Part shown: positions 1 to 64,000 of the stretch, one piece after another | Layout: each line of letters opens with the position of its first letter | How positions within the stretch are numbered: the stretch's first letter is position 1 | Origin: Candidatus Uhrbacteria bacterium | Lineage (GTDB): Bacteria > Patescibacteriota > Patescibacteriia > UBA9934 | DNA: 64,000 nucleotides | Assembly: GCA_018673485.1 (NCBI GenBank) | Contig: JABHCP010000007.1 | Location: forward strand, 9,890 to 73,889 | Direction of reading: 5' to 3' | Notes under the pieces: model-generated | Seen by the model: only the letters and a program-made list of their open reading frames with translations | What the model was told of the DNA's origin: nothing | Databases searched by the model: none | Made by a program: the position numbers and the translations under genes

Positions 1-5
1 ATTGT

Positions 6-1067
6 TTGCGGTATAATATATCAAGTATGATTGAGTCGAATTTTGATGAATCGTGTGAAGAGCCCAGAGAAGTCTCTGGGGGATCAAAGGATGAAGAAGA
101 GATCTTCGAGGTAAACCTACGACCGCGGTCACTCGCAGAATTTGTTGGGCAGGAGGAACTTAAAGATGGTTTAGACATCTTTATTAACGCTGCCAAAAAA
201 CGAGGTGAACCGATTGATCACACACTTCTTTACGGAAACCCAGGACTTGGAAAGACCACCTTAGCGCATATCATTGCTAATGAAATGGAAGGAAACATTA
301 GAATCACCAGTGGACCCGCCTTGGAACGTGTTGGTGACTTGGCTGCAATTTTATCCAACCTACAAAAAGGCGACATTTTGTTCATCGACGAGATTCATAG
401 AATGAATCGCGCAATCGAGGAAGTGCTCTATCCGGCAATGGAAGACTTTGCCCTGGACTTAGTAGTTGGAAAAGGACCATCAGCCCGCACTCTACGCCTA
501 GGCCTTGAAAAATTTACAATCATCGGAGCTACCACTCGCCCGTCACTACTATCCTCTCCACTTCGTGATAGATTTGGTTCAACTTATCGGCTTAACTTTT
601 ATAACAATGATGAAATGGGAAGCATCGTTAGTCGAAGTGCGGGAATCCTTGGAGTGAAAACAGATGACACAACCTGCCAAACCATCGCAGAACGTTCTCG
701 TAAAACACCACGAATTGCAAACCGACTTCTAAAACGAGTACGAGACTATTCTCAGGTAAAGCACGATGGAGATCTAACATCAGAAATTGCAAACGCAGCA
801 CTCGACATGCTCGCAATCGATCCGCTAGGGCTTGATGCGGTTGATCGCGGCATCCTGGAAGTGATTATCGATAAATTTCATGGTGGGCCTGTTGGACTAA
901 CAACTCTTGCCGCAGCAACCCAAGAAGAAACTGCTTCACTTGAAGAAATCTACGAACCATTCTTACTTCAACTCGGATTTATTGAAAGAACTCCTCGCGG
1001 ACGTATCGTTACCGACAAAGGATATGAACACTTAGGCCTTGAAAAACCAACTGACACACTTCTATGA
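6..1067 (+). CDS. ruvB: Holliday junction branch-migration ATPase RuvB
   Basis: 353-aa ORF with Walker [16 protein letters not shown], Walker [10 protein letters not shown] and RuvB C-terminal winged-helix region. Confidence 0.9.
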
Positions 1068-1321
1068 TCTTCCCAATGTACTATTTCCTAATCCTATACT
1101 GCGTCTTTCTTTTTGCAGGTGGAGTCTTTGTAATAATAAACGTAATGCATTTGCTTGCATTTGGCCTGCAAGGCTTCAAAACAGCATTTGTAGTACTCCT
1201 CTACCTTGGTGCGACAATTGCCATCATCGGTTATTCCTACGTGCTGATAATGCAATACGACTGGTCGCAGGAATTCATGTTGAGTGAATTTACAAGCTCA
1301 TTAATGAACCCAATTCTATGA
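1064..1321 (+). CDS. small hydrophobic membrane protein (hypothetical)
   Basis: 85-aa ORF with two predicted TM helices; 4-nt overlaps with ruvB and the downstream ORF suggest an operon. Confidence 0.4.
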
Positions 1322-1866
1322 TTAGCTTAAAGCAGTTACCGAATCAGGAAAGAGACGAGAAGGCGATTCTATTCCTACGGCGCCATTGGATAGAAGTGCT
1401 ACGCATTTTATTCTTTGCCTGTGTTTTTGCGGTGATACCCGTAATCTTCTACTACATACTTACCGACAATGGAGTAGACTGGAACGGTTACTGGGGTCAG
1501 TTTGGCGCGTTATTAGTATCGATCTATGCATTGTTCGCCTTGGCTATACTCATGACAATGTTTACAGACTATTATCTTGATACCTGGATTGTTACAACTC
1601 GTCGAGTAATTAACATTGAACAAAAGGGACTTTTCTCGCGCGTTATCTCCGAGCTTCACCTAAACCAAGTGCAAGACGTGACTGCAGAAACCCACGGATT
1701 CATAGCAACAATATTGAGCTACGGGCATGTCTATATCCAAACCGCAGGAACACGAGAACGATTTGAATTCAAAATGGTTAACGACCCAGTCAAAGTAAAG
1801 GCAAGAGTTTCCGAACTAGTAGAAAACGACAAAAGAATACACGGGGATGCATCAAAAGTGACTTAA
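1318..1866 (+). CDS. membrane protein with bacterial PH (bPH_2/YdbS-like) domain
   Basis: 182 aa, N-terminal TM hairpin then a RRVINIEQKGLFSR...YGHVYIQTAG segment typical of the bPH_2/DUF304 family. Confidence 0.55.
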   Translation: MISLKQLPNQERDEKAILFLRRHWIEVLRILFFACVFAVIPVIFYYILTDNGVDWNGYWGQFGALLVSIYALFALAILMTMFTDYYLDTWIVTTRRVINIEQKGLFSRVISELHLNQVQDVTAETHGFIATILSYGHVYIQTAGTRERFEFKMVNDPVKVKARVSELVENDKRIHGDASKVT

Positions 1867-1883
1867 TATAATTAAAACACTAA

Positions 1884-1910
1884 AGACCAGCTTCATCACT
1901 GGTCTTTTTT
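1884..1910 (+). terminator. rho-independent terminator
   Basis: hairpin AGACCAG-N8-CTGGTCT followed by TTTTTT directly after the 1318..1866 stop. Confidence 0.6.
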
Positions 1911-1987
1911 AAATACCTGACCACAGACTCAGTCTATGGCTTAGCTATTTCGGCTTAGCCCAAATGGCTAAGCCTTACTTATAATAT

Positions 1988-3067
1988 TTACTCAGTAGCA
2001 AGATTTAGCGATGACCTCTCCCAGTTAAAATTATCCCACGCCCAGCGTGCGAGTGTTGCTGCATCGTCGCAACTTTCACGTCGACCATCAGATCCTAATA
2101 ATACGATCAGTACAGATTTATCCTCACTGTCACCCATTGGGTGCATGCGTACGACTAAGTTCCAACCTGCTTCTGGTAAGTATCCTGTCTTACCAGCTGT
2201 CACATACACGTCATCATAGGCTGAATCGTAGAGTAGCCAGTTTGTGCTACTAATATCTCTTGTGTAATTATCGTCATTGAGTGCTTCAATATGAATTCCA
2301 GATGTGCCAGCGATCTTACGAAGGTTCTCGTTTGCAAATACCTCGCTAGCAAAATATGCGACCTCGCGTGCGGTCGACACATTATCAACTTCAATGCCAG
2401 TCGGATCTACAAAGACTGTGCTACGAAGATTTAATGATTGTGCAACTAAATTCATCTTGCTCACAAAGTCTTCTTTTTCAAAACCAGTCAAACGAGCAAT
2501 CGCATTTGCTGCATTGTTAGCCGACGCTACGAGTGTTGCCTTAAGCAAATCAATCACAGTAAACGTTGTTCCTCCATAAACCCATAACTTTGCTCCCCCC
2601 ACATCGTCCTCATCCTCCACCGAACCAATACCGCCACCATCAAGACCGTAGTCAAGCGCTGTCTTTGCAGTCATCAACTTTGTGATTGATGCAATCGGCC
2701 AAGACTGACCAGCGCTTTGAGCCGCAAGGATAGCACCAGTCTGATCATCGATTACAATATAGTTCGGAGTGGCTATTAATGGAGCGTTTGATAGACCCAG
2801 ATACGTTGCAGGTGCTACTTCCGGAGCATAATCTGAAAGCTCGTCATATGCCTGCCACCCATACTGCCTTGCCCAATCCTCAAGATCAATCAAAAATCCT
2901 GCACCCGACCCTTCAATGCCTTGATAAGTATCAGGATCAAATGCGCCCTGCAGATCTCCGCGTTCTTCATATATCTCGACGAGCTCATCGGTCATCGCAA
3001 AGCTCAAAGACGGCATCAATAATGACGCCGCTATGATTGTTAAAAATATGTTTCTTATAATGATCAT
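1988..3067 (-). CDS. D-alanyl-D-alanine carboxypeptidase (S11, PBP5/DacA-like), secreted
   Basis: signal peptide; SxxK active-site motif ASITKLMTA; 359 aa. Confidence 0.7.
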   Translation of the reverse strand: MIIIRNIFLTIIAASLLMPSLSFAMTDELVEIYEERGDLQGAFDPDTYQGIEGSGAGFLIDLEDWARQYGWQAYDELSDYAPEVAPATYLGLSNAPLIATPNYIVIDDQTGAILAAQSAGQSWPIASITKLMTAKTALDYGLDGGGIGSVEDEDDVGGAKLWVYGGTTFTVIDLLKATLVASANNAANAIARLTGFEKEDFVSKMNLVAQSLNLRSTVFVDPTGIEVDNVSTAREVAYFASEVFANENLRKIAGTSGIHIEALNDDNYTRDISSTNWLLYDSAYDDVYVTAGKTGYLPEAGWNLVVRMHPMGDSEDKSVLIVLLGSDGRRESCDDAATLARWAWDNFNWERSSLNLATE

Positions 3068-3081
3068 GTGTTTTCATTATC

Positions 3082-3110
3082 GAGAAGATCTCTCCTCGAC
3101 GTCGAGATGG
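3082..3110 (+). repeat. short GC-rich repeat module (GAGAAGATCTCTCC-N6-CGTCGAGATGG)
   Basis: 28/29 identical to the right half of the element inserted in the O-antigen ligase gene at 10208..10270 (reverse orientation). Confidence 0.5.
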
Positions 3111-3152
3111 TAATTATTTATCCATTTCGATGCACCGAAGAAATCCTCTAAC

Positions 3153-3242
3153 TTCGATCGAACGTTGAGCTATCTACGGGATCCTTCCTCCTTCGCTAAA
3201 GCTACGGCGGACTTACAGTCGTCGCCTTACTCCTCTGGATGG
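3153..3242 (+). repeat. modular GC-rich repeat (CGATCGAACGTTGAG...GGGATCCTTC...CTCTGGATGG)
   Basis: shares both terminal blocks with the copy at 42684..42761. Confidence 0.45.
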
Positions 3243-3273
3243 TGGTTATTCTGAGTTCTGTATTCTGAGCTCA

Positions 3274-5100
3274 CTATTCCCACCAAGCCTCTAATTCAAT
3301 GTCTGTGTAGAAATACTTCAAAATCTCGTCCCACATGTAATCATCATTTGCCATGTGTAAGGCACCGAGTGCTGACATTCCGATTCCGTGGCCCCAAAGT
3401 ATGCCACCTTCTTCCCATGGGACTTCTACTGACTGGCACCAAGCCTTTGTGCCGTTCCACACTTCATCCCAAGACCGAGTTCGTCCGTCTGAGCGTGAGA
3501 AATACGGTGTAATCGCAAGCTCTCCATTATAGGTCACGATCGTACCCCGAGTATCAACAACCGCTTGCACGATTGTTGGCGAATCCTTCTCGTGCTCGTA
3601 TCCACGATACACCTGATCATCAGCATAAGCATTTACATGCATGAATTCTCCTCTTTCAGAAACCTCATAACGCGAATTTGCATAAGCATATGTCCTTGCT
3701 GCAGTCACTAAAGCTTTTTGATATTCAGCAGGTGACACGTCTGAAGTCTCAGCGAGCCCGTACAAATACTGCTCGATTGGTAATTCATTTATCACCCAAG
3801 TTCTTTCTTTATAGTCGTTATATCTTAACTCTAAAATATTTCGATATGTATTGTTTGCAAATCCTGCATTTCGAGTCTCGCGATAATCAAAGTTAACTAT
3901 CGTCATTACCGCGTTTTCCTCCTCTGGCACCCATCGAAGACCGTATGAAGAAACCTCCTGCCCACGCCCAAGATCAAAATAATATTTACCATCATCATAA
4001 TAACCTGTGACCAACTCTCCAGAGTCCAACTCTGCAAGCAAATTCCCTTGCGTGTCTTCAAGCCGGAAATCTGATTCATACGAAGTAATCACGGTTTCGT
4101 AATCTGTTTCTTCGTCTATGGTTAAAAGACCAACTCTGATAATTGGCTCTTCGTCCAATTGGTAATCGATCATTGCATCATCATCTTCATTATCAACTGT
4201 AGCCTCAGCGCCGCCTGTCACTTCAAATGGCAACTCAATGATTGCATCCTCAATCTGCTCTCCATTGGCTGAAAATTGGAATTCAGCTGTGTGAAAACCA
4301 TTTGTGACTGGTGACATTAAAGCGAAACTTATATAAGCAACTTCGCCGGGTGCCACTGGCTCACTAGCATAAGCAAGTTGAGATCCTGACCACGATGGGT
4401 GTTCAAAACTTACAGCTGACGATGCGTAAGCTACATCCATTTCATTTACTGAATACGATGTCCAGCTCTCTGTCCCAATATTTGTAAATCCAGCGGTCAT
4501 TAATATTGAAACTCCTGCTTTTGCCTTAATTGATTTGGCGCTCAAGATGGTCAACTCTGCCTCAAGCCCACTATCAGCTTCGTTAAGCTCTGTGATTGTT
4601 ATCATCTCCTGCACTTCGCTTGTAACATTAATTGAAAAACTAATCTCTCCTCCATCAACCCACGCAATATCCTCTGACGCTAAATGGAACACCTCCACAT
4701 AATCACCTTCAGTGCTTGGCGCGTGCAATTCGAACATCATACTTGCTGTTTCTCCAGGCACGACCACAGGTTCGATAATTCGTTTAACTTGATCCGGCCC
4801 AAGCCATGTTCCAGGATCAAATGAACTTGATCGATACTTTGGCTCATAAGTATAAAGGGAGATATATCCAGCGCCATCGTTATACCAAGTTAAGTCTCCG
4901 TTATTTAGAAATGTCACGCTAACCTCTTTTACTTCCCCTGGAGACATTGTCAGCTCGCCACTTCCAGAGATTGTGACAGGTACCGCCTCGTAAGATGCGG
5001 CCTGAACTGCAGTTGAGATAAAAAAGAACCCGCAAAGCATTAATGCGGTTAAAATTCCCCACTTTTGTAATACATTCATAGCGTTTTGCATTGGTTTCAT
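3274..5100 (-). CDS. secreted SpoIID/LytB-domain protein with long N-terminal beta-rich region
   Basis: signal peptide; C-terminal SpoIID-like motifs EQYLYGLAE, ALVTAARTYA, TPYFSRSDGRT. Confidence 0.65.
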   Translation of the reverse strand: MKPMQNAMNVLQKWGILTALMLCGFFFISTAVQAASYEAVPVTISGSGELTMSPGEVKEVSVTFLNNGDLTWYNDGAGYISLYTYEPKYRSSSFDPGTWLGPDQVKRIIEPVVVPGETASMMFELHAPSTEGDYVEVFHLASEDIAWVDGGEISFSINVTSEVQEMITITELNEADSGLEAELTILSAKSIKAKAGVSILMTAGFTNIGTESWTSYSVNEMDVAYASSAVSFEHPSWSGSQLAYASEPVAPGEVAYISFALMSPVTNGFHTAEFQFSANGEQIEDAIIELPFEVTGGAEATVDNEDDDAMIDYQLDEEPIIRVGLLTIDEETDYETVITSYESDFRLEDTQGNLLAELDSGELVTGYYDDGKYYFDLGRGQEVSSYGLRWVPEEENAVMTIVNFDYRETRNAGFANNTYRNILELRYNDYKERTWVINELPIEQYLYGLAETSDVSPAEYQKALVTAARTYAYANSRYEVSERGEFMHVNAYADDQVYRGYEHEKDSPTIVQAVVDTRGTIVTYNGELAITPYFSRSDGRTRSWDEVWNGTKAWCQSVEVPWEEGGILWGHGIGMSALGALHMANDDYMWDEILKYFYTDIELEAWWE

Positions 5101-5634
5101 GCAGATTGATTATAGCGCACTCTCGGCGTTGGATAAAATATGTTTTCAACAGGATATTAACAAAACAAGAACCCCCACAACAGCGTAGAGATTCGAGTGT
5201 CAGACCAGTGGCCTGATACACCTCTACGGTGCGGGGGTAGATTGGACGTTGTGGGGCCTAAGGCTCACCCACACCCGTCCGCTATGACACTGGCATGCAT
5301 TCCTCGCTCTATCCCGTTTGACGATTGGGATAGCCAAGGGCGAACATGTTCTCCAGCATCTACAGTGACCGCTTCAAAACCACCTCATGACGACCAGTAA
5401 CGTAGGGCCGCCATGGTGACTAGTGATCATCCACGGTCGTGAAAGGTGTGAAACATTGGATAAGTGAACTAGCCACCAATCCGAGGGCTAAGAAGGCTGT
5501 GTCTGGGGAGCCAAGAACCCAGGAGGAGCGCCCACACAAAGGCTCAACCACAGACACAGATACGTTAGCTTGCTACGAGTCTAGATCATTCCAATCAAGG
5601 AGGCCGTGGCCGTACTTGATCTAGGTCTCGCTTG

Positions 5635-5679
5635 CAAGCAACTGAGAAATGACAGAATCAGCTCTCAGTTAACTGCAAT
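5635..5679 (+). repeat. 45-nt direct repeat copy 1 with internal hairpin AACTGAGA-N15-TCTCAGTT
   Basis: 40/45 identity with 6067..6111. Confidence 0.7.
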
Positions 5680-6066
5680 GTTGAAAGTTATGGCCTGCCG
5701 GGAGCAAGTTTTGAACCAGGGAGCACCCAGTGCCCCCGGTCAGACCAAGAAGTTTTGTGGTGAGACACCAGAGGCGGTGACCACTCTGTGCAAGGAGTAG
5801 CCATCCGCTCTGGTGTCACTTTCGTATAGGTGGGTTGCGATCCACACCTAAACTCAGCTGCAATTACCGCGTCATGCACTCAGCCTCTTGGGGCAAGTGG
5901 TCATCCTTTTCCAGGATAATAGGGGCGTGCACTGATCTCTCCCCATAATGACGAAGTTCGTTCCGACATCTTAGCGCTTGGAGCGCTTTGATGTCCGCTG
6001 TATAGGCCACCACAGGCCTAGGAACTAAGTGAAGTTTGCTCGCAGGACCACTCAGGATCCTACTTA

Positions 6067-6111
6067 CAAGCAACTGAGAAGTGACAGTATCAACTCTCAG
6101 TTGCCTGCAAT
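6067..6111 (+). repeat. 45-nt direct repeat copy 2
   Basis: 40/45 identity with 5635..5679; the same hairpin is retained. Confidence 0.7.
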
Positions 6112-7262
6112 CTTAAACTCCGATTGCTAGCAACGCGCCTATAACAAGCGAGTAACTAATATAAATAATTGTTTCCATATATACACCTCCTAGATTATCA
6201 ATTTCTTAATCTCCTAGCAGGGGTCCCAGGGTTCGACAGATGTCTATTACCTGGGAGTGATGTTGATGCGGCGGACACTTCCGTCCTTGCACCTAGTCAC
6301 TACGACCTTCGGCTTTGCGGCATGATCCGACGCCCTCGCCTGCTGCCGAAGCTTGGCAGGGGAGGTCGTGAACCACACACGCTGGCCCCGAAGAGGCCCG
6401 CACTGACTGGTATCCATAGTATCTCCATGTCAGGGTTGAACAGATTGTATTTCAGGGAACTGGGTCTCTCCTTTCCCAGTTCCCTGGAATAAATCCAGGG
6501 ATCTCTCAGTCTTTTCACAGACAGGTTGATGATTATATTCATAACCCTCCAGATGAACCGTCTCTGTCTCTATATAGCTGCCGAGGCAGCGGTGGTTATC
6601 AGCCGTTCACAACAGGGGTCGAGGTTTTGACGAATCCTCCAGACTCTCATCTGAACGCGCATGGGGGAATACGTCCAGGTGAGAATCAAGTGGATATTGA
6701 AATTGGATCGGGAGAGGAGCTACTGAGAGTGGCTCCTCCCCCGAAACACGATCGTACCTTGGTGAACCTCCGTTTGGACTATGGGGCTCACCAATGACCT
6801 ATCATACCCTCACCAGTACCTATCGCATGCGTTAGCACGCGATACCTAAATGGCTGGCGACAGGTGATATCGGTCTAATGACACTTCAAACTCGATACGT
6901 TAGGACGCAACCGCTGTGTCCAGCAGCAATCTGAATCGAGCTCAAATGGGACATGTCACCTTCCGCAAAACTGCGGTTCCCAGGAATATGGTGTGGTAAA
7001 TCACCTCTCCCTTGTCATCCCTCTGACAAGCTAAAGGAATGGCAAGGATGGTGATTTTTGTTGTTAAGTGCTCACTTGAGGAATCTGCCTCATCAGCGAA
7101 CAAGGAAATCTATCATATCTATCAGAATCTGTCAAGCCCTTGATGTACAAAAAAGGTCATATTTGGGCATAATTGGCTAAAATTAAACAAAAAAAGAACC
7201 AATTTTCATCGGTTCTCCCTGTATAGTTTCAGCTTTATACTTTCAACTTTCTATCCTCCCCC

Positions 7263-7291
7263 TTGACAACCAACCACTTTTCATGTATAGT
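7263..7291 (+). promoter_or_regulatory. sigma70-type promoter (TTGACA-17-TATAGT)
   Basis: perfect -35 hexamer, 17-nt spacer, TATAGT -10; points into 7298..7576. Confidence 0.5.
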
Positions 7292-7535
7292 ACTGGGTCG
7301 TGCTGCAGATCTGCGGCGCGCTACACTAGCGGCCCTGAGCCGCTACATCTCGGAGTCATCATGAACGCGTAACCCCGTTGCGCTGTGAGGACCCAACCCC
7401 ATCCAGCCTGGAAGGTTCACAAGTCAACTGGCCCAACGGCCAGATATCATCGCGAACGCACGCCCCGTGCGTCGTGAATAGGAAGACTTCTGCAACCAAT
7501 CAGGAGGTGTGATGTGGGAGGAGTTTAACCACAGC

Positions 7536-7576
7536 GCGGGCCGTCGACTAACCATCGGCGGCCTTCCTATTTTTTA
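7536..7576. terminator. putative bidirectional intrinsic terminator
   Basis: GGCCGTCGAC...GGCGGCC hairpin followed by TTTTTT on the plus strand; lies immediately 3' of the minus-strand TrmB gene. Confidence 0.4.
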
Positions 7577-8322
7577 AATATCAATTTTGGCTTTTTCCCA
7601 GACCTCCACATTGTCTCAAATAAAGCTCTCATGGAATTAGCAAACATCTCACTCTCCATAACGATAACTGTCATGGTGCCAATGTATGAAATAAAGAAAA
7701 TATATTTATCAAAAATTGTTATATTCCCTCTGAACTCTAAATCTTCCGGCAGTGTTCTATACTGATAACCCTTTCGTGGATTCCTAGCAGTACCCTGCAA
7801 TAAAATTCTAGCATTCTTTGGTGTGTGCTTGTATGCGCTTCTCGCGGAGAGCAAAACACCTTCATCTAGATAATCATAAACATCATCAACGTTGGAAATC
7901 TCATCAAACTCTCTTGGCTTTATTTTTTCTATATAATCAAAGTATGCAGTTAGTGCTTCCTTGCCCTCATACACCTTCACAATTGGCTTTGCACCTCCGC
8001 CTAACAACTTAAGTGCATCGATTGATCGAGTAACGTCCTCGATTTTTGTTTTGAACTTTTGCTGTTCTTCTTTTAGATACGAAACTATGCGCTCAGGATC
8101 CTCTGCAGCGTACAGCTGCTTCTTTCCAACAATGGAGCTGCTCATTAGGCCACGTTCTGAAAGCTGACTAATGGCGTCATAAGCGGCAGTTCGTGAGATG
8201 CCAGATTTTTGTGCAATAGCTTGCACTGGTGATGGTCCAAGCTCGAGTGCTGCTAAATAGACTTTTGATTCGCTAGGCATTAAACCAATGGACTCCAAAA
8301 GTGGTGTTAATTTTTTTCCCAT
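7567..8322 (-). CDS. TrmB-family transcriptional regulator
   Basis: N-terminal HTH KVYLAALELGPSPVQAIAQKSGISRTAAYDAISQL typical of TrmB; 251 aa. Confidence 0.75.
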   Translation of the reverse strand: MGKKLTPLLESIGLMPSESKVYLAALELGPSPVQAIAQKSGISRTAAYDAISQLSERGLMSSSIVGKKQLYAAEDPERIVSYLKEEQQKFKTKIEDVTRSIDALKLLGGGAKPIVKVYEGKEALTAYFDYIEKIKPREFDEISNVDDVYDYLDEGVLLSARSAYKHTPKNARILLQGTARNPRKGYQYRTLPEDLEFRGNITIFDKYIFFISYIGTMTVIVMESEMFANSMRALFETMWRSGKKPKLIFKK

Positions 8323-8360
8323 AATATTTTATTTATGTACATATTTTATCACATTTTCGA

Positions 8361-8404
8361 AAAACTCGACTGTATACTGCCTACTGCATACTGTATACTG
8401 TTAC
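8361..8404. repeat. TACTGNN heptad-like tandem repeat
   Basis: TATACTGCCTACTGCATACTGTATACTGTTACTGC between divergent TrmB and flippase genes; related runs at 29590, 46818, 49020. Confidence 0.4.
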
Positions 8405-8408
8405 TGCT

Positions 8409-9848
8409 ATGAACAAAACAAAGGCGCTTGCGCAAAACGCAGCTATACAAATCATTGGTAAAACTGCTGCAACATTATTAGGTGTATTTACAGTTGCGAT
8501 TCTAGCCCGTCACTTGGGCGTTGAAGGCTATGGTCAGTTCACCATCGCGCTTTCGTTTCTTTCTATATTTGCAGTGATTGTCGACTTTGGACTCACGCTC
8601 ACCACAACGCAGATGATCTCAGAAAAAGAAGCAGATGAAGCGACACTGCTTGGAAATCTATTAACACTGCGGATTATCTCAGCAGTAGTGTTCCTGGCCT
8701 TGGCTCCTGTTGTGGCATTGGTATTTCCGTATGATAATGTAATCCAATTAGCAATCGCCATTGGTGCATTCTCATATCTTTTTGGAACTACAGCGCAGAT
8801 GTTTGTTGGCGTGTTCCAAAAACGAATGCTTATGTCGCGTGTCGTAATAGCTGAGCTTGCAAACCGCACCGCTGTACTAATCGGGGTGTTATTCGCACCT
8901 TACTTTGGCTTTGGTGTAGTCGACATTGTTTGGTTGCTCGTAATCGGTAACGCAATTCAATTACTGCTCATGCTTTGGCAGACAAAAGTTCTCGTTGCCT
9001 TCAAACCGAAGCTCAACACCGCAATCTGGAAAAAGATAATCTTACGCAGCTGGCCAATTGGGGCATCCATTTTCTTTAATTTGATCTACCTCAGAGGTGA
9101 TATTGTATTTCTATCAATCTTCCGCGACAATGCCGAGACCGGACTTTACGGAGCGGCATACAAAGTTGTTGATGTGGTTGCTGCAATCCCAGTTATGTAC
9201 ATGGGAATCGCCCTTCCTCTTCTTGTTGCCGCATGGAGCGCGTCGCGAACCAATAGATTCAAAAACTACATGCAAAAGTCTTTCGACTTTTTATCAATTG
9301 CAGCAACGCCAATGATTTTTGGAACAATCGCGCTTGGTGTGCCAATAATGCAACTGGTCGCCGGCATGGAATTCACTGAATCTGGAAGAGTTTTGATGAT
9401 ACTTGGTCCAGCAGCGGCAATCGTATTTTGGAATTCACTTTTTGGACACGCCATCGTTGCACTCAACAAACAAAAAGTCATGACCTGGGGTTATTTAGCA
9501 GTCGCCATCCTGACAGTTGCTGGATACATCTACTTTATACCAATCCACGGCATGTGGGCTGCTGCCTGGCTAACACTTTTCTCTGAAGCTCTCATCGGAA
9601 CGCTGACTTTTGTAGTTGTATGGCGCGTGAGCAAATACTTCCCGTCGCTTAAGATGCTGTCCAAGGCAATTCTTGCGAGCGTTGTAATGTTCATCGTTTT
9701 GGTAATTCTCCCGAATGTACACGTCTTGCTACTAATTCCTCTCGCGATGATCATCTACGTGGCAGCGCTAACCGCGCTTGGTGGACCAAAGCCACAAGAA
9801 GTGTTAAACCTATTCCTACCGGAAAAACCACCTATTAGTCAGCCTTAA
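8409..9848 (+). CDS. polysaccharide biosynthesis protein / Wzx-like oligosaccharide flippase (MOP superfamily)
   Basis: 479 aa, about 12-14 TM segments, N-terminus typical of the PST family. Confidence 0.8.
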   Translation: MNKTKALAQNAAIQIIGKTAATLLGVFTVAILARHLGVEGYGQFTIALSFLSIFAVIVDFGLTLTTTQMISEKEADEATLLGNLLTLRIISAVVFLALAPVVALVFPYDNVIQLAIAIGAFSYLFGTTAQMFVGVFQKRMLMSRVVIAELANRTAVLIGVLFAPYFGFGVVDIVWLLVIGNAIQLLLMLWQTKVLVAFKPKLNTAIWKKIILRSWPIGASIFFNLIYLRGDIVFLSIFRDNAETGLYGAAYKVVDVVAAIPVMYMGIALPLLVAAWSASRTNRFKNYMQKSFDFLSIAATPMIFGTIALGVPIMQLVAGMEFTESGRVLMILGPAAAIVFWNSLFGHAIVALNKQKVMTWGYLAVAILTVAGYIYFIPIHGMWAAAWLTLFSEALIGTLTFVVVWRVSKYFPSLKMLSKAILASVVMFIVLVILPNVHVLLLIPLAMIIYVAALTALGGPKPQEVLNLFLPEKPPISQP

Positions 9849-9853
9849 TTGCC

Positions 9854-9982
9854 TGTCACCCCTGGCTCCGACCAGGGGCCCATCAATTATCGATTCATTG
9901 AGCTTGATGTAACGATGGATCCCCCGCCTACCGGCAGGCAGGCTGCTTTCGACCCGTCTGACGGGTTTCGCAGGAATGACAA
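9854..9982 (+). repeat. about 130-nt structured intergenic repeat (copy 1) carrying a nested CCGG-centred palindromic module
   Basis: near-identical to 62653..62775 apart from a 24-nt insert CCCCCGCCTACCGGCAGGCAGG; compensatory hairpins CCCCTGG/CAGGGG versus CCCGGC/GCCGGG. Confidence 0.6.
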
Positions 9983-9988
9983 AATCAT

Positions 9989-11305
9989 ATGACCACGATT
10001 CTTCTAATCATCCTCTTCATCCTTTTCGCACTTTTAGCCAAGCGTAACCTTAAAGCTGCGCTTATTTTGTTATCTGGACTGTTGCCAATATATCTACTTA
10101 GGATCGAGATTGGACCGATACCCTCAACCACGCTCGAAGTATTGATCTTGATTTGTGCTGTTGCCTGGATCATGAACCTTATCCGTCATCCTGATTCCCA
10201 CACCTCACCATCTCGACGTCTAGGAGAGATCTTCTCAAACAAGAAGACTTCTCACTTCGCTCGAAGTGGGGGCATTAAATGGATTCGACCAACCCTACTA
10301 CTCATTGCCGCAGCTAGTTTCGGGGTCGTCGTTGCACCAGACCTTTTTGGAGCACTTGGAATCTGGAAAGCATACTTCATCGAACCAATTCTCGTTGCAA
10401 TAATGATGCTAACGACCTTTAATCGACGTGACTGGACTCGAGCACTGCAAGCTTTGAGTGTTTCAGCGATCGTACTTTCGATATTCGCCATCGTTCAATA
10501 CTGCACCGGCACCGGAATCCCAACTCCATGGGACATAGAGCTTCGAGTGACAAGCTTTTTCGACTACCCCAACGCACTCGGCCTATTCCTAGCACCAATA
10601 GTGTCATTGAATCTTATCTTGTCATTCCTGCGAAAGCAGGAATCCATCATTTTTCGATCGATCTCGATCGTAACAATCATCCTCGGCCTCACAGCAATCA
10701 TCCTCTCCCAAACCGAAGCAGCACTCGTTGCCATCCCAGCCGCCGTGATAATCACACTACTCATTTCAGAAATTTCAAAAAAATCTAAAGTTATTCTACT
10801 GGTCCTATCGGTCCTACTGGTCGCATGCTCACTACTCATCCCTACAGTCCGCGAAAAACTAACCCTCCAAGACTACTCAGGACAAGTTCGAATCTCACAA
10901 TGGACTGAAACGCTCGAGCTCATTAAAGACAAACCATTCTTTGGCGCTGGACTAAACGGATACCCAACAGCGCTCACGCCATATCACAACTCAACACTCT
11001 ACGAAATCTTCCAGTACCCTCACAACATAATCCTAAACACCTGGACCGAACTCGGACTCCTCGGCCTAATCGCATTATTCTGGTTTGCATATCTAATCCT
11101 AAAACAAACCATCTCGACGCCCAGGAGAGATTCTCTCAAGAAGACTTCTCCTGACGTCGAAGTGGGTATACTACAACTCGCCCTCTTTGCAGCACTCCTC
11201 ACGATCCTCATCCACGGCCTGGTCGATGTCCCCTATTTCAAAAACGACCTTGCAGTCATGACATGGATACTGTTCGCTGGATACATCGCCATTAAAAGAA
11301 AATGA
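9989..11305 (+). CDS. O-antigen ligase/polymerase family membrane protein (Wzy_C domain)
   Basis: 438 aa polytopic protein; C-terminal block GAGLNGYPTALTPYHNS...HNIILNTWTELGLLGLI typical of Wzy_C. Confidence 0.75.
   Translation: MTTILLIILFILFALLAKRNLKAALILLSGLLPIYLLRIEIGPIPSTTLEVLILICAVAWIMNLIRHPDSHTSPSRRLGEIFSNKKTSHFARSGGIKWIRPTLLLIAAASFGVVVAPDLFGALGIWKAYFIEPILVAIMMLTTFNRRDWTRALQALSVSAIVLSIFAIVQYCTGTGIPTPWDIELRVTSFFDYPNALGLFLAPIVSLNLILSFLRKQESIIFRSISIVTIILGLTAIILSQTEAALVAIPAAVIITLLISEISKKSKVILLVLSVLLVACSLLIPTVREKLTLQDYSGQVRISQWTETLELIKDKPFFGAGLNGYPTALTPYHNSTLYEIFQYPHNIILNTWTELGLLGLIALFWFAYLILKQTISTPRRDSLKKTSPDVEVGILQLALFAALLTILIHGLVDVPYFKNDLAVMTWILFAGYIAIKRK
10208..10270 (-). mobile_element. 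63-bp MITE-like GC-rich element inserted in frame in the O-antigen ligase ORF
   Basis: imperfect TIRs CCCACTTCGA / TCGAGATGG; internal half 28/29 identical to the intergenic copy at 3082..3110; encodes the extra peptide SPSRRLGEIFSNKKTSHFARSGG. Confidence 0.5.
11109..11166 (-). mobile_element. 58-bp MITE-like element, second in-frame copy in the same ORF
   Basis: same termini and internal GAGAAGTCTTCTTG core as 10208..10270; encodes TPRRDSLKKTSPDVEVG. Confidence 0.5.
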
Positions 11306-11345
11306 ACCAACAGCCTTGACAAAAGGCTGTTTTGGGTTTAAATAG

Positions 11346-12146
11346 ATGCGTCCACTCTTGGGCCCCAACAACGGAGAGCACATGACAATTCGCCCCCTCC
11401 CCTGCGCTGATGACAACGTGAAAGCATTGGTATCACCCTTCAAACTGAGTGAGGTGGTAGTCACCTCGCCTGATGATCGCCGGCGAGCCGTTGAGTACAT
11501 GGCCTTCTGGTTTGGCCAGGACGAGCACATGAACCAGTTCTTTGGAGCCCTATGCAAACATGGAACTCCGGAACAGCAAGCGTCTGCACGTCGCGCCATC
11601 TTTGACATCTTCCTCGACGACGCACTCAAGTGCGCCTACCTGCGTAGCTTGGACGGTGAACGCACCGCATGCGAAAGCTGGTGGACGTACATGTACCCAA
11701 AAACGATCCGCGAAGACCTTGAAGAAACTGCTCAGCAAGTAGCTCGTGGATTCGAAGCTATCGGCTGGGCCAAACTCTTCTACGGTTTCCAGGTACTGAT
11801 GGCTGTCAAAAACCACGCTGTACCCAAAATTGATGGAGCGATGATCCCGCACCTTCAACTCAGCAATATCGCAACCGTTGAGGACCTCCGTGGAAGAAAG
11901 CACGCGACAGCTCACATCGTAGCGGTCTGCCGCGTCGCTGATGACCTCAACCTGCCAATTGCGCTGTGCTATGCGCGCCCCGACAATGCCACGTTTTACG
12001 CGAAGTTTGGATTCGAGGACAAGGAACGCATTCCAAAGCTGCCTGACAAATGCCCGTTCTACAACTGGATGTTGCGCATACCAGAGTCGGGACCAGGTGG
12101 TCACACAATGCACATCTGGCGAGCACGCAGACTCCTGCAAGCCTAG
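11346..12146 (+). CDS. hypothetical protein, possibly GNAT-fold, in a high-GC cassette
   Basis: 266 aa; C-terminal NATFYAKFGFED resembles the GNAT motif; about 57% GC; flanked by a promoter-hairpin and a terminator repeat. Confidence 0.45.
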   Translation: MRPLLGPNNGEHMTIRPLPCADDNVKALVSPFKLSEVVVTSPDDRRRAVEYMAFWFGQDEHMNQFFGALCKHGTPEQQASARRAIFDIFLDDALKCAYLRSLDGERTACESWWTYMYPKTIREDLEETAQQVARGFEAIGWAKLFYGFQVLMAVKNHAVPKIDGAMIPHLQLSNIATVEDLRGRKHATAHIVAVCRVADDLNLPIALCYARPDNATFYAKFGFEDKERIPKLPDKCPFYNWMLRIPESGPGGHTMHIWRARRLLQA

Positions 12147-12336
12147 CGACAACAGTGCAGCCCCTTAACCCGCCAAACTCGGCGGGTTTCACGCTTGCAA
12201 TATTAGTTAGTTGCGCCTAAATCCTCTACTTTTTTCACAAAACTCCCCTAGAGACAGTAGCCTTGACAAAAGGCTGTTTTTTATATAATCTTTCGAGTGG
12301 ATTTAACTTCAAGCCACGATACCCCCGAGGTGAAAC

Positions 12337-12738
12337 ATGAGTCGCAGCTTCGCAGAAGTCCGCCAAGCGGCACCACCGATCCACGCCTTTGTGCCGGCGC
12401 ACAAAACCTTAGTGGATAAAATGATGGGCACCGTGACTGGCGACAAAGTCACGATCCTCGAGCCCAACACCATCGACGAACAGTATAGCGACACGCCTTT
12501 CGGTAGTGATGCTGCTACGAGCTATGTCGCGGGTGACGGCAATCGCAAAACCCCATACACCCTCAAAAGTGCGGCGCCAATGTCTGCACACTACGGTATG
12601 GTTGGCCTATGGTGGCTCTTCCAACTCAGCCTGCGCTCATGCAAGCGTCCGGTGTACATCAAGGTCAACGATTGGATCTTCGAGATCACTCCCGAAGGCG
12701 TCATCGCCCTCGACGGTACACTCACGAAGCTCATCTGA
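12337..12738 (+). CDS. hypothetical protein in a high-GC cassette
   Basis: 133 aa; preceded by the same AGCCTTGACAAAAGGCTGTTTT element and followed by the same GCGGGTTTCAC-CTTGCAA-ATTAGTTA terminator repeat as the previous ORF. Confidence 0.45.
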   Translation: MSRSFAEVRQAAPPIHAFVPAHKTLVDKMMGTVTGDKVTILEPNTIDEQYSDTPFGSDAATSYVAGDGNRKTPYTLKSAAPMSAHYGMVGLWWLFQLSLRSCKRPVYIKVNDWIFEITPEGVIALDGTLTKLI

Positions 12739-12879
12739 GCTACTCTCTCGTTGAACCCGCAAGGACCTTTCGTGACCCGCCTCACCAGGCGGGTTTCACT
12801 CTTGCAAAATTAGTTAAGCCAACTCCTTTCTCCAACTAAGCTCACCTGATATAATAGTTTCATAAATTAATCACGCACT

Positions 12880-13824
12880 ATGTTAGCATTTTGGATTGTC
12901 GTCTTTATCGTATCGTTGGCCGTAATGGTCAAGGGTGCTGACTGGCTTATTGCCAGCTCTGAGAAAATTGGTTTGTCCTTTGGACTATCTCCTTTCATTG
13001 TTGGTGTAACCATTGTTGGTTTGGGAACATCGTTTCCTGAGCTTGTTTCGTCTTTTGTTGCGGTCATGCAGGGCGCAACAGAGATCGTAACTGCAAACGC
13101 GGTGGGGTCCAACATCGCCAACATCTTACTTGTCATTGGATTTGCTGCAGTAATTGGTAGGCGTCTTACAGTTACAAAAAACTTAATTGACCTAGACCTT
13201 CCATTGCTTGCAATCGGAACCGTGCTATTAATTGGAGTCGTGTTTGACGGACAGGTAACACTTGGTGAAGCAATTCTATTGGTTGTTACTTACGGAATCT
13301 ATTTGCTTTACACAATTATTCACACAGAAGAGGAGGAAGAGGGTCAAAAGAAAAAGAAGAAAGCAAAACGACCAAAGGTTACTATCAAAGACATCGTTCT
13401 GCTAATCATTGGAATAGCCGGCTTGGTACTTGGAGCAAAATATCTAATCGATTCACTAGTGAATCTTTCCACCATGTTAAATGTTGCAACTGGTGTGATT
13501 GCAATTACAGCTGTTGCGATTGGTACGTCCCTGCCAGAGCTACTAGTATCTGTAAAAGCAGCTCGCGCTGGAAAGCCGGAGGTCGCGCTTGGAAACATTT
13601 TTGGATCTAACATCTTTAATGCCTTCATGGTAATCGGACTCCCTGGACTAATGGGAACACTAATGATTGATGACATGACCTTAATGATTGGAGTCCCAAC
13701 CATGGCGCTCGCAACACTATTATTCGTGATCTCCGGAATCTCACGAAGAATCTACATGTGGGAAGGAGCGTTCTACCTAGCACTCTACGTTCTATTTATT
13801 GCGAAACTATTTAACTGGTTCTAG
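12880..13824 (+). CDS. Na+/Ca2+ exchanger family (CaCA, YrbG-like) antiporter
   Basis: two alpha-repeats GTSFPELVSS and GTSLPELLVS with an acidic linker; 314 aa. Confidence 0.85.
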   Translation: MLAFWIVVFIVSLAVMVKGADWLIASSEKIGLSFGLSPFIVGVTIVGLGTSFPELVSSFVAVMQGATEIVTANAVGSNIANILLVIGFAAVIGRRLTVTKNLIDLDLPLLAIGTVLLIGVVFDGQVTLGEAILLVVTYGIYLLYTIIHTEEEEEGQKKKKKAKRPKVTIKDIVLLIIGIAGLVLGAKYLIDSLVNLSTMLNVATGVIAITAVAIGTSLPELLVSVKAARAGKPEVALGNIFGSNIFNAFMVIGLPGLMGTLMIDDMTLMIGVPTMALATLLFVISGISRRIYMWEGAFYLALYVLFIAKLFNWF

Positions 13825-13933
13825 ACTGAAATACTGAACGAACATAAAACGACCTGTGCAGAGCATGGGTCGTTTTCGCTTCCACCACGCAGAGCACTTT
13901 GATATAATAAAACCACTTAAACCCCCAAATTTT

Positions 13934-14803
13934 ATGCAAAAAATACGAAAAGTTGTGATTCCGGTTGCGGGCTATGGAACTCGATTCCTGCCTGTTACCA
14001 AGGCTATGCCAAAAGAGATGATGCCGATTATCGATAAACCTGTTATTCAGTATGTTGTTGAGGAGGCGGTTGATAGCGGTATTACTGATATTGTTCTTGT
14101 GACTGGTGCCTCCAAGCGTGCTGTAGAGGATCATTTTGACTACAATCACGACCTACAGAACTGGCTGAAAAAACAAGGAAAAAATGAAATGCGTGAGCGA
14201 GTGAAGAAAATCGCAGACATGGCGAACTTTACATATATTCGTCAGAAGGGTCCGTATGGAAACGGAACTCCGGTATTAAACGCTGAGCACGTCATCGGTG
14301 ATGAACCGTTTGCAGTAGTATGGGGTGATGAGTTTTTCACGGGAGGTAAGAAACCTCGACTCAAACAACTATTAGACGTATACGAAAAATATCAAGACCC
14401 AGTTCTCACAGGAATGCGAGTGGGAAAAGAAGGCACCGATAGGTTTGGAATAGTCGATCCAGTTGCCGAGGTTCAAAAGGATGTATGGGAAATCAAAGGA
14501 ATCGTAGAGAAGCCAGGACCAAAGAAAGCAAAATCAAAAATTGCGGCAATGGGTGGATACATTCTGCCGCCTGAAATCTTCGAAATCCTCAAAAAGACAA
14601 AACGAGGTAAGGGTGGTGAGGTTTGGCTCGCTGACGCAATAGCGGTACTTGGAAAAACACGGCCAATGTACATCAAGATTGTCGATGGAGCTTACCGGGA
14701 TACTGGAACAAAGGAAGCATGGCTTAAGACAAACATCGCTTTGGCACTCGAGGATAAAGCGCTCAAGACTGAGATGCGGAAATATATAAAATCTCTTCTC
14801 TAA
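13934..14803 (+). CDS. galU: UTP-glucose-1-phosphate uridylyltransferase
   Basis: KVVIPVAGYGTRFLPVTKAMPKEMMPIIDKPVIQYVVEE N-terminal motif; the likely start is the internal Met MQKIRK. Confidence 0.85.
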   Translation: MQKIRKVVIPVAGYGTRFLPVTKAMPKEMMPIIDKPVIQYVVEEAVDSGITDIVLVTGASKRAVEDHFDYNHDLQNWLKKQGKNEMRERVKKIADMANFTYIRQKGPYGNGTPVLNAEHVIGDEPFAVVWGDEFFTGGKKPRLKQLLDVYEKYQDPVLTGMRVGKEGTDRFGIVDPVAEVQKDVWEIKGIVEKPGPKKAKSKIAAMGGYILPPEIFEILKKTKRGKGGEVWLADAIAVLGKTRPMYIKIVDGAYRDTGTKEAWLKTNIALALEDKALKTEMRKYIKSLL

Positions 14804-14811
14804 TAACTTTT

Positions 14812-16200
14812 ATGAAAAAACTTTCCATCCTACTTCTGTTTACACTGCTTGTTACAGTGGGGGCAGGATGCACAGGAGGCACCAGCACCGCCTCATTTGA
14901 TGATATCGACATTGTTATCTGGCGTGTTTTTGACGACGACGATACGTTCGACGCAATTATCGACAACTACCGAGCGCTGCATCCAAATATAAGCGTTGAA
15001 TATAAGAAATTGCGCTACGACGAATACGAAGACGAGTTAATCCAGGCCTTTGCAGAAGGCCGTGGACCAGATGTGCTGTCATTGCACAACACGTGGTTGC
15101 CAGACTACCAAGTCTTACTCGAACCAATGCCAAGCTCAACAACCGTTTCCTACTTAGAGACCCAGGGGACACTGCGTAAAGAAACTGTTGTCGTGTCGCG
15201 CACCACAAATACAATGAGCATGCGCGAGCTTGAAAGTTCATTCGTCGAGCAGGTCGCAGAAGATGTTGTTTTGGACTACCAAATCGATCCAGATATTGAT
15301 CCAGTTGAAAAAATCTACGGTCTACCAATGGCTATGGATACAATGACACTTTTTTACAACAAGGATTTACTAAATGCAGCTGGTATCGCGACACCACCGT
15401 CAACTTGGAGCGAATTTCAAGATGACATTATTGCGCTTACCACCTATGACAGTGATGGCAATGTGGACCAGTCAGGTGCGGCTATCGGAACATCTGATAA
15501 TGTAGAGAGAGCTGCTGATATTCTCTCACTCCTTATGATGCAAAATGGAACAGAGATGACAGATGAGCGTGGGCGTGTGTACTTCCACGAGATTCCAAAG
15601 GACTCTCCAGAGGGAGTATACCCAGGATATGACGCCACTAGCTTTTACACTGACTTTGCAAATCCAACTAAGGAAGTTTACACATGGAATGATAACTTTG
15701 ACAGCTCATACGAAAGCTTCGCAAACGGAGAGACAGCAATGTTCTTTGGCTATAGTTACCATATTCCCCTATTGCAAGCTGCGGCACCAAAACTCAACTA
15801 TGCAATCGCGCAGGCTCCACAGATCTCTGGTGGACGCGAGGTAAACTTTGCAAACTACTGGGTGGAGTGCGTAGCTGCTGCATCAGAGAATCCAGAATGG
15901 GCGTGGAACTTCATTCTATTTGCCACTGACGAGGATCAAGTTATCAACTATCTTGACGAGGCTCAAAAGCCAACTGCACTACGTAATTTAATTGGCGGTC
16001 AACTGGACCACTCATTGCTAGGTGCATTTGCCGAGCAAATCCTGACGGCGCAAAGCTGGTACCACGGATATGACGCAGCTGTTACAGAAGACGTATTCGG
16101 TGACTTGATCGATACGATACTAGCCGGCACAGACGATCCAGAAAATGCAATGAACAGTGCGGCATCAAGAATATCTGACACTTACAACAAGAGCGATTAG
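14812..16200 (+). CDS. ABC transporter extracellular solute-binding lipoprotein (family 1, sugar-type)
   Basis: lipoprotein signal LLVTVGAGC; SBP_bac_1-like sequence; 462 aa. Confidence 0.8.
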   Translation: MKKLSILLLFTLLVTVGAGCTGGTSTASFDDIDIVIWRVFDDDDTFDAIIDNYRALHPNISVEYKKLRYDEYEDELIQAFAEGRGPDVLSLHNTWLPDYQVLLEPMPSSTTVSYLETQGTLRKETVVVSRTTNTMSMRELESSFVEQVAEDVVLDYQIDPDIDPVEKIYGLPMAMDTMTLFYNKDLLNAAGIATPPSTWSEFQDDIIALTTYDSDGNVDQSGAAIGTSDNVERAADILSLLMMQNGTEMTDERGRVYFHEIPKDSPEGVYPGYDATSFYTDFANPTKEVYTWNDNFDSSYESFANGETAMFFGYSYHIPLLQAAAPKLNYAIAQAPQISGGREVNFANYWVECVAAASENPEWAWNFILFATDEDQVINYLDEAQKPTALRNLIGGQLDHSLLGAFAEQILTAQSWYHGYDAAVTEDVFGDLIDTILAGTDDPENAMNSAASRISDTYNKSD

Positions 16201-16221
16201 TGACGCTACATAAAATTCAAT

Positions 16222-16255
16222 AAAAAAACTTCCGGTTAAGCTGGAAGTTTTTTTA
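16222..16255. terminator. bidirectional intrinsic terminator
   Basis: A7-ACTTCCGG-N-CTGGAAGT-T7 between convergent genes. Confidence 0.7.
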
Positions 16256-16272
16256 TTGATCACCAATCTTTT

Positions 16273-16548
16273 CTACTCAATTCGTATTGCCTTACCTTCA
16301 ACTAAAGCCCCTGCGACCTTTGATAGTCCAGAGGAGATTATCCTCTGCAAGGTGCTTTGTGAAGTCTGCATTTTTTGTGCTGCTTGCGTTTGAGAAAGTC
16401 CTTCATATTGAGTTAGGCGAATTGCCTCAAACTCCTCATCATCGAGCGTGATCACCTCCAATTGTCGCATGGGCACACCCTGAGGTTTAAAATATGTAAC
16501 CTCAGGGGAAAACCTGATACGCCTAGACATTCGTGGTCGTGGTGACAT
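16273..16548 (-). CDS. DUF134 (UPF0251) predicted DNA-binding protein
   Basis: 91 aa with a sigma-70 region-4-like HTH LTQYEGLSQTQAAQKMQTSQSTLQRII. Confidence 0.7.
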   Translation of the reverse strand: MSPRPRMSRRIRFSPEVTYFKPQGVPMRQLEVITLDDEEFEAIRLTQYEGLSQTQAAQKMQTSQSTLQRIISSGLSKVAGALVEGKAIRIE

Positions 16549-16550
16549 AC

Positions 16551-16736
16551 TTATTCTTGATCTTGCCGGTTTCTTCCTCTTCCGAAAAATCTACCGAGCA
16601 TACCGCGTCCACCACGGCGCATTGCGCGACCTCTTCCTTGGCGTGGGCAGGGCAACTCACTTTTGTCACAGGGCCCTAAGGCCTGCCCAGTTTTTGGACC
16701 TTGGCCATCTGGACCGGTCCCATCTCTATTTGGCAT
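16551..16736 (-). CDS. DUF5320-like small Gly/Arg-rich protein
   Basis: MPNRDGTGPDGQGPKTGQALGPC N-terminus resembles DUF5320, which commonly pairs with DUF134. Confidence 0.5.
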   Translation of the reverse strand: MPNRDGTGPDGQGPKTGQALGPCDKSELPCPRQGRGRAMRRGGRGMLGRFFGRGRNRQDQE

Positions 16737-16840
16737 AGAATTTATGGTTAATACTTATCTATTTTGAATATATACCCATATCTATATTCTGTCAACTGTT
16801 GAAACGTTTAAAATGTTCAATCGTAAAGGCGTTGCCCTCA

Positions 16841-16889
16841 CTTGTTGAAATTGTTTACTTCGGAATAAACACTTTAAACAATTTAAACC
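16841..16889. promoter_or_regulatory. conserved upstream element (TTGTTGAA..TTGTTTAYTTCRGARTAAACACTTTAAACA..TTTAAAC)
   Basis: second copy at 22059..22126 upstream of a pilin-like gene; contains the hairpin TGTTTA-N8-TAAACA and TTTAAA half-sites. Confidence 0.5.
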
Positions 16890-16949
16890 TTTCTTCAAAA
16901 GCAAAAGCTGCCCTCTCCACGAAGGAGGGGCAGCGTACGGTTCGGGGAT

Positions 16950-17618
16950 CTATTCTTCCCCGAAGTCACGACTCCAGTGCCAGTCGAGATATTTGTCACC
17001 TGTCCGGAACTGGATCCACTTGTTGGAAATCGAGAACATCACCTTGTGCTCTGTGGTATGTATACGACCTGGAACACCAAGCGCTGCGTAACGCCCATTG
17101 GCATTCGTAGGCTTGAGCTGCTCGGCAGTGTAGTGCCACTCGGCGTGTCCACGAGCATCGACTCGTGTATCTGGGAACACGAGGTGACAGCGCTCACCAG
17201 GGTTGAGCACATAACTCTCCTGACCGCTATCCATGACAACACGGTCAGTACCCTGGTGCGCCACGACTGTAGTCTGGCCATCAGGCATCTGCGCGAGCAT
17301 CGGCATGGCTTTCCACACACTGACCGGGAAACCATCGATACTGAAGCGGATCGGCGCAGGGGTGTCGTTCGTGAACGTCGCCTCGAACCATCCTTGGGCT
17401 GCGTTGGGTGGCAATCCACCGATGTAACACTTGCCTGGGACGACCTCACGAGCATCGATCATAGGCGAATACGGACTCGAATGGGTTTGCGTTGCAACGG
17501 TCTGCCGTTGTACGTCCTGTCGTTGCGTCTGCTGCTGCACCGGGGGTGGAGCATGGCGAGAGTGAGGACCCGCAAAGGTAGTAGCGGCCAACAAGACAAT
17601 GCACGTGAGATGACTCAT
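16950..17618 (-). CDS. secreted hypothetical protein in a high-GC island
   Basis: signal peptide MSHLTCIVLLAATTFAGP; about 60% GC; opposite-strand ORFs are Arg-rich antisense artefacts. Confidence 0.5.
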   Translation of the reverse strand: MSHLTCIVLLAATTFAGPHSRHAPPPVQQQTQRQDVQRQTVATQTHSSPYSPMIDAREVVPGKCYIGGLPPNAAQGWFEATFTNDTPAPIRFSIDGFPVSVWKAMPMLAQMPDGQTTVVAHQGTDRVVMDSGQESYVLNPGERCHLVFPDTRVDARGHAEWHYTAEQLKPTNANGRYAALGVPGRIHTTEHKVMFSISNKWIQFRTGDKYLDWHWSRDFGEE

Positions 17619-17621
17619 GAT

Positions 17622-18272
17622 CTACTCCCCCTCGAGGATGTCTGTGAGGACTTCCTCGGCTGAGTCAGCACGCGCCTGCTGGGCGTCGGCCTCCTTTTGG
17701 GCCTTCTCGCGTTGCAGCTTCAGTGCCTCGATTTGGCTTGCTTGCCGTTGCGTCGTCGCTTCGAGCTCTGCGGCCTCAGCCTCGGCTGCGGCCTGGAGTT
17801 GTTGCGCACCCTGGACCTCAGTACTACGACCATCGGCCCACATCTGAGTAGAGATAATCGACGCTTCGCTGTCGATGATCTGCAAATCGCGTGTGAGCAT
17901 CGGCGGAAGATAGGCACCATACGGATCGTGATACTGATCGTACAGACTGTAGTACTGATCGTACGGATCGCTATACATGTCAGGAGGCGGCGGCACATAG
18001 GTCGGGCCAACCTGAAGGTGGAGACCTCCGCGCACGCGCGGGGTGGAACCACGGTTGTACGCTCGGCGGCGGCTCGGCTCGATCTGCACGTGCAACTGAG
18101 CGGACTGTCCGCTGCACTGGTACCAGCCGTCGCTGTTGCGATAGTCAGGCACCTGGATGGTGCGCATGTCCACGCAATTGCCGTTGCGGTAATCGTAGCA
18201 GACCTGCTTGCAGGAATCTGCGTAGGCGGGGTTCAGGCTCATGGTGAGAACGAGGGCGATCAGGAAGTTCAT
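17622..18272 (-). CDS. secreted hypothetical protein with C-terminal coiled coil in a high-GC island
   Basis: start taken at MNFLIALVLTMSLNPAYA (signal peptide); Cys-rich N-terminal part; Q/A/E-rich coiled coil. Confidence 0.5.
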   Translation of the reverse strand: MNFLIALVLTMSLNPAYADSCKQVCYDYRNGNCVDMRTIQVPDYRNSDGWYQCSGQSAQLHVQIEPSRRRAYNRGSTPRVRGGLHLQVGPTYVPPPPDMYSDPYDQYYSLYDQYHDPYGAYLPPMLTRDLQIIDSEASIISTQMWADGRSTEVQGAQQLQAAAEAEAAELEATTQRQASQIEALKLQREKAQKEADAQQARADSAEEVLTDILEGE

Positions 18273-18542
18273 GACTTCTCCGGGGGTGATAGGACGGGAA
18301 AATTCACTACAAAAGCGCTTATGCTGGCGCTCTGCAGACATGTTAAATTATCATGAAAAACTCATTCGGTCAATACAAAGCCATGCCTCATTGAACTAAT
18401 CAGTCACGACTACCCCAAACCTAGCCTAGTATTCCTGATTGACAATTATGCGAACTTTTGCTAAATTAAACCGTCTTGATCTACTCGTCTTTGGGACGAA
18501 TCAAGTATCCGTCCCCTCAAAAACCACACACAGGAGTGACCC

Positions 18543-20165
18543 ATGTCACCACCGATCACAAAAGCAGAAGTTCTAGCAACGTTTGGCGATGTTGGCTTTG
18601 CCACGATCCGTGAGCAACTGCAAAGCGCAATCGGCAACAGCGATGTCTCCCTCCTCTTGAACCAAACCGGCCTTCGCGCAAAGCTAGCCAAAGCGGCCAT
18701 GGAGCATCCGCAAGGTGCTGCTGTTGGCATTGATGTTTTGACAACTCTTGTTGGCAGAATGGCCAGCCACTACAACCCCTTGCTTGGAAAGACAGTTGAT
18801 GAGCTGGGTGAAGGTGTAGCCTACGGGCTCCGTGATCTAGCTCAAGAAGCTCGAAATGGCACAGCTATCACCGCTGGCAACGTCGAAACTGCCCTGCAAC
18901 AGGCTGACAAAACCATGGCGGTCATCAAAGAACAGCGCAGCGCAAAACTCGCTGAACTCCATGTTGGGCAGCGTCGCGCATTCTTTGCCCTTCTGCTCGC
19001 CAGCCGAGAAGAAGAGCACTTTGACAATACGCCCGCTTGGGCGCTTGACCCGCTTGCAGCACGCCGAAGGCGCCATGGCCAACGTGGATTCCGCGGACTC
19101 GAAGGTCGCGCGTTTCAGACTGAGGCTGGACTGCTCTGGTTGCTCGAAACCGACATCGAAATGCTCAAGCAAGTCCTGCCAAGCGACAAGAGCTTTGACC
19201 AGGTGTACTACTACCCTTCGCGCTGCTGCCAAGAGGCAATCACCGCGGCTACGACCTGCAAGTCTATGCCAATGCAAAAGGCGCTTGACGTCATCGACCT
19301 GATGGTCGACAAAGAAGACCTCAAGCAAAGAGCTGGCAGAACTGCTGGTTGGATCCTAGACACTGCGCGCAGTGCGGCAACCACTGCTCTGATCGCTTAT
19401 CCAGTGTTCATGATCGTCATGTTCGCGCTCTTCTTTACCGCAGCAATCATCTTCTTGGTATGCCACGCAACGCTCCTATTTGCCCCCACTGCGCCGACCT
19501 GGGCTGTTGTAACGATAATCCTGGCCTACCTTGCCTTGCTGCTCTTCCGCTACACATTTACGTTGGTGGACACATTCCATGCCTTTGTTGGCTGGCTTGT
19601 GCAACGGCTTGATGTGACGCGTGAAGATGCGCTCGTAGGCACGATCGCACGTGGCCTCTTGGGCATCTTTGGTAAAGAAGACTTGCTCAAACAGACTCCG
19701 CGTGGAGAAAAGAGGGAATACTCATGGGCAGTCCACTTTGCTGGAACGGCGTTCATCGCCGCAACAGCACTTGCCGCCCTGACCGTACTCCACTACTTTA
19801 TGGGACGAGGTATTGGCCCAGCGTTCATCATCATCCTCACAGAGCTCCTCATCCTCCTAGCAGTTGAGCTCCCACGACGAATGTCAGCCCTGATCCCGCA
19901 TAGCGACAAGATCCAGGACGCCCGTTGGATGCGGAAATGGGTGACGCGTGGTGCTGTAACACTCATCGTTCTGACGGCCATCATCTCGATTGTGGGCTGG
20001 AACACTACCAGCTGGCTCGTGAGCCAAGTTCGCTCAGAACAGGTCACGAATCCAGCCGAAGCTGGTGCTCCAGAGCACAGCTCACCTAAGCTCGAGCGCG
20101 CCTGCGCGCACTGTCGCGAACACGATGGTTGCAGCGACGTGCTCAAGGCCAAGTGTGGTCTCTAG
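18543..20165 (+). CDS. hypothetical membrane protein (soluble N-terminal domain plus about 6 TM) in a high-GC island
   Basis: 540 aa; promoter-like TTGACA-17-TAAATT upstream at about 18435. Confidence 0.55.
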   Translation: MSPPITKAEVLATFGDVGFATIREQLQSAIGNSDVSLLLNQTGLRAKLAKAAMEHPQGAAVGIDVLTTLVGRMASHYNPLLGKTVDELGEGVAYGLRDLAQEARNGTAITAGNVETALQQADKTMAVIKEQRSAKLAELHVGQRRAFFALLLASREEEHFDNTPAWALDPLAARRRRHGQRGFRGLEGRAFQTEAGLLWLLETDIEMLKQVLPSDKSFDQVYYYPSRCCQEAITAATTCKSMPMQKALDVIDLMVDKEDLKQRAGRTAGWILDTARSAATTALIAYPVFMIVMFALFFTAAIIFLVCHATLLFAPTAPTWAVVTIILAYLALLLFRYTFTLVDTFHAFVGWLVQRLDVTREDALVGTIARGLLGIFGKEDLLKQTPRGEKREYSWAVHFAGTAFIAATALAALTVLHYFMGRGIGPAFIIILTELLILLAVELPRRMSALIPHSDKIQDARWMRKWVTRGAVTLIVLTAIISIVGWNTTSWLVSQVRSEQVTNPAEAGAPEHSSPKLERACAHCREHDGCSDVLKAKCGL

Positions 20166-20293
20166 GTAGCTCCCGACTCGCCCGCCCCCTCCCTCGTGAG
20201 GTGTGGCGGGTTTGTGCTTGGGGCAGAATACAGCCGAAGGTCCTGAGCGAGCAAAGCGAGTCGAAGGGAACCCAGCTCATTAAGCTAAACTTC

Positions 20294-20323
20294 CCAGGTT
20301 GAACCTCTGAGGTTCAACCTTGG
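20294..20323. repeat. GGTTGAACC inverted repeat
   Basis: CCAGGTTGAACC-TCTGA-GGTTCAACCTTGG; a perfect 30-bp relative at 48259..48288; both lie at borders of high-GC islands. Confidence 0.6.
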
Positions 20324-20345
20324 TTTCATAATGACACAGTAGAAA

Positions 20346-20385
20346 CAAAAAAACCCCCGAGGTTAGTCAGGGGTTTTCTTTTCTT
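20346..20385 (-). terminator. intrinsic terminator of the pilin-like array
   Basis: A-run, CCCCCGAGG...CAGGGG hairpin, T-run directly 3' of 20394..20774. Confidence 0.6.
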
Positions 20386-20393
20386 CTTTTTTG

Positions 20394-20774
20394 CTAACCA
20401 GCGAGGCCTGCAGTGGTCAGTGACGTAATCACGAAGTTTGAAATCGCGTACGCTGCCAAAAGGATAATTAATCCGATTACAGCATTGATCATGATGTCCT
20501 TTGCCTTTTGAGTCTTGTCTGACTCACCACCGGCTGTCATCCACAAGAATCCTGCGTAGATAACAAGAACTAGCAAGATGATTCCCAATAGAGTAAGGAA
20601 AACTTTGATCAGGTCTCCGATCGTCGCGGCAAGTGGCTCGTCTGAGAACTCTGCAGCTAAAGCTGCACTATCAAGCTCAGTACTAATGTCCTGTGCGTGA
20701 ACTGGTGCTGCAAGCATTGGAACTGACAACAGTCCGATTGCGAGCAATGCGCCTAGTTTTTTGAGATATCCCAT
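20394..20774 (-). CDS. TrbC/VirB2-family pilin-like protein (paralog 1)
   Basis: Sec signal ending AHAQ; two C-terminal TM helices with the loop IYAGFLWMTAGGESDKTQKAKD. Confidence 0.7.
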   Translation of the reverse strand: MGYLKKLGALLAIGLLSVPMLAAPVHAQDISTELDSAALAAEFSDEPLAATIGDLIKVFLTLLGIILLVLVIYAGFLWMTAGGESDKTQKAKDIMINAVIGLIILLAAYAISNFVITSLTTAGLAG

Positions 20775-20836
20775 AGTAATAAATTAATAACTCTTTTAAT
20801 TAGTAATCTTATTTTAACATTTTTTGTAATCCTACG

Positions 20837-21190
20837 CTATATAGCCAACTGTATAGAATCGATAACGAAATTCGAAATTGCATACGCTGCCAATAGGATA
20901 ATTAGTCCAATCACGGCATTGATCATGAAATCTTTTGCCTTCTTAGTCTTATCCGTCTCACCACCAGCTGTCATCCACAGGAATCCTGCGTAGATCATTA
21001 TCAACAATAATATTATACCGAGTATCGAAAGCGCAACACCGATTATACCACCAATCATTACTGGCAAAGTAGCCTCTGAGAACCCGACTTGACCCTGCGC
21101 ATCGTCAACTTGGCTAGTGAAATCAAGCGCCCAAACAGTCACGGGGCTCGCCAGCACCAAACAAACAATTGAAAAAACTAACTTCTTCAT
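20837..21190 (-). CDS. TrbC/VirB2-family pilin-like protein (paralog 2)
   Basis: start taken at MKKLVFS; IYAGFLWMTAGGETDKTKKAKD loop. Confidence 0.7.
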   Translation of the reverse strand: MKKLVFSIVCLVLASPVTVWALDFTSQVDDAQGQVGFSEATLPVMIGGIIGVALSILGIILLLIMIYAGFLWMTAGGETDKTKKAKDFMINAVIGLIILLAAYAISNFVIDSIQLAI

Positions 21191-21555
21191 AATGATGGGG
21201 CGTTGAGCGCTGTAAAGATGTATGTCGTAATGGCGTATGCTGCTGTGATAATTATTACACCGATCACAGCACGAATCATTAAGTCTTTTGCTTTTTGAAC
21301 TTGATCGGAGGCTCCACCGGCTGTCATCCATAGGAATCCCGCGTATACCATCAGTACCAAAAAGATCAGACCAACGAGCGCTAATGCTGGGGTAATAATC
21401 TTAGTTCCAACCCATTGACCAAGAGTTTGATCAAGAGTTCCATAAACCTCGGCACCTGTAGCATCCAAGCCAGTTTCGGATGGATCTAGCTGCGCAAAGA
21501 CAAGTGTGGGGCCAAGAAGCAGCGCAACGGCTGCAAGGGCGATGTATTTTCGCAT
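21187..21555 (-). CDS. TrbC/VirB2-family pilin-like protein (paralog 3)
   Basis: start taken at MRKYIAL; VYAGFLWMTAGGASDQVQKAKD loop. Confidence 0.7.
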   Translation of the reverse strand: MRKYIALAAVALLLGPTLVFAQLDPSETGLDATGAEVYGTLDQTLGQWVGTKIITPALALVGLIFLVLMVYAGFLWMTAGGASDQVQKAKDLMIRAVIGVIIITAAYAITTYIFTALNAPSL

Positions 21556-21601
21556 AGCCAAGTGCCAGCACGTATGTGCTGGCAAAAGGTCATAAGAAAA
21601 T

Positions 21602-22006
21602 TTAACCAGCTGAGGCGGTAATCACGGAATCGATCACAAAACTTGTAATCGCAAACGCTGACAAGATAATCGCCAGTCCGATAACACCAGCAATTAAGAG
21701 TCGTTTCGCTTCCGAGACTTTGTCTTCGTTTCCACTTGCTGTCATCCACTTAAATCCACCCAAGAGAACCATTACTACTGCAATAATTCCAAGGAATCCA
21801 AGGAAAACGCGAATAAGATTCCCAATAGTCTCTTTTAGGTTGGCTTGTCCGAGCCCTGAACTATCTGAAAAATCGTCATCAAAGAAATCTGAAGTATCAA
21901 GTTGCTGTGCGTGAGCAACAGGAACGTTTGTAGCGAAAGTCATTGTTCCCAACAGAGGGATCGCTACTAAGAAACTAAGTGCGAATAGTGATAGCGCTTT
22001 TGTCAT
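21602..22006 (-). CDS. TrbC/VirB2-family pilin-like protein (paralog 4)
   Basis: signal peptide; LLGGFKWMTASGNEDKVSEAKR loop. Confidence 0.65.
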   Translation of the reverse strand: MTKALSLFALSFLVAIPLLGTMTFATNVPVAHAQQLDTSDFFDDDFSDSSGLGQANLKETIGNLIRVFLGFLGIIAVVMVLLGGFKWMTASGNEDKVSEAKRLLIAGVIGLAIILSAFAITSFVIDSVITASAG

Positions 22007-22058
22007 AGTGTTTTATGATTAATAATATTAAATAGTTGAATCGCTCGATTATATCTCG

Positions 22059-22126
22059 CTTGTTGAAGATGTTTAAGTTGTTTATTTCAGAGTAAACACT
22101 TTAAACACCTTCAACAATTTAAACAT
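22059..22126. promoter_or_regulatory. conserved upstream element, copy 2
   Basis: shares the GTTTAYTTCRGARTAAACACTTTAAACA core with 16841..16889. Confidence 0.5.
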
Positions 22127-22132
22127 CAGCTC

Positions 22133-22468
22133 TTAGACGCTTCCAGTCAGAACTGCGCTGAAGATTGCGTCTGTTAAAACATACGCTCCAGCAATCAGGA
22201 TGATCCCCAGAGTCGCCCAAACCAAAATGTCCTTTCCCTTTTTCACCTGATCTCCTTTTCCCATGTCTGTAAGCCACAGGATGCCACCATATACAAACAT
22301 CAGAAGCGCCAATGTTCCGGCAACGGACAATGCGCCGCTAATAACTGTTCCGATGATCACTCGTACATCGTTCTCACCCAAAGGATTAGTAAGAGTGACC
22401 TGAGCTTGTGCTATATATGGCATAGCCAGCGCTCCTACACTCACGATAATAGCCTTAATCTTTTTCAT
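22133..22468 (-). CDS. TrbC/VirB2-family pilin-like protein (paralog 5)
   Basis: signal peptide AQAQ; VYGGILWLTDMGKGDQVKKGKD loop. Confidence 0.65.
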   Translation of the reverse strand: MKKIKAIIVSVGALAMPYIAQAQVTLTNPLGENDVRVIIGTVISGALSVAGTLALLMFVYGGILWLTDMGKGDQVKKGKDILVWATLGIILIAGAYVLTDAIFSAVLTGSV

Positions 22469-22491
22469 AGAAATATTATATCAAGATTTTT

Positions 22492-22992
22492 CTATTGCGT
22501 CTGAATGATATCCGCAGCCCCGGCGCCATCTACTGCATTATCGATTGTATCTTCAATATCCGTCGTTGGAATCTCTCCAGTTGTAATAACAGAAACGACA
22601 ACGTTAATAACGGCATATGCACCCATAATAATCGCCAATCCCACCAAGGCTCCGATAATCGCCTTCTTTCCTTCGTCCACCATTCCAGCTTCACCATGGG
22701 CTAGAATCCACTTCATACCTCCATAAACTAAAATGAACATCATCACAGAACCAGTGATTCCAAAGATGAAAACGCTCAAATTAACTAAAAGCTGCATCAT
22801 GTCCTCGAGCGTACACTTACCATGGTCTCTGCATTCGCACGCTGCACTCGCGCTTGAACAAATACCGGCAAAGATAAGTCCCTGATCTTGAATCTCGGCA
22901 TACCTACCTGCGATTGATTGAGCCTGAACACTAGGCACAAAAACACCCAGCATCGCAAAGGACAATAAAAATGTTAATGCATACTTTTTCAT
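22492..22992 (-). CDS. TrbC/VirB2-family pilin-like protein with Cys-rich insert (paralog 6)
   Basis: signal peptide VQAQ; CSSASAACECRDHGKC insert; VYGGMKWILAHGEAGMVDEGKK loop. Confidence 0.6.
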   Translation of the reverse strand: MKKYALTFLLSFAMLGVFVPSVQAQSIAGRYAEIQDQGLIFAGICSSASAACECRDHGKCTLEDMMQLLVNLSVFIFGITGSVMMFILVYGGMKWILAHGEAGMVDEGKKAIIGALVGLAIIMGAYAVINVVVSVITTGEIPTTDIEDTIDNAVDGAGAADIIQTQ

Positions 22993-23084
22993 ACGGTATT
23001 ATTATAACACGGAGTATGCAGTAGGCGGTATACAGCCGTGCCCGCCCGAAGCCCAGAGGGCGAAGGAGGGTGCTCAGTGCATAA

Positions 23085-23114
23085 ATCAAAAAACCGGCGT
23101 CTACCGGTTCTTTT
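23085..23114. terminator. bidirectional intrinsic terminator
   Basis: A6-ACCGG-CGTCTA-CCGGT-T4 directly 3' of pgi. Confidence 0.6.
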
Positions 23115-23123
23115 AATGTTCGA

Positions 23124-24200
23124 TTATTTTGACAACTCTTTTTTGAACCACTCTACGTGTGGGATGTCGATTGGATCAACTTTATTGAGCATGGCTAGAT
23201 AATAACTCGCAAAACTTCCGAACTGCAACACTTCTGCTACCTCTTCAAACTTCGACGCGCCTCGCGCTTCATACTCAATCACTTCAGCACCCAACTTTTC
23301 AAAAATTTTCGCAGTGATAGGTACACGTTTTTGAACCCTAGTGTGATAATGACCAGACTTTAAAATCAAAACTGTAAATTTTGAAAACATTCCCTTTGGA
23401 AAAGCAAGCCCCTCCATGAGGTGATGATTCAATTCTGGTAATTCGTGCAACTGCGCAAACTGCTTTGCAGTTTCATTGATCTGATTTACCAGAACATGTG
23501 CAACGCCTGTTAAATGTTCAGCGCCAACAATGAACATTGGTCGCCCCTTTAGAGCTTGCGCAACTTGCTTCGCTGGATTCTCTTTTTCCGACACATCAAG
23601 CGCACAACTATCAACTACCTCGATCATCGCACTGACCAAGGCCAACTTTTCTTTCTTAGAGATCTTTACCAAACCAACAGATTCCAATAGCCCTAGCATC
23701 CCAGCAACTGAAAATCCGATTCCGAGTCTTGGCTCCTTAGCTAGGTCGCCAGGTTTAAAGATATAAGCTGGGTACTTCTGACGCTTGGCAAGAGATGCAA
23801 GCTTTCCGCCACTGGCAATCACCATTACTTTTGCACCGCGCGCTTTTGCTTGCTTGGCTGCATATAATACCTCCTCCGTATTTCCTGAAAAGCTCGAGAG
23901 TATCACCAATGTTTTTGAATTAACCCATTTTGGCAAACTATATCCGCGCATTAGATCAATCGAAGCCTTAAGTCGATCTGAAAGCCCGGTCTGCAACACA
24001 TGGCCACCCAAAGAAGATCCCCCCATCCCAATAATTAAAACGTGATCGACCGCTTTATAAGCCTTAGGTACGTTTACGGTTTCAACACCCTCAAACGCCG
24101 CTTTCAATTGCTGACTGAGCCTCTCGACTCCAAATGCAATGTCAGCACTGTCGTACTTTGTGAAAGTCTTTGGGTTATCCAATGGATTTATTGTGCTCAT
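23124..24200 (-). CDS. bifunctional phosphoglucose/phosphomannose isomerase (SIS domain)
   Basis: VDHVLIIGMGGSSLGGHVL SIS motif; archaeal-type PGI/PMI architecture. Confidence 0.8.
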   Translation of the reverse strand: MSTINPLDNPKTFTKYDSADIAFGVERLSQQLKAAFEGVETVNVPKAYKAVDHVLIIGMGGSSLGGHVLQTGLSDRLKASIDLMRGYSLPKWVNSKTLVILSSFSGNTEEVLYAAKQAKARGAKVMVIASGGKLASLAKRQKYPAYIFKPGDLAKEPRLGIGFSVAGMLGLLESVGLVKISKKEKLALVSAMIEVVDSCALDVSEKENPAKQVAQALKGRPMFIVGAEHLTGVAHVLVNQINETAKQFAQLHELPELNHHLMEGLAFPKGMFSKFTVLILKSGHYHTRVQKRVPITAKIFEKLGAEVIEYEARGASKFEEVAEVLQFGSFASYYLAMLNKVDPIDIPHVEWFKKELSK

Positions 24201-25383
24201 AGAGTTTCTTTTCTTGAATTGCTTTTGTAATTTTTGCACGCTCTGGAGTTAGACCAAGTATTACCGCTCCCACAGTCCTACCGCCTCGATCAAATAATTC
24301 GATGGTTGATCCTTCTTGCTCCAACATACGAACGTCCTGCGCGATTGACCTATCGGTATCTCCGATGAATGTAATCTCGATATCTCCGAGCCGTGTTGCA
24401 TACGAACTTACAAATTCGTAATCGCACTTATCGCCCAAAGCATTGGTCGCTGCACACCTTCCTTGCATGATTGCGTTGGTCCAATTCCCTATGTGCATTG
24501 CTCGGTCCATAATACCATCTTCAAACTCGCAAACGTCACCGATGGTGTAGATATCTTCCTGAACCTCCAAAGACTTACTGCAAGTCACTCCACGCTCAAC
24601 ATCAAATCCAGACTCAATAACCCACTGTCCATCCGTTTGCACACCAACACCAACTGCTAAAATAGATCCGCCGATCTCCACGCCGCTTGAAAGCTTCACT
24701 CCCTCAAATTCTGACTCACCTAAAATATCAAAGGTCTCGTTTATATGAATATCAATGCCTAATTCACGTGCTTTATTGAACAATTTCTCTTGCGACTCTT
24801 GTGATATGACTCGCGACCAAAATCCACCAGAGCGCAAAATGATAGAAATTGGAATATCCAGCGCTTGAGCAATATGAATGTACTCCATGGAAATAAACGC
24901 ACCGCCCACAACAATAATTCTCCTTTGCTCCTTTGGTTTGGTTCTAAGATGTGCGATTGATGACTTTAGAATCTCCGCATCATCGAGTGTGCGAAAATAT
25001 GCGATCCCGCGCATATCGACCTCAAGCATTTTTGGTTGCTGTCCAGTCGCAACTATCAACTTGTCGTAGGGAATTTCACGCTTCTCTGACGTTTCCACAA
25101 ACTTATTCTTTGAATCAATCCTAAGCACTCGAGCTTCACTCATGAGTTCTATATTTTTGTCCGTATACCATTTCTCACTTTTTAAAAATAACCGATCACG
25201 ATCAATCTCGTCGGTTACATATTTTGCCAATAAAATTTTGGAATAAAGCCGATGCGGCTCCTGCTCAATAATCGTAATTTCAGCACTCGCATCTTGCCTG
25301 CGAATCTCCTCAGCTGCCGTAGTCCCCGCAACACCCCCACCAATAATGACAAATTTCATATGATTTTTTATTATTAGAACCAC
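24175..25383 (-). CDS. FAD-dependent pyridine nucleotide-disulfide oxidoreductase (NADH oxidase/CoA-disulfide reductase class)
   Basis: N-terminal GGGVAGTTAAEE FAD fold, second Rossmann motif VVGGAFISMEY; 402 aa. Confidence 0.8.
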   Translation of the reverse strand: MVLIIKNHMKFVIIGGGVAGTTAAEEIRRQDASAEITIIEQEPHRLYSKILLAKYVTDEIDRDRLFLKSEKWYTDKNIELMSEARVLRIDSKNKFVETSEKREIPYDKLIVATGQQPKMLEVDMRGIAYFRTLDDAEILKSSIAHLRTKPKEQRRIIVVGGAFISMEYIHIAQALDIPISIILRSGGFWSRVISQESQEKLFNKARELGIDIHINETFDILGESEFEGVKLSSGVEIGGSILAVGVGVQTDGQWVIESGFDVERGVTCSKSLEVQEDIYTIGDVCEFEDGIMDRAMHIGNWTNAIMQGRCAATNALGDKCDYEFVSSYATRLGDIEITFIGDTDRSIAQDVRMLEQEGSTIELFDRGGRTVGAVILGLTPERAKITKAIQEKKLYEHNKSIG

Positions 25384-25704
25384 CTTTTATCTCTCGCTTC
25401 AGTCCCCCGGCAATGTTCCGCCAGTTAGCCCCCGTTCATTCATTGTCAAATCACCCCGTCTGAGAGGGAGCCTGTTGTAAATACTGAGCCTGTCGAAGTG
25501 CCGACCGAACTGGCAATCAGTTCATTCATAGTCACCCAAAAACATTGACTGCAGGCCGCATCATTCTTTGTGGCCGTGGGACTCTCTGAAAAGGCTCTTT
25601 TCCGGCGGAGCCGGACCTGGCTCCGCCATGGCTTTGCTTACTTTCTTTGAGGCGAACAAAGAAAGTAAGTCGGGTGGTTTGGAGGGTGAAACGCCTCCAA
25701 TGTG
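25384..25704 (-). promoter_or_regulatory. structured about 320-nt leader between ferredoxin and oxidoreductase genes
   Basis: 13-bp perfect hairpin CTTACTTTCTTTG/CAAAGAAAGTAAG, GGCGGAGCC/GGCTCCGCC hairpin, repeated TGAATGAAC blocks. Confidence 0.35.
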
Positions 25705-25971
25705 TTAAACCTCAGGGTACAACTGCTTTCCATCCTCACCGGTAACAATCACAGCAAGTGTAGGACAACTCTGCGCCGCCATCAATACTCGATCTAATTC
25801 TTCTTGCGTAACTTCAACTTCGCGCTCGTACTTTGATTCATCAGCTGCTTTTCCATGATCGAGAACGTATGCTTTATTCTCATCATTCATCTCAAAACTT
25901 GAATCGTCAATCGCTACACAACTTGCAGCGCCAATACACAAATCTGGGTCTACTTTGATTGTAATTTTCAT
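25705..25971 (-). CDS. small ferredoxin
   Basis: CIGAASC...SCP cysteine pattern of single-cluster ferredoxins; 88 aa. Confidence 0.7.
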   Translation of the reverse strand: MKITIKVDPDLCIGAASCVAIDDSSFEMNDENKAYVLDHGKAADESKYEREVEVTQEELDRVLMAAQSCPTLAVIVTGEDGKQLYPEV

Positions 25972-25986
25972 AGTTTTATTTATCTA

Positions 25987-26027
25987 GCCCCTCCCCCTTT
26001 TTCCTCAAGGGGGAGCTGGAGGGGGTT
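25987..26027. repeat. GC-rich palindromic repeat (CTCCCCCTT-N-AAGGGGGAG-CTRGAGGGGGTT family)
   Basis: related copies at 43092..43152, 44206..44239, 46746..46777, 60269..60349. Confidence 0.6.
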
Positions 26028-26093
26028 TCTAATCTTTAAAATCAGACCTTATTGACCTCCCCTGACCCATCCTTTTGAAGGAGGGAATTTATA

Positions 26094-26615
26094 TTACTTA
26101 ATTGATCTTATTTTATCAGATTGTTCAGTTCTGCGATAATAATCATCAATCGCGTCACGCAATGCCTGATCGGCTAGTACTGAACAATGAATTTTGCGCG
26201 GAGGCAAACCACCAAGACGTTTTACAATATCCTGAGGTTTGAGATTGCGAGCCTCATCAATGGTTAATCCGTTATTTTCAGTGGCAATTACTGATGTTAT
26301 CGAAGTTGCAGCAATAGCCGACGCACATCCAAACGTCTTCCACCAAAACCTTTTAATCTTTTCATCTTTTGGATCGATCCATAACCAAATTTTCAGCTCA
26401 TCGCCACAAGCCGGTGACCCAACACGGCCCACAGCATTATATTCGCTTTCCTTAAGCTCCCCTTCCAAAAAATTCTGTGGTTTAAAAAAGTGCTCTTTAA
26501 CAATATCTGAATAAAACCATGAGTGCGACTTATCCGCGCTCACAATATCACCCTTGGTGCCCTTAACTTCTTTAGCCTTGTAGTCCGTCATGTACTTTTT
26601 GTTTAACTTGATCAA
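26094..26615 (-). CDS. IscU/NifU-like Fe-S cluster scaffold with N-terminal extension
   Basis: GSPACGD, GCASAIA and KIHCSVLA motifs. Confidence 0.8.
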   Translation of the reverse strand: MIKLNKKYMTDYKAKEVKGTKGDIVSADKSHSWFYSDIVKEHFFKPQNFLEGELKESEYNAVGRVGSPACGDELKIWLWIDPKDEKIKRFWWKTFGCASAIAATSITSVIATENNGLTIDEARNLKPQDIVKRLGGLPPRKIHCSVLADQALRDAIDDYYRRTEQSDKIRSIK

Positions 26616-27210
26616 AAATCAACAATACTTTTTCACATTTCCTTGGATCGACAACCAACTTATCATACTCATTCAACCAACGTTCTTTGATTGTGGGATC
26701 GATTTCTTGATACCAGTCCAGAAGTGGTTGATATGCCTCTAGTCGAGCTGGTTTATTCGTATAAACGTCTTTTTGCAAATCATACCATTTAAAAATCTTG
26801 TTCTTAGACTCTTGGTTCGGGGAATCGTGAACTACTATCTGCGACATCAAGTCTGCACTTACACCCATCACGCGCCATGATTCAATATCTTCATATAATT
26901 TCGCAGCCGTAACCTTATACCAAGCATCAGAAGACGCAGATTCTATTAAATCAATATTGAAAACTTTCTTTAAGAGCTCTCCGCCTAGCTTGTCATAGAT
27001 CACATGAATCTTCCAACCTTTTTCAAAATCAGTGCCTGTGAGCAAATCTTTGGGTTCGATTGAATAATCGTGCGTACACGCTCTATCAATACCGGTTGTG
27101 TACCGAGAATCAGGATACATCACTCCCGCAAGATACTCACCCTGATTCACAATTCCAAGCAACCCCTCAAACTCGAGCGCAAATCTTACATGTGTTGCCT
27201 GCATTGCCAT
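26572..27210 (-). CDS. hypothetical protein (212 aa) within the isc cluster
   Basis: ORF with balanced composition overlapping iscU by 44 nt; no recognisable motif. Confidence 0.45.
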   Translation of the reverse strand: MAMQATHVRFALEFEGLLGIVNQGEYLAGVMYPDSRYTTGIDRACTHDYSIEPKDLLTGTDFEKGWKIHVIYDKLGGELLKKVFNIDLIESASSDAWYKVTAAKLYEDIESWRVMGVSADLMSQIVVHDSPNQESKNKIFKWYDLQKDVYTNKPARLEAYQPLLDWYQEIDPTIKERWLNEYDKLVVDPRKCEKVLLIFDQVKQKVHDGLQG

Positions 27211-27227
27211 ACCTGTTTAATAAATCA

Positions 27228-27267
27228 CGGTTTCACTAATTGAACGATCGTTCAATTAGTGAAACCG
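27228..27267. repeat. 40-bp perfect palindrome centred on CGATCG
   Basis: CGGTTTCACTAATTGAACGATCGTTCAATTAGTGAAACCG, 3' of iscS. Confidence 0.8.
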
Positions 27268-27285
27268 TCCGATCTTCGTAATATG

Positions 27286-28491
27286 TTAATTCGTATACTC
27301 GATTGATGTTTTCACTGGACTCATCTTGCGCAAGCGCTCGACGATCTCTGGAAGAACTTCAAGTACGCGTTTCAGATCTTTCTTTGTTGTTGACCGGCCT
27401 AGGCTGAAGCGTAAACTTCCGTGTGCTACTGCGAAGGGAACTCCAAGGGCTAAAATCACATGGCTTGGATCCAACTTTTCGCTTGTGCACGCTGACCCTG
27501 AAGATGCGTAAATACCTCGCGCATCAAGATAGAGCAAAAGCGCCTCGCCCTCTACATCTAAAAATGAAATGTTGATGTTGTTAGGAAGTCTGTCTATTGC
27601 GTGACCGTTAAGTCGAACTTTTGGAACTCGCTCCTTAACCTCATCAATAAAATAATCTCGAAGTTTTGTGAGACGCTTAACTTCTCGCTCTCGATCACTG
27701 CGAGCCAGCTCAACCGCCTTTGCAAATCCAACTATCCCTGCAACATTCTCGGTTCCTGGTCGAAGCCTACGCTCCTGAGAACCACCAAACATAATTGGCT
27801 CTATCTTGACTCCACGTTTGATGAACAATGCACCCGCACCCTTCGGTCCGTAAATCTTTGAGGAGTTGACTGTCATCAAATCAACGTGCAGAGCCTCAAC
27901 TCGCATGTCCAAATACCCAAATGCCTGACAGGCGTCGGTGTGGAAAAGCGGATATGATGTTTTATTTTGTTTTTTGTATTTATTTATTGCTCGTCCAATA
28001 TCTGCCAGCGGATGAATCGTACCGATCTCATTATTCGCATACATGATTGAAACTAAAATCGTATCATCACGTAATGCTTTTTCAACGTCGCTAATCGAAA
28101 CACGTCCGTACTCATCGACATTCAACAATGTCACCTCAAACCCCTCCTTCTCCTCCAAATGTCGAAGCGCCTCAAGAACGGCTGGGTGCTCAGTCACGCA
28201 CGAGACGATGTGCCTACCGCTATCCTTATGAGCTCGAGCAGCTCCTAAAATTGCCATGTTGTCAGACTCAGTTCCACTGCCTGTAAAAATAATCTCGTCA
28301 GCTCGTGCGTCCATCGCGTCAGCCACCATCTTTCGAGCGCTCTCGATTAAATCTCGAGCCTCCTTACCCTTCATGTGCATGCTCGACGGATTGCCTAGCC
28401 CTAGATTCTCTATCTTACGCATCAAATCAACCACCTCTTTGCGAGTTGGCGTTACAGCAGCGTGATCAAGATAAATTTGTGACTTTTTCAT
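27286..28491 (-). CDS. iscS: cysteine desulfurase
   Basis: class V aminotransferase; PLP-lysine region SSKIYGPKG; active-site SGSACTS. Confidence 0.9.
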   Translation of the reverse strand: MKKSQIYLDHAAVTPTRKEVVDLMRKIENLGLGNPSSMHMKGKEARDLIESARKMVADAMDARADEIIFTGSGTESDNMAILGAARAHKDSGRHIVSCVTEHPAVLEALRHLEEKEGFEVTLLNVDEYGRVSISDVEKALRDDTILVSIMYANNEIGTIHPLADIGRAINKYKKQNKTSYPLFHTDACQAFGYLDMRVEALHVDLMTVNSSKIYGPKGAGALFIKRGVKIEPIMFGGSQERRLRPGTENVAGIVGFAKAVELARSDREREVKRLTKLRDYFIDEVKERVPKVRLNGHAIDRLPNNINISFLDVEGEALLLYLDARGIYASSGSACTSEKLDPSHVILALGVPFAVAHGSLRFSLGRSTTKKDLKRVLEVLPEIVERLRKMSPVKTSIEYTN

Positions 28492-28498
28492 AAATTAC

Positions 28499-28538
28499 AT
28501 GTTTCACATATTGGACGATCGTCAACATTGTGAAACAT
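28499..28538. repeat. 40-bp near-palindrome centred on CGATCG (GTTTCAC arms)
   Basis: ATGTTTCACATATTGGACGATCGTCAACATTGTGAAACAT immediately 5' of iscS; shares GTTTCAC...GTGAAAC arms with 27228..27267. Confidence 0.7.
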
Positions 28539-28718
28539 TTCAAATAAGCTAACTGTCTTCTTTAATGGCCTAGGATATGTGTTTTTATGCCTTCTGTCAA
28601 CAATTCTACCACGGAGCGTGTTGGTTGACAGTTTGTCACTTTTTAGCTAATCTAATCAGCCGTTCCTACGTATTTCGCCCCATTAACCACCGCTGCGCTA
28701 TATGCGCTGAGGATACCC

Positions 28719-29417
28719 ATGTCCGAACCCGCCACCACACGTCAAGAACTTATAATCAAGATCCTGCGACTCGAAGCTGACAATGCTCGCCTGCAGGCTG
28801 AACTCGAGACTGCTAAGATCCGCATCCAGGAGCTCGAAGCTGAGCATGCACCGGAGATGTGCGCCGAGTACGACATCTGTACCCTCTCCAAGCCCATCGA
28901 GGAGTTAGTGCTTTCGAAACGCGTGAAAAAACTTCTCCGGTTTGGCTTCTATGACATGCCTGATGGTTCCATGGTATACATCTGGCAACTCATTGAAAAA
29001 ACTGAGGCCGAGGTACTCCATATCCGCGGCTTGGGGCGCAAGAGCTTTGGTCAAATCAAAGTGGAGCTAGCCGAACTCGGACTCAGCCTTGGCATGGGAT
29101 GCCCGGACGAGATCAAGGCCCAGCTCCCCCACCCCGACTTCAGTGCAAAAATGATCGAAAATCTCTCCCGTACGTGGGATGATATCGAGCTCTCGATTCG
29201 CGCAGCGAACTGCTTCAATCTCCACAGCATCTGGTACGTCTGGGAGTTCGTCGAGTACACCGACAAGAGGGCGCTTGCAGAGATCAAGAACTTCGGACGC
29301 GGGACGCTCAACGAGCTCAAGGAAATCCTCGAAGAGCTCGGGCTAGAGCTCAACACGAAAATACCACTCGAGGTCAGAACCCGGCTACCACAGGACAATC
29401 CGTACCTCAGGCACTAG
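28719..29417 (+). CDS. stand-alone protein with N-terminal coiled coil and two RNA polymerase alpha-CTD-like domains
   Basis: IELSIRAANCF and ELGLSLGMG blocks match the rpoA C-terminal domain (LELTVRSANCL...SRGLSLGM) twice; about 58% GC. Confidence 0.6.
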   Translation: MSEPATTRQELIIKILRLEADNARLQAELETAKIRIQELEAEHAPEMCAEYDICTLSKPIEELVLSKRVKKLLRFGFYDMPDGSMVYIWQLIEKTEAEVLHIRGLGRKSFGQIKVELAELGLSLGMGCPDEIKAQLPHPDFSAKMIENLSRTWDDIELSIRAANCFNLHSIWYVWEFVEYTDKRALAEIKNFGRGTLNELKEILEELGLELNTKIPLEVRTRLPQDNPYLRH

Positions 29418-29481
29418 GCCCCCGCGGCCAACACGCACGTCAAAACCCCACCGCCAACTGGCGCGTGGGGTTCTCAGCTTT

Positions 29482-29536
29482 TAGTAGATCTCTCGTCGCT
29501 CCGACCCGTCAGACGGGTCTTCGCTCCTCGAGATGG
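29482..29536 (+). repeat. modular GC-rich repeat (TAGTAGATCTCTC...hairpin...CTCGAGATGG)
   Basis: termini as at 63653..63681; inner hairpin CGACCCGTCAGACGGGTC as in 9854..9982. Confidence 0.5.
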
Positions 29537-29624
29537 AAAAGGGGGGTAAAGGCTGGGGGGACCTTAAATACAAAACCAGCTTTCGCTGGTTATCTTAAAC
29601 TGCGTACTGAGTACTGCGCACTAA

Positions 29625-30623
29625 TTACTGCCCCTTACATCCACCAAAAGTGAATGCGTAAAAGCTAACATGATCTGAGGATGTTTTTAGTTTCAATGTT
29701 CCTTTGTGATAAACATCTGAATCAACCAAGTTGTACATTCTTGATGCTGTCATTTTTACAATTGCTTTGCCGTTTTTCATCTCAACGTCGGTGCCCAACA
29801 TGTCCTCTGGCAATGGGTGACCGTCAAGCTCAATTTCAACCTCGGCTGCTCGAGTCTTCTTTAGTGACCCTGCCACTAAGTTCACAGAAAACCCGCTGTA
29901 CTTGAGTGCTAAGTATTCGTTCGCACTTGCTAACGCTCTCGTGTGACTTAATTGCTCCTTATCCACCGTCCAGTGTCCGTGCAGATATACTAAATCGTCT
30001 TGGTGTTCGCCCTTGTCATTGAAATCAACTTCACTACCTGGAATAACGCCGTGTGCGTTGCCAAAACGACCACGTAAAAATCCCAAATAAGTTTCTGGTG
30101 TTGTTCTGTAGCAAATCCCCCCGCCAACTGATACGTCGGGTGCGATCTCGGGAAGATCCTCTACACCAATATCACGCAAAGCTTTTTGAATCTCGGCTTC
30201 AGTCTCTGCGTATCCTCCTTCACCGATGTGATCATAAACAATCTCACCATCTTTGTTTAAAAGAAGCTTACGAGGCCACCAACGGTTAGTGTATGCTGTC
30301 CAAACTTTATAATCTGAATCAAGAATTACTGGATACTTAATCTTAAATCTTTTAATCGCACTTTCAACATTCGCTTTCTCTTTTTCAAAATCAAACTCCG
30401 GAGTGTGCACGCCGATTATCACCAAACCCTTGTCTGCGTATCGCTTATGCCAGTCGCGCAAATGATCGAATGTTCTAATACAATTAATACATGAGTAGGT
30501 CCAAAAATCTAAAAGCACCACTTTTCCTTTGAGTGATTTGAGTGTGTGCGAATCTCCATTGAGCCACTCAAGGCCTTTAGGAAATTCCGTCGCATGAATT
30601 TTTTGAAGTCGATGCAAGAACAT
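29625..30623 (-). CDS. thioredoxin-fold thiol-disulfide oxidoreductase (TlpA/redoxin-like) with extra C-terminal domain
   Basis: WTYSCINC CxxC motif in redoxin context; 332 aa. Confidence 0.7.
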   Translation of the reverse strand: MFLHRLQKIHATEFPKGLEWLNGDSHTLKSLKGKVVLLDFWTYSCINCIRTFDHLRDWHKRYADKGLVIIGVHTPEFDFEKEKANVESAIKRFKIKYPVILDSDYKVWTAYTNRWWPRKLLLNKDGEIVYDHIGEGGYAETEAEIQKALRDIGVEDLPEIAPDVSVGGGICYRTTPETYLGFLRGRFGNAHGVIPGSEVDFNDKGEHQDDLVYLHGHWTVDKEQLSHTRALASANEYLALKYSGFSVNLVAGSLKKTRAAEVEIELDGHPLPEDMLGTDVEMKNGKAIVKMTASRMYNLVDSDVYHKGTLKLKTSSDHVSFYAFTFGGCKGQ

Positions 30624-30626
30624 GTA

Positions 30627-31331
30627 TTAGTAAATATCAATTCCAAAATAAGTTGCCACCAGTCTACCAAGCAAATAACCAACCATTGCGGCACTTAGCG
30701 AGATTAGCGTCATCTCCAAACCACTCTTGAGCACGTGCCCGCCAACAACCTTTGCCTTAGCGACTCCTAGCCCAAACAGCACAATGCCAGTAATAATGAT
30801 CGACGGGACAATGGCTTCCATCACAGGCATGAAGAAGTATGGTAGCAATGGAAAAATCCCACCAACCAAATAGAACGCGCCCATTACAACCCCTGATGCG
30901 ACCGGTGATCCGGAAACTGCAGGCGCGAATCTGTACTCGCAACGTTGCACCTCCCGCATCCAAAGCTTTCGCTCTTGAGTCAACACATTTGCAATGCGAT
31001 TGATTTGATCTTTGGTAAATTTCTTGCGCTTAAGTGCCTGCTCGAGCGACTCATTATCCGAGATTCTTTCCTGCAAAAGCCTAGCTCCATCTTGACGCTT
31101 ACGATCCTCAAAAACTTCGCGCGCTGACTTAGATGATAAATAACTTCCGGCCGCCATTGAAAGTCCTTCAACGAAAACTAAAACCACACCGGTTAGCGCT
31201 ACCACAAACTGACTCTGTGATCCCACCGCAACACCAGTAACAACGCCCAGAGTAGAAACCAAAGAATCTTCAAAACCAAAAACGATCTCTCTAATGAAAA
31301 AACCCGCACGGTTTTTGAGTCCCCCTTTCAT
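30627..31331 (-). CDS. VIT1/CCC1-family iron/manganese transporter
   Basis: EDSLVSTLGVVTGVAVG and C-terminal TM block typical of the VIT family. Confidence 0.8.
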   Translation of the reverse strand: MKGGLKNRAGFFIREIVFGFEDSLVSTLGVVTGVAVGSQSQFVVALTGVVLVFVEGLSMAAGSYLSSKSAREVFEDRKRQDGARLLQERISDNESLEQALKRKKFTKDQINRIANVLTQERKLWMREVQRCEYRFAPAVSGSPVASGVVMGAFYLVGGIFPLLPYFFMPVMEAIVPSIIITGIVLFGLGVAKAKVVGGHVLKSGLEMTLISLSAAMVGYLLGRLVATYFGIDIY

Positions 31332-31455
31332 ATCACGGACATTATAACGCTTTGTAGTTAATAATCAAAGAATGTAGAGAGTAGAATGTAGAATGTAGTT
31401 TTTGATCTGAATACTACCCTCTACTTTCTACCTTCTACTTTCTGGGTTATAATGA

Positions 31456-31884
31456 ATGCATATGCAAATCTCCCAACATTATCCCCCATACGAACAAAAG
31501 ACATATGTGGTCGTCACGAATAACGAGCTTGCGCGTGTTTACGTTGCTAAAGAGCGCGAGATTGAGGAGGTAAAAGGATTCAAAGCTAAAGAAGTTGATA
31601 AAGAGGGCACGAATAGTGGCACCAGTCACGACGGGCCGCGTGATTTTGACGAAGACAAGAGGAATGTTCGCCAAGCAATGTACAAATCACTTTCAAAATA
31701 CCTACTCAAAGAGCTTAAAGCTGAAGATGCGGACCTAGTCCTATGCGCGCCAGAGGCTTTAAAAAATGAAGTATTTGAAAGCATGCACACCGACGTTCAA
31801 AAAGCAGCAGAAGAAGTTGTACCAAAAAACCTAGCATCACTAGAGCTCGATCAAATAGTCAGAATACTGCAGGAAGTTAGATAA
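31456..31884 (+). CDS. hypothetical protein (142 aa)
   Basis: ORF with an ordinary composition; hairpin GCCCGCTTT-CAA-AGCGGGC downstream. Confidence 0.5.
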   Translation: MHMQISQHYPPYEQKTYVVVTNNELARVYVAKEREIEEVKGFKAKEVDKEGTNSGTSHDGPRDFDEDKRNVRQAMYKSLSKYLLKELKAEDADLVLCAPEALKNEVFESMHTDVQKAAEEVVPKNLASLELDQIVRILQEVR

Positions 31885-31998
31885 TAGTAGATAAAAACAG
31901 CCCGCTTTCAAAGCGGGCCTTGTGCTTGAAAAGAGTAATTAAACCTGCTACACTCTTCGCGTGGCCATCCGTCTTCGCATAAAGCTACGACGGACACA

Positions 31999-32018
31999 GC
32001 GTGGCGAAGCTAGTTAAC
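31999..32018 (+). other. partial duplicate of the tRNA-Cys 5' half
   Basis: GCGTGGCGAAGCTAGTTAAC matches tRNA nt 6-25 (19/20); a 3'-end-like CGCGTGGCCATCCGT lies at about 31959. Confidence 0.4.
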
Positions 32019-32144
32019 CCACCGACGCTCCTCTGGAGCTTTGGCGGGCACGTCACGTCGTTCGCGAACGACGTGACAGGCGCGACTCCGTCACTCACCT
32101 TCGATGGTGGTCGCAAGTAGTTCTTTTCTATAAATTTATGATAT

Positions 32145-32221
32145 GGCCACGTGGCGAAGCTGGTTAACGCGACGGTCTGCAAAACCGTTACGCGTCGGTT
32201 CGAGTCCGACCGTGGCCTCCA
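32145..32221 (+). tRNA. tRNA-Cys (GCA)
   Basis: cloverleaf: acceptor GGCCACG/CGTGGCC, anticodon stem ACGGT/ACCGT, loop CTGCAAA, T-arm GTCGG-TTCGAGT-CCGAC, encoded CCA. Confidence 0.85.
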
Positions 32222-32407
32222 TCCGTAACAATTTGATACATCGAATTGTTACGGATGTCCTGAGCGAACGAAGAGAGTCGAAGGGCTCACGTTCGATAAG
32301 GGCATCAATAAAATTATCACTAATTACGAATCATTTGGGTTGAACCGTAAATGAGTGAAAAACAAAAACACCCCGCAAGGGGTGGTTTTTGTTTTTATGA
32401 TCGAAAA

Positions 32408-33148
32408 CTACTTTTCTTCTGAGTTGCGCTCAAAAGCCTCATCCTGCAAAAACGTTATCATGGTTCGATATGTTTCCTCACTACTCATACCAGATTCTGC
32501 CAATCGTTTAAATTCATTAAACACCATCTTTGCATCAGCCTCATTTTTTCCTATTTTTTTGATGGAATAATGAAGATCGGAAGGTTTAAAATCTGCAGCT
32601 TCTTGCTGGGTAAGAACAGATGGCTCCAAGCCATGCCATACTATGGTGTAGTTATTCAGAGAATCATCCCAAGCTACACCAGCATCTACCTCCCCTATCC
32701 GAAATCTATCCGAGAATTTCTCAGACTCACTCTCTACGACATCCTCCTCATCAAAACTCGCCATACTCTTTGCTTCTTCAAAAATTGCCTCTGCCTCTGG
32801 TTTATAATACTGGCCCTCTTCGTCCAAAAATGCATTTGCGGCTTCTTGAAGGTTTGCAAGCAATTCTCTCCAATCCAATCCATTAATCGTCTCGGGGTCC
32901 GCCTCGCCAAGCTCAATAAGAGCCCTCTCCACAGTCACCAAACCTGGATTATACGGATCAATCTCTCCAATGCGCTCAGCAAAACGTGCGACAGCCATAA
33001 CCTGAGCCCCCTCCCTAATACCACGTGCCATATTCTCGACCTTCTTCAAATCCAGCGCCTTTTTTTTCTCGGCATCTCTTTTCTCTATCCCTTTTTCTCG
33101 ACCGCTTCTGACCATATCAAGCGCAAAATTCTTTTTTCCATCTACCAT
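32408..33148 (-). CDS. hypothetical acidic protein (246 aa)
   Basis: long ORF; the opposite-strand ORF 32570..33346 looks spurious. Confidence 0.5.
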   Translation of the reverse strand: MVDGKKNFALDMVRSGREKGIEKRDAEKKKALDLKKVENMARGIREGAQVMAVARFAERIGEIDPYNPGLVTVERALIELGEADPETINGLDWRELLANLQEAANAFLDEEGQYYKPEAEAIFEEAKSMASFDEEDVVESESEKFSDRFRIGEVDAGVAWDDSLNNYTIVWHGLEPSVLTQQEAADFKPSDLHYSIKKIGKNEADAKMVFNEFKRLAESGMSSEETYRTMITFLQDEAFERNSEEK

Positions 33149-33177
33149 ATAATTTTATTTAAAAATATAATTTTAAT

Positions 33178-34056
33178 TTACTCAACAATCAACACTCCCA
33201 TCATGTCCCAGTCTTCGTCTGCTCGGAAGTTGTACTCTCCTGGTTCGAGGTCAATGGTTAGAACGATAATCTCTTCTGGCTCTATTTTTCCTGTTGTAAA
33301 TAAATTATCGTCTGACTCTCGAACAGTTAGTGTTTCTGATGTGTAATTTACAAATTTTATAGTACCTCCTTGAGAGACAGTGAGTACGTTGTACCCGCAA
33401 TATGACTCTGTGCAGTTGTCTCCGTCGTCCTCAAGATCGTCGTCCTCGTCGATTGCTGCAAAACGTAGTGGGTCCTCGTACATCATAACTCCTGTAGCAC
33501 TAAACAAGTCTATGCTGTCTGAAATCGTGTAATCATTAAGGTCAATGAAGATTACATCATCGGCCAACACACCAGACAACACCGTATAATGCGGAATAAA
33601 CTCATTTGGAAGCATGTCTACAAGCCCTGTCCAGTCTTCACCAAACATTGCGTTGGCGTTGTCTACATTCTTAACTGCAGCGAGCATATTACTACCAACT
33701 GGAACATAAACTTCCGATCCTGTTGAGAGCTTTAAGAGTCTTGTGGTTGCGCCCTCGTTTCCAAGTTGTGGCCTGTAAGTTACCATTCCACTAAAGGCAA
33801 TCATGTCCATTTCAGAAACCGCTATTGTTTGTACTGAATTGAAATCATCGTACCAAGTGAAAAATGTAGCTTCGTTTGGAAATCCGTAACGCAGCTCGTC
33901 ATTACCAAAATAATAAACTGTGCTCGATGCCGCACTCTTAATAAGTGTTCCTGGTTCGATATCTGCCACTGTTGGGAACTCAAGTGCAGCTGACGCTGGC
34001 ATTGCGATCATCGCACTAACCGCAACTATCGCCAATGATAATATAATCTTTTTCAT
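33178..34056 (-). CDS. secreted hypothetical protein
   Basis: signal peptide MKKIILSLAIVAVSAMIAMPASA; 292 aa. Confidence 0.55.
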   Translation of the reverse strand: MKKIILSLAIVAVSAMIAMPASAALEFPTVADIEPGTLIKSAASSTVYYFGNDELRYGFPNEATFFTWYDDFNSVQTIAVSEMDMIAFSGMVTYRPQLGNEGATTRLLKLSTGSEVYVPVGSNMLAAVKNVDNANAMFGEDWTGLVDMLPNEFIPHYTVLSGVLADDVIFIDLNDYTISDSIDLFSATGVMMYEDPLRFAAIDEDDDLEDDGDNCTESYCGYNVLTVSQGGTIKFVNYTSETLTVRESDDNLFTTGKIEPEEIIVLTIDLEPGEYNFRADEDWDMMGVLIVE

Positions 34057-34073
34057 AAATATTCGCTTTATTT

Positions 34074-34619
34074 TTACTCTGTTAACGTTACTACTTCTGC
34101 ACTTAGAATCACATCTTGAGCATCATCCATGTCCCGCCCCTGCTGCCAAACCATGAACTGATATTTTGAGTCTTCTGTGACAAAGTAGTAATCATAGTTA
34201 AGTCTACCAGCGATCTGACACTCATCTCCATCTTCACAAAGCTTCAAACGATAAAACCCGTCACCAAGGTCTTCGGACTCTGATGGAATAACTCGACGCT
34301 CATCAAGCTTCAACGCTCGGATATATGTGAAATCATCCATATTGACATCACCAAGGGCTTGGAACGCCTCTGTCTCTGGCATGTAACCTGAGCTTGAATA
34401 GACGTTTGCTGATGTACTTTGAAGTACAATGTCAGAAATCTCGCGAGAAACGCCCTCCTCAATTGGTACCGGCTCACTATCAAGCTGATACTGACGAACC
34501 GTCACCCATTCGTTTGGCAAATCAAATGCCAAAAACCAATCTCCCTCTACAGCGGTACTTGGCATACACCCAGCACCCAACAGAACTAGAGCAAATAACC
34601 CTAAAAATACTTTTTTCAT
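34074..34619 (-). CDS. hypothetical lipoprotein
   Basis: lipobox LLGAGC. Confidence 0.55.
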   Translation of the reverse strand: MKKVFLGLFALVLLGAGCMPSTAVEGDWFLAFDLPNEWVTVRQYQLDSEPVPIEEGVSREISDIVLQSTSANVYSSSGYMPETEAFQALGDVNMDDFTYIRALKLDERRVIPSESEDLGDGFYRLKLCEDGDECQIAGRLNYDYYFVTEDSKYQFMVWQQGRDMDDAQDVILSAEVVTLTE

Positions 34620-34784
34620 ATATATTGTTTATTACTGAGTACATCTTAGCATTTCATGTTAAACAAAAAAAGACCCACACCACACCCATCCCGACGTAAG
34701 GAGGGATCCCTCGGCATACGCCTCGGGATGGAGGGAATGGTGGACTAAACAAAAAATCCCGCCACATGGCGAGATTTTTTTATT

Positions 34785-35312
34785 TTATTGGTTTGGGTAA
34801 ACCTCGATATTAATGTTTTGATATCCGAACTCGATAGCGTCATCATACTCTTCCATCCAAATATCTACTCGCTCCCAATATCTAGAGTTCATACGATCCT
34901 CAACGATAAAAATATCATCACCATAGATTTCAGGAATTTTTACGCGCGTACCAATGGGTAAAAAGTTTGCCGCTAGCACTCCGTGTCGTGTAGTTGTTCC
35001 GGATGCGGTAATAAATGGAGTATCGTCAGTCTGCCATGGAAGTGAATTGTAGGCTGTTGCCGGCACCGTAATGGTGTAGGCTGGTCCTCGCAAGTCAGAC
35101 GCAGGCAACTCTCCATACTTTCGGAAGTTGTTCTGGATTGCGTCTATTTCAAGCGCCAATGCTTGATTAGTGTAATCCAGGTCCACACTTGCTGAGGCTT
35201 CAATTGGTAAAACAACATAGGCCAATGCAAAAGTTATAAGTCCAATTAATGCACACTCGATCGGAGACTTTTTAGTTACTTTTATAACCTCCTTAAGAGA
35301 TATGTATTTCAT
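34785..35312 (-). CDS. 3D-domain (MltA-like) cell-wall protein
   Basis: C-terminal GTRVKIP...FIVEDRMNSRY...VDIWM resembles the 3D domain; N-terminal TM anchor. Confidence 0.6.
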   Translation of the reverse strand: MKYISLKEVIKVTKKSPIECALIGLITFALAYVVLPIEASASVDLDYTNQALALEIDAIQNNFRKYGELPASDLRGPAYTITVPATAYNSLPWQTDDTPFITASGTTTRHGVLAANFLPIGTRVKIPEIYGDDIFIVEDRMNSRYWERVDIWMEEYDDAIEFGYQNINIEVYPNQ

Positions 35313-35622
35313 AGGATATAAGGATTTTTAGTAAAATCCTCAGGTTAATATAAGAATTTAACTAAAGGATGTTTAATAACATTCCTTAGCTGAATTCTCA
35401 CTCAATCGACGACCCGCCCAACAGTTGGATTTAGGCACCTTTTTACAGGTATCAAAAATCCCCCGTTGTACGAGGGATCATAATAGTAGCATATTTGACC
35501 CTAAAAGTCAACGGATAAGTCTGAATTTGGGCCAAAATTAGCATAGAAAAAAACACCTCTTTTTTGCCAAAATCACTAATTTCTCGTATACTTCGCGCAT
35601 CAGAAAAAATAAATACTTTGAT

Positions 35623-38565
35623 ATGAGTCGACCGCAATCACCTCGCCGAGGCGCACATTCGTGGGCAAGTTCCAGAAAAAAGGGTTGGAAAAAGAAGCTT
35701 CAAACATACTTTTCATATTTAAAAAAAGCTGACAGAGCAACTCTTGTGAAAAACGTAGTTTTACTTCTCATTGCCGGCGCCTTGCTTGGCAGCATAATGC
35801 TTCTTGGTGCTTTCGCGTGGATCTCTAAAGACCTCCCTGACCCAAACTCACTTACAATTCGTGAAGTGCCACAATCCACCAAGATATACGACAACACTGG
35901 AGAAAATCTTTTATATGAAATCGCAGGGGATGAAAAGCGTACTTTAGTTACCCTTGATCAGATCCCGGAATACATGGTTTGGGCAACGATCACAGCTGAG
36001 GATAGAAGTTTTTACGAGCACAGTGGAATTGACTACAAAGGAATCATGCGAGCCATCTTTGTTGATGTTATAACGCTAAGCAAATCTCAAGGTGCATCAA
36101 CAATCACGCAACAATTAGTTAAAAATGCGATTCTTTCTAATGAAAAAACATGGACGCGAAAGGTAAAAGAAATACTATTATCGCTAGCGCTTGAACGCAG
36201 GTATACCAAGGATGAAATCATGCAGCTTTACTTAAATGAGATCCCATATGGATCTCGCAACTATGGAATCCAAGCTGCATCAAGCGCATATTACGACTCA
36301 GCTGTTGAAGACTTAAGTTTAGCTCAGGCCGCAACACTCGGAGCACTTCCACAAGCAACAACTTACTACCTTAACAATCCTGACGATCTTGAAGCGCGTC
36401 GTAACTGGATCTTGGGTGACATGGCAGAGCTCGGCTACATAACTCAGGAAGAGGCCGATACTGCAATGTTAGAGGACACTAGCATTACCACTTATTTTTC
36501 AGACATCGAAGCCCCTCACTTCGTACTATGGGTAAAGGAACAGCTAGAAGAAGAGTACGGACAGAAAGAAGTAGAACAAGGTGGAATGACCGTGATCACT
36601 TCAATCGATTTTGACATGCAAAACGCAGCGCAAGATGCAGTAGTTAATAACCGCGATGCGCGTTCTGAATCTTATGGATTTAATAACTCTGGACTTGTAG
36701 CAATCGACCCGGATAACGGTCACATACTGGCAATGGTTGGCTCTGTTGATTATTTTGATGACGAAATTGACGGTCAAGTTAATGTGACTCAACAACCACT
36801 GCAACCTGGATCGTCTTTTAAACCAATCGTTTACACTGCTGGCTTTGAAGAAGGTTACACACCAAACACAATTTTGTGGGATGTAAAAACTGAGTTTGGA
36901 ACTACCACTGGGTCTTACTCACCAAACAACTATGACCTGGAAGAGCACGGTCCGCTCTCAATTAGAAGTGCGCTTCAGGGATCTTTAAATATCACGGCCG
37001 TAAAAATGCTTTATTTGGTTGGTGTGACTACCGCTGCTGATTTTGCAGAGCGACTTGGATACACAACACTAACTGATCCAGAACAATACGGACTTTCAAT
37101 GGTGCTTGGTGGCGCTGAAGTAAAGCTCATCGAACACGTTTCTGCCTACTCGGTCTTCGCAAACGAAGGAACTTATTACGAACCTGTTTCAATATTGAAA
37201 GTTGAAGATTCAGACGGCGAAATACTTCAAGAGTGGGAAGAAAGCGACGGGGAAGACGCACTCGACACAAACCTAGCGCGTATGATCACAAATGTGTTGT
37301 CCGACGACTCAGCACGCGCACCATTCTTTGGCGCTGGCGGATACCTAACGCTCGGATCTCGTCCGGCTGCTGCAAAAACTGGTACAACAAACGACTACAA
37401 AGACGCATGGACCATTGGATACACTCCACAACTTGTAACCGGTGTTTGGACAGGGAACACAGACGGAACAGCAATGAATTATGGCTCCGGCGGAAGCTCA
37501 GTCGCTGCTCCAATCTGGAATGAGTTTATGTATGCAGCCCTTGCTGACCAACCAATCGAATACTTCAATGCACCAGAAATTCCGACAACTGGAATAGCAG
37601 TGCTTGATGGGAACATGCCAAGCCAAGAAGTAACAATCGATACTGCCTCAGGAAAGCTTGCAACTGATAAAACACCAGACAGATACAAAGAAACAAAGGT
37701 TTGTGGTGAGTACCACAATATTCTCTACTATATAAACCCAAACGATCCGACCGGTGGTACTGTAAGCGAGCCAGTTGACGGCGCTTACGAACGTTGGGAA
37801 TCATCAGTTCAAACATATATCGCAAACTACAATGAGAGCTTAGAAGAAGATCAAGCTCCACTTGAGGAATGTGAAATTCCAACAGAAGAAGATGACGTTC
37901 ACACTGATCGAAACGAACCAAGTGTGACAATTAGAACCCCTGATAACAACGACTCGGTCGGACGCGAGTTTTCGGTTGAGGTAAAGGCAACTGCACGCCG
38001 CGGGGTTGATCGAATCGAATATCAAATTGATGGGATTATAGTAAAACAAACTAGCAACACATCTGATATTGATCTTGAGCTACCTAGCTGGGTTGATGCA
38101 GGAACACATACTTTGACCGTAGTTGCCTATGACGACGTCGACAACCAAGGAAGTGACGATATTAAAATCAATGTAACCGAAGACGCTGATACAGCAAACG
38201 TAACAATTACAAATCCATTTAATAATCAAGAAATTGGGGTAAGTGATGAGCCTTACGTAATGGTAGTAGAAATGAATGAATTAAATATTCTCTCGATGAC
38301 CCTGTACGCACAAAATCTCTGGGACAGCTCAACGAGCTTGATCTCACACATCGAAGCACCATCTGCTGTAAATGCAGTTAGTTGGACGCTGCCAGGTGAA
38401 GGTGATTACTTGCTCTACGGATTCGTAACCGACGACGCAGGAAACGACATCGACATCGAACCAGTCCAAGTATCAATCGTCGACACCGGCACCTCAAGCG
38501 CCGACAACCCATTTGAGTACTTGTCAGAATCAACAGAAGCGATCGAGGAAGAGATAGTCGAGTAA
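35623..38565 (+). CDS. class A penicillin-binding protein (PBP1A)
   Basis: glycosyltransferase motifs ITAEDRSFYEHSGID and STITQQLVKN; transpeptidase SSFKP/SxN/KTG; C-terminal Ig-like extension. Confidence 0.9.
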   Translation: MSRPQSPRRGAHSWASSRKKGWKKKLQTYFSYLKKADRATLVKNVVLLLIAGALLGSIMLLGAFAWISKDLPDPNSLTIREVPQSTKIYDNTGENLLYEIAGDEKRTLVTLDQIPEYMVWATITAEDRSFYEHSGIDYKGIMRAIFVDVITLSKSQGASTITQQLVKNAILSNEKTWTRKVKEILLSLALERRYTKDEIMQLYLNEIPYGSRNYGIQAASSAYYDSAVEDLSLAQAATLGALPQATTYYLNNPDDLEARRNWILGDMAELGYITQEEADTAMLEDTSITTYFSDIEAPHFVLWVKEQLEEEYGQKEVEQGGMTVITSIDFDMQNAAQDAVVNNRDARSESYGFNNSGLVAIDPDNGHILAMVGSVDYFDDEIDGQVNVTQQPLQPGSSFKPIVYTAGFEEGYTPNTILWDVKTEFGTTTGSYSPNNYDLEEHGPLSIRSALQGSLNITAVKMLYLVGVTTAADFAERLGYTTLTDPEQYGLSMVLGGAEVKLIEHVSAYSVFANEGTYYEPVSILKVEDSDGEILQEWEESDGEDALDTNLARMITNVLSDDSARAPFFGAGGYLTLGSRPAAAKTGTTNDYKDAWTIGYTPQLVTGVWTGNTDGTAMNYGSGGSSVAAPIWNEFMYAALADQPIEYFNAPEIPTTGIAVLDGNMPSQEVTIDTASGKLATDKTPDRYKETKVCGEYHNILYYINPNDPTGGTVSEPVDGAYERWESSVQTYIANYNESLEEDQAPLEECEIPTEEDDVHTDRNEPSVTIRTPDNNDSVGREFSVEVKATARRGVDRIEYQIDGIIVKQTSNTSDIDLELPSWVDAGTHTLTVVAYDDVDNQGSDDIKINVTEDADTANVTITNPFNNQEIGVSDEPYVMVVEMNELNILSMTLYAQNLWDSSTSLISHIEAPSAVNAVSWTLPGEGDYLLYGFVTDDAGNDIDIEPVQVSIVDTGTSSADNPFEYLSESTEAIEEEIVE

Positions 38566-38574
38566 CACAAATAA

Positions 38575-38608
38575 ATAAAACCACCTCGAGTTAATCGGGG
38601 TGGTTTTT
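38575..38608. terminator. bidirectional intrinsic terminator
   Basis: A4-ACCACC...GGTGGT-T6 between convergent PBP1A and dnaN. Confidence 0.65.
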
Positions 38609-38659
38609 TAATCTTTTTCTTTTCTGCCCCTCGACAAGCTCGGGATATTCGCTGCGTTA

Positions 38660-39781
38660 CTACTGACGGATCGGCATTACTATGTAGATGAACTTTTCTG
38701 CGTTTTCTCCGTGTGGGGCAAGGACGAATGGGCTGGCGGGGTCGATCATTTTTATCTCGACTTCGTCTGAATTCATTGCGTTTAGTCCGTCGAGAACATA
38801 TCGATAGTTAAGTGCCATTGTGTTTTCTTTTCCTTCTATTTCACATTTGAGATCAACATCGTTCTTTCCGCGTGTTGCGTCTTGTGCGAATAATGTAAGT
38901 GCTCCGTCTGGCTTTGCGCTCATCTTAATATCATAAAGCCCTTGTTTGGCAAACAAACTAACGCTTTTAATAGCTTGGATGAGGTCGCGACGTCCAACAA
39001 CGACCTTGGTTTCGTGCTTGTCTGGAATAATTTGGCGGTAGTCTGGGTACACTCCTTCGATAGTTCTGGATATTAACTCAACAGACGCGTAACGGAAGAC
39101 TACTTGATTGTTCGCAAGCTCCATTGTAACGCTCTGTGAGGCCTCCACGTCGTCTTTAAACACAGAGAAGACCCTACTTAGCTCAGAGAGTGTTCTCTGC
39201 GGCACAATGACTTCATACTCCTGTTCTCTCGATGGTGTTTTAATCTCAACTTCTGACAATCTGTAACTATCCGTTGCTGCCATTATCAGCTTCTCGTCCT
39301 TGAACTTCATGTAAACTCCGGTGAGTTCTGGGCGCGCCTCGTTCATCGCGGTTGCAAATAAAGTTTGTGCTAGCGCTTTCTTAAAATCAGATACGTTAAC
39401 TTCAAACTTAACTTCTCCCTCTACTGGTGGAATAAGCGGAAACTCTGCTGGTGAGATTCCGTTAATCGTTGTCTTTGCCTTAGCGCAAGAAACAAACAAA
39501 CCATCATCGTGAAGATCCATATTAACAACATCGTCTGGCAGTAAACTTACAAACTCATAAAAGAGTTTTGATGGAACTGTGTATTCACCTTGTTGTTCTA
39601 GTTTCCCCCGAACAGAACAAGTAAGTGCAATCTCAAGATTTGTTGATATTAATTTAAGTCCTCCTTGGTCAGCCTTAAGTAGAACATTGTTAAGTATTGG
39701 CAAGTTAACATTCTTCGTACTTATATGGCTTGTTATTGAGAGCCCCTGAGAAAGGTTCTCTTTTGTGCATGATAGTTTCAT
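38660..39781 (-). CDS. dnaN: DNA polymerase III beta sliding clamp
   Basis: MKLSCTKENLSQGL...NLPILNNVLL N-terminus; 373 aa; immediately downstream of dnaA. Confidence 0.9.
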   Translation of the reverse strand: MKLSCTKENLSQGLSITSHISTKNVNLPILNNVLLKADQGGLKLISTNLEIALTCSVRGKLEQQGEYTVPSKLFYEFVSLLPDDVVNMDLHDDGLFVSCAKAKTTINGISPAEFPLIPPVEGEVKFEVNVSDFKKALAQTLFATAMNEARPELTGVYMKFKDEKLIMAATDSYRLSEVEIKTPSREQEYEVIVPQRTLSELSRVFSVFKDDVEASQSVTMELANNQVVFRYASVELISRTIEGVYPDYRQIIPDKHETKVVVGRRDLIQAIKSVSLFAKQGLYDIKMSAKPDGALTLFAQDATRGKNDVDLKCEIEGKENTMALNYRYVLDGLNAMNSDEVEIKMIDPASPFVLAPHGENAEKFIYIVMPIRQ

Positions 39782-40055
39782 GGGACTTATTATTATATTA
39801 TTAAGTTAAATATATTTATATAAATAATAGTAGTAATAGGGGGTGTGGACAGTGTGTAAAACTCCAGTTTATGTTTTACATTGGTGGCGTTTACTTGTGT
39901 ACGAACAGGGATCTACTGTGAGGGAACCGGTGAGTTTATTGTGGATTACTTTTCGTGATTTTTTCAGCCTGTTGTTGTGCACATATTGTACTCAGGCTCG
40001 CTCACAGGAAAACACATAGTTGTTCACGTGCGGTGCACAGTCTACCCACAGAATT
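39782..40055. promoter_or_regulatory. putative oriC segment (AT-rich DUE plus degenerate DnaA boxes)
   Basis: 53-nt run of more than 90% AT at 39786..39838; TGTGGATTA at 39940 and TGTGGACAG at 39845. Confidence 0.45.
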
Positions 40056-41462
<1,407 letters not shown>

Positions 41463-41689
41463 AAAGCAATGGGGGTAAGAACGGATCTTTACAAAATTCG
41501 TGACCTGTTGATTTATGAGTCCCATATACCAACACCTCATCGAATTTTAGAAAGATCAGATTTTATATCTCTCAGTCGACGCTGTGAATAATATATCAGA
41601 TATCCACAGGTAGCAAGTACCAATAAAATCGTATAAATGTGCAAAAGTTGTGGATATGGTGTGTGGAACTGTACCTTTATCCCCGATTC

Positions 41690-41718
41690 TTGACAAAATA
41701 CCGTATAGTTAGTATAGT
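41690..41718 (+). promoter_or_regulatory. sigma70-type promoter of rpmH (TTGACA-17-TATAGT)
   Basis: consensus hexamers about 57 nt upstream of the rpmH ATG; near-consensus DnaA boxes at 41600 and 41649. Confidence 0.5.
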
Positions 41719-41774
41719 TTCGACACTTTGACTAATATGTTGTTGATCAAATCAATGACAGTAATAACTAAGTT

Positions 41775-41927
41775 ATGCCGAAGAGGACATACCAACCAAA
41801 AAAGCGGCGCCGTGCTCGAAAACACGGATTTCGAAAGCGAATGCTCACGAAGACCGGACGCGCAGTACTAAAACGCCGACGAGCCAGAGGACGAAAGCGA
41901 CTTACAGTTGCAGCCCGAATGGCTTAA
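41775..41927 (+). CDS. rpmH: 50S ribosomal protein L34
   Basis: hand translation [50 protein letters not shown]; below the ORF-track length cutoff. Confidence 0.85.
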
Positions 41928-41963
41928 AAGAAAAGCGACTCAGCAATGAGCCGTTTTTTCTTT

Positions 41964-42021
41964 TAGTAGATCCCCTGCCTACCGGCAGGCAGGCTCGACT
42001 CCCTTCGGTCGCTCAGGATGA
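41964..42021 (+). repeat. modular GC-rich repeat containing the CCGG-centred palindromic module
   Basis: TAGTAGATCCCCTGCCTACCGGCAGGCAGG... shares the module with 9918..9944. Confidence 0.5.
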
Positions 42022-42063
42022 CAACATTGTATATTTACTGTTGTCACTTTATACTGACACCGT

Positions 42064-42408
42064 ATGTTTAAACAAAAGAATAGACTTAAGAAAAAGTTGG
42101 AGGTTCAGGGCACTGTAAAAAAGGGAAAGAGTGTTTTTGATCCGGTTTGTGGGATTAAGTTTTTAAAAAATGATTTGGATGAGTCGCGGTTTGCGGTTGT
42201 TGTTGGGCTTAAGGTTCATAAAAGCGCCGTAAAGCGTAATCGAGTTAAACGTCAGTATCGAGAGGTTGTTCGATTGCATCTTGATTCGATCAAGCCCGGG
42301 TTTGATGTGGTTCTGCTTACGTCGGCTAAAGCGCTTGAACTTACATATGTGCAAAAAGAAGAAAGACTGCTTGCTGTATTTCGTAAAGCTGGATTATGGA
42401 AAGACTAA
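42064..42408 (+). CDS. rnpA: ribonuclease P protein component
   Basis: basic 114-aa protein with the RNR motif region, located after rpmH. Confidence 0.85.
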   Translation: MFKQKNRLKKKLEVQGTVKKGKSVFDPVCGIKFLKNDLDESRFAVVVGLKVHKSAVKRNRVKRQYREVVRLHLDSIKPGFDVVLLTSAKALELTYVQKEERLLAVFRKAGLWKD

Positions 42409-42647
42409 TTCGATATTGGCGCACTGTTGCGGCCTGGCCAATCACCGCATATCAAAAAACCCTCTCGTTTGACCATGGTCCGATGAGGGTTTTGTTTCCG
42501 CACGGTTATTGTAGGTTTCATCCGTCGTGTTCTGAATATGCCAAGCTCGCGATTTTAAAGTATGGAGTCGTCTGGGGCGGCTTGAAAGGCGGGTATCGAA
42601 TTTTAAAATGCAATCCTTGGAATAAAGGCGGGGTTGATAGGCCTTGA
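42396..42647 (+). CDS. yidD: membrane protein insertion efficiency factor YidD
   Basis: YCRFHPSCSEYA signature. Confidence 0.85.
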   Translation: MERLIRYWRTVAAWPITAYQKTLSFDHGPMRVLFPHGYCRFHPSCSEYAKLAILKYGVVWGGLKGGYRILKCNPWNKGGVDRP

Positions 42648-42683
42648 GAAAAAAACACCCATCTCGAGGAGTCCAAAGACGAC

Positions 42684-42761
42684 GAGAGATCCCGTGCGTA
42701 ACCGATCGAACGTTGAGATAGCGGTGGGATCCTTCGGCCCGTCGGACGGGCCTCTGGATGG
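42684..42761 (+). repeat. modular GC-rich repeat (copy of 3153..3242 type)
   Basis: CGATCGAACGTTGAGATA...GGGATCCTTC-hairpin-CTCTGGATGG. Confidence 0.45.
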
Positions 42762-42777
42762 TATGCATTTTCTATGT

Positions 42778-43026
42778 CTATTTGAGAGCGGATAAGTCTA
42801 CAGAATCCGGAAGTTTCACATGTTTAACGCGGCTTGAGTGGCCGCGCTTTATCGTTATTAAACTTTTTGCTACGCCAAGTCGCTTTGCTAGGAAATCGAT
42901 GAGTGCTCGATTGGCTTTACCGTCGACTGCGGGTGCCGCGATGTCAATTTTTACAGTTCCAGAATCAAGCCAGGCCTTCACTTGGTTGTTTTTAGCGTTT
43001 GGTTTGATGTGAACTGTAAGGATCAT
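42778..43026 (-). CDS. DUF167 (YggU-like) protein
   Basis: GKANRALIDFLAKRLGV motif; start taken at MILTVHIK. Confidence 0.7.
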   Translation of the reverse strand: MILTVHIKPNAKNNQVKAWLDSGTVKIDIAAPAVDGKANRALIDFLAKRLGVAKSLITIKRGHSSRVKHVKLPDSVDLSALK

Positions 43027-43181
43027 AGCGTTCGGTTCTCCCTCTTCCCACCCTTCGATATAACTCAGGGTGCCCTGAGCTTGTCGAATGGACAAGGGGG
43101 AGTTAGCTGTGCCAGTCCGAAGCTCTGCAGAGCGAAGGCTGGAGGGGGTTGTCGTTTGATCGAATTCGATCTAATTAAGTA

Positions 43182-44193
43182 CTAATATGAATCAACCGCG
43201 TTGATAATTCGCTTAGCTGCTTTGATGACACGCTCAGGATTTTCGCTGTGAGCAGTTTCGTTGCACAGCATGATAGCCGATGCGCCATCAAGAGCGGCAT
43301 TTGTAACATCTAGTATATCAGAGCGTTGCGGAATGTTTTGAGTGAGCATAGAAGTGAGTGCTCCGGTTGCAACTATCGAGTACTTCCCTTTTGATCTAGC
43401 TCTTGCAACAAGTTGTTTTTGAATAAGGCCAAGATATTCGTACGGAACGGTAAGGGCGAGGTCGCCGCGGGCCACCATGATGCCGTGGGCAAGATCTAGT
43501 ATCTCATCGATGTTGTCGACTCCCTCTTGAGACTCGATCTTCGCGATTACGCGTGGGTTCCAGTCGGGCGTTGTGTGTCGATCGAGCTTCGAGAGAAGCT
43601 GCTCAAGCATAGCGCTGGAGTTCACAAAAGAAAACGCGATCATATCAGGCTTACTTTGTGGTAACTTCTCAAGTATCTCATCGATCATTGGGACAACATG
43701 GTCTAATTGATCAAGTGCGCGGGGTATCGTCATGCCAGTGCATTGGACGATCGTGCCCGAGTGGCATGTTTTTGCAATAAATTCGTTGGAACTATGAATA
43801 GCTACGACCTCAAAGCTCATTTGCCCATCTTGAATATAGAACTGCTCACCCACTCGAAGATAGTCAGCCAGGTTTTCGGTTTGAAATGTTAGGTAGGCTT
43901 GTGGATCTATGGTTTCTGGTCCATGCAGAAATCGAAATTCCTCACCCTCAGCAACTTCGATCTTATTTTGGGGAAACTTTCCTAATCTGAGCTTTGCCTC
44001 AGGCAGATCAGCCAGCAACTGCACATCACGATCGCATTGGTCGATTTGCTCACGGGCCTTCACAAGCGCCTCTGAGATTTTATCAGCGCCCCAATGCGAA
44101 CATTTGATACGCAAAACATCAACGCCGGCCTCAATCATGGCCTGATTGCGATCAAAATAGTAAGGATCTTTCCAAATAGTAGCGATTATTTGC
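43182..44193 (-). CDS. pyk: pyruvate kinase (short form lacking the C-terminal regulatory domain)
   Basis: AGVDVLRIKCSHW, LLADLPEAKLR and MVARGDLALTVP motifs; the N-terminal extension in the ORF track is a translated GC-rich repeat. Confidence 0.85.
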
Positions 44194-44205
44194 ATAGCGT
44201 TCAGT

Positions 44206-44239
44206 CCTCCCCCTTCCCAAGGGGGAGCTAGAGGGGGTT
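44206..44239. repeat. GC-rich palindromic repeat CCTCCCCCTTCCCAAGGGGGAGCTAGAGGGGGTT
   Basis: member of the family listed at 25987..26027. Confidence 0.6.
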
Positions 44240-44380
44240 GCCATTGAGTAAATAAAATCAGGAGACATTCCTCCTGTTTCCGATTGCATTGTATCAAGTT
44301 ATTGCTAGTTTGATCAAAAAGGTTTCACTAAGGTCCCGATCGGCCCTTTAGTGAAACCTTCTTGACGTCGACGGCTTGGC

Positions 44381-45061
44381 ATGAGAATCTGGGCGCATAT
44401 GCAACCCATTGAAGCGCTAGGAAACTTTTTAACACAAACCCCCGAGATGCTCTCGCAAGTACATAGATGGGGAAATTCTCCTTCTGTGCCTAGGCATGAG
44501 CGTGAGTCGGTATTAAAGCACACGTTCCGAGCGGTGGCATTAACTGCCGCCATGGTTGCGATTGAAGAAGAACAAGGAGATTTACCACAGAAGCTCGATG
44601 GTGAGCGTCTATTGCTTGCAGCTTTGCTCCACGATATTGGCGAGGGGCGCACAGGTGATATTTTGTATGCGGTAAAGCAAGATGGGCGCGTTAAGCATAT
44701 GTTGAATGAGATAGAACGCGAGCAGGCGATGTCACTTTTGAAGGATTTGCCATTATCGGTTCGTGATAAATATGAAAGTGCGTATCGATTGGAGTCTGAG
44801 GATTCAATCGAAGGTCGATTTTTCAATGCGGTTGAGCGAATGGGGTATATTTATTATTCCATTGAGCAGTATCGAGATCGTGGGCGTAAAGACTTCATCG
44901 AGACCTTCCAAATGCAGCATGAAAAGATTTTGGTTCTTGAAGAGGAGTTTGTGAGCCTGAAGGTTTTGTACGGTGAGTTTAAGGAATATATTGAAAAGGA
45001 GCTTGAGCTTGAACAGAAGGCTCGCGCTTTTCGTGAAACGACGGGAATAGGATCAAAATAA
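44381..45061 (+). CDS. HD-domain phosphohydrolase (YfbR-like 5'-nucleotidase family)
   Basis: LLHDIGEGRTGDI metal-binding HD motif. Confidence 0.75.
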   Translation: MRIWAHMQPIEALGNFLTQTPEMLSQVHRWGNSPSVPRHERESVLKHTFRAVALTAAMVAIEEEQGDLPQKLDGERLLLAALLHDIGEGRTGDILYAVKQDGRVKHMLNEIEREQAMSLLKDLPLSVRDKYESAYRLESEDSIEGRFFNAVERMGYIYYSIEQYRDRGRKDFIETFQMQHEKILVLEEEFVSLKVLYGEFKEYIEKELELEQKARAFRETTGIGSK

Positions 45062-45119
45062 TAAATAAAGTCTAATTTAAAAAAACAGCCAATTTTAGTT
45101 AAAAAAGCACGCTTTTATA

Positions 45120-45148
45120 TTGACAAGAGCGTGTTTTTGTGTTATATT
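45120..45148 (+). promoter_or_regulatory. sigma70-type promoter (TTGACA-17-TATATT)
   Basis: directed at the 45282 ORF, which has a GGAGG RBS. Confidence 0.45.
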
Positions 45149-45281
45149 TTGCAGTCCTGCTGAGTCTACGGACCAGCTGACAACCTTCCTTGGGCCTACC
45201 ACACAATTCGTGAGGGGGCAGCAAAGAAGGATCCTTTTTCAGGACCTACTTCGTGAAAGCGGAGGGGTTGCTGGAGAAATC

Positions 45282-45656
45282 ATGAACGATAAAGCAGACG
45301 TGATCATGTGCGCCCACCAAGGCACCTTCATGGTGTACCCTCACCCCGAAGGGCGCCTGGCACACCTCTACGAGGAAGTCACGGTCAATATCAGAGGGAA
45401 CGACTTTGTGAAGCCAAAGGTCTGGATCCTTGGTGCGTCCTGGGCCGACACGATTCTCGGAACGCACGGGACTCGTCAGGAGGTGGATACCCTCAAGCGC
45501 TTGATGCGTAGTGAGGGCATCGTATACCAGGTCACGCAAGACGAGATGGTCCCATGCTGCCAGCCTGCCCGTAAGAACAACGAGTGGGTCTGGTACGACT
45601 CTGACCGTGCCCAGCTGCGAACTGACTCGCCTTTGGCGATCTTCTTTAGCGGCTAG
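45282..45656 (+). CDS. hypothetical protein (124 aa) in a high-GC islet
   Basis: RBS GGAGG 9 nt upstream of the ATG; long GC hairpin and T-run downstream. Confidence 0.45.
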   Translation: MNDKADVIMCAHQGTFMVYPHPEGRLAHLYEEVTVNIRGNDFVKPKVWILGASWADTILGTHGTRQEVDTLKRLMRSEGIVYQVTQDEMVPCCQPARKNNEWVWYDSDRAQLRTDSPLAIFFSG

Positions 45657-45885
45657 ACTTAACAGCTTTTTTCTTCCCCCTCTCTCAACCCCCATCAAAC
45701 CTGAAGGACTCCCATGTCCAACTCACGGTTTGTGGGGGGTTCTTCTTTTATAGAAAAAATAGACAACTTACCGCTTAGATGGCCCTGTGTTTTTTTTCTA
45801 TCCATTCGATGTTCGATCGGACATTTTATGAATTTATCAAAATTGCTTTTGAGGCTGATTTAAAGACTGCGTTTAGAGATATCAA

Positions 45886-45921
45886 TTTTCATAATACGTT
45901 CGATCGAACGTATTATGAAAA
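45886..45921. repeat. 36-bp perfect palindrome centred on CGATCG
   Basis: TTTTCATAATACGTTCGATCGAACGTATTATGAAAA; a degenerate relative at 45806..45826. Confidence 0.8.
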
Positions 45922-45982
45922 TAAAGCATCAACGCCCCACTCGTTGTACGAGTTGGGGCGTAGTTGATTGCGCACGAGGGCG

Positions 45983-46666
45983 CTAGCGGGATCCTCGAGC
46001 TGATCCCCACGTTCCTTCTTTGCGTGAACTGCCGAAGATGTATTCGGGTTGGGTCTCTTCGGATATGTCTTGGATGACGACTTGGTGCCCGTCGCCTTGA
46101 AGGACCGAGCTCGCTCCAACTGGCATGATGAACTGTTGGTCGACGTCGCGGGTGATGATCATGCCCTGCGGTTCGAGCAGCGGGCTGTTCTGGTGGTTGT
46201 CCCAGATCAGCATGTCGTTGATCGTGTAGGTCTGGTCAGGTTCGAACCGACCAGAAACCTCCTCGATGATCAGCGTGCCGCCGTCGCGTTCGAAGACGCC
46301 AGTCGTGAAGCCCGTGAATGGGTGGTCGTTGTTCGCATCCTTGAAGATCGAGTTGACCCCAAAGAGCTTGGGCTGGGTCATGCCACGAAGGTGAGCACTT
46401 GAGTCACCGACATAGACTACCACCTTGTGGGCCTGTGGTGTCACAAAGAGCATGAAGTTCGGATCCTCGCAATCGGCTGAGGTGCTGGAGAGCTCTTGCT
46501 CCAGACAGGTCTCGATCGTGGCGAGAAGTTCTGCCTTTCCTGTGTCACGACCACCGTACAATGTAGCCAGGTTGACGCCGCACATGAGAAGAGCTGCGAT
46601 AACGAGTAACACCGTTAGATCAGAGACCTTCAAGGTGATTTCTTTGGAGAAGAATTTGTTTGCCAT
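45983..46666 (-). CDS. hypothetical membrane-anchored protein in a high-GC islet
   Basis: N-terminal TM anchor; 227 aa. Confidence 0.5.
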   Translation of the reverse strand: MANKFFSKEITLKVSDLTVLLVIAALLMCGVNLATLYGGRDTGKAELLATIETCLEQELSSTSADCEDPNFMLFVTPQAHKVVVYVGDSSAHLRGMTQPKLFGVNSIFKDANNDHPFTGFTTGVFERDGGTLIIEEVSGRFEPDQTYTINDMLIWDNHQNSPLLEPQGMIITRDVDQQFIMPVGASSVLQGDGHQVVIQDISEETQPEYIFGSSRKEGTWGSARGSR

Positions 46667-46787
46667 GATTGCTCCCGATCGAGGTCGGATCCAGTGTTCG
46701 CGCTTACATTAGCTTAGAAGTATTCTGCGGTCAAGATTCGACGGCAACCCCCTGGCGTCCCCCTTGGGAAGGGGGACATTTAATTAA

Positions 46788-46820
46788 AACAAAAGAACCA
46801 CCTGAGGTGGTTCTTCCTGT
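46788..46820 (-). terminator. intrinsic terminator of tig
   Basis: GAACCACC-TGA-GGTGGTTC followed by a T-run on the minus strand. Confidence 0.6.
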
Positions 46821-46851
46821 GCACTGCGAACTGAGCACTGCGTACTATATT

Positions 46852-48135
46852 CTACTTCACCATCTTGTCTCGTAGAATGTCTAGTGTTTTCTTATTCTTC
46901 ATCTGCATTTCTACGTAGTCGCGATATTGTGGTGATTGGATGTACTTCTTCTGGTCTTCTTTCTCGTACTTCTCTGCTACTTTTACGATCTCAGCATCCA
47001 ATTCCTTTGCTTCAACCTTTACGTCTTCGAGCTTTGCAATTTCCTTTAGCAGCAATGCTACTTTTACTCGAGTGAGTGCGTTGGTTGCGAAGTCGAGTTT
47101 CATGTCAGCGAAAGTTTTTCCAATTGATGTTAGGTATTCTTCAAACTCTACACCGCGTTGGGCTACAGCTTGCTTCATTTCATTGATCATCTTATCAACT
47201 TCTTGATTCACTAGCAGGTCTGGGATGTCATCAAAGTTTGATTTACCGGAAAGCAATTCAAGCATTTCCTTTTCTTGTCGTCGATCCTCTTCAACCTGAT
47301 TTTCCTTTGTAAGATTCTCGATTAGTTTACCCTCAAGGTCTTTAACGTCCTTCATTCCCAAGTTCTTAGCAAAAGCGTCGTCAAACTTTGGAGTGTCAAG
47401 ATTGAATATTTCCTTAACCTCAACTGTGAACTCGATCTCAGCTCCAGCCATGTGCTTTTGGTAGTGATCCTTTGGGAACGTTAGAGTGAAAGTTTTTACA
47501 TCTCCTTCTTTTGATCCTAATATTTGATCGATGAAGCCATCAACGTAGTAGCTCTCTGATGTGTAGATGCCGTGGTCTTGTCCTTCCCCACCTTCAACTA
47601 CAACACCATCCTTTTTCATTGTCAGATTAACTACAACCTTGTCGCCTTGTTTGAGCTCAGTTCCTGACTTGGCTCGAACTTCTTTTGTCTGCATGCCAAC
47701 TAAGTCCTTCTTTGCTTGATCAATAAGCTCTTGCTTTGGAGCAGAGTCCTGCTTTTTTATTGATAGCTTGCTGTAGTCAGCGAGCTTTTGGATCGAGGGC
47801 ATAAGTGAGACCTCAGCAGTGAATTCCATATCGTTTCCTGGAGCCATTTTGTTCATGTTGAAGTATGGCTGGCCAACAGAGTCGATCTTCTCTTCCAAAA
47901 GTGCTTTCATAAAAGCTGTGCGAACAAGCCCTTCAGTTGCTTCCTCAAGAATCTTCATTTCACCAACACGCTTCTCGATGGTCGCGTAGTCAGCTTTTCC
48001 TGGTCGAAATCCTGCGATCTCCGTATTTTCACCAATCCGCGTTGCAGCTTCCTTCATCGCTTCTTTAACCTGCTCAGCTGGAATTGTAATAGTGAAAGTG
48101 ACCTTATTCTTCTCTGTTTTTACTGTGTGTGACAT
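46852..48135 (-). CDS. tig: trigger factor
   Basis: N-terminal ribosome-binding domain, PPIase and C-terminal domain architecture; start taken at MSHTVKTEK. Confidence 0.9.
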   Translation of the reverse strand: MSHTVKTEKNKVTFTITIPAEQVKEAMKEAATRIGENTEIAGFRPGKADYATIEKRVGEMKILEEATEGLVRTAFMKALLEEKIDSVGQPYFNMNKMAPGNDMEFTAEVSLMPSIQKLADYSKLSIKKQDSAPKQELIDQAKKDLVGMQTKEVRAKSGTELKQGDKVVVNLTMKKDGVVVEGGEGQDHGIYTSESYYVDGFIDQILGSKEGDVKTFTLTFPKDHYQKHMAGAEIEFTVEVKEIFNLDTPKFDDAFAKNLGMKDVKDLEGKLIENLTKENQVEEDRRQEKEMLELLSGKSNFDDIPDLLVNQEVDKMINEMKQAVAQRGVEFEEYLTSIGKTFADMKLDFATNALTRVKVALLLKEIAKLEDVKVEAKELDAEIVKVAEKYEKEDQKKYIQSPQYRDYVEMQMKNKKTLDILRDKMVK

Positions 48136-48258
48136 AAAATTTATTCTCAAAGTGATTTGATTTACGAGCGGAGTATGTCGAATTTAGAGGATTTTGTCAA
48201 TGATTTGATCAGAACACAGACGTAAGACTTTAGACTCCAGAGCAAGGTCCGGTATTCT

Positions 48259-48288
48259 CAAGGTTGAACCTTTAAAGGTTCAACCTTG
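48259..48288. repeat. 30-bp perfect palindrome CAAGGTTGAACCTTTAAAGGTTCAACCTTG
   Basis: relative of 20294..20323. Confidence 0.7.
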
Positions 48289-48385
48289 GCGGTAAACCAT
48301 TGATATTATTGAGTATTTGTGATTACATGCACTTGTCGAAATCAATCGGCGAGTTTCTGGCGAGTACGTCAGATTGGGGTGAGTA

Positions 48386-48922
48386 ATGAGTGTTCCAATG
48401 ATCGGTGATAGCGGTGTGCTCCTGCAGGTTTCAACGATGAGGGCCAATGCTGTCATGCGACTTCTGAGTATGGAGTGCTTCCGTGTAGTGCCCTTCCTGA
48501 TCGATGCTCGTGAGGAGTTCCGTCCCAGCGACTGGTTTAGGACCATCGGTGAGTTCCATGAGTGGGTCATGCAGAGTTCAGAGACGCAGTTTGCTGACAA
48601 GCTCCGTGCGGCATGGGGACAGATCGAAGCGGATCTATATGCCAGAAATATCCCAGCTAACCTTGAAGTTGTGGCCAACCGCATTCGAGCGTTCAAGCTG
48701 CCTAAGGGTACGGAGCGGATTGAATGGTCCCGGGATGGCAAGAACATTGTCATTGAAATCAACGACTGGCATGACGAATTCGATAGCTTGGAACGCTTCC
48801 TGGAACTTCTTGCAAAAGATGCTTGGCGATCGAACGATGACGTACATGCGCATAGCGTCATCCGGCTCGCTCAAGAACTCCTCGCGCTCGACAACTTCCC
48901 GATCCGTAGACCTACCGACTAG
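48386..48922 (+). CDS. hypothetical protein (178 aa) in a high-GC islet
   Basis: the plus-strand ORF has a normal composition; the overlapping minus ORF is a Ser/Arg-rich artefact. Confidence 0.5.
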   Translation: MSVPMIGDSGVLLQVSTMRANAVMRLLSMECFRVVPFLIDAREEFRPSDWFRTIGEFHEWVMQSSETQFADKLRAAWGQIEADLYARNIPANLEVVANRIRAFKLPKGTERIEWSRDGKNIVIEINDWHDEFDSLERFLELLAKDAWRSNDDVHAHSVIRLAQELLALDNFPIRRPTD

Positions 48923-48927
48923 GTAGG

Positions 48928-48947
48928 CTGAGTTCGATCGAACTCAG
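48928..48947. repeat. 20-bp perfect palindrome CTGAGTTCGATCGAACTCAG
   Basis: CGATCG-centred family; immediately after the 48922 stop. Confidence 0.7.
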
Positions 48948-48949
48948 CG

Positions 48950-48986
48950 TCCCCGCGCCCACTCGGCGCGGGGTTCTTGTTTTTTA
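48950..48986 (+). terminator. intrinsic terminator
   Basis: CCCCGCGCC-CACT-GGCGCGGGG followed by TTCTTGTTTTTT. Confidence 0.65.
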
Positions 48987-49055
48987 AAACGAAAGAGCCG
49001 ACTCGCGCCGGCCCTTTTTTATCTGTGTACTGTGAACTGCGTACTGTGCACTTCA

Positions 49056-51047
49056 TTAAATAATCAATGCCACGATAAGCAGTGCAATGATGTTTACGAT
49101 CTTGATCATTGGGTTGATCGCAGGTCCGGCTGTGTCCTTGTAAGGATCTCCAACAGTATCTCCTGTGATTGATGCTTCGTGTGCTAGTGATTTCTTTCCA
49201 CCGTAGTTTCCAATCTCGATGTACTTCTTTGCATTGTCCCAAGCACCACCACCTGTGGTCATAGAGATTGCTAGGAAGAGTCCAGTTACGATTGATCCGA
49301 TTAGCAATCCACCGAGCGCCTCAGGCCCTAGGAATACACCAACGAGAATTGTAGCGACAATTGGAATAAGTGCCGGAACGATCATCTGACCAAGCGCCGC
49401 CTTTGTAACAATGTCAACGCAGGCGCCGTATTCTGGTTTTCCAGTTCCGTCCATGATTCCTTTAATCTCTTTAAACTGACGTCGAACTTCTTCAACGACT
49501 TTTGCTGCAGCGACTCCAACAGCCTCCATGGCAAACGCTGCAAACATATACGGAAGTAGCCCACCAATTAGTAGTCCAGCTATAACGTATGGATTTGAAA
49601 GTGAGAATGTAAATGCATGACCAGCAGCTAAGAGCTCTTCAGTGTAGGTTGCAAATAATACAGTTGCAGCGAGCCCTGCTGACGCGATTGCGTATCCTTT
49701 TGTAACTGCTTTTGTTGTATTTCCAACAGCGTCTAGTTTGTCTGTTGTTTCTCGCACTTCAGCTGAGAGTCCTGCCATTTCAGCAATTCCTCCAGCGTTA
49801 TCTGTAACTGGTCCGTAAGCGTCGAGTGTCACGATTAGTCCTGCAAGGGATAGCATAGACATAACAGCCATCGCTGCTCCGTAGATGTCAGCAAGCGCGT
49901 ATGAGGTCAAAAGCCCAGCAACGATTACGAGTACTGGCAATGCAGTAGATCGCATTGAAAGCGCCAATCCTGAGATTACGTTTGTTCCGTGTCCAGTCTG
50001 TGAGGCCTCGGCAACCTTACGTACAGGCTTGTAGTCAGTAGATGTGTAGTACTCAGTGATTACAACCATTAGTGCAGTCACAACTAGTCCAACTATTAAT
50101 GACCAGAAAATGCTATTTGCATCGATGCCTTCAACTCCACCTAACAACCAGTGTGTTAGTGGGTAGAAAGCTGCGGCAGATAGTAGTCCGCTAACAATTA
50201 GTCCTTTGTAAAGTGCAGTCATGATTCCCTGCTTTGATCCAAGTCGGATAAAGTAGATTCCGATAATTGTTGCAATAATTGCCACTGCTCCAACAGCGAG
50301 TGGGAATGTAATGATGGCCTCAACGTCTCCAAAGATTAGAAGACCAACAAGCATAGCTGCCATTGTTGAAACCACGTAGGTTTCATAGAGGTCAGCTGCC
50401 ATTCCAGCGCAATCTCCAACGTTGTCTCCAACATTGTCAGCAATCACTGCTGGGTTACGTGGATCATCTTCTGGAATTCCGGCTTCAACTTTCCCAACAA
50501 GGTCAGCTCCAACGTCGGCTGCCTTTGTAAAGATTCCACCACCTAGTCGTGCAAAGACGGAGATTAATGAACCTCCAAATCCAAGCCCGATTAGAGCATG
50601 TACGTCGTGTGTGAAGTAGTAAAAACCAGCTGATCCTAGGAGTCCAAGTGTTACCACGAAGAGTCCAGTAACAGCACCTGACTTAACTGCAACGTTAAGT
50701 GCTGGCGCGAGCCCATCTTTTGCTGCAACTGTTGTGCGTACGTTTGCGCGAACAGATACAAGCATTCCAATGTAGCCTGCGATTCCAGACAAGATTGCAC
50801 CGAGCGCGAATCCTGCTGCTGTGGTCCAGTTTAGGAAGAACCCGAGAAGTAGAAATACTACAACTCCGATAAGTCCAATCACGCGATACTGTCGCGCAAG
50901 GTAGGCGTTTGCTCCTTCTTGAATTGCAAGAGCAATACCTTTCATTTTTCCTTCACCTGAAGGAAGCTTCATGATCCATGAGATCAAAAAGACGGTATAA
51001 ATGATCGCTGCGATCGAGATCAACATCGCTATAAGCGTTATATCCAT
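49056..51047 (-). CDS. hppA: membrane-bound proton/sodium-translocating pyrophosphatase
   Basis: [21 protein letters not shown] signature; 663 aa polytopic. Confidence 0.9.
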
Positions 51048-51186
51048 AGAAAGATCTAGGTAATAAGTAATTTATAAGCGGTGTAATGATACGAATCGTG
51101 AGCGGTATTGTCAACGCATTGAGTTTATAAGCCCCACCACCTTGCCTATAGAAAGGTCACCAGTGTTAGTTAAAAAATAGCTGATT

Positions 51187-52611
51187 TTGATTGACTTTTG
51201 GGTCATCTTTTGCTATGGTTATCTATGTTCTAAACATTACCCCATTGGTATAAAAGAGCGATTTAAACAATTCATTGTCGCACATACGCTCAAGGCTGTT
51301 CGTATCCTTATTAGGATCAAGCCTGTTTTTTTGCGTGCACTCAATTCTATATCTGCACCACTAAAGGCTGTTGCGAAAGTTTTGGTATTTGTTCTTGTGC
51401 CAGTTTATCAATTGCTATTTTCAATTAAAAGACATTTGGTTGCGGTTTATAAGCCTGCAAAAAACAAGATGATGTTCTTGATAGCTAATCGGTATACGGT
51501 TCACGGTGTGATCATTGCTATGGTGCTTGTGGTGGGTGTATTGAATTTACAAACCAGTATAGTTCGCGCTGAGGGGTTTGGTGAACGTAGTCTGATGTAT
51601 GCGCTTGTTGCAGAAGATGCTGGGCGGATCGTTCAGGAGTATGCAAGCGATGACAGCGCGTTAAGTGTTTCGGCGGTTGAATATCGAGAACGTACCGGAG
51701 TATCCATGGCCCTTACTCAAATGAGCGCGGTTTTAGAAGAAGGCACAGTTGTACCTGAGGATGGATTATATGGTGGAGGCGCGCTTGTCGCAGCACCCCT
51801 ATCAGACACGCAAGAAGTATCTTTCGTCGCAACTGACAGGTCAGACATTGAGTCCTATGCAGTTGCAGGTGGTGACACTTTGTCATCAATTGCAAATAAA
51901 TATGATCTTTCAATTAATACTTTGCTTTGGGCAAACAATTTAAGTGTAACCTCGGTGCTGCAACCCGGAGACACACTCACAATCTTGCCACTCGACGGCG
52001 TAGTGCACACAGTTTCAAGCGGAGATACCATTGCGCAGATTTCATATGATTACGATATCGATCAGCAAACAATCCTTGATTATAACGGAATGAGTAGCGG
52101 TTCGGTTCTATCAATCGGTAATGAGCTTGTTGTGCCAGGTGGTGAAAAGCAAGCTTCAACTCGATCAACAAGCAGCGCTATAAGTTCATTGTTTACCGCG
52201 CCATCAACAGCCAGCGCGCCGACCACCATCTCTTCTGGTCAAGCGACTGGTTCTGGCTATCTTGTGTGGCCAACAGACTTGCGTGTTATCACACAATATT
52301 ACAACTGGCGTCACACCGGCCTTGATGTTGACTGTTATTATGATAACTATAACTACGCATCAGACGCTGGATACGTTACTTTCTCTGGATGGAATGGCGG
52401 CTACGGATATGTAATTGACGTTGATCATGGAAATGGAATTGTAACTCGTTACGCACATAACGCGGCATTATACGTGTCAGCTGGTCAGTACGTGTCAGCC
52501 GGAGAAGCAATTGGACTTTGTGGTACCACCGGATATTCAACAGGAACACATCTGCATTACGAGGTGATTGTAAACGGAGTAAAGAAAAACCCACTGGAAT
52601 ACATTCGATAA
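51187..52611 (+). CDS. LysM-domain M23 family peptidase
   Basis: two LysM motifs and a C-terminal M23 HxxxD...HLHYE block; the true start may be internal. Confidence 0.8.
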   Translation: MIDFWVIFCYGYLCSKHYPIGIKERFKQFIVAHTLKAVRILIRIKPVFLRALNSISAPLKAVAKVLVFVLVPVYQLLFSIKRHLVAVYKPAKNKMMFLIANRYTVHGVIIAMVLVVGVLNLQTSIVRAEGFGERSLMYALVAEDAGRIVQEYASDDSALSVSAVEYRERTGVSMALTQMSAVLEEGTVVPEDGLYGGGALVAAPLSDTQEVSFVATDRSDIESYAVAGGDTLSSIANKYDLSINTLLWANNLSVTSVLQPGDTLTILPLDGVVHTVSSGDTIAQISYDYDIDQQTILDYNGMSSGSVLSIGNELVVPGGEKQASTRSTSSAISSLFTAPSTASAPTTISSGQATGSGYLVWPTDLRVITQYYNWRHTGLDVDCYYDNYNYASDAGYVTFSGWNGGYGYVIDVDHGNGIVTRYAHNAALYVSAGQYVSAGEAIGLCGTTGYSTGTHLHYEVIVNGVKKNPLEYIR

Positions 52612-52617
52612 TAAATT

Positions 52618-52652
52618 TTAAAAACACCTTGCTTCACGCAGGGTGTTTTTTT
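52618..52652 (+). terminator. intrinsic terminator
   Basis: AAAAACACC...GGGTGTTTTTTT. Confidence 0.6.
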
Positions 52653-52672
52653 ACTTGGTAAAAATGATTGTT

Positions 52673-52710
52673 ATTTTCATGATAGGTTCGATCGAACCTA
52701 TCATGAAAAT
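52673..52710. repeat. 38-bp perfect palindrome centred on CGATCG
   Basis: ATTTTCATGATAGGTTCGATCGAACCTATCATGAAAAT abutting the stop codon of 52710..53252. Confidence 0.8.
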
Positions 52711-53252
52711 TATATTTCTGAAGCATGGAATATTTTCACCCAATCCGAGTTTTTAAATTTTATGCTAAAAAGCCTAGAAAGGTCGTCGCTTACATTCTTT
52801 TTGGTAGTCCAAACACTTCGGTGCATTTGCTTGAATCCGATTCGTTTTAATAGGTGTCTAATTTGTCTTCGAATTAGCTTTTGACTTTCAGGTATATCAA
52901 AAGATACAACACACAATTGGTTTGAGGGCAGATAGTTGGCGTTCATACTTTTTAATCTAAGGTATTCTTCAATCCCTTTTTCTGTAAGCGATATATAGTA
53001 TTGATCAGCGATTTTGTTTTCTAAAATAAATTTCTTTTGACGCAATTTTTTCAGTGTTTGTTTTCGGCTCCATTTTTCTTTGTTGTGCAAATACTTTCTT
53101 GCTCCGTTTATCCCAAACCTAACCACAAGACCTGGCCTAGCTAGGCCGAAGTGGAGATCGGATATTGAATTACCAATTTCAACAAGAAGATTTGATGTTC
53201 TAGAGTTAGTTATTAGTGGATATTTGTTTTCACGATGTGTTCGATCGGACAT
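52710..53252 (-). CDS. hypothetical protein with winged-HTH-like N-terminal region and Cas2/PaaX-C-like C-terminal motif
   Basis: YISLTEKGIEEYL wing; VVSFDIPESQKLIRRQIRHLLKRIGFKQMHRSVWT resembles the Cas2/PaaX_C core; gene is bracketed by CGATCG palindromes. Confidence 0.45.
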   Translation of the reverse strand: MSDRTHRENKYPLITNSRTSNLLVEIGNSISDLHFGLARPGLVVRFGINGARKYLHNKEKWSRKQTLKKLRQKKFILENKIADQYYISLTEKGIEEYLRLKSMNANYLPSNQLCVVSFDIPESQKLIRRQIRHLLKRIGFKQMHRSVWTTKKNVSDDLSRLFSIKFKNSDWVKIFHASEI

Positions 53253-53256
53253 ATCT
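53235..53256. repeat. imperfect CGATCG-centred palindrome overlapping the start codon
   Basis: GATGTGTTCGATCGGACATATC. Confidence 0.5.
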
Positions 53257-53276
53257 TGATTATTATTTATTGCGAG

Positions 53277-54794
53277 CTAGAACCTTGTACATCGATATCT
53301 TAGCGCCTCGGCGAGGTGGTTGATTTCTATATTTTCAGATGCGCATAGGTCTGCGATTGTTCTGGCAACTTTTAGTGTGCGTGTATAAGCGCGAGCTGAT
53401 AGTTGATACTGATCGATCGCTTTTTTTAAAATCACAATACTAGAATCATCAAGTTTGCAGAATTTCCCTAAAAGCCTGGTCGTTAGTTGATCATTAGTTG
53501 CGATAGGTAACTTTTTGTATCTAGACAGTTGTATTTGTCGGGCCTTGGTTATTCTTTTTTTGATGTTTTTTGAGGATTCGCTGACTTGGTTTGATGTTAG
53601 TTTGTCGAATTCAACTCTAGGCACATTAATTGTAATATCAATCCGGTCCAATATCGGACCTGATAGTTTTCTTTTGTATTTTTGGATTTGTCCTGGGGTG
53701 CATTCGCATGGTCTCTTTGGGTCGTGCAGAAAACCACACGAGCAAGGGTTCATCGCCGCAACTAGCATGAAGTTTGAGGGAAAGGTGATTGTTCCAGATG
53801 CGCGTGCGATAGTGACACACTTGTCTTCGAGTGGTTGCCGTAGATTCTCGATTGTCTTGCGAGTAAATTCAGCAAACTCATCCATAAATAGTATTCCATT
53901 GTGCGCGAGTGAGACTTCACCCGGCCTGGGCCACGTTCCCCCACCGATTAGTGCAGTGCTCGAACTTGTGTGATGTGGATGTCTAAAAGGCCTCTCGGTT
54001 AGTAGATAGGTTTCATCAAGAAGTCCAGAGATAGAATATATCTTTGTAGTTTCAAGTGATTCATCAAATTGCAAAGATGGTAGTATCGATGGAATTGCTC
54101 TGGCCAGCATGGTTTTTCCAGATCCTGGTGGCCCAACCATTAGCATATTGTGATTTCCAGCAGCGGCGATTTCCAGGGCGCGTTTAACATGATCCTGCCC
54201 CCGAACGTCTGAAAAGTCGATTAGGTTTTTAGGAGTTGGTTTTTTGGAGGGCTTGTGAGCGTGACAGTCGAGCTCTGAGTTCTCTCGTAGCTTGCTGACA
54301 AGCTCCTGGAGCGTGTTTGCGGTGCATGTACTAACATCCTTCACGATTGATGCTTCATGGGCGTTGTCGGGTGCTACTACCACGCGATCAAGTTTTCGAT
54401 CTTTGCACATTGTGGCAGCCAAGAGCGCACCTTGCACTGGTCTGATCTCGCCGTCGAGCGATAGCTCTCCTAAGAAGACTGATGTTTTTGTTATGTTCGT
54501 CTGTGATATCGCGCCAGAGGCGATTAATATGCTCAAAGCAATGGGTAGGTCATACATTGGTCCTTGTTTTTTGAGGTTTGCCGGTGCGAGGTTGACTGTG
54601 ACTCGCGTTCTAGGAAAGGTTAGCCCACTATTTTTAATAGCAGCGCGAATACGTTCGCGCGATTCGGAAATTGCCGCATCTGGCAATCCTACTATGGTAA
54701 ACCTTGGTAAGCCTGAAGAAATGTCAGCCTCCACTCGCACTGGGACGCTTTTGAGCCCAACGTGGGCTGAAGAATAAATAAAAGAAGATCCCAT
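53277..54794 (-). CDS. YifB/ComM-family Mg-chelatase-like AAA+ ATPase
   Basis: N-terminal Lon-protease-like ChlI region, Walker A GPPGSGKT; 505 aa. Confidence 0.85.
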   Translation of the reverse strand: MGSSFIYSSAHVGLKSVPVRVEADISSGLPRFTIVGLPDAAISESRERIRAAIKNSGLTFPRTRVTVNLAPANLKKQGPMYDLPIALSILIASGAISQTNITKTSVFLGELSLDGEIRPVQGALLAATMCKDRKLDRVVVAPDNAHEASIVKDVSTCTANTLQELVSKLRENSELDCHAHKPSKKPTPKNLIDFSDVRGQDHVKRALEIAAAGNHNMLMVGPPGSGKTMLARAIPSILPSLQFDESLETTKIYSISGLLDETYLLTERPFRHPHHTSSSTALIGGGTWPRPGEVSLAHNGILFMDEFAEFTRKTIENLRQPLEDKCVTIARASGTITFPSNFMLVAAMNPCSCGFLHDPKRPCECTPGQIQKYKRKLSGPILDRIDITINVPRVEFDKLTSNQVSESSKNIKKRITKARQIQLSRYKKLPIATNDQLTTRLLGKFCKLDDSSIVILKKAIDQYQLSARAYTRTLKVARTIADLCASENIEINHLAEALRYRCTRF

Positions 54795-54836
54795 ACACCA
54801 AAAGTGTTGGGAATGTTGAATTAGTAGCGCCTACTA

Positions 54837-55286
54837 TTAACGCTTCTTCATGTCCGTACTAAAACTATACCACAGGGTGATGAAAACTCCAGAGACGATG
54901 AGGATATCTGCTAGGTTGATTGCGGAAAGATTGAAAAATATTAGATAATCCGTCGTAAATCCATTTATGATTCTGTCGATAAAATTGTTGAGAGCGCCCG
55001 CAAGGATGAGTATCGTGGGTGCTGCGTATACTGATGTCTCCTTATAGAACTTGATCGCTAGGTAGAAGATTGAAACGATAATGATTCCTGAGACGACCAA
55101 CGTTGCCCATATAGGAATCGGTATGCTAAATGCGATACCGTAGTTTCTGTGCGTGAAAAGGCAGAAGATTGAATCCAAACAACCTTCCTGGAAAAAAGAA
55201 GGCTGTTTTATTGCTACATATTTGAATGCCCCGTCGATTATAGTTATCGCGATGGCGATGGATAGGGCGAGCGCGTTACGTTTCAT
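54837..55286 (-). CDS. lspA: lipoprotein signal peptidase II
   Basis: NYGIAFSI and FIDRIINGFTTDY conserved boxes; 4 TM. Confidence 0.8.
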   Translation of the reverse strand: MKRNALALSIAIAITIIDGAFKYVAIKQPSFFQEGCLDSIFCLFTHRNYGIAFSIPIPIWATLVVSGIIIVSIFYLAIKFYKETSVYAAPTILILAGALNNFIDRIINGFTTDYLIFFNLSAINLADILIVSGVFITLWYSFSTDMKKR

Positions 55287-55660
55287 TACAATTCTTGCGT
55301 TAGAGTCTTTTTACATGCAACACATGATGTCGATGTTGGTCGAGCGCGCAATCTATCTTCTGTAATATCAGTTTCGCAGTATTTACACACTCCGTATGCT
55401 GATTTTTCGATTCGATCTATTGCGTTTTTAATATCTCTGACTTCTTTTTCCAATTTGTCCTCTAGTGCCAGGTTGTTGCTATAAGTTGCTACTTCTCCAG
55501 CATTTTCATCCTCGTCATCACCATACTCTGGAAATTTGGATACAAAATCAGCACGCGTTGCCTTTGGGTCTTGTTTGGCAAAGCCAGATAGGTCTTTGAT
55601 TATTTGTGATAGTTCTTTTTCGAGACGTTCTTTCATCTCAAGAACAAATTGTTCATTCAT
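55286..55660 (-). CDS. DksA/TraR-family C4 zinc-finger protein
   Basis: coiled-coil N-terminus and CKYC...CVAC finger. Confidence 0.75.
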   Translation of the reverse strand: MNEQFVLEMKERLEKELSQIIKDLSGFAKQDPKATRADFVSKFPEYGDDEDENAGEVATYSNNLALEDKLEKEVRDIKNAIDRIEKSAYGVCKYCETDITEDRLRARPTSTSCVACKKTLTQEL

Positions 55661-56161
55661 ACGTAACTGATTATCTCATTATTTATCAAAATTATCCAGC
55701 AACTTCATGAAAAGTGTCTTTCGATCATAAAATAAAAATGAGAAAAAGAAAAGAGCGCGTGCTCTACGGACTGTATTTATATAAATATTCCGGAGCTCGC
55801 GCCCACGAATGGGTGTAGGGACACCGTTGTGGGCGTGGGGTTCTGCTCAGATTAGTACATCTGTTCAAAACTCCACGTCCATCGGCGTCTAGACCTATAT
55901 ATCCCATTAAAGGACAACTGCCCTGCCATGTACTGGCTGGACCGGTAAGACGGTTTTGCCACGTTCGATCCGCTTGTTCCCCAAGAATGCAAGCGAACTA
56001 ACACCGCAGCGCAGTAGGGCTGTTCCCCGAAAGTGGGTTCGGGAAACTTCCCCTGACGTCGTCAGGTGTTGTAGAAAGAGCTATGTTCTATATATATTGT
56101 ATTCAGTTGAACACATATTGTCAAACGTGCAATACCCTGTGTTAACAGGGTATTCTTGCTA

Positions 56162-56234
56162 TGTGGATAAAATATTTACACATTACTTATGCATGCCTGT
56201 GGATAAGTTGGGGTTTATCACAGGTTTATCCACA
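56162..56234. promoter_or_regulatory. cluster of three perfect DnaA boxes
   Basis: TGTGGATAA at 56162 and 56198 (reverse) and TTATCCACA at 56226 within 73 bp. Confidence 0.55.
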
Positions 56235-56243
56235 GGCTGTGTA

Positions 56244-57443
56244 TTACCAGCAAAGATAGATGGAACGGTTGTTTATAGCGATTGTATCGAGCTTACTGAG
56301 TACCGATGAACCTAAAGTGTTGTCAGTTACGCTCTCAATTATTACGAAGGTATGTGCATTTGGCTTGCACTGACTAGTTACCTGAATATTATCCAAGCTT
56401 GGCGAAGTATTGTGGTTTGTTGTAAGTAAATATGAGGGAGTTTGTGTCATGTGCAACTCTGTATCGCCTGAGGAAAGGTGAAGAAAGTGAGTGTCTTGTT
56501 CTGTGGCTATAGATATCTCGGGCTCATATACTGATCTGATCTCAGAGACGGTTGATTTATCATCTAATGTCAACGCTATGGTAGACAAACTGGATATTGA
56601 GTTGAGATTTCTTGCAATCTCAGCAAGTACATCGATCTCAAAGTTTTCTTCTATTAACAATGAATAGAATATATTTTTATCAGTATCCTGCGTTACCACA
56701 AGCTTCCAAGGACTCGATAGACTGTTGATTATTTCACTCATCGGCTCTGATAGATAGCTCGACAATGTATTTGTCGTTTCTTGTTCTTTCTCTGTTGATG
56801 TGATTTGAGCAATAACGTCAGTTTGTTCTGGAATCTGCAATTCAGTTTTTATTTGCGCCTTTGCTCCAAGTCCGTGCAATGTTAGCCCTTTACTATGAAC
56901 TGATAGCCAGCCATTTTGATCAATAGATCGAATTTTACCGTCAAAGAATGGATTTAAGGCATGAAAGGTGAGTCGCGTGTTTGGATTCTGGTTGTTCTCG
57001 ATCGTATCTGTACTAATTAGCGTTCTACCATTGATTTCGATCGAACTCAGCCCTATCTGATCGAATTGAGCCAGTTTATGCTCGCCAAGCTCGTTATCAA
57101 TAGATATTTCGCTTATTTGACCCAGATTATTGAAATGCAGAGCGAATTCCCTGTTTGATAGTTCAATTGCGTCATCTAATGTCAAAGGCCCCAAAATTGC
57201 TGCAGCTCCAAGGTTTTGACTTAGCAATTCAGTGCTTCCAACGTTTTTAAACACCTGAATCGAAATATTGGTCTCATCGGAATGAAAATTACTTACCGTA
57301 TCGCGCGTAATCCAAAGTCGAAACACCACGAGCGCCAATAAAACAACACACCCAGCATAGATGTACGTTTTAACATTCGACCGCAGATGCCTTTTAGGCA
57401 CCTGAGCGTGCATTGAAATATTCAAGTCCTGCATGCTTAGCAT
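56244..57443 (-). CDS. hypothetical membrane-anchored protein (399 aa)
   Basis: single N-terminal TM; Ser/Thr/Asn-rich. Confidence 0.5.
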   Translation of the reverse strand: MLSMQDLNISMHAQVPKRHLRSNVKTYIYAGCVVLLALVVFRLWITRDTVSNFHSDETNISIQVFKNVGSTELLSQNLGAAAILGPLTLDDAIELSNREFALHFNNLGQISEISIDNELGEHKLAQFDQIGLSSIEINGRTLISTDTIENNQNPNTRLTFHALNPFFDGKIRSIDQNGWLSVHSKGLTLHGLGAKAQIKTELQIPEQTDVIAQITSTEKEQETTNTLSSYLSEPMSEIINSLSSPWKLVVTQDTDKNIFYSLLIEENFEIDVLAEIARNLNSISSLSTIALTLDDKSTVSEIRSVYEPEISIATEQDTHFLHLSSGDTELHMTQTPSYLLTTNHNTSPSLDNIQVTSQCKPNAHTFVIIESVTDNTLGSSVLSKLDTIAINNRSIYLCW

Positions 57444-57502
57444 TCTATCGCAGTTAAGAGATCTTAAAAAGCGAAAGAGCTTCTATATCGTATTTCGTTT
57501 GT

Positions 57503-57516
57503 TGTCCGATCGGACA
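57503..57516. repeat. palindrome TGTCCGATCGGACA
   Basis: CGATCG-centred family. Confidence 0.6.
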
Positions 57517-57580
57517 TCAAGTGAACTCACACATAGTCGCTTTTGAGTTGATTCTAAAGACCATATTTATGAACGCCAAT

Positions 57581-57614
57581 GTTCGCGTTAGGTTCGATCG
57601 AACCTAACGCGAAC
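57581..57614. repeat. 34-bp perfect palindrome GTTCGCGTTAGGTTCGATCGAACCTAACGCGAAC
   Basis: CGATCG-centred family; shares the TAGGTTCGATCGAACCTA core with 52673..52710. Confidence 0.8.
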
Positions 57615-57639
57615 AGAAGATGCTCGCATTGGAATTTAA

Positions 57640-57668
57640 AAGAACCGCATTTACGCGGTTCTTTTTTG
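57640..57668. terminator. bidirectional intrinsic terminator 3' of pnp
   Basis: AAAAGAACCGC-ATTTA-GCGGTTCTTTTTT. Confidence 0.7.
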
Positions 57669-57675
57669 CTATCCA

Positions 57676-59985
57676 TTAATCCTTTTTTGGATGTGCTGGT
57701 GGGGTTGGGCGTGGGGGTCGGGGGCTGTCGTGTTCGCGACGTGGTGATCGTGGCCCGCTTGGGCGTCCACCTCCGTGTCGTGGCCCTCTGTCGCCTCCTG
57801 GGCGTCCACCTCCGGCTCCAGGCTTTTGAGCCTTCGCCTTCATTTCCTCAGTGTAGACGTTGCCCTCAGCCTGCTTCATAGAAAGACTTGTCTTTCCTGA
57901 TGGGTCTACCTCAATAACCTTGATTTTCACTTTGTCACCAAGCTTTACGATGTCTCCTACTTTATCAACTCGCCATGGTGCAAGTTCTGAAACGTGCACA
58001 AGTCCGTCGCGACCTGGTAGGTAGCTAACGATGGCACCAAAGTCCATTAGGCGATCAACTGTTCCTTCAAATTCTTCGCCAGCCTGCACTTCTCGTACGA
58101 TGTCTTCGACAATCTTTTGAGCTTTATCTGCTGACTCACCGTCTGGCGCTGTGATAAATAGTAGTCCGTCATCTTCAATGTCGATAGCACTTACTCCAGT
58201 GTCAGCAATGATTCCATTGATAACTTTTCCACCTGAACCAATAACTTCTCGAATTTTATCAGGATCAATTTGCATCTTAGTAATTCTTGGAGCGTACTTT
58301 GAAAGTTCTGCTCTAGGCTCTGCTATTGCGCTTTCGATTGCGTCGAGCACTTCCATTCTAGCCGTGTATGACTGCGTTAGTGCCTGTTTGATGATGTCGA
58401 TTGTAAGACCATTGGTCTTTGTATCCATCTGGATTGCCGTAATTCCATCACGAGATCCTGTAATTTTGAAGTCCATCCCACCTAGACCGTCTTCGATGTC
58501 TTGCAGGTCGGTAAGAACTTTCCAGTCTGTTCCGTTTGATGCAAGCCCCATCGCGATTCCAGCAACTGGTGCCTTAATTGGTACCCCAGCGTCCATAAGA
58601 GCGAGCGTTGAACCACAGGTGCTGGCCATTGAGCTTGATCCATTGGAATCCAGTGTCTCTGACACAACTCGAATTGTGTAAGGGAAGTCTTCCTTTAAAG
58701 GAATCATCGGGTCGAGTGCTTTCTCTGCAAGCGCACCGTGACCAATATCTCGTCGACTAGCGCCTCGCAATGGCTTTGCTTCACCAACAGAGTATGGAGG
58801 GAAGTTGTAGTGGTGCATGTATCGCTTTTGTCCACTGATTTCCATTCCGTCGAGTGTCTGCTCGTCACCTGGAGAACCAAGCGTACAAATTGAAAGTGAC
58901 TGTGTTGTTCCACGCATGAAGTGTCCTGTTCCGTGCACGCGTGGTAGAAGTGCGACCTCAGATACAAGATTTCGAATTTCTGTAAGCTTACGTCCATCGA
59001 TTCGTTTGTCTTGCTCCAAAATCATTCGTGATGCTTCGTCTTGTGTGAAGTTATAGATCAAGTCTTTTGCGAATTTGATCTCATCAGCCTCGTGACCTTC
59101 TGATTCGAGGTATTTCTCTAGTTGTTTTGCAAGTTCACTTTTCGCTTCATTGATTTGAGTCTTGTTGGTCAGTGACTCAGATAGGATCATCTTTTCAAAG
59201 ATCGGTCGCATGAAGTCTTTTGACTTTTGTGCTAGTGGCGCACGTTTTTCCAAAGTCTCAAGTTCCTTTTCAGTGTTCAGTGCTTCGAATGTAAGTTTTT
59301 CTTTTCCGACGGTAGATCGAACCTTTTCAATAAGGTCGATAATCGGTTGAATGCTTTGCATTCCAAACTCAAATGCTTTACTTATATCTTCTTCAACTGC
59401 TTCGTTGGCTCGAGCCTCAATCATGATTACCTTTTCCGATGTTCCTGCAACGTCCAGATCGAAATCAGTTTCCTCACGCTCAGCGTATGTTGGGTTTAGA
59501 ATAAACCCTTCATCTTTTTGAGATACTCGAAGCGCACCGATCGGTCCATTCCAAGGGATGTCACTTATGTGAAGCGCACACGATGCACCAATAAGTCCCA
59601 AGATGTCTGGGTCATTCTCTCCGTCAAACGATAGAACTGTAACGATTACTTGAATATCGTTTCGAATTCGATCATCAAAGAGTGGTCGAAGAGATCGGTC
59701 AATAAATCGACCAATAAGCACAGCGTCGTCTGTTGGACGACCTTCACGCTTGATGAATCGAGATCCTTTGATTCGACCAGCAGCGTAGAGCTTTTCTTCA
59801 TAGTCGACCATTAGTGGAAAGAACGGAAGTCCTTCACGTTTGGTCTTAGACATTACAGCGGTAGCAAGAACAACTGTCTCACCAAGCTGAATAAGGCAGC
59901 TAGCGTTTGCTGACTGCGCGAACTTTCCCGTTTTAATTGTCAGCTCTTTGCCGCCAATGTCACAGGAGAACACTTTCTGTTCCAT
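57676..59985 (-). CDS. pnp: polynucleotide phosphorylase with Arg/Gly-rich C-terminal tail
   Basis: two RNase PH domains, KH and S1; FIKREGRPTDDAVLIGRFIDRSLRPLF; start taken at MEQKVFS. Confidence 0.9.
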   Translation of the reverse strand: MEQKVFSCDIGGKELTIKTGKFAQSANASCLIQLGETVVLATAVMSKTKREGLPFFPLMVDYEEKLYAAGRIKGSRFIKREGRPTDDAVLIGRFIDRSLRPLFDDRIRNDIQVIVTVLSFDGENDPDILGLIGASCALHISDIPWNGPIGALRVSQKDEGFILNPTYAEREETDFDLDVAGTSEKVIMIEARANEAVEEDISKAFEFGMQSIQPIIDLIEKVRSTVGKEKLTFEALNTEKELETLEKRAPLAQKSKDFMRPIFEKMILSESLTNKTQINEAKSELAKQLEKYLESEGHEADEIKFAKDLIYNFTQDEASRMILEQDKRIDGRKLTEIRNLVSEVALLPRVHGTGHFMRGTTQSLSICTLGSPGDEQTLDGMEISGQKRYMHHYNFPPYSVGEAKPLRGASRRDIGHGALAEKALDPMIPLKEDFPYTIRVVSETLDSNGSSSMASTCGSTLALMDAGVPIKAPVAGIAMGLASNGTDWKVLTDLQDIEDGLGGMDFKITGSRDGITAIQMDTKTNGLTIDIIKQALTQSYTARMEVLDAIESAIAEPRAELSKYAPRITKMQIDPDKIREVIGSGGKVINGIIADTGVSAIDIEDDGLLFITAPDGESADKAQKIVEDIVREVQAGEEFEGTVDRLMDFGAIVSYLPGRDGLVHVSELAPWRVDKVGDIVKLGDKVKIKVIEVDPSGKTSLSMKQAEGNVYTEEMKAKAQKPGAGGGRPGGDRGPRHGGGRPSGPRSPRREHDSPRPPRPTPPAHPKKD

Positions 59986-60268
59986 ATGTATTGTTGGGGA
60001 TTTCCCAGTCGGCGCATCGCGGTGTCGAAATTTCCGCTCTTTGCTCGCCGTACATAACAGTACGTCTCGCAGAGTGCTCAATTTCTCCTAGCGCTGCATC
60101 CAGCTGGAAAAATCCCTGAGTTATCGCTCGGTTTGAAGCTGAAGGTTTCAAAGAAATGAATCTTTGACGACCTTGTGGTCTCAAACCGAAGCGTTAAGTA
60201 AGTTATCGAACGAGTAGAGAAGATCGAGTGCTCGGTCTGCTCTACCCGTTTGAAAACGGGTCTTAGTG

Positions 60269-60349
60269 ACCTCCCCCTGCCCCTCCTTCGTAAGGAGGGG
60301 AGATTCGATCGAGATCCTCCCCCTTACGAAGGGGGAGATAGAGGGGGTC
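60269..60349. repeat. tandem GC-rich palindromic repeats
   Basis: CCTCCCCCTGCCCCTCCTTCGTAAGGAGGGG...CCTCCCCCTTACGAAGGGGGAGATAGAGGGGGTC in the pnp leader. Confidence 0.6.
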
Positions 60350-60357
60350 TTCGAAGC

Positions 60358-60912
60358 TCACTTTTTCTTTACCGGAGCTTTTCGTTTCTTTACAGGTGGC
60401 TTTCGTTTTGAAATCTCTGGCATTAGAAACTTTTCTGGTTCAGCTGATAGGTTTGTGTAAAAATCTGTAACTTCTAAAAGTTCTGAAGAAGTTGATTCGC
60501 GGAATGACGCTACGTGAAACAGGCGCCCTTTGCCACGTACGTAATCTGCAAGTGGAGCGAAGTCACCGTCACCGGACACCATTACTACAACGTCGAGCAT
60601 ATCAAGCATGCGTACAACATCGATCGCCATACCAACATCCCAGTTTGCTTTTTTGTGACCTGAATCGTATTCGACCAAGTCTTTTGCTATTACTTCGATA
60701 TTATTTTTCTCCAGCGCCTCCAAGAATGGACTTTCGTCCCCTGCCTCGGTTGTTACCGCATAGGCAAGTGCACGAACTAGCTGTCCGTTGCCAGTAGTTT
60801 CTTCGACGATCTTGGGATAGTTCACTTTACGATTAAATACATTGCGCGCGCTGTAGTACATGTTTTGCACATCGATGAAAACGCCAACTCGGCGATTTGG
60901 GGTCTCTAACAT
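60358..60912 (-). CDS. NYN-domain (LabA/DUF88-like) putative ribonuclease
   Basis: GVFIDVQNMYYS and VVVMVSGDGDFAPL catalytic blocks; Lys-rich tail. Confidence 0.75.
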   Translation of the reverse strand: MLETPNRRVGVFIDVQNMYYSARNVFNRKVNYPKIVEETTGNGQLVRALAYAVTTEAGDESPFLEALEKNNIEVIAKDLVEYDSGHKKANWDVGMAIDVVRMLDMLDVVVMVSGDGDFAPLADYVRGKGRLFHVASFRESTSSELLEVTDFYTNLSAEPEKFLMPEISKRKPPVKKRKAPVKKK

Positions 60913-60996
60913 AAAAAGGGGGTAAAGGATTTAAAAATGGGTCGTTATTAAAAAGACTCAAGCCCGGCCGAATTATCGAGCCGGGCTTAATATAAA

Positions 60997-61272
60997 TTAA
61001 TCATTCAAAGGTCGGATCTTGAGGTCTGTGATCAACGTTTCGTATGCTGCCTTGTCTTCACGTCGTAGGTATCGCATAAGACGTCGTCGCTCTGTAACTT
61101 TTTTTACAAGTCCACGTCGAGAGCTGAAATCCTTTTTGTGAGTACGCAAGTGCTTTGTCAGCTCTTTTACTTCCTCAGTTAGGATCGCGATCTGTACTTG
61201 TGGGGAACCTGTATCTTTATTATGAGTTTTGAACTTCTCAATGATCTTTTGCTTTTTCTTCTTGTCGAGCAT
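60997..61272 (-). CDS. rpsO: 30S ribosomal protein S15
   Basis: 91 aa, SPQVQIAILTEEVKELTKHLRTHKKDFSSRRGL. Confidence 0.9.
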   Translation of the reverse strand: MLDKKKKQKIIEKFKTHNKDTGSPQVQIAILTEEVKELTKHLRTHKKDFSSRRGLVKKVTERRRLMRYLRREDKAAYETLITDLKIRPLND

Positions 61273-61724
61273 ATTTTTGCTTTATGCCAATGATCGGAGT
61301 AAAGCGTCGCTCGCGTGTCGCTAAACCTCGGTCAAAGGTCTGATTTATGTGCTTATACTAGCTGGATTGTTGATTTGTGTCAAGAAAAGACGGATGCCGG
61401 GGTGGATGGCGTATCCACCCCGGCATAAGCAGCGCTCAAGTCACGATTGGGTCTACTGCGAGCACCAACCCGCATCCCAAACAGAGCCTTGAATTGCTTT
61501 TGGGCCTCTCTTTTGTGGGGGGGCGCAAGTTATGGATGAGTACCGGCTGGTTCTCACTTGCTCTAAGAGTGGTCCCAGCGGCAACGCCAGGTGCTTCTGC
61601 TTTCACTTTTGGCTGGCGCAAGCAGTTGCAGGTACATACTGACACGCCTCGACAATTAGGTCAAAAGGTAGCAATCAAGCTTTTGAAGTGCATTATTAAT
61701 TCTTGTGTCGTATAATGTAGACAT

Positions 61725-62645
61725 ATGGAAAAGAAAAGTGTACTACAGAAATATATTAGGCAGTTCTTGGAGTATCTTGAAATTGAACGCGGTCGGTCGG
61801 AGCGAACCGTACGCAACTATGATTTTTATTTACAACGATTTGCTAACTGGGCTAAGCACCCACAGCCAAATAAGATAACTCAAGAGATGGTTCGAAAGTA
61901 CCGGCTGTACCTAAATCGATCAGTCGAGGGCCGCGATGACGTCACTCTTAAAAAGTCCACTCAGAATTACCACCTAATAGCCCTTCGATCATTTTTGAAG
62001 TATTTATCAAAGCGCGATATCAAGACAATGTCAGCAGACAAGATCGAGCTGGCGAAAACCGGAGACAGAAAGATTGAGTTTTTAGAAGAGGATGAATTGC
62101 GTCGAATGTTGAATGCCACAAAGGATACAGGTGGCCTCATTGGACGACGTGATCGAGCGATTCTGGAAATGCTTTTCTCAACTGGCCTACGCGTTTCTGA
62201 GCTTGCACAACTGCTCATCAAAGAAGTGAATATCAAACGTGGTGAGTTTAGCGTTAATGGAAAAGGTAGCAAGCACCGAGTTGTGTTCTTATCAGACGAT
62301 TCCCGTGATTCAATTAAAGAGTACCTCGATGTTCGCAAAGACATGTCTCCTTACTTGTTCGTGAGTCATGATCGTGCCAAGCACAGAAGAGATTCTTTAC
62401 CGATCTCTCCACGTACCATCCAAAGAATAGTCGAGCGCTACGCAACGGCCGCGGGAATTACAAAAAAGATCACACCACACACTCTAAGACACACATTCGC
62501 GACTGATCTACTCAGAAACGGTGCAGACATCCGATCAGTCCAGGCAATGCTCGGCCACGAGTCAATAACAACAACTCAGATTTACACCCACGTGACTGAC
62601 AAGCAACTTAAAAAGATTCACAAAAAGTTCCATGGGGCGAAATAA
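61725..62645 (+). CDS. tyrosine recombinase XerC/XerD family
   Basis: core-binding N-terminal domain; catalytic R..HxxR..Y region (HTLRHTFATDLL...ITTTQIYTHV). Confidence 0.85.
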   Translation: MEKKSVLQKYIRQFLEYLEIERGRSERTVRNYDFYLQRFANWAKHPQPNKITQEMVRKYRLYLNRSVEGRDDVTLKKSTQNYHLIALRSFLKYLSKRDIKTMSADKIELAKTGDRKIEFLEEDELRRMLNATKDTGGLIGRRDRAILEMLFSTGLRVSELAQLLIKEVNIKRGEFSVNGKGSKHRVVFLSDDSRDSIKEYLDVRKDMSPYLFVSHDRAKHRRDSLPISPRTIQRIVERYATAAGITKKITPHTLRHTFATDLLRNGADIRSVQAMLGHESITTTQIYTHVTDKQLKKIHKKFHGAK

Positions 62646-62652
62646 TTCACTT

Positions 62653-62775
62653 CTGTCATCCCGGCCGTAGAGCCGGGATCCATCGAGATGCAGAATTCGA
62701 TCGAACTGAATCGAGCTTGATGTAACGATGGGTTCCTGCTTTCGACCCGTCTGACGGGTTTCGCAGGAATGACAA
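62653..62775 (+). repeat. about 125-nt structured intergenic repeat (copy 2, without the nested module)
   Basis: see 9854..9982. Confidence 0.6.
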
Positions 62776-62840
62776 GTGCTCAAAAAGCGAGCAACCCCGG
62801 GTCGTGAGACTCGGGGTTCGAGGTATGCGGGGTAGAGCAA

Positions 62841-63068
62841 CTACTTTGCGCTGCCAAGTTGCTTGGCTGCGATGTGGCTTCCATGCGAGGCCTTATGCTC
62901 TAGTTCGCTTTGTGAGCTTGGATCGCCTTGAGTGCCAATGATCGCGAAGCCTACCATGATGGCCAAGATGGCGATCAAGATGAGAAAGTCGGGCCCCGCC
63001 TGACCGTCTTCTTCTCTTTCACCAATAGCACGGTTGAGTTTGGTGTTAGTAGTCCCGAGCATATTCAC
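62841..63068 (-). CDS. small single-TM hypothetical protein
   Basis: 75-aa ORF in a high-GC islet. Confidence 0.4.
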   Translation of the reverse strand: MNMLGTTNTKLNRAIGEREEDGQAGPDFLILIAILAIMVGFAIIGTQGDPSSQSELEHKASHGSHIAAKQLGSAK

Positions 63069-63571
63069 TTCCTCCAGATGAGTAGCTCACCGTTGTGTGC
63101 TGTCAGGAGCTGGGCAGGGCCGATGCAGTTGGGCTGCTCAGCGCAGACTTCAACTACGTGGCCAAAGTTGGCGTCGACCCAGAAGTTGAGTATCTGAGTA
63201 GCGAATTCGACTTCTTCACAGGTCATGATTGGCGTATTGCGCTTTTCCTTGAGGTCTGGAATTCCGCGGCATCCCATCTTGGCCCCGGTATCGATGCTTT
63301 CATCGAGCGGGTCATCGAGATATCCGCAGAGCAGCATCATGTCGAGTGCTCTTGCGTGGCCGTTGCTGAACTCCATGTAGGCTAGGTGGACGTCACACTC
63401 CTCGACAGGTTCGACCTGGTCGCTCTGTTTTGAAGCTGATGTCTTCGTACTCCATTTTTCGATAAAGCCTGGCACTACGAGTGCGGCGAGGATACCGAGA
63501 AGTGCGGCGATGATTGCAACGTTGAGCAGTGTTTGATTGACCGGTGTCTCGCTGGGGTTTGTGGGTTGCAT
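63065..63571 (-). CDS. hypothetical membrane-anchored protein
   Basis: N-terminal hydrophobic helix; Cys-containing C-terminal domain; 168 aa. Confidence 0.45.
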   Translation of the reverse strand: MQPTNPSETPVNQTLLNVAIIAALLGILAALVVPGFIEKWSTKTSASKQSDQVEPVEECDVHLAYMEFSNGHARALDMMLLCGYLDDPLDESIDTGAKMGCRGIPDLKEKRNTPIMTCEEVEFATQILNFWVDANFGHVVEVCAEQPNCIGPAQLLTAHNGELLIWRK

Positions 63572-63652
63572 GATCTTGCATCCTTTTGAGGTTGTGGGGA
63601 CTGAAAGAGCAAGGAAGTAAGATTAGCGGGATTTGGTGAGACTGTCAATTGC

Positions 63653-63681
63653 TAGTAGATCTCTCCTAGGCGTCGAGATGG
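63653..63681 (+). repeat. short GC-rich repeat module TAGTAGATCTCTCCTAGGCGTCGAGATGG
   Basis: matches 3082..3110 and the internal halves of the intragenic elements at 10208 and 11109. Confidence 0.5.
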
Positions 63682-63722
63682 GAAGATGGAAGACCTGAGA
63701 AGGGGGAGGATTTAGTTGCTCA

Positions 63723-64000
63723 AATGAAGAATCAGGACTACTATGAATTTATAATCATAACCCTTATTCATATGGTGTATGGTCCAGTTTTGATAATTGT
63801 TCTTGTTCTGCTTGTTGCTACTGTGCGGCAGGTGAATCAGGGGCATATTGGCGTGAAATATCGCCTTGGTAAGTATGTTGGAATGCGTGAGCCGGGTTGG
63901 CGAATTGTTGTTCCGATATTTGAGTCTATGCGTAAGGTTGATATCCGTGTTAAGGCGGTTGATGTGCCTGATCAGGAGGCGATTACAAAAGATAATATCA
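63723..64000 (+). CDS. SPFH/band-7 (stomatin/HflC-like) protein, 5' partial at window edge
   Basis: hand translation MKNQDYYEF...RIVVPIFESMRKVDIRVKAVDVPDQEAITKDNI matches the SPFH domain N-terminus. Confidence 0.6.

Follow-up and report, generated by a model that had tools for sequence, protein, structure and literature searches.

Two accessory genes with shared copies of a putative hairpin promoter and a terminator-like repeat at an insertion hotspot of a Candidatus Uhrbacteria chromosome

The chromosome of an uncultured Candidatus Uhrbacteria bacterium contains two adjacent accessory genes, ORF1 and ORF2, between a gene for an O-antigen ligase/polymerase-like protein (Wzy_C) and a gene for a Na/Ca-exchanger-type antiporter (Na_Ca_ex, Table 1). 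Other ORFs in the window, by which we mean the entire 64,000-nt stretch of DNA that was analyzed, have Pfam matches to RuvB, carboxypeptidase, SpoIID, TrmB, flippase, DUF134, and T4SS pilins. The next two genes are assigned to NTP_transferase and SBP_bac_1/8 on the basis of Pfam annotation precomputed for these genes in related contigs. The region from 11201 to 12900 was compared with 14 contigs of the same strain from at least 10 samples wherever they overlap. Thirteen of them are 100% identical and one (L008) differs at a single position, 12355. Since these contigs agree with the window, we can eliminate the possibility that the arrangement is an assembly artefact.

Table 1. Features of the ORF1/ORF2 locus (window coordinates).
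Feature	Position	Strand	Description or basis
Wzy_C gene (O-antigen ligase/polymerase-like)	9989..11305	+	Pfam PF04932, E = 2.3e-20; conserved left border of the hotspot
Motif A copy 1 (A1) with -10	11309..11344	+	starts 3 nt past the Wzy stop codon
A1 hairpin	11309-11331	+	arms 11309-11317 and 11323-11331, loop GACAA
A1 putative promoter parts	-35 TTGACA 11316-11321; T-run 11330-11333; -10 TAAATA 11339-11344	+	sequence
ORF1, 254 aa	11382..12146	+	SD GGAGAG 11373-11378; puromycin-N-acetyltransferase-like GNAT family
Motif B copy 1 (B1)	12168..12209	+	ACCCGCC 12168-12174, loop AAACTC, GGCGGGT 12181-12187, TTCAC, tail GCTTGCAATATTAGTTA
Spacer between B1 and A2	12210..12255	+	46 nt
Motif A copy 2 (A2) with -10	12256..12291	+	sequence repeat, fold
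A2 hairpin	12256-12278	+	two G-U pairs at the stem base; T6 run
A2 putative promoter parts	-35 TTGACA 12263-12268; -10 TAATCT 12286-12291, or TATAAT 12284-12289	+	sequence
ORF2, 133 aa	12337..12738	+	SD GAGGTGA 12327-12333; no known function
Motif B copy 2 (B2)	12775..12816	+	ACCCGCC 12775-12781, loop TCACCA, GGCGGGT 12788-12794, TTCAC, tail TCTTGCAAAATTAGTTA
Putative extended -10 promoter of the Na_Ca_ex gene	12847-12855	+	TGATATAAT; sequence
Na_Ca_ex antiporter gene	12880-13824	+	Pfam PF01699, E = 4e-62; conserved right border of the hotspot

Both ORFs represent genuine genes and evolve under purifying selection, with dN/dS values of 0.12 for ORF1 against its counterpart in the related genome L001 and of 0.16 for ORF2 against its only homologue, a 131-aa protein with 52% identity in L027. 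A sequence-only reading of this DNA had described the two genes as unrelated to each other and rich in GC, and had suggested that ORF1 may be GNAT-like. All three proposals are borne out. ORF1 (GC 0.55, GC3 about 0.61–0.62) and ORF2 (GC 0.56, GC3 0.68) both exceed the flanking genes (GC 0.43–0.46, GC3 0.41–0.49). ORF1 is annotated as a hypothetical protein of Candidatus Uhrbacteria (P0001). The profile of its family matches puromycin N-acetyltransferase (PDB 7k09) over the C-terminal GNAT core with E = 2.2e-13, along with many other GNAT structures, and 6 of 11 family members match the GNAT Pfam models Acetyltransf_1 or Acetyltransf_7; the window protein alone scores below threshold against Pfam GNAT (E = 0.079). 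Judged by this profile, ORF1 is a member of a small GNAT family whose closest match is puromycin N-acetyltransferase. It shares with 7k09 a similar size and an N-terminal helical region followed by the GNAT core, but its acetyl-CoA motif is degenerate. AlphaFold2 (AF2) models were unusable for both ORF1 (pLDDT 34) and ORF2 (pLDDT 40).

ORF2 has no matches in protein families, PDB, or phage. Searches with PADLOC and PHROGs for defence-system and phage families returned nothing significant. By tblastn we found neither ORF1 nor ORF2 in 50,697 phage records and no ORF1 in 72,556 plasmid records, and searches of viral contigs with ORF2 and the two motifs described below gave no matches either. On these grounds we rejected a phage or plasmid origin.

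The same reading had proposed that both genes carry the same hairpin-promoter in front and the same terminator repeat behind, with a plausible -10 after each -35. These features are indeed present. Motif A, AGCCTTGACAAAAGGCTGTTTT, is a 22-nt sequence that occurs exactly at 11312–11333 and 12259–12280. Identity between the copies is confined to these 22 nt (26/30 with flanks). With the -35 at its centre, the motif forms a perfect inverted repeat (9-5-9), in which the arms AACAGCCTT and AAGGCTGTT and the loop GACAA make up a hairpin with a 9-bp stem and an adjoining T-run. TTGACA had been placed in the loop of this hairpin; the hairpin does enclose the hexamer, but its TT lies inside the stem. 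The spacing to the -10 is 17 nt for both TAAATA (copy 1) and TAATCT (copy 2), and 15 nt for the overlapping TATAAT of copy 2. Strong Shine–Dalgarno sequences and ATG codons follow downstream of TTGACA-17-TAAATA and TTGACA-17-TAATCT. A strict promoter scan of positions 10800–13400 gave 0 sites because TAAATA ends in A and TATAAT is spaced by 15 nt. The predicted RNA folds have energies of -18.1 kcal/mol for copy 1 (z -4.65) and -9.5 kcal/mol for copy 2 (z -1.9), and a terminator scan called both copies, each a hairpin with a T-run, terminator-like. We read motif A as a putative sigma-70-type promoter embedded in a hairpin.

The block from A to the -10 is 34/36 identical between the window and L001, compared with 20/28 in the adjoining 5'UTR and ~78% in the coding sequence. 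The L001 copy has a stem mismatch (-9.8 vs -18.1 kcal/mol), which makes the hairpin less well conserved than either the -35 or the -10. The 64-kb window contains no further copy of A at up to 3 mismatches (0 expected in 100 shuffles), and no other copy was found in the metagenomes that contain the strain. Rfam returned nothing at or downstream of A, either in the window or at 13 other loci. We also considered whether promoters of this genome generally have a hairpin around the -35. This idea was rejected: among 15 promoter-like TTGACA sites in the window, a long stem is found at A alone, and one other site (~45090–45140) has a 6-bp stem. A 16-nt match between L012 and the 5'UTR of ORF1 that was seen by eye is not significant for the search space.

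Motif B is a 42-nt direct repeat with 86% identity and a start-to-start distance of 607 nt. The stretch GGCGGGTTTCAC(G/T)CTTGCAA(T/A)ATTAGTTA within it lies at 12181–12209 and 12788–12816. Each copy consists of a 20-nt hairpin (ACCCGCC-loop-GGCGGGT) with a 7-bp GC stem and a 6-nt loop, followed by an unstructured 23-nt tail. The two hairpins have predicted folding energies of -16.4 and -17.1 kcal/mol (z -3.5 and -4.3). A Rho-independent terminator consists of a GC-rich stem-loop directly before a U-tract. Motif B reads as a terminator-like hairpin by its sequence, although the terminator scan did not call the main hairpin, which has only three T after the stem. Downstream of ORF1, L001 and L026 retain the hairpin without the tail. 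Apart from its two copies, motif B is absent from the window, where none would be expected by chance, and from all 312 kb of fetched sequence beyond this locus family.

Outside A and B, the two units have no detectable similarity (spacer, 5'UTR, and 3'UTR: p = 0.47–0.91 vs shuffles). The spacer between B1 and A2 cannot be matched to the 3' end of the Wzy gene, the stretch following B2, or any fetched locus. In the visible part of this genome, each motif occurs just twice. Uniqueness of the motifs to this locus had been named as the sign of a simple local duplication. B is indeed confined to the locus, and so is A as far as the genome is visible, yet the arrangement is no plain local duplication. 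We also rejected the possibility of a MITE or REP-like mobile repeat, which would be recognized by terminal inverted repeats, target-site duplication, and multiple dispersed copies, since A and B are present in two copies each, all at one locus.

The proposal that this site is an insertion hotspot proved correct. Five related genomes contain five different gene sets between the Wzy-like gene, which is syntenic in L001, L022, and L027, and the Na/Ca-exchanger gene. The window has ORF1 and ORF2; L001 has ORF1 only; L026 has an ORF1 variant (45% identical) with a B-like terminator; L027 has a methyltransferase, the ORF2 homologue, and a 144-aa ORF; and L022 has a radical-SAM gene, a methyltransferase, and two ORFs. 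Positions 10661–12196 of the window align to 4612–6123 of L001, and positions 12826–13832 align to 6161–7167. These alignment breaks identify the ORF2 unit as an indel of ~607 bp bounded by B1 and B2, and from B2 on the window runs collinear with the L001 sequence between ORF1 and the antiporter gene. The more distantly related L027 is informative about ORF2. Its homologue retains TTGACA-17-TAATCT and the 5'UTR (35/54 identical), lacks hairpin A and motif B, and has a different terminator. The ORF2 promoter region of the window is therefore of mixed ancestry: from the -10 on it is homologous to L027, and its left part is ORF1-type. The tails of B1 and B2 are 21/23 identical and diverged from that of L001, and A2 has the C of the window rather than the G of L001. 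Both observations indicate that the copying is younger than the split between the window and L001.

We consider it probable, if only just, that ORF1 and ORF2 are insulated expression units shuffled by recombination and that the regulatory ends of ORF1 were copied onto ORF2. The two genes would represent independent, insulated accessory-gene units that were inserted at the hotspot between the Wzy-like and the Na/Ca-exchanger genes. Motif A would be a composite element: its terminator-like hairpin and T-run may stop read-through from upstream, and the same hairpin would carry the -35 of a sigma-70-type promoter with the T-run as promoter spacer. Motif B would comprise the hairpin that serves ORF1 as a Rho-independent-type terminator and the 23 nt that follow it. 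The ORF2 unit would then consist of ORF2's own -10, 5'UTR, and coding sequence, placed between copies of the -35/hairpin (A) and the terminator (B) of ORF1. These copies may have arisen by recombination at the hotspot after the split from the L001 lineage. Possible routes are homologous exchange between short regulatory repeats, microhomology-mediated insertion with duplication of ~42 nt of target, or both. As direct repeats, the B copies could now permit loss or gain of the ORF2 unit as a block of ~607 bp. A single event that explains the duplication of A, the duplication of B, and the 46-nt spacer could not be reconstructed. In an alternative history, both units may be ancestral, with A and B homogenised by gene conversion and ORF2 lost independently in L001 and L026.

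Matches to motif A in other genomes bear on a different reading, according to which A marks a pan-Patescibacteria pool of GC-rich, self-contained single-gene cassettes, each with an insulating terminator, a promoter, a gene, and a terminator. ORF1 and ORF2 would both have brought A, and perhaps B, with insertion and excision by recombination through these regulatory ends. Exact matches to a 20-mer of A, which are selected by the search itself and belong, as promoters, to a biased sequence class, occur in 13 of 185,579 species genomes, compared with ~4 expected at random; eight of the 13 are Patescibacteria from several classes. (Swapping the stem of A while keeping its arms complementary gives, for example, AGGCTTGACAAAAGCCTGTT.) A -10-type hexamer is located ~17 nt downstream in 13/13 of these exact matches, most often TA..(A/T)T and in many cases preceded by TG. 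The genes that follow are unrelated and mostly richer in GC than their locus (0.54 vs 0.40, 0.57 vs 0.45, 0.58 vs 0.44). The 3 nt upstream, which were not searched for, complete the 9-bp stem in 5/20 independent matches, more often than by chance (P ~1e-5). The window itself contains ~10 further GC-rich ORFs with near-consensus promoters, one of them with a different hairpin around its -35. We nevertheless judge such a pool quite unlikely. The ORF2 homologue in L027 is without A and B, B is restricted to this locus, the viral contigs, phages, and plasmids contain no matches, and the 312 kb of fetched loci hold only two further near-matches to A with 4 mismatches each. Convergence on a hairpin with TTGACA, a T-run, and TG-n-TA..AT may also explain the matches. 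The perfect inverted repeat centred on the -35, its strong conservation between the window and L001, and the recurrence of the palindrome in other Patescibacteria could alternatively point to a palindromic operator that overlaps the -35 and is bound by a dimeric transcription factor. Identity of the two copies would then be maintained by selection for co-regulation of ORF1 and ORF2 instead of reflecting recent copying. We regard this as unlikely, given that the ORF2 orthologue in L027 does without the palindrome, that the duplication of B and the indel boundaries are left unexplained, and that the G-U pairs in A2 agree better with a hairpin in RNA than with an operator in DNA. Moreover, the 20-mer also occurs in Enterococcus and in MAGs labelled Gammaproteobacteria, which does not imply a single conserved regulator.

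The ORF1 unit could also have been duplicated in tandem as a whole, with ORF2 later taking the place of the second ORF1. Such a history would account for ORF1-type ends on both sides of ORF2, arranged and oriented as they are around ORF1. However, this scenario should have left residual similarity in the spacer, in the UTRs, or next to A and B, none of which is seen; its junction would match either the Wzy 3' end or the sequence after B2, and the spacer matches neither. It also requires an additional, precise replacement event, and we find it distinctly improbable. The arrangement of two single-gene units in tandem, with an imperfectly conserved repeat that contains a hairpin behind each, is also reminiscent of a site-specific integron cassette array with B as the recombination site, and integron-cassette-like modularity had been part of the sequence-only reading. 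Integron cassettes are generally promoterless and expressed from Pc, and an IntI-type tyrosine recombinase with attI is located adjacent to them. The attC site at the 3' end of a cassette is an imperfect palindrome of 57–141 nt with R''/L''/L'/R' boxes. At the present locus each unit carries its own putative promoter, and B, with its 7-bp stem and 6-nt loop, does not have the attC architecture. A Pfam scan of 27 window ORFs (21 within 1–23 kb and six GC-rich ones further on) revealed neither an integrase nor a transposase. Furthermore, B is a locus-specific repeat with two copies only, of which the sister genome keeps the hairpin and not the tail. We therefore consider the integron reading effectively refuted.

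Copying of regulatory ends between insulated units, as we propose for ORF1 and ORF2, has its closest analogy in the promoter-early stem-loops (PeSLs) of T4-type phages, which are composite promoter–terminator cassettes (Arbiol et al. 2010, PMC2839356; Comeau et al. 2014, PMC4122927). In a PeSL, a stem-loop that may overlap the -35 and functions as terminator or insulator is joined to a strong promoter of sigma-70 consensus, and motif A appears from its sequence to be built alike. Both elements immediately precede ORFans where genomes vary most, and in both systems short regulatory repeats mark the ends of indels between relatives, here the terminator-like repeat B instead of the promoter motif. 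In contrast to PeSLs, which occur in ~50 copies per T4-type phage genome, motif A has two copies in 64 kb of a Patescibacteria chromosome. Mini-circles and promoter/terminator activity have been demonstrated for PeSLs; for A and B, promoter and terminator functions are predicted from the sequence. A related phenomenon is promoter reuse by putative mobile promoters in prokaryotes (Matus-Garcia, Nijveen and van Passel 2012, PMC3575422). As with mobile promoters, similar sequences of type A precede non-homologous genes in one genome and are common to distant taxa. Mobile promoters are defined by at least 80% identity over at least 50 nt in the region from -150 to -50 (PMC3575422); motif A falls outside this definition with a length of 22–30 nt that includes the -35 itself.

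Patescibacteria have tiny, streamlined genomes in which horizontally acquired genes account for up to 13% of the genome length (PMC12455944). How single accessory genes are inserted and expressed without mobile-element machinery is poorly documented, and this locus provides a concrete and datable example. The hotspot swaps single-gene units, and a newcomer gene would gain from its neighbour an insulating terminator/promoter hairpin and a terminator, after which these short regulatory repeats may serve as boundaries for deletion and insertion. With one locus and two copies the value of this example is mainly that of a lead. If the principle is general, composite terminator–promoter elements would function as expression kit and recombination substrate at once, as PeSLs do in T4-type phages. 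A pan-Patescibacteria cassette pool, if true, would be the cellular counterpart of phage PeSL cassettes, without a dedicated recombinase.

Microhomology-mediated or homology-facilitated illegitimate recombination during DNA uptake leads to single-gene insertions with duplicated target segments. The methyltransferase of L027 is a precedent for such an insertion at the same hotspot. This single gene is part of a 742-bp insertion with a directly repeated 43-nt stretch of the Wzy 3' end on either side and a junction at an 11-nt microhomology, AAAAACGACCT. Microhomology together with a duplicated target segment would fit this process; for the ORF2 unit of the window, microhomology at the junctions is only a possibility. 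The two copies of the 43-nt repeat in L027 resemble a pair of naturally occurring alleles of the Wzy 3' end.

The neighbouring genes ORF1 and ORF2, between Wzy-like and Na_Ca_ex (antiporter) genes, had been described in the sequence-only reading as unrelated, GC-rich and bracketed by the same promoter hairpin and the same terminator repeat. Their GC content (0.55-0.56; GC3 0.62-0.68, flanking genes 0.41-0.49) agrees with this description, and no similarity between the two units is detectable apart from the upstream element (motif A; copies A1 and A2) and the downstream element (motif B; B1 and B2). We can be confident that the arrangement is real, because 13 of 14 same-strain contigs from at least 10 samples match the window at 100% wherever they overlap 11201-12900; the remaining contig, L008, has a single-base difference at 12355. 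Both ORFs are real genes. Their dN/dS values are 0.12 (ORF1, window against the related locus L001) and 0.16 (ORF2, window against the related locus L027). High GC3 is preserved in both lineages and reaches up to 0.82 in the ORF1 variant of L026, a third related locus. This pattern fits uptake from a presumed GC-richer source, followed by presumably slow amelioration.

The ORF1 protein is identical to database entry P0001, whose source name gives the host as Candidatus Uhrbacteria (Patescibacteria), and P0002 is its one close homologue (79% identity). Its family is small: a search of 1.8 billion proteins gives 9-14 representatives. When 11 members are combined into a profile, it matches many GNAT structures, among them puromycin N-acetyltransferase (7k09, E = 2.2e-13), and 6 of the 11 individually match GNAT Pfam models. 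The guess that ORF1 is GNAT-like is therefore right at the family level. ORF2 found no match among families, PDB, PHROG, PADLOC, phage or viral contigs; its sole homologue, a 131-aa protein in L027 (52% identity), was found by reading this related locus. Neither protein gave a usable AlphaFold model.

Motif A is a 22-mer, AGCCTTGACAAAAGGCTGTTTT, with two exact copies; allowing up to three mismatches, the 64-kb window contains no third, and 0 are expected by chance. The motif consists of a hairpin, AACAGCCTT-GACAA-AAGGCTGTT, followed by a T-run. Both copies were called by the terminator scan, with RNA fold energies of -18.1 kcal/mol (copy 1; z = -4.65) and -9.5 kcal/mol (copy 2). The TTGACA hexamer lies within the hairpin as proposed, not wholly in the loop: it is split between stem and loop. 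The anticipated -10 candidates, TAAATA (copy 1) and TAATCT (copy 2), each lie 17 nt downstream, followed by strong Shine-Dalgarno sequences and the ATG codons at 11382 and 12337. An alternative ORF1 start at 11346, chosen by some gene callers, lies 5' of the predicted transcription start; the NCBI 254-aa model (P0001) fits the promoter reading. Between the window and L001, 34/36 positions of the hairpin-to--10 block are kept, compared with 20/28 in the neighbouring UTR; the L001 copy has one stem mismatch. Among the 15 promoter-like TTGACA sites of the window, a long stem occurs only at motif A, and judged by these sites a hairpin over the -35 element is unusual in this genome.

Motif B, a terminator-like hairpin (ACCCGCC-loop-GGCGGGT) with a 23-nt tail, forms a 42-nt direct repeat (86% identity; 607 nt start-to-start), as the claim of a shared terminator would have it. 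The two hairpins fold at -16.4 and -17.1 kcal/mol. L001 contains the hairpin and lacks the CTTGCAAnATTAGTTA tail. Since the window aligns with L001 in two blocks, ORF2 is a ~607-bp indel with ends within B1 and B2. The A/B duplication is younger than the L001 split, because the B1 and B2 tails are alike (21/23) and both diverged from L001, and because A2 has the window's C instead of L001's G. In front of the L027 homologue of ORF2, TTGACA-17-TAATCT is kept and the 5'UTR is homologous (35/54); hairpin A is missing there, and the terminator of this homologue is a different one (GCGCCCC...GGGGCGC plus T7). The upstream region of the window ORF2 therefore has mixed ancestry: as far as the promoter spacer it is of ORF1 type, and beginning with the -10 it is of ORF2 type.

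Contigs with antiporter relatives share conserved flanks (left, TrmB, flippase and Wzy; right, Na_Ca_ex, NTP-transferase and solute-binding protein), and the gene content between Wzy and Na_Ca_ex varies by genome. The window contains ORF1 and ORF2; L001 (antiporter 93% identical to that of the window) contains ORF1 alone; in L026 (87%) the ORF1 variant, at 45% identity, is followed by a B-like terminator; L027 (~80%) contains a methyltransferase gene, the ORF2 homologue and a 144-aa ORF; L022 (80%) contains a short ORF with a radical-SAM/SPASM gene, a methyltransferase gene and two ORFs. With different gene sets in all five genomes, repeated insertion at a hotspot, one of two explanations originally offered, is supported. 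The other, integron-cassette-like modularity, is not: integron membership failed on each of the three defining features tested, and no integrase or transposase occurs among 27 Pfam-scanned window ORFs (21 within 1-23 kb). Sequence and comparative data support the hotspot and the promoter and terminator readings. In L022, the short ORF (30 aa, MKKVRILNRGNRRVIVLTKESQGTMYYRAE) has its own TTGACA promoter and lies directly 5' of the radical-SAM/SPASM gene, a RiPP-like pair.

The methyltransferase genes of L027 and L022 are 94% identical, the flanking Wzy genes just 83-85%. In L027 this gene is a 742-bp insertion, with the 3' end of Wzy directly repeated on either side (43 nt, 93%). The right junction lies at an 11-nt microhomology, AAAAACGACCT, common to the native methyltransferase and Wzy 3' ends, and the repeat copies differ as two natural Wzy alleles do, one L001-like and one window-like. 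We conclude from this insertion that single-gene insertions duplicating about 40 nt of target recur at the hotspot; they would arise from recombination, not from a transposase. By analogy, the B repeat is most simply read as the same kind of footprint. It includes the terminator of ORF1, so that ORF2 would gain a terminator.

In the proposed mechanism each unit would be insulated and self-sufficient: motif A would halt read-through and restart transcription, Shine-Dalgarno sequence and ORF would follow, and motif B would terminate. The ORF2 unit would have obtained its ORF1-type A and B through hotspot recombination, for which two histories fit. In one, insertion beside ORF1 could have duplicated B, with A copied by a short-patch event. 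In the other, both units could be ancestral; gene conversion would have made A and B uniform, and recombination between B1 and B2 would have removed ORF2 from L001 and L026. The loop of B2 (TCACC) resembles that of L026 and the loop of B1 that of L001, which would fit differing crossover points, albeit post hoc. No single event could be reconstructed that would cover A, B and also the 46-nt spacer, for which no similar sequence was found in the Wzy 3' end, after B2 or in the fetched loci.

A 20-mer of motif A, AGCNTTGACAAAAGGCTGTT, has 13 matches where chance would give about 4 in the 185,579 species genomes searched: 8 Patescibacteria (WWE3, Magasanikbacteria, Saccharibacteria, Parcubacteria, Uhrbacteria), 4 MAGs labelled Gammaproteobacteria and 1 Enterococcus. 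Metagenomes added 15 loci, mostly redundant with these, and viral contigs gave no match. At every genome match a hexamer of the -10 type follows after about 17 nt, mostly TA..(A/T)T and in many cases preceded by TG; the genes that follow are mutually unrelated and mostly above locus GC. Three unsearched upstream bases complete the 9-bp stem at 5/20 independent loci (P about 1e-5). Together with the conservation of the hairpin-to--10 block in L001, these patterns support motif A as a putative functional composite of hairpin and promoter. Because the matches were picked by exact identity, they do not tell convergence from horizontal spread. A mobile pool of single-gene, GC-rich cassettes shared among Patescibacteria, with motif A as its mark, seems to us quite improbable.

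The closest analogue of motif A, whose activity is here predicted from sequence, comes from T4-type phages: the PeSL, a strong sigma-70 promoter with a stem-loop terminator that may overlap the -35; PeSLs sit 5' of ORFans in hyperplastic regions and mediate modular shuffling (PMC2839356; a further PeSL paper is PMC4122927). In contrast to PeSLs, the window is bacterial chromosome, with just two copies and an indel bounded by a terminator repeat. The definition of putative mobile promoters asks for 80% identity or more across 50 nt or more (PMC3575422), and motif A falls short of it. HGT and genomic islands are already documented in Patescibacteria (PMC12455944). The locus is probably a case of regulatory-cassette reuse and shuffling, a known kind of process, here in a Patescibacteria chromosome.

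Coordinates of the features (window positions unless another locus is named)
Feature	Position	Strand	Remark
ORF1	11382-12146	+	
ORF2	12337-12738	+	
Motif A	11312-11333, 12259-12280		22-nt exact match
Motif B, full	12168-12209, 12775-12816		
Motif B, short form	12181-12209, 12788-12816		
Left alignment block	10661-12196		L001 4612-6123
Right alignment block	12826-13832		L001 6161-7167
43-nt direct repeat	L027 5700-5742, 6442-6484		flanks methyltransferase insertion
RiPP-like pair	L022 4248-5959		same hotspot
GC-rich ORF islands	6169-6492, 16977-20165, 28719-29417, 45120-45656, 45983-46666, 48280-48861, 63065-63571		
Other -35 hairpin	45090-45140	+	5' of GC-rich ORF
RNA polymerase alpha C-terminal domain ORF	28719-29417	+	232 aa
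Short repeat family	3070-3111, 10196-10238, 11097-11139, 63645-63688	both	
40-nt repeat	9943-9982, 62736-62775		52.8 kb apart
Related inverted copy of 40-nt repeat	10611-10635		within Wzy gene
CGATCG palindromes	27229-27269, 28500-28540, 44321-44361; 45798-45922, 52673-52710, 53226-53263, 57579-57616		
T4SS-pilin array	20394-22992	-	
222-nt repeat in array	20428-20649, 20862-21083		73% identical

About ten more GC-rich ORFs form small islands in the window (GC3 0.52-0.70; housekeeping genes 0.35-0.46). Most have no Pfam match, and several have near-consensus TTGACA-17-TAnnnT promoters. In one, the encoded protein has an RNA polymerase alpha C-terminal domain that stands alone (PF03118, E = 2.5e-20); the TTGACA-17-TAATCT in front of this ORF has its -35 covered by a small hairpin. 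Another follows a -35 hairpin with a different 6-bp stem (GCACGCT-TTTATATTGACAAG-AGCGTG, then TTTTTGTGTTATATT). The short repeat family ...CCATCTCGACG(T/C)C(T/C)AGGAGAGATC... has two copies within the Wzy coding sequence, and around the first of these the window exceeds L001 in length by ~63 nt; the family resembles a small REP/MITE-like element that the reading frame tolerates. The exact 40-nt repeat is CTGCTTTCGACCCGTCTGACGGGTTTCGCAGGAATGACAA, and its inverted relative includes GTCATTCCTGCGAAA. Two families of long intergenic palindromes centred on CGATCG (e.g. GGTTTCACTAATTGAACGATCGTTCAATTAGTGAAACC) may be bidirectional terminators or operators. The T4SS-pilin array comprises four paralogues (PF18895).

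Follow-up and report, generated by a model that had tools for sequence, protein, structure and literature searches.

We consider it fairly probable that six tandem core-chromosome genes of a Candidatus Uhrbacteria bacterium (class ABY1, Patescibacteria/CPR) code for a set of VirB2/TrbC-like pilins that is fixed, is inherited vertically and belongs to a T4SS-like apparatus of the Patescibacteria. The genes lie on the minus strand at 20394-22992 of the analysed stretch of 64,000 nucleotides, here called the window, where the initial annotation had reported six consecutive genes and the ORF check found every one of them. Numbered in transcription order from first to last, they are W1 (22492..22992, minus strand, 166 aa), W2 (22133..22468, minus, 111 aa, the shortest paralog), W3 (21602..22006, minus, 134 aa), W4 (21187..21555, minus, 122 aa), W5 (20837..21190, minus, 117 aa) and W6 (20394..20774, minus, 126 aa). 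The starts of W4 and W5, which measure 132 and 164 aa in the mechanical ORF list, were set at internal ATGs from public gene calls (122 aa for W4) and from the position of the signal peptide. The six genes are contiguous, with intergenic gaps of -4 to 126 nt; the negative value is the 4-nt overlap between the end of W4 with its stop codon and the start of W5. The array is chromosomal and near oriC, with dnaA ~17 kb from the window region; it is sited between PGI and surface-glycan genes and flanked by PGI on one side and the gene of a 540-aa hypothetical membrane protein on the other. Identical copies of the W6 protein occur on 16 public contigs, named Candidatus Uhrbacteria.

One terminator common to all six genes, as had been claimed for the array, is plausible: a GC-rich hairpin with a T-run, recognised by consensus scan and by its sequence as a pattern match only, begins 14 nt past the W6 stop (20347..20380, minus strand, read from 20380 to 20347). 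A second terminator-like hairpin at ~23092-23109, found in the same way, closes PGI. Reading of the PGI-W1 intergenic region (22993..23123, minus strand) revealed no visible Shine-Dalgarno motif. Consensus -10 elements of the TGnTATAAT type stand 8 nt before the start codon of W1, with TATAAT at 23006..23001, and 6 nt before that of W2. We infer that the W1 element is a promoter and that W1 is possibly leaderless; one single promoter for the array is not established.

Profile comparisons show that W1-W6 are members of the T4SS_pilin family and remote homologues of genuine VirB2/TrbC proteins, which bears out the pilin identity first proposed for them. The gathering threshold of PF18895 (T4SS_pilin, 26.6 bits) is passed by all six paralogs (W1 29.1, W2 27.8, W3 40.2, W4 31.1, W5 35.0 and W6 41.3 bits) and by 113 of 113 aligned homologues, and six tandem above-threshold matches to one Pfam family are far beyond what chance would give. 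The check suggested in the initial annotation, a search with PF04956 (TrbC/VirB2), had a divided outcome: none of W1-W6 matched directly at E <= 0.1, which counts against the reading as T4SS pilins, but 32 of the 113 family members did match, the best at E 1.4e-7. With hhalign, the family profile aligned to seven annotated plasmid VirB2/TrbC pilins with a probability of 85.3% (E 6e-6) over 59 columns, colinear over the whole hairpin and with GFLWM placed on GISWM, and W1-W6 alone reached 63.6% (E 6.8e-5), scores of a kind that hydrophobic-helix composition can inflate. NF045849 (cutoff 40 bits) was marginally exceeded by W6 (41.2), W5 (40.5) and W3 (40.4), while W4 scored 20.6 and W1 and W2 had no match to it. 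Structural comparison with the PDB by Foldseek gave no match better than E 0.7, and the sequence search of the PDB returned spurious repeat matches only.

The six proteins share one architecture: behind a Sec-type signal comes a short N-terminal region peculiar to each paralog, and then a pair of hydrophobic helices connected by a turn with the conserved residues G-F-L-W-M-T-A-G-G...K-A-K. In each of them a hydrophobic, signal-like N-terminal segment ends in [A/V]-x-A and is followed by two long hydrophobic segments, in agreement with the C-terminal two-helix hairpin described initially. By a rule-based reading, on which the signal-peptide calls depend, the [A/V]-x-A site falls at residues 21-33 in all six. 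The glutamine said to follow the cleavage site is present in five of six, with predicted sites (caret) VQA^Q in W1, AHA^Q in W3, VFA^Q in W4 and VHA^Q in W6, the exception being W5 with VWA^L; AxA^Q, present in five of the six array proteins, is invariant in the alignment of the seven genuine VirB2/TrbC sequences. In the AlphaFold2 (AF2) model of W6 (overall pLDDT 82.6), helices at 48-79 and 85-121 form a confidently predicted hairpin (pLDDT 89-98); in the W1 model (pLDDT 70) the hairpin helices are at 62-96 and 102-138. W5 and W6 alone carry the loop FLWMTAGGxxDKxxKAKD, initially given as common to all paralogs, without change; W4 departs from it at one residue (DQ), and in W1-W3 it is degenerate. 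The Cys-rich insert reported for the "paralog 6" of the initial annotation is confirmed and belongs to W1, the first transcribed gene, whose conserved N-terminal region holds four cysteines as CX6CXCX5C and whose C-terminal tail is acidic and conserved. The predicted mature N-terminus of W2, QVTLTNPLGE, is strongly conserved among its orthologues, and W3 combines a long signal region with an acidic N-terminal stretch and a conserved GLG motif ahead of the hairpin. W5 and W6 are core-type pilins, and among all six paralogs W6 comes nearest to the family consensus. No prepilin-peptidase motif (G^[FM]-[ST]-[LI]-[IVL]-E) occurs within the first 45 residues of any of W1-W6, and none of the six matches a type IV pilus Pfam model.

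Identity between paralogs is low (22-58%, mean 35%), with 5-32% in the N-terminal regions and 22-71% in the hairpins, the highest value being that of W5 against W6. Tested against 23 six-gene arrays from other genomes, the best match fell at the paralog's own array position in 21/23 cases for W1 and for W2 and in 20/23 for W3 and for W4, while that of W5 alternated between positions 5 and 6; position-specific orthologues of the paralogs are kept across ~20 related species. Between orthologues, W1-W3 are about as well conserved in the N-terminal regions (0.44-0.69, the upper value being that of W2) as in the hairpins (0.44-0.66), and W4 reaches 0.37 against 0.51. Across 16 relatives, with identities as low as 46%, the four-Cys motif of W1 does not vary, and neither do Y31, G38, IFA, RD and G58. 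Drift of the N-terminal region from species to species is confined to W5 and W6 (0.26-0.28 vs 0.53-0.59 in the hairpin), a pattern compatible with host adaptation at the species level. Array size in relatives ranges from 4 to 12, and the larger arrays gain extra W5/W6-like copies. Over the array parts covered (W2/W3 to W6), DNA identity is 99.98-100% in five independent metagenome contigs, corresponding to 0-1 SNP across the ~4-6 kb overlapping the array in each assembly. In dN/dS comparisons with the closest relative, the N-terminal regions and hairpins for which omega could be defined gave 0.02-0.13; wherever dS was defined, omega was 0.02-0.58. The sole value above 1, obtained with L007 for the N-terminus of W6, spans 19 codons at which the values are saturated. 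The near-identity of the DNA in the five assemblies, together with the conserved N-terminal regions, argues against antigenic variation and for specialised subunits. The array has the look of an ancient, unchanging set of specialised subunits and not of a fast-changing surface coat.

In most relatives the array lies directly downstream, on the same strand, of galU and a gene for a sugar-binding lipoprotein of the SBP_bac_1 type. In the window, galU is at 13856-14803 (plus strand; TIGR01099 at 7e-91 and 304.3 bits, just under the 326.8-bit cutoff) and precedes the orphan lipoprotein gene (14812..16200, plus; Pfam SBP_bac_1 at 2e-25, lipobox VGAG^C in the translation). The lipoprotein gene is adjacent upstream of the array in 33 of 53 related loci, or 36 when over-extended ORFs are allowed for, and inside the array in 6 more, often with an overlap of 4 nt between the two; no permease or ATPase gene stands beside it at these loci. 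In the lineage of the window the array has been moved and inverted, not lost, and is now 4.2 kb from the lipoprotein gene. From this neighbourhood we infer a functional link between the array and the lipoprotein. In related genomes, complete pilin modules are also fused to proteins of 600-3,300 aa with adhesin-type domains (Big_5, TIG, VWA, fn3), and there are also single chains in which one signal peptide is combined with 2-17 hairpins in tandem. Neither the linkage to the lipoprotein gene nor these multi-hairpin chains are predicted by a simple pilus model.

As the initial annotation had noted, the window holds no T4SS ATPase gene: a Pfam scan and the Pfam labels of public gene calls, which together cover nearly all ORFs of at least 100 aa, found neither an ATPase nor any other recognisable T4SS component. 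VirB4, VirB6, VirB3 and TrsD were found neither in the 64-kb window or the 10 kb beyond its 3' end nor within +/-10 kb of ~50 related arrays, and the Uhrbacteria array is thus not embedded in a T4SS cluster, unlike the Saccharibacteria prototype SEML1_0006-0019. For comparison, each of the seven genuine plasmid virB2/trbC genes lies between virB3 and the gene of a VirB1-type transglycosylase or a T4SS gene. Since no machinery gene was found near the arrays, the link to a T4SS is drawn, for this genome, from literature priors only. In published data, VirB4 is found in 2,417 of 3,035 Patescibacteria assemblies, and it appears in 17 of 18 ABY1 rows sampled from the published table; one published passage lists some Uhrbacteria MAGs without VirB4 (5 of 11). 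Entries of the published Table S3 place the VirB4/TrsD genes of Uhrbacteria genomes hundreds of genes from the VirB2 arrays, with "VirB4 proximity: No".

The arrangement itself is not new, as such arrays have already been published for Patescibacteria. Quinonero-Coronel et al. 2025 (PMC12102498) report 441 VirB2-like arrays of 2-11 genes in 383 Patescibacteria assemblies and define an array as at least 2 VirB2-like genes of low mutual identity, in tandem or with one non-pilin gene between; the Uhrbacteria array falls under this definition. It shares with the published arrays the tandem genes, the small signal-peptide VirB2-like proteins that are divergent in sequence and alike in structure, detection by PF18895, and the chromosomal location in a monoderm CPR host without relaxase context, and its mean identity of 35% (maximum 58%) is somewhat higher than the 25% (maximum 54%) given for array members there. 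The T4SS locus of Southlakia epibionticum ML1 likewise has six pilins, which are essential, and in Saccharibacteria including TM7x, 4-6 VirB2-related proteins with signal peptides are encoded in arrays (PMC12102498; PMC10633639; PMC12857230; bioRxiv 10.1101/258137). In the Saccharibacteria the equivalent array is described as sitting within the T4SS cluster and as essential together with it, whereas the Uhrbacteria array lies away from any such cluster. This unlinked layout is contained in the published tables, and we found no discussion of it in the accompanying text at hand; nor did we find the cross-species positional orthology or the operon link to galU and the lipoprotein gene in the portions of the Patescibacteria array literature at hand.

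Gram-negative VirB2/TrbC pilins (Agrobacterium VirB2, conjugative plasmids; PF04956) resemble the array proteins in the AxA^Q site, the two hydrophobic helices, the G-x-x-W-M motif that ends helix 1 and the colinear hairpin profile. The array proteins differ from them in a leader of 21-33 aa as against about 47 aa, an inter-helix turn that is 7 residues longer and lysine-rich, the additional paralog-specific N-terminal region, six copies in place of one, a monoderm host and the lack of adjacent virB1/virB3. With the Mbov_0395 family of pilin-like conjugal transfer proteins of Mycoplasma ICEs, the family modelled by NF045849, they share the small two-helix form and the setting of a monoderm T4SS, but the Uhrbacteria genes are multicopy and belong to the core chromosome rather than to an ICE. 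The minor-pilin operons known from type IV pilus and type II secretion systems, for instance fimU-pilVWXE and gspGHIJK, encode bulk as well as low-copy specialist subunits. As a tentative functional analogy and not as homology, they are similarly ordered sets of distinct small paralogs with one hydrophobic module and differing exposed parts, although type IV minor pilins have a different fold family and the array proteins have a Sec/SPase I-type signal and no G^F-T-L-I-E motif.

That the array is a diversification cassette, whose hypervariable exposed region would provide antigenic variation or a switchable host range, was the interpretation offered initially, and it follows what has been proposed for the virB2 arrays of Bartonella and Anaplasma phagocytophilum (cited in PMC12102498), with which the Uhrbacteria array shares tandem amplification, divergence and a host-dependent bacterium. 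It would account for the paralogs differing most in the predicted extracellular N-terminus, for the drift of W5 and W6 and for the added W5/W6-like copies, and it accords with the suggestion in PMC12102498 that pilin versatility may help adaptation to different host strains. We nevertheless regard it as improbable, as W1-W4 keep their array position and N-terminal motifs across ~20 species, the Cys motif of W1 is invariant, the five assemblies are nearly identical over the array, and omega lies far below 1 against the closest relative where measurable; nor were repeats, invertible elements or silent cassettes noticed when the locus was read. The Bartonella and Anaplasma arrays are read as tools of antigenic variation or host range, whereas the Uhrbacteria set is old, has constant positions, evolves under purifying selection and shows no population variation in the parts covered by the five assemblies; most of the initial functional interpretation finds no support. 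That the proteins are not pilins at all, but generic small two-TM proteins (holin-like, oxidase-subunit-like or transporter fragments) whose match to PF18895 reflects hydrophobic composition only, seems very improbable indeed. Many family members do show weak matches to Cyt_bd_oxida_II, DctQ, DUF898 or FixQ, and neither PDB comparison yielded a solved pilin. Yet all these matches to unrelated families stay below their gathering thresholds, and the signature residues that align with those of VirB2 (G, W, the T-A-G-G turn and K-A-K) are not hydrophobic; moreover, three of six paralogs lie just over the NF045849 cutoff, and the Saccharibacteria gene context ties the family to T4SS genes.

An unlikely alternative is a T4SS-independent membrane or surface-display complex, i.e. 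a hetero-oligomer, or a set of anchors displaying short or very large ectodomains, that acts with the co-transcribed lipoprotein in host-glycan recognition or nutrient capture. It draws on the lipoprotein gene at the arrays and its lack of a neighbouring permease or ATPase, on the absence of VirB4 within +/-10 kb of every array examined, on the adhesin-type fusions, on the 2-17-hairpin chains, which are hard to fit with helical packing of one hairpin per subunit, and on the fixed set of distinct paralogs, which suggests a defined stoichiometry. Against it stand the homology of the array proteins to VirB2/TrbC, the essential Saccharibacteria counterpart within a T4SS cluster and the presence of VirB4 in most ABY1 genomes. 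In addition, array sizes of 4 to 12 leave no class-wide fixed stoichiometry, an operon neighbourhood alone is no proof of shared function, and the window lineage separated the array from the lipoprotein gene without losing the array. More speculatively, and with rather low expectation, about six ordered VirB2-like hairpin proteins in ABY1 may form an obligate heteromeric envelope structure, ancestrally co-transcribed with galU and the lipoprotein gene and uncoupled from virB4, whose module also anchors giant adhesins and forms multi-hairpin chains. If this were true, the VirB2 fold would have been repurposed as a general membrane assembly and display module for host-surface recognition or nutrient capture, and not as the subunit of a conventional T4SS pilus.

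For the fixed pilin set that we prefer, we propose that each precursor would leave the cytoplasm through Sec, be cut by signal peptidase I and remain in the membrane as a hairpin whose two ends face outward and whose lysine-rich turn faces inward. The hairpins might then be extracted, and built into a pilus or conduit, by a VirB4/TrsD(/VirB3) machine whose genes lie elsewhere in the genome. W5, W6 and the extra copies of larger arrays would supply the bulk subunits, whose outward N-termini drift between species, and W1-W4, with their conserved ectodomains, would be low-copy specialists that initiate assembly, sit at the tip or base or serve as adaptors; the clearest candidate for such an ectodomain is the one of W1 with its Cys-knot-like motif. 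Judged by conservation patterns only, W1-W6 may thus resemble a set of major and minor pilins. The structure probably serves contact with a host cell or uptake from it, because of the analogy with the essential six-pilin array of Southlakia. To our knowledge, a filament of these proteins has never been seen in any Patescibacterium, which counts against the pilus model.

Patescibacteria are a large, mostly uncultured bacterial branch whose members apparently live on other cells. A multi-pilin T4SS-like system is among the few machineries shown to be essential in the one genetically tractable member. The window brings no new kind of system; what it offers is a clear-cut case from another class, ABY1/Uhrbacteria. 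The ordered set of paralogs with paralog-specific conserved ectodomains favours models of specialised subunits over antigenic variation, and the separation of the ABY1 array from virB4, together with its ancestral place in one operon with galU and the gene of the orphan sugar-binding lipoprotein, provides a functional lead. The pilin module has moreover been reused in giant adhesin fusions and multi-hairpin chains. These comparative points could guide the choice of subunits in a structural study of the Patescibacteria T4SS.

The array at 20394-22992 consists of six successive open reading frames on the minus strand, as the initial annotation had stated, and only small corrections to its genes were needed. 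In transcription order these are W1 (22492-22992, 166 amino acids), W2 (22133-22468, 111 amino acids), W3 (21602-22006, 134 amino acids), W4 (21187-21555, 122 amino acids), W5 (20837-21190, 117 amino acids) and W6 (20394-20774, 126 amino acids). The longest open reading frames of W4 and W5 encode 132 and 164 amino acids and reach upstream into the preceding gene; public gene calls and signal-peptide positions both place the true starts at internal ATG codons, with which the two genes overlap by 4 nt. All six N-termini form a basic and hydrophobic, signal-like segment closing on [A/V]-x-A. A uniform A-x-A site before glutamine had been described, and Q does follow in five of the six proteins, the exception being W5 with VWA before L. 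Between the signal and the C-terminal part lie 12-37 residues that are unlike from paralog to paralog, followed by a hairpin of two long hydrophobic segments with a polar turn between them. The charged-loop motif beginning with FLWM that had been assigned to all paralogs is exact in W5 and W6 and one residue off in W4, and is degenerate in W1-W3. Only W1 contains four cysteines, in agreement with the Cys-rich insert reported for it (there numbered paralog 6). By pattern matching, a terminator-like hairpin at 20380..20347 is located 3′ of W6, where a shared terminator had been proposed, and a second one closes the upstream gene PGI. Pattern matching also placed TGnTATAAT-type −10 elements on the minus strand at 22993-23010 and 22469-22483, ending 8 nt ahead of the W1 start codon and 6 nt ahead of that of W2, and no Shine-Dalgarno motif was recognisable in the sequence before any of the six genes. 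These features hint that transcripts may be leaderless or very short-leadered and that more than one promoter may operate within the array.

All six proteins exceed the gathering threshold of the T4SS_pilin family PF18895 (27.8-41.3 bits vs 26.6), and three of them also narrowly exceed the cutoff of NF045849, the NCBIfam model for a pilin-like conjugal transfer protein of Mycoplasma ICEs. When 5.8 billion proteins were searched with W6, 115 homologues were retrieved, and PF18895 is present in nearly all of them. The named ones belong to Candidatus Uhrbacteria, Falkowbacteria, Buchananbacteria and the unclassified "Patescibacteria group bacterium", and several carry the NCBI name "pilin"; W6 itself is identical to the HN358_02880 protein of a Candidatus Uhrbacteria MAG, encoded on a 158.6-kb contig. 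The family is of very great size, comprising 82,773 of 1.84 billion cluster representatives at E ≤ 0.001. The TrbC/VirB2 model PF04956, suggested initially as a check, gave no direct match for any of the six window proteins and matched 32 of the 113 aligned family members. As a reference for VirB2/TrbC, seven genuine genes from conjugative MPF_T plasmids were aligned together, all seven being flanked by virB3 and by a VirB1-type transglycosylase or T4SS gene. In the profile-profile comparison the family profile matched this reference with a probability of 85% (E = 6e-6) over 59 colinear columns covering the whole hairpin, with G-F-L-W-M of the CPR family opposite G-I-S-W-M of VirB2; the six window proteins alone reached 64% (E = 6.8e-5). 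The signal peptidase site AxA before Q, invariant in these seven reference pilins, is the same site as seen in the window proteins.

The AlphaFold2 model of W6 is a confident helical hairpin (pLDDT 82.6; helices 48-79 and 85-121), and that of W1 is weaker (pLDDT 70). Foldseek comparison of the AlphaFold2 model with the PDB gave a best E of 0.7 and only generic helical hairpins (histidine-kinase DHp domains, CnrX, ATP synthase subunit c), an outcome of no informative value for a two-helix protein. The sequence search of the PDB with the family profile hit only designed "Pizza" repeat proteins; these matches contained no significant single domain and were rejected as spurious, since they repeat a 19-residue chance match. 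Because the searches against solved structures were uninformative, the TrbC/VirB2-like assignment is supported by profiles and not confirmed by structure. A tblastn search of 72,556 plasmids with W6 found no match, and therefore gives no direct tie of the family to annotated conjugative plasmids.

For comparison, 79 related loci from species-representative genomes were scanned with a local HMM. Arrays of 4-12 small pilin genes were present in 53 distinct loci, most often with six genes (20 loci). A strict hexamer, considered for the six-gene arrays and the six-hairpin single chains, was discarded in view of these gene numbers and of fused chains with 2-17 modules. Within the window, pairwise identity of W1-W6 is 22-58% (mean 35%), and in the N-terminal region, the paralog-specific stretch after the signal, only 0.05-0.32. 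In 23 six-gene arrays, 20 of them distinct, the best match was found at the gene's own array position in 21 of 23 cases for both W1 and W2 and in 20 of 23 for both W3 and W4; the best matches of W5 and W6 swap between each other's positions. In larger arrays the W1-W4-like genes stay in front and extra W5/W6-like copies are added. Identity to the positional orthologues in the N-terminal region and the hairpin, respectively, is 0.44 and 0.44 for W1, 0.69 and 0.54 for W2, 0.47 and 0.66 for W3, 0.37 and 0.51 for W4, 0.26 and 0.53 for W5, and 0.28 and 0.59 for W6. Among 16 homologues of W1, down to 46% identity, the four cysteines are invariant, as are Y, G, IFA, RD and G around them, and conservation extends to the acidic C-terminal tail.

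Where metagenome contigs of the same population overlap the array, identity is 99.98-100% in five independent assemblies. A contig of this population, L002, matches the window at 100% over the array and the neighbouring gene of a 540-amino-acid protein; it stops aligning inside the adjacent hypothetical gene of 239 amino acids (L002 3983-4596 vs window ~17630-18244), which points to a structural variant or a break in the assembly. Omega was 0.02-0.58 where defined, narrowing to 0.02-0.13 for those N-terminal and hairpin comparisons with the nearest relative in which it could be defined; as dS was saturated or undefined in most segments, these values are usable only qualitatively, as omega far below 1. 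The single value of 2.0 (N-terminus of W6 vs L007, a related locus; 19 codons, dN 4.2) is a saturation artefact.

A gene for an SBP_bac_1-type lipoprotein lies directly upstream on the same strand in 33 of 53 loci, often with a 4-nt overlap, and in 36 of 53 once over-extended open reading frames are allowed for; in six further loci it lies within the array, and six loci end at a contig edge. Usually galU precedes the SBP gene. In most ABY1 relatives galU and this orphan sugar-binding SBP gene form a conserved unit just upstream of the array and co-directional with it (e.g. L007, 5213-7479). In the window the unit is at 13856-16200 on the plus strand, with the SBP gene at 14812-16200; its product has a lipoprotein-type signal (VGAG before C) and is weakly similar to the sugar binders MalE/GanS, and there is no permease or ATPase gene beside it. 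In the sub-lineage of the window, L006, L030 and L045, the array has moved and changed its orientation and now follows PGI, the SBP gene lying on the opposite strand 2.4-4.2 kb downstream; L079 shares the layout with PGI upstream and has no SBP gene on its contig. Full-text searches of the accessible literature returned no report of a linkage between galU-SBP and pilin arrays.

Converging on the array is the gene of the 540-amino-acid multi-TM protein (18543-20165, plus strand). The protein is soluble in its N-terminal half, contains about seven hydrophobic segments and ends in a Cys-rich tail. Most of the gene falls in a composition block at 18-20 kb with 54.7% GC, compared with ~45% in most of the window. 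A VirB6-like role was considered for this protein and left out: it belongs to no Pfam or NCBIfam family, has only five homologues, the named ones all from Uhrbacteria or Parcubacteria, and in the closest complete genome its gene has either diverged strongly or been replaced. Polysacc_synt flippase-like and Wzy_C/O-antigen-ligase-like genes are encoded at 8409-11305 on the plus strand, and about 20 relatives have such genes at a distance of a few kb from their arrays. Similarity of the Wzy_C protein to the O-linking oligosaccharyltransferase TfpM is weak and far below threshold (E = 4e-6, 26 bits vs a 600-bit cutoff); O-glycosylation of the pilins may be envisaged as a speculative possibility.

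The window is ordinary core chromosome with ruvB, a penicillin-binding protein, trigger factor, H+-pyrophosphatase, PNPase, an Fe-S cluster assembly set, PGI and surface-polysaccharide genes, besides dnaN (38660-39781, minus), dnaA (40056-41540, minus) and rnpA (42064-42408, plus). The replication origin region is likely at 36000-42500; given the minimum of the cumulative GC skew at ~36-38 kb, the array is ~17 kb from it. Near the origin, consecutive minus-strand genes at 32408-35312 encode proteins of 246, 292, 181 and 175 amino acids without a Pfam family, as does a gene at 56244-57443 (minus, 399 amino acids). The initial observation that cognate T4SS ATPase genes are missing holds: the Pfam scan, together with precomputed Pfam labels on public calls, covered nearly all window open reading frames of at least 100 amino acids and detected no VirB4, VirD4, VirB6, VirB3, VirB8 or TrsD domain, and the annotation of the 10 kb past the 3′ end contains none of them either. 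No VirB4-like open reading frame occurs within ±10 kb of any related array. A search of ~1.3 Mb of flanks of related loci for large Walker-A open reading frames and recurrent clusters found no T4SS genes, the candidates instead encoding HisRS, signal peptidase I, LytR-CpsA-Psr, EngA, YebC, DUF2079 and similar proteins.

Such arrays have been described before. For Saccharibacteria, an array of 4-6 small VirB2-related proteins with signal peptides was reported in 2018 (bioRxiv 10.1101/258137), and in the T4SS cluster of Southlakia epibionticum the pilin subunits predicted there are essential (PMC10633639). According to the accessible text of Quinonero-Coronel et al. 2025, who ran PF18895 and PF04956 on 3,035 genomes, 383 assemblies hold 441 arrays of 2-11 pilin genes with a mean identity of 25% (maximum 54%), 2,417 of the 3,035 assemblies encode VirB4, and T4SS genes are found near dnaA in several classes (PMC12102498). 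The genome table assigns Uhrbacteria to the GTDB class ABY1; rows of Table S1 give VirB4 in 17 of 18 ABY1 genomes, and another passage in 6 of 11 Uhrbacteria (PMC12102498). For Uhrbacteria, Table S3 lists VirB2 arrays (e.g. CDS 324-327 or 397-400) with distant VirB4/TrsD (CDS 100 or 649-650) and "VirB4 proximity: No" (PMC12102498). On the basis of these published Patescibacteria arrays and the layout in Table S3, the window array belongs to an already described kind, and the lack of nearby ATPase genes is normal for the lineage. Positional orthology and the link to an SBP operon do not appear in the accessible parts of the published array literature.

The pilin module also occurs in other contexts. 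A second type of ABY1 locus, absent from the 64-kb window, encodes paired large proteins of 570-900 and then 1,400-3,300 amino acids (L029, 8119-9990 and 9881-19225; L062, 6208-8070 and 8063-17938; also L075, L043, L047, L066, L067 and L085), often with genes for signal peptidase I and HisRS nearby. Each opens with a complete pilin module (signal and hairpin, PF18895), followed by adhesin-type domains (Big_5, TIG, DUF4215, VWA, fn3). Other proteins are single chains of 2-17 tandem hairpin modules, among them P0137, P0140 and P0142 with six modules each, P0139, P0144, and P0147 with 17. They have one N-terminal signal peptide and no internal ones, which fits an out-in-out topology of each hairpin. 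Many TPA MAGs with typical Patescibacteria arrays (L009, L011, L012 and others) are filed as "uncultured Gammaproteobacteria bacterium", and further array-bearing TPA MAGs are titled Acutalibacteraceae, Lysobacteraceae or Kapaibacterium; these titles look like placeholders or mis-binning and are unsafe as taxonomy.

We consider it fairly probable that W1-W6 function as VirB2-like pilin or conduit subunits. Each precursor would be exported by Sec and cleaved by signal peptidase I, leaving the hairpin inserted in the membrane with both termini outside. An unlinked VirB4/TrsD machine would then extract the hairpins and build a pilus or conduit, with W5 and W6 as putative bulk subunits and W1-W4 as specialised low-copy subunits. 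What is shown is the family, the architecture, the conservation of array position and the lack of linked machinery; assembly and function are inferred throughout. That the proteins are no pilins at all is highly improbable: the TrbC/VirB2 family call was correct, with PF18895 in all six and the profile match to genuine VirB2/TrbC, and every match to holin-like proteins, the unrelated family named initially as an example, or to oxidase subunits was below threshold. The main competitor of the pilin or conduit scheme is a membrane or display complex that would work with the SBP lipoprotein independently of a T4SS. The operon link between array and SBP gene, the giant fusions with adhesin-type domains and the single chains of several hairpins speak for it, and we regard it as unlikely though worth keeping in mind.

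The initial annotation had interpreted the variable N-termini as antigenic or host-range diversification, and adaptation to different hosts has also been proposed for the arrays by Quinonero-Coronel et al. 2025 (accessible text, PMC12102498). For the window array we find the diversification model quite doubtful. Positional orthologues, conserved N-termini, near-identical independent assemblies and the low omega are evidence against an antigenic-variation cassette, and the earlier interpretation went too far. Judged from the sequences, we favour W1-W6 as probably functionally distinct subunits, in which the exposed part would diverge between species only in the W5/W6 type. By analogy with Southlakia, the assembled structure may serve host contact or uptake, and the positional orthology and the SBP-operon link slightly raise the interest of the array.

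What the first reader, a model, noticed from the sequence alone, without database searches (positions are those of the whole stretch)
27228..28538. iscS gene bracketed by two related CGATCG palindromes sharing GTTTCAC arms
The cysteine desulfurase gene (27286-28491, minus strand) is flanked immediately 3' by a 40-bp palindrome at 27228-27267 and immediately 5' by a 40-bp near-palindrome at 28499-28538. Both share GTTTCAC...CGATCG...GTGAAAC. They look like paired boundary elements: attL/attR-like sites, or operator and terminator hairpins around a single gene.
Basis: seen in the sequence. Interest (0 to 1): 0.6.

Follow-up and report, generated by a model that had tools for sequence, protein, structure and literature searches.

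The report
Palindromic sites of a mini-PaaX protein
The two hairpin-like palindromes around the cysteine desulfurase gene are real, but they are two copies of a repeat family found between genes in tiny-genome (Patescibacteria) bacteria, and this family always accompanies one small DNA-binding protein that most likely binds it.

Summary
A (27227-27268) is a perfect 42-bp palindrome and B (28499-28538) matches 16/20. Both read GTTTCAC-N8-CGATCG-N8-GTGAAAC, which shuffles never produce.

The pair is not specific to iscS. The window holds at least ten CGATCG-centred palindromes of about 36-40 bp, all between genes. A metagenome scan shows a wide family in low-GC contigs whose inner arms co-vary.

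In six related isc loci, gene order is constant. The palindromes sit on both sides of iscS, on one side, or elsewhere in the operon. This excludes att sites or a relocated cassette. Still, 8 of the 10 palindromes in those loci lie at the isc operon.

The main new result concerns a 180-aa protein encoded at 52710-53252. It has a winged-helix region plus a Cas2-like domain, that is, PaaX without its C-terminal domain. Its gene is bracketed by such palindromes in the window, in seven other palindrome-ascertained gene versions, and in 6 of 7 homologues chosen by protein alone. The arms are specific to each genome.

Best reading (about 0.5): these are operators of this mini-PaaX, built like the E. 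coli PaaX site TGATTC-N27-GAATCA. Rivals are a REP/RAYT-like mobile repeat system and RNA hairpins.

The parts
27227..27268 (.). Palindrome A. Perfect 42 bp: ACGG-TTTCAC-TAATTGAA-CGATCG-TTCAATTA-GTGAAA-CCGT. It lies between the iscS stop (27286) and the start of the 212-aa gene (27210).
   Evidence: (I8). As RNA it folds at -30.7 kcal/mol, z = -9.1. The simple scan flags it as terminator-like.
28499..28538 (.). Palindrome B, 16/20. It has the same outer GTTTCAC/GTGAAAC and the same CGATCG centre. It lies between the predicted iscS promoter and the iscS ATG (28491).
   Evidence: (I19); RNA fold -16 kcal/mol, z = -3.4
27286..28491 (-). Cysteine desulfurase gene (IscS/NifS-like), 401 aa. This is the gene bracketed by A and B.
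   Evidence: Aminotran_5, 2.1e-70; names given by sources
28572..28600 (-). Promoter-like site TTGACA-17-TATCCT upstream of B. It is conserved in relatives. Where no palindrome is present, it sits 10-13 nt from the iscS ATG.
   Evidence: 10/12 matches; aligned upstream regions of L007, L008, L030, L032, L034
44320..44359 (.). Palindrome C (AGGTTTCACTAAGGTCC-CGATCG-GCCCTTTAGTGAAACCT), 14/17. It lies between the divergent pyruvate kinase and HD-domain genes. It has the same asymmetric core GTCCCGATCGGCCC as the palindrome upstream of iscS in L032.
   Evidence: (I6)
45800..45833 (.). Degenerate family member D (13/20). It is the left unit of a doublet with E, centres 87 bp apart.
45885..45922 (.). 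Palindrome E, perfect (ATTTTCATAATACGTT-CGATCG-AACGTATTATGAAAAT). It lies between convergent genes, next to a canonical terminator hairpin.
   Evidence: (I2)
48922..48953 (.). Palindrome F (GCTGAGTT-CGATCG-AACTCAGC core), 14/17. It lies between the H+-PPase terminators and the next gene.
   Evidence: (I11)
52673..52710 (.). Palindrome G, perfect (ATTTTCATGATAGGTT-CGATCG-AACCTATCATGAAAAT). It abuts the stop codon of the mini-PaaX gene, between convergent genes.
   Evidence: (I3)
52710..53252 (-). Mini-PaaX gene, 180 aa: winged-helix-like N-terminal part plus Cas2-like C-terminal domain. It is the proposed cognate binding protein of the palindromes.
   Evidence: Pfam PaaX_M 2.2e-10. Weak TIGR01573 cas2 hit. 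Alignments A2/A3 show invariant D119, P121, R128, S146. AF2 model pLDDT 79. Foldseek hits Cas2 5zyf and PaaX 8a39. 936 cluster representatives in the family.
53228..53261 (.). Palindrome H (12/17). It overlaps the start codon of the mini-PaaX gene. The centre CGATCG encodes residues 3-4 (ATG-TCC-GAT-CGA). The centre and one outer hexamer (GTGAAA) are kept; the other outer hexamer (AATCAA, 3/6) and the inner arms have decayed.
57493..57526 (.). Degenerate member I (14/20). It is the left unit of a doublet with J, centres 88 bp apart. The spacer shares GCTTTTGAG...TGATT.TAAAGAC with the D-E doublet.
   Evidence: (I1)
57580..57615 (.). Palindrome J, perfect (TGTTCGCGTTAGGTT-CGATCG-AACCTAACGCGAACA). 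It lies after the PNPase terminator and upstream of the 399-aa gene.
   Evidence: (I5)

Best explanation
A and B are two copies of a palindrome family specific to one Patescibacteria lineage. The consensus here is TTTCAY-N8-CGATCG-N8-RTGAAA, about 36-42 bp. These palindromes are the cognate DNA sites of a small PaaX-type protein (winged helix plus Cas2-like dimerisation domain) encoded at 52710-53252.

Proposed mechanism: a dimer of this mini-PaaX contacts the two outer hexamers, which lie 22 bp apart, and also the invariant centre. E. coli PaaX binds TGATTC-N27-GAATCA in the same way. B lies between the conserved iscS promoter and the ATG, so it would act as a repressor or roadblock operator for iscS. 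A lies 17 nt before the next gene (the 212-aa gene followed by iscU). It would act as that gene's operator and may also help end the iscS transcript.

Shown: the family exists; the spacing is fixed; the arms co-vary; the palindromes bracket the protein's own gene; the arms change along with the protein across genomes; the palindromes are enriched at isc operons. Inferred: physical binding, repression, and that the perfect symmetry of the inner arms comes from DNA-level homogenisation (template switching at quasipalindromes) rather than from selection on RNA.
For: (1) Family and architecture. Ten CGATCG-centred palindromes occur in the window with identical 8+6+8 spacing.

(2) Metagenome scan. 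The scan fixed only the outer hexamers and the centre. The N8 arms then show bimodal complementarity: 24 hits at 8/8, where 129 x 4^-8 = 0.002 would be expected, over a chance peak at 2-3/8.

(3) Link to the protein, ascertained through palindromes. Ten of the palindrome-ascertained loci carry a homologue of the 180-aa gene, representing seven distinct gene versions plus one copy of the window's own. Each has one palindrome at or over the start (centre at +5, or -21 to -73) and one 18-32 nt after the stop.

(4) Link to the protein, ascertained through the protein. Six of 7 homologues with DNA, at 30-54% identity, are bracketed: L155, L156, L157, L161, L158, L160. These palindromes are nearly the only long palindromes in 20-kb flanks.

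(5) Co-evolution. The arms are specific to each genome (GCTTCATGAATTGAA, CCGAGATAACTAGA, TTTCAATAATGATG, CCCGAAAATGAGA). In distant lineages the centre also changes: CGGCCG in L158, GTGATCAC in L160.

(6) Signs of sequence-specific duplex recognition. Copies that overlap the coding start keep the centre and usually both outer hexamers (the window's own copy H keeps only one), while N8 symmetry falls to 4-5/8. In L160 the two flanking sites are direct homologues whose N8 is not palindromic.

(7) Protein class. Pfam PaaX_M 2.2e-10. Foldseek matches Cas2 for the C-terminal domain and E. coli PaaX 8a39 over 183 columns, probability 0.91. The published PaaX operator is TGATTC-N27-GAATCA, bound by a winged-helix dimer (PMC9493321).

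(8) isc as a repeated target. In six loci chosen only by iscS, 8 of 10 CGATCG palindromes lie in or at the isc operon, which is about 21% of the sequence. The binomial probability is about 1e-4.
Against: Ten of 37 classifiable copies lie between convergent genes, where no promoter is expected. These include G, right after the mini-PaaX stop codon.

A dimeric factor that reads only the outer hexamers and the centre does not explain the exact complementarity of the variable inner arms.

Genes downstream of palindromes have mixed functions: ribosomal protein S12, MreC, OMP decarboxylase, an antitoxin, and unknowns.

Presence at a given gene junction varies among relatives. Relatives without palindromes have 1-5 nt gene gaps where the window has 24-276 nt. 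This looks like insertion.

Neighbouring copies are often nearly identical (L065, L157, L069), and doublets 69-100 bp apart recur. Both features are typical of mobile repeats.

The fold-search E-values are weak (0.03), and the model's N-terminal part has low confidence. No binding has been measured.
Confidence: 0.5

Rival explanations
1. A REP/RAYT-like system. The palindromes are non-autonomous repeats that spread within the genome as DNA hairpins or cruciforms. The single-copy mini-PaaX gene plays the role that RAYT plays for REP/REPINs: it is flanked by its own repeat type and co-evolves with it. Its Cas2-like domain, with an invariant Asp, would act as a nuclease or integrase-type module at the CGATCG centre. 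The two copies around iscS would then be insertions with at most secondary effects.
For: A short gene of about 540 bp is flanked on both sides by its cognate palindromes whatever the neighbours' orientation. Published RAYTs are about 500 bp, single copy, flanked by REPINs and type-specific (PMC3337134). Doublets with centres 69-100 bp apart occur (D-E, I-J, L065, L064/L085, L106, L052). Nearby copies are nearly identical. The same asymmetric core GTCCCGATCGGCCC appears at non-orthologous loci in different genomes: window C and L032, and L062. Presence at orthologous junctions is variable, and gene gaps are expanded compared with compact relatives. Copies cluster within about 8 kb of the gene. 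There is no orientation preference. The inner arms are perfectly symmetric and show no RNA wobble bias. The Cas2 motif FDIPE...R...SVW is invariant.
Against: The protein has no HUH/Y1 transposase features. The GTAG/CGTC tags of REP superfamilies are absent. No target-site duplications or empty-site pairs at strain level were found. In several genomes the only copies within 20 kb are those at the gene itself. The significant enrichment at isc operons is easier to explain by function. The non-palindromic L160 version cannot form a hairpin.
Confidence: 0.25
2. The elements work as RNA. They form long stem-loops with a GAUC tetraloop at the ends of transcripts and serve as terminators, 3' stabilisers or RNase III processing sites. 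A would end and protect the iscS mRNA. B would structure its 5' leader.
For: Predicted hairpins are very stable (-16 to -31 kcal/mol, z from -3.4 to -9.1). A is flagged as terminator-like. Many copies start 0-25 nt after a stop codon. Flanks are A-rich on the 5' side and, by symmetry, T-rich on the 3' side.
Against: On the transcribed strand, G.U and A.C mismatches are equal, 13 to 13. Six copies lie between divergent genes. Canonical GC-rich terminators with T-runs sit separately beside E, F, G and J. The 3' arm ends in A-runs, not U-runs. A generic hairpin does not need the strict conservation of TTTCAY and CGATCG. This reading also does not explain the obligatory link to the mini-PaaX gene.
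Confidence: 0.12
3. The elements are attL/attR-type recombination sites or cassette boundaries (integron attC-like) that mark iscS as a mobile or relocated gene.
For: The only support is the bracket geometry and the similarity of the two palindromes.
Against: The isc gene order is identical in six relatives whether or not palindromes are present. Single-sided and absent states occur. Housekeeping genes of many kinds carry the same elements. The outer motifs do not match attC R''/R' (RYYYAAC...GTTRRRY) and are in the opposite order. The pattern has no hits in viral contigs.
Confidence: 0.02

Closest known systems
PaaX repressor and its operator (E. coli/Pseudomonas phenylacetate regulon)
   Same: The protein has a winged-helix part followed by a Cas2-like central domain (Pfam PaaX_M; Foldseek 8a39, 3kfw, 3l09). 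The site is made of two inverted hexamers held far apart by a fixed spacer: TGATTC-N27-GAATCA against TTTCAY-N22-RTGAAA.
   Different: The PaaX C-terminal (ligand) domain is absent and there are no paa genes. There is an extra invariant centre, CGATCG. The whole spacer is usually palindromic. There are many sites per genome, including between convergent genes. The regulator's gene is bracketed on both sides.
REP/REPIN elements with their RAYT transposases
   Same: Extragenic palindromes of 20-40 bp. Doublets tens of bp apart. A/T-rich flanks. A short single-copy gene flanked by its own repeat type. Repeat sequence specific to the genome and co-evolving with the protein (PMC3337134, PMC3116915, PMC3733652).
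   Different: The protein is not an HUH/Y1 transposase. There is no GTAG/CGTC tag. Each unit is a full loop-less palindrome with an invariant centre. Copy numbers appear low in several genomes.
HIP1 (GCGATCGC) of cyanobacteria
   Same: The core contains CGATCG and is palindromic (PMC5861425).
   Different: HIP1 is an 8-mer that is hyper-abundant, including inside genes. Here GCGATCGC occurs 0 times and CGATCG occurs at its Markov expectation (35 against 31.2). The signal here is the 36-40 bp context.
parS centromere sites (TGTTTCAC|GTGAAACA)
   Same: The outer arms of B (ATGTTTCAC...GTGAAACAT) and of many metagenomic copies are identical to the two parS half-sites. This resemblance is recalled from memory and was used only as a lead.
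   Different: The halves are separated by 22 bp. No contiguous parS is found with up to 3 mismatches. Other subfamilies have TTTTCAT, GTTCGC and other arms.
Integron attC sites / att sites
   Same: Imperfect palindromes flanking single genes.
   Different: No R''/R' core motifs, no cassette array, constant synteny of the bracketed gene, and no integrase link.

Membership tests
PaaX-type operator | Two inverted hexamers separated by a long, fixed spacer (E. coli TGATTC-N27-GAATCA; PMC9493321) | tested here: met
   TTTCAY-N8-CGATCG-N8-RTGAAA with invariant 22-bp separation in window copies A, B, C, E, G, H and in L008 and L032. The same holds in the 24 scan hits with fully complementary N8 arms, where the spacing was fixed by the search pattern and the arm symmetry marks them as true members.
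PaaX-type operator | A cognate PaaX-family protein (winged helix plus central dimerisation domain plus C-terminal domain) is encoded in the genome | tested here: inconclusive
   PaaX_M 2.2e-10. Foldseek PaaX 8a39 probability 0.91 but E = 0.037. No hit to the PaaX N-terminal or PaaX_C models. The protein is only 180 aa, so the C-terminal domain is absent.
PaaX-type operator | Sites overlap the promoters of the regulated genes and of the regulator | tested here: inconclusive
   Sites lie at or over the start of the regulator gene in all bracketed cases. B lies downstream of the predicted iscS promoter. However, 10 of 37 classifiable copies lie between convergent genes.
PaaX-type operator | Physical binding of the protein to the site | not testable with these tools
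   Requires EMSA or footprinting.
REP/REPIN-RAYT | Short extragenic imperfect palindromes present in many copies | tested here: met
   At least 10 copies in 64 kb, and the six that clear the palindrome-context test all lie between genes. The copy number per genome is unknown.
REP/REPIN-RAYT | Associated protein is an HUH/Y1 (IS200-like) transposase | tested here: not met
   The flanked gene hits PaaX_M and Cas2 only.
REP/REPIN-RAYT | GTAG or CGTC tag at one end of the palindrome (PMC3733652) | tested here: not met
   The half-site profile shows TTTCAY and CGA but no GTAG/CGTC tag.
REP/REPIN-RAYT | Single-copy gene flanked by its own repeat type, with the type specific to the genome | tested here: met
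   Only one tblastn hit in the window. Whole-genome copy number was not tested.
Integron attC / att sites | R''/R' core motifs, cassette arrays, mobility of the bracketed gene | tested here: not met
   The motifs are absent from the sequence. iscS synteny is constant in six relatives.
HIP1 | GCGATCGC strongly over-represented genome-wide, including in coding DNA | tested here: not met
   GCGATCGC 0 copies. CGATCG 35 observed against 31.2 expected.
Intrinsic terminator | GC-rich stem-loop directly followed by a U-run, downstream of a gene | tested here: inconclusive
   A passes a lenient scan with tail GATTTATTAA. The family's 3' arm ends in A-runs. Six copies lie between divergent genes. Canonical terminators stand beside E, F, G and J.
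parS | Contiguous 16-bp palindrome TGTTNCACGTGAAACA | tested here: not met
   0 matches with up to 3 mismatches.

The most novel reading that the evidence does not exclude
A previously undescribed repeat-protein partnership in Patescibacteria, analogous to REP/RAYT but built on a different protein. A winged-helix-Cas2-like protein (family of at least 936 cluster representatives) recognises genome-specific, CGATCG-centred palindromes. Through its Cas2-like domain it nicks or copies them, so that they spread and stay perfectly symmetric. This would seed binding sites at gene boundaries such as the isc operon. It would be a Cas2 relative working on palindromic DNA outside any CRISPR system.
Probability: 0.2. 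Interest if true: 0.85.

Novelty: new variant of a known kind. Interest (0 to 1): 0.55.

Why it matters
Gene regulation and genome dynamics in Patescibacteria (CPR) are almost unknown, because these organisms are uncultured.

If the reading holds, it provides three things. First, a defined DNA motif. Second, a defined candidate binding protein, from a large family currently annotated as 'hypothetical', 'Cas2' or 'PaaX'. Third, conserved targets: the protein's own gene and the Fe-S cluster (isc) operon.

All of this can be tested in vitro with a 180-aa protein and 40-bp oligonucleotides.

The work also warns annotators that many 'orphan Cas2' calls in CPR genomes are PaaX-like DNA-binding proteins. 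And it offers a possible second example, after REP/RAYT, of a vertically inherited gene co-evolving with a family of palindromic repeats.

Tried and rejected
Rfam. The gathering-threshold search found only tRNA-Cys. The permissive search of 44-61 kb gave only chance-level sRNA/miRNA hits on the palindromes.

Spacer motif of the D-E and I-J doublets. My fixed-gap pattern found nothing, because the two copies differ by indels.

Strain-level comparison. Six contigs carrying the identical IscS were identical around A and B, so no empty site was available.

Word-indexed homologue search with the 180-aa protein alone returned only the query itself. The exhaustive HMMER search and an alignment query were needed.

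PDB sequence search gave no significant hit.

HIP1-type over-representation of CGATCG: rejected.

parS: rejected.

Phage origin: 0 hits in viral contigs.

Target-site duplications: none.

RNA wobble bias: none, 13 G.U against 13 A.C.

Functional coherence of genes downstream of palindromes: not seen. A second batch failed on a bad coordinate.

The identical pair in L135 lies in a direct repeat of more than 110 bp on a 1.2-kb contig. It was discounted as a probable assembly artefact.

One look-up (P0280) returned genes but no DNA.
Full report
OBSERVATION. A is a perfect palindrome that extends to 42 bp, at 27227-27268 (I8). B, at 28499-28538, matches 16 of 20 arm positions. Both read GTTTCAC-N8-CGATCG-N8-GTGAAAC. 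The ORF between them (27286-28491, minus strand) is a class-V aminotransferase of 401 aa (Pfam 2.1e-70). Sources name its homologues cysteine desulfurase/NifS/IscS. GTTTCAC-N(5-25)-GTGAAAC occurs three times in the window and never in 100 shuffles. Loop-less palindromes with at least 14/17 arm matches number ten in the window and zero in each of ten Markov simulations.

THE PAIR BELONGS TO A FAMILY. The third GTTTCAC copy (C, about 44320-44359) lies between the divergent pyruvate kinase and HD-domain genes. Scoring every CGATCG for palindromic context gives further members. E (45885-45922), G (52673-52710) and J (57580-57615) are perfect. F (48922-48953) is 14/17. D, H and I are degenerate. 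The six that clear the palindrome-context test (A, C, E, F, G, J) all lie between genes; B sits between the iscS promoter and its ATG, and H overlaps the first codons of the mini-PaaX ORF. All share the layout: outer hexamer (TTTCAY or a variant), 8 nt, CGATCG, 8 nt, outer hexamer. The 8-nt inner arms differ between copies, yet within each copy they are complementary.

CGATCG itself is not over-represented (35 observed against 31.2 expected by Markov), and GCGATCGC is absent. So this is not a HIP1-type phenomenon. D-E and I-J are doublets with centres 87-88 bp apart and partly similar spacers.

ORGANISM. The nearest IscS proteins and the genes on related contigs point to Patescibacteria, Candidatus Uhrbacteria-like. 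The related contigs carry T4SS-pilin gene arrays and belong to small genomes.

THE FAMILY BEYOND THE WINDOW. I scanned metagenome contigs with TTTCAY-N8-CGATCG-N8-RTGAAA. This pattern says nothing about the N8 arms. N8 complementarity is bimodal. There is a chance peak at 2-3 of 8. There is a second peak with 24 hits at 8/8, 3 at 7/8 and 16 at 6/8. The chance expectation for 8/8 is about 0.002 hits. The true members come from low-GC contigs, and some come from the same samples as the window. Viral contigs gave no hit.

I examined six relatives, with IscS 73-83% identical to the window's. Gene order is constant: VIT1, AhpC/thioredoxin, usually an alpha-CTD gene, iscS, a 208-212-aa gene, iscU, ferredoxin. 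The palindromes vary from genome to genome:
- The window has one on each side of iscS.
- L034 also has one on each side, but that pair shares different arms (ACATACACTTTT).
- L030 has one downstream only.
- L032 has one upstream only. Its asymmetric core GTCCCGATCGGCCC is the same as in window copy C, which sits at an unrelated locus.
- L008 has none next to iscS, but it has a GTTTCAC...CGATCG copy between iscU and the ferredoxin gene.
- L007 has one about 480 bp upstream.

Where no downstream palindrome exists, iscS and the next gene abut (TAGTATGG, TAATATGG). All six share a promoter-like TTGACA-17-TATyyT. Without a palindrome, it lies 10-13 nt from the ATG, which suggests a leaderless or nearly leaderless mRNA. 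With a palindrome, 60-110 bp lie between the promoter and the ATG.

However, 8 of the 10 CGATCG palindromes in about 101 kb of these iscS-ascertained loci lie in or at the isc operon, which is about 21% of the sequence. The binomial probability is about 1e-4. The isc operon is therefore a recurrent target, even though the exact junction changes.

THE ASSOCIATED PROTEIN. G abuts the stop codon of a 180-aa ORF (52710-53252, minus strand), and H overlaps its start codon. The ORF hits Pfam PaaX_M, the central Cas2-like domain of PaaX (2.2e-10). It hits TIGR01573 cas2 weakly.

A tblastn search of all fetched loci found homologues in ten of the palindrome-ascertained metagenome loci, plus one locus that is a copy of the window's own gene. 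In all seven distinct gene versions examined, the gene has one CGATCG palindrome at its start and another 18-32 nt after its stop. The start-side palindrome is centred either at +5, so that ATG-nnC-GAT-CGn encodes M-[NS]-D-R, or 21 to 73 nt upstream of the called start.

An exhaustive HMMER search found 936 cluster representatives (E no greater than 1e-3), nearly all 140-230 aa among the best 150. Sources name them hypothetical, Cas2 or PaaX, from Uhrbacteria, Berkelbacteria and Paceibacterota. Alignments show a winged-helix-like segment (LkRLeerkLI...LTekG) and the Cas2 motif CxVxFDIPE..R..R..LR..L...GF...Q.SVW. D119, P121, R128 and S146 are invariant.

The AlphaFold model (pLDDT 79) matches Cas2 structures for the C-terminal domain (5zyf, probability 1.0). 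It matches E. coli PaaX 8a39 over its whole length (probability 0.91), and also 3kfw and 3l09. The E-values are weak, about 0.03.

PROTEIN-FIRST TEST. I looked up seven diverse homologues for which DNA was available.
- L155 (54% identity), L156 (43%), L157 (30%) and L161 are bracketed by CGATCG-centred palindromes with genome-specific arms. L156 and L157 each have a third identical or similar copy within 1.5-3.3 kb.
- L158 (Paceibacterota) is bracketed by 34-bp palindromes centred on CGGCCG/CGGTCG.
- L160 (Berkelbacteria) is bracketed by two directly homologous sites, ATATCACT-N8-G[TC]GATCAC-N8-AGTGATAT, whose N8 parts are not palindromic.
- L159 is syntenic with window region 49-61 kb but encodes a 146-aa version of the protein. 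It has no bracket, and its genes are 1-5 nt apart where the window has 24-276 nt containing H, I, J and K.

These palindromes are almost the only long palindromes in each 20-kb locus.

WHAT THE SITES DO. The published E. coli PaaX site is TGATTC-N27-GAATCA, bound by a winged-helix dimer (PMC9493321). Widely spaced inverted hexamers is exactly the layout found here.

Two observations suggest sequence-specific recognition of duplex DNA through the outer hexamers and the centre. First, copies that overlap a coding start keep the centre and usually both outer hexamers (the window's own copy H keeps only one), while inner-arm symmetry decays to 4-5/8. Second, the L160 type has no inner symmetry at all.

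Selection at the RNA level is not supported. In 20 elements lying just 3' of a stop codon, G.U and A.C mismatches on the transcribed strand are equal, 13 to 13. Canonical terminators stand separately beside E, F, G and J. The elements also occur between divergent genes.

I therefore favour operators of an autoregulated mini-PaaX. B would be a roadblock operator between the iscS promoter and the ATG. A would be the operator of the next gene and possibly a terminator-like hairpin as well. I suggest that the perfect inner symmetry comes from template-switch 'quasipalindrome' correction during replication, a documented mutational process (PMC7202029). This last point is inference.

WHAT DOES NOT FIT, AND THE MAIN RIVAL. 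Among classifiable copies, 21 lie between tandem genes, 10 between convergent genes and 6 between divergent genes. This is roughly what any intergenic element would show, and convergent sites need no operator. Genes next to palindromes have mixed functions. Neighbouring copies are often nearly identical. Doublets recur. Presence varies at orthologous junctions. The same asymmetric core appears at unrelated loci in different genomes.

Consider also the gene itself: a short, single-copy gene that is always flanked by its own genome-specific repeat type. This is the signature described for REP/REPIN elements and their RAYT genes (PMC3337134). Here, though, the protein is not an HUH transposase, there is no GTAG/CGTC tag, and there are no target-site duplications.

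I give this REP/RAYT-like reading about 0.25. It is not exclusive of DNA binding by the protein, which both readings assume.

NOVELTY. I found no paper linking PaaX with Cas2, or describing such palindromes in Patescibacteria. The elements work like PaaX operators and look like REPs, but they fail a defining test of each family. They are best filed as a new variant of a known kind.

VERDICT. The iscS-specific boundary interpretation is wrong in its att form and only partly right in its operator/terminator form. The interesting result lies outside the reported coordinates: a widespread partnership between a mini-PaaX (Cas2-like) protein and a family of palindromes.

Noticed in passing
window 25993-26013, 44209-44225, 46759-46775, 60319-60335 (and the larger 60268-60349); also L007 upstream of iscS and L030 near 18096: A second family of intergenic hairpins built from C-runs and G-runs (CCCCCTT-N-AAGGGGG): 4 copies against 0 expected. 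In the window one copy occupies the iscU-ferredoxin junction, where relative L008 carries a CGATCG palindrome instead. The copy at 60306 has CGATCG in its loop.
   Followed up: partly
window 20293-20323 and 48259-48288: Two copies of a compound palindrome, AGGTTGAACCT-N3/4-AGGTTCAACCT. Each half is itself palindromic. The AGGTT/AACCT arms also flank CGATCG in copies G and J.
   Followed up: partly
window 32045-32084 and 32220-32257, around tRNA-Cys 32145-32221: The tRNA-Cys gene is also bracketed by two long palindromes (15/17 each). They are unrelated in sequence to the CGATCG family: one is centred on TCGCGA, the other overlaps the tRNA 3' end.
   Followed up: no
window 28719-29417 (+), divergent from iscS: A 232-aa protein made of two copies of the RNA polymerase alpha C-terminal domain and nothing else. 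In relative L032 the corresponding gene is 425 aa and has a faint sigma-70 region 4 hit.
   Followed up: no
window 26572-27210 (-): A conserved 208-212-aa gene with no Pfam or NCBIfam hit lies between iscS and iscU in most relatives (absent in L008). It may be an unrecognised Fe-S assembly component.
   Followed up: no
window 28560-28610 and the aligned regions of L007, L008, L030, L032, L034: The iscS promoter-like TTGACA-17-TATyyT is conserved. Where no palindrome is present it lies only 10-13 nt from the ATG with no Shine-Dalgarno sequence, which suggests leaderless translation in this lineage. In L008 and L032 an inverted repeat TGTCAA..ATGATAGAAT..TTGACA surrounds it.
   Followed up: partly
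window 53238-53252; L049, L054, L125, L155 gene starts: The N-terminus M-[NS]-D-R of the mini-PaaX proteins is encoded by the palindrome centre (ATG-nnC-GAT-CGn). These residues are probably conserved because of the DNA site rather than for protein function.
   Followed up: partly
window 53277-54794 (ComM-like Mg-chelatase); L155, L125, L054 and the P0280 contig (ComEC plus metallo-beta-lactamase domain, then ndk): The mini-PaaX gene sits next to competence genes in several genomes: comM here and in L159, comEC elsewhere. In L156 it sits inside a uvrB-uvrA-X-uvrC cluster with palindromes at each junction. This hints at a link to DNA uptake or repair.
   Followed up: no
window about 36000-38000: Cumulative GC skew reaches its minimum here and the skew changes sign. 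The strand bias of genes does not switch, so the meaning is unclear.
   Followed up: no
L135 (1207-bp metagenome contig), 517 and 1057: Two identical palindromes lie inside a direct repeat of more than 110 bp, 540 bp apart, on a very short contig. This is probably an assembly artefact, and the locus was not used as evidence.
   Followed up: partly
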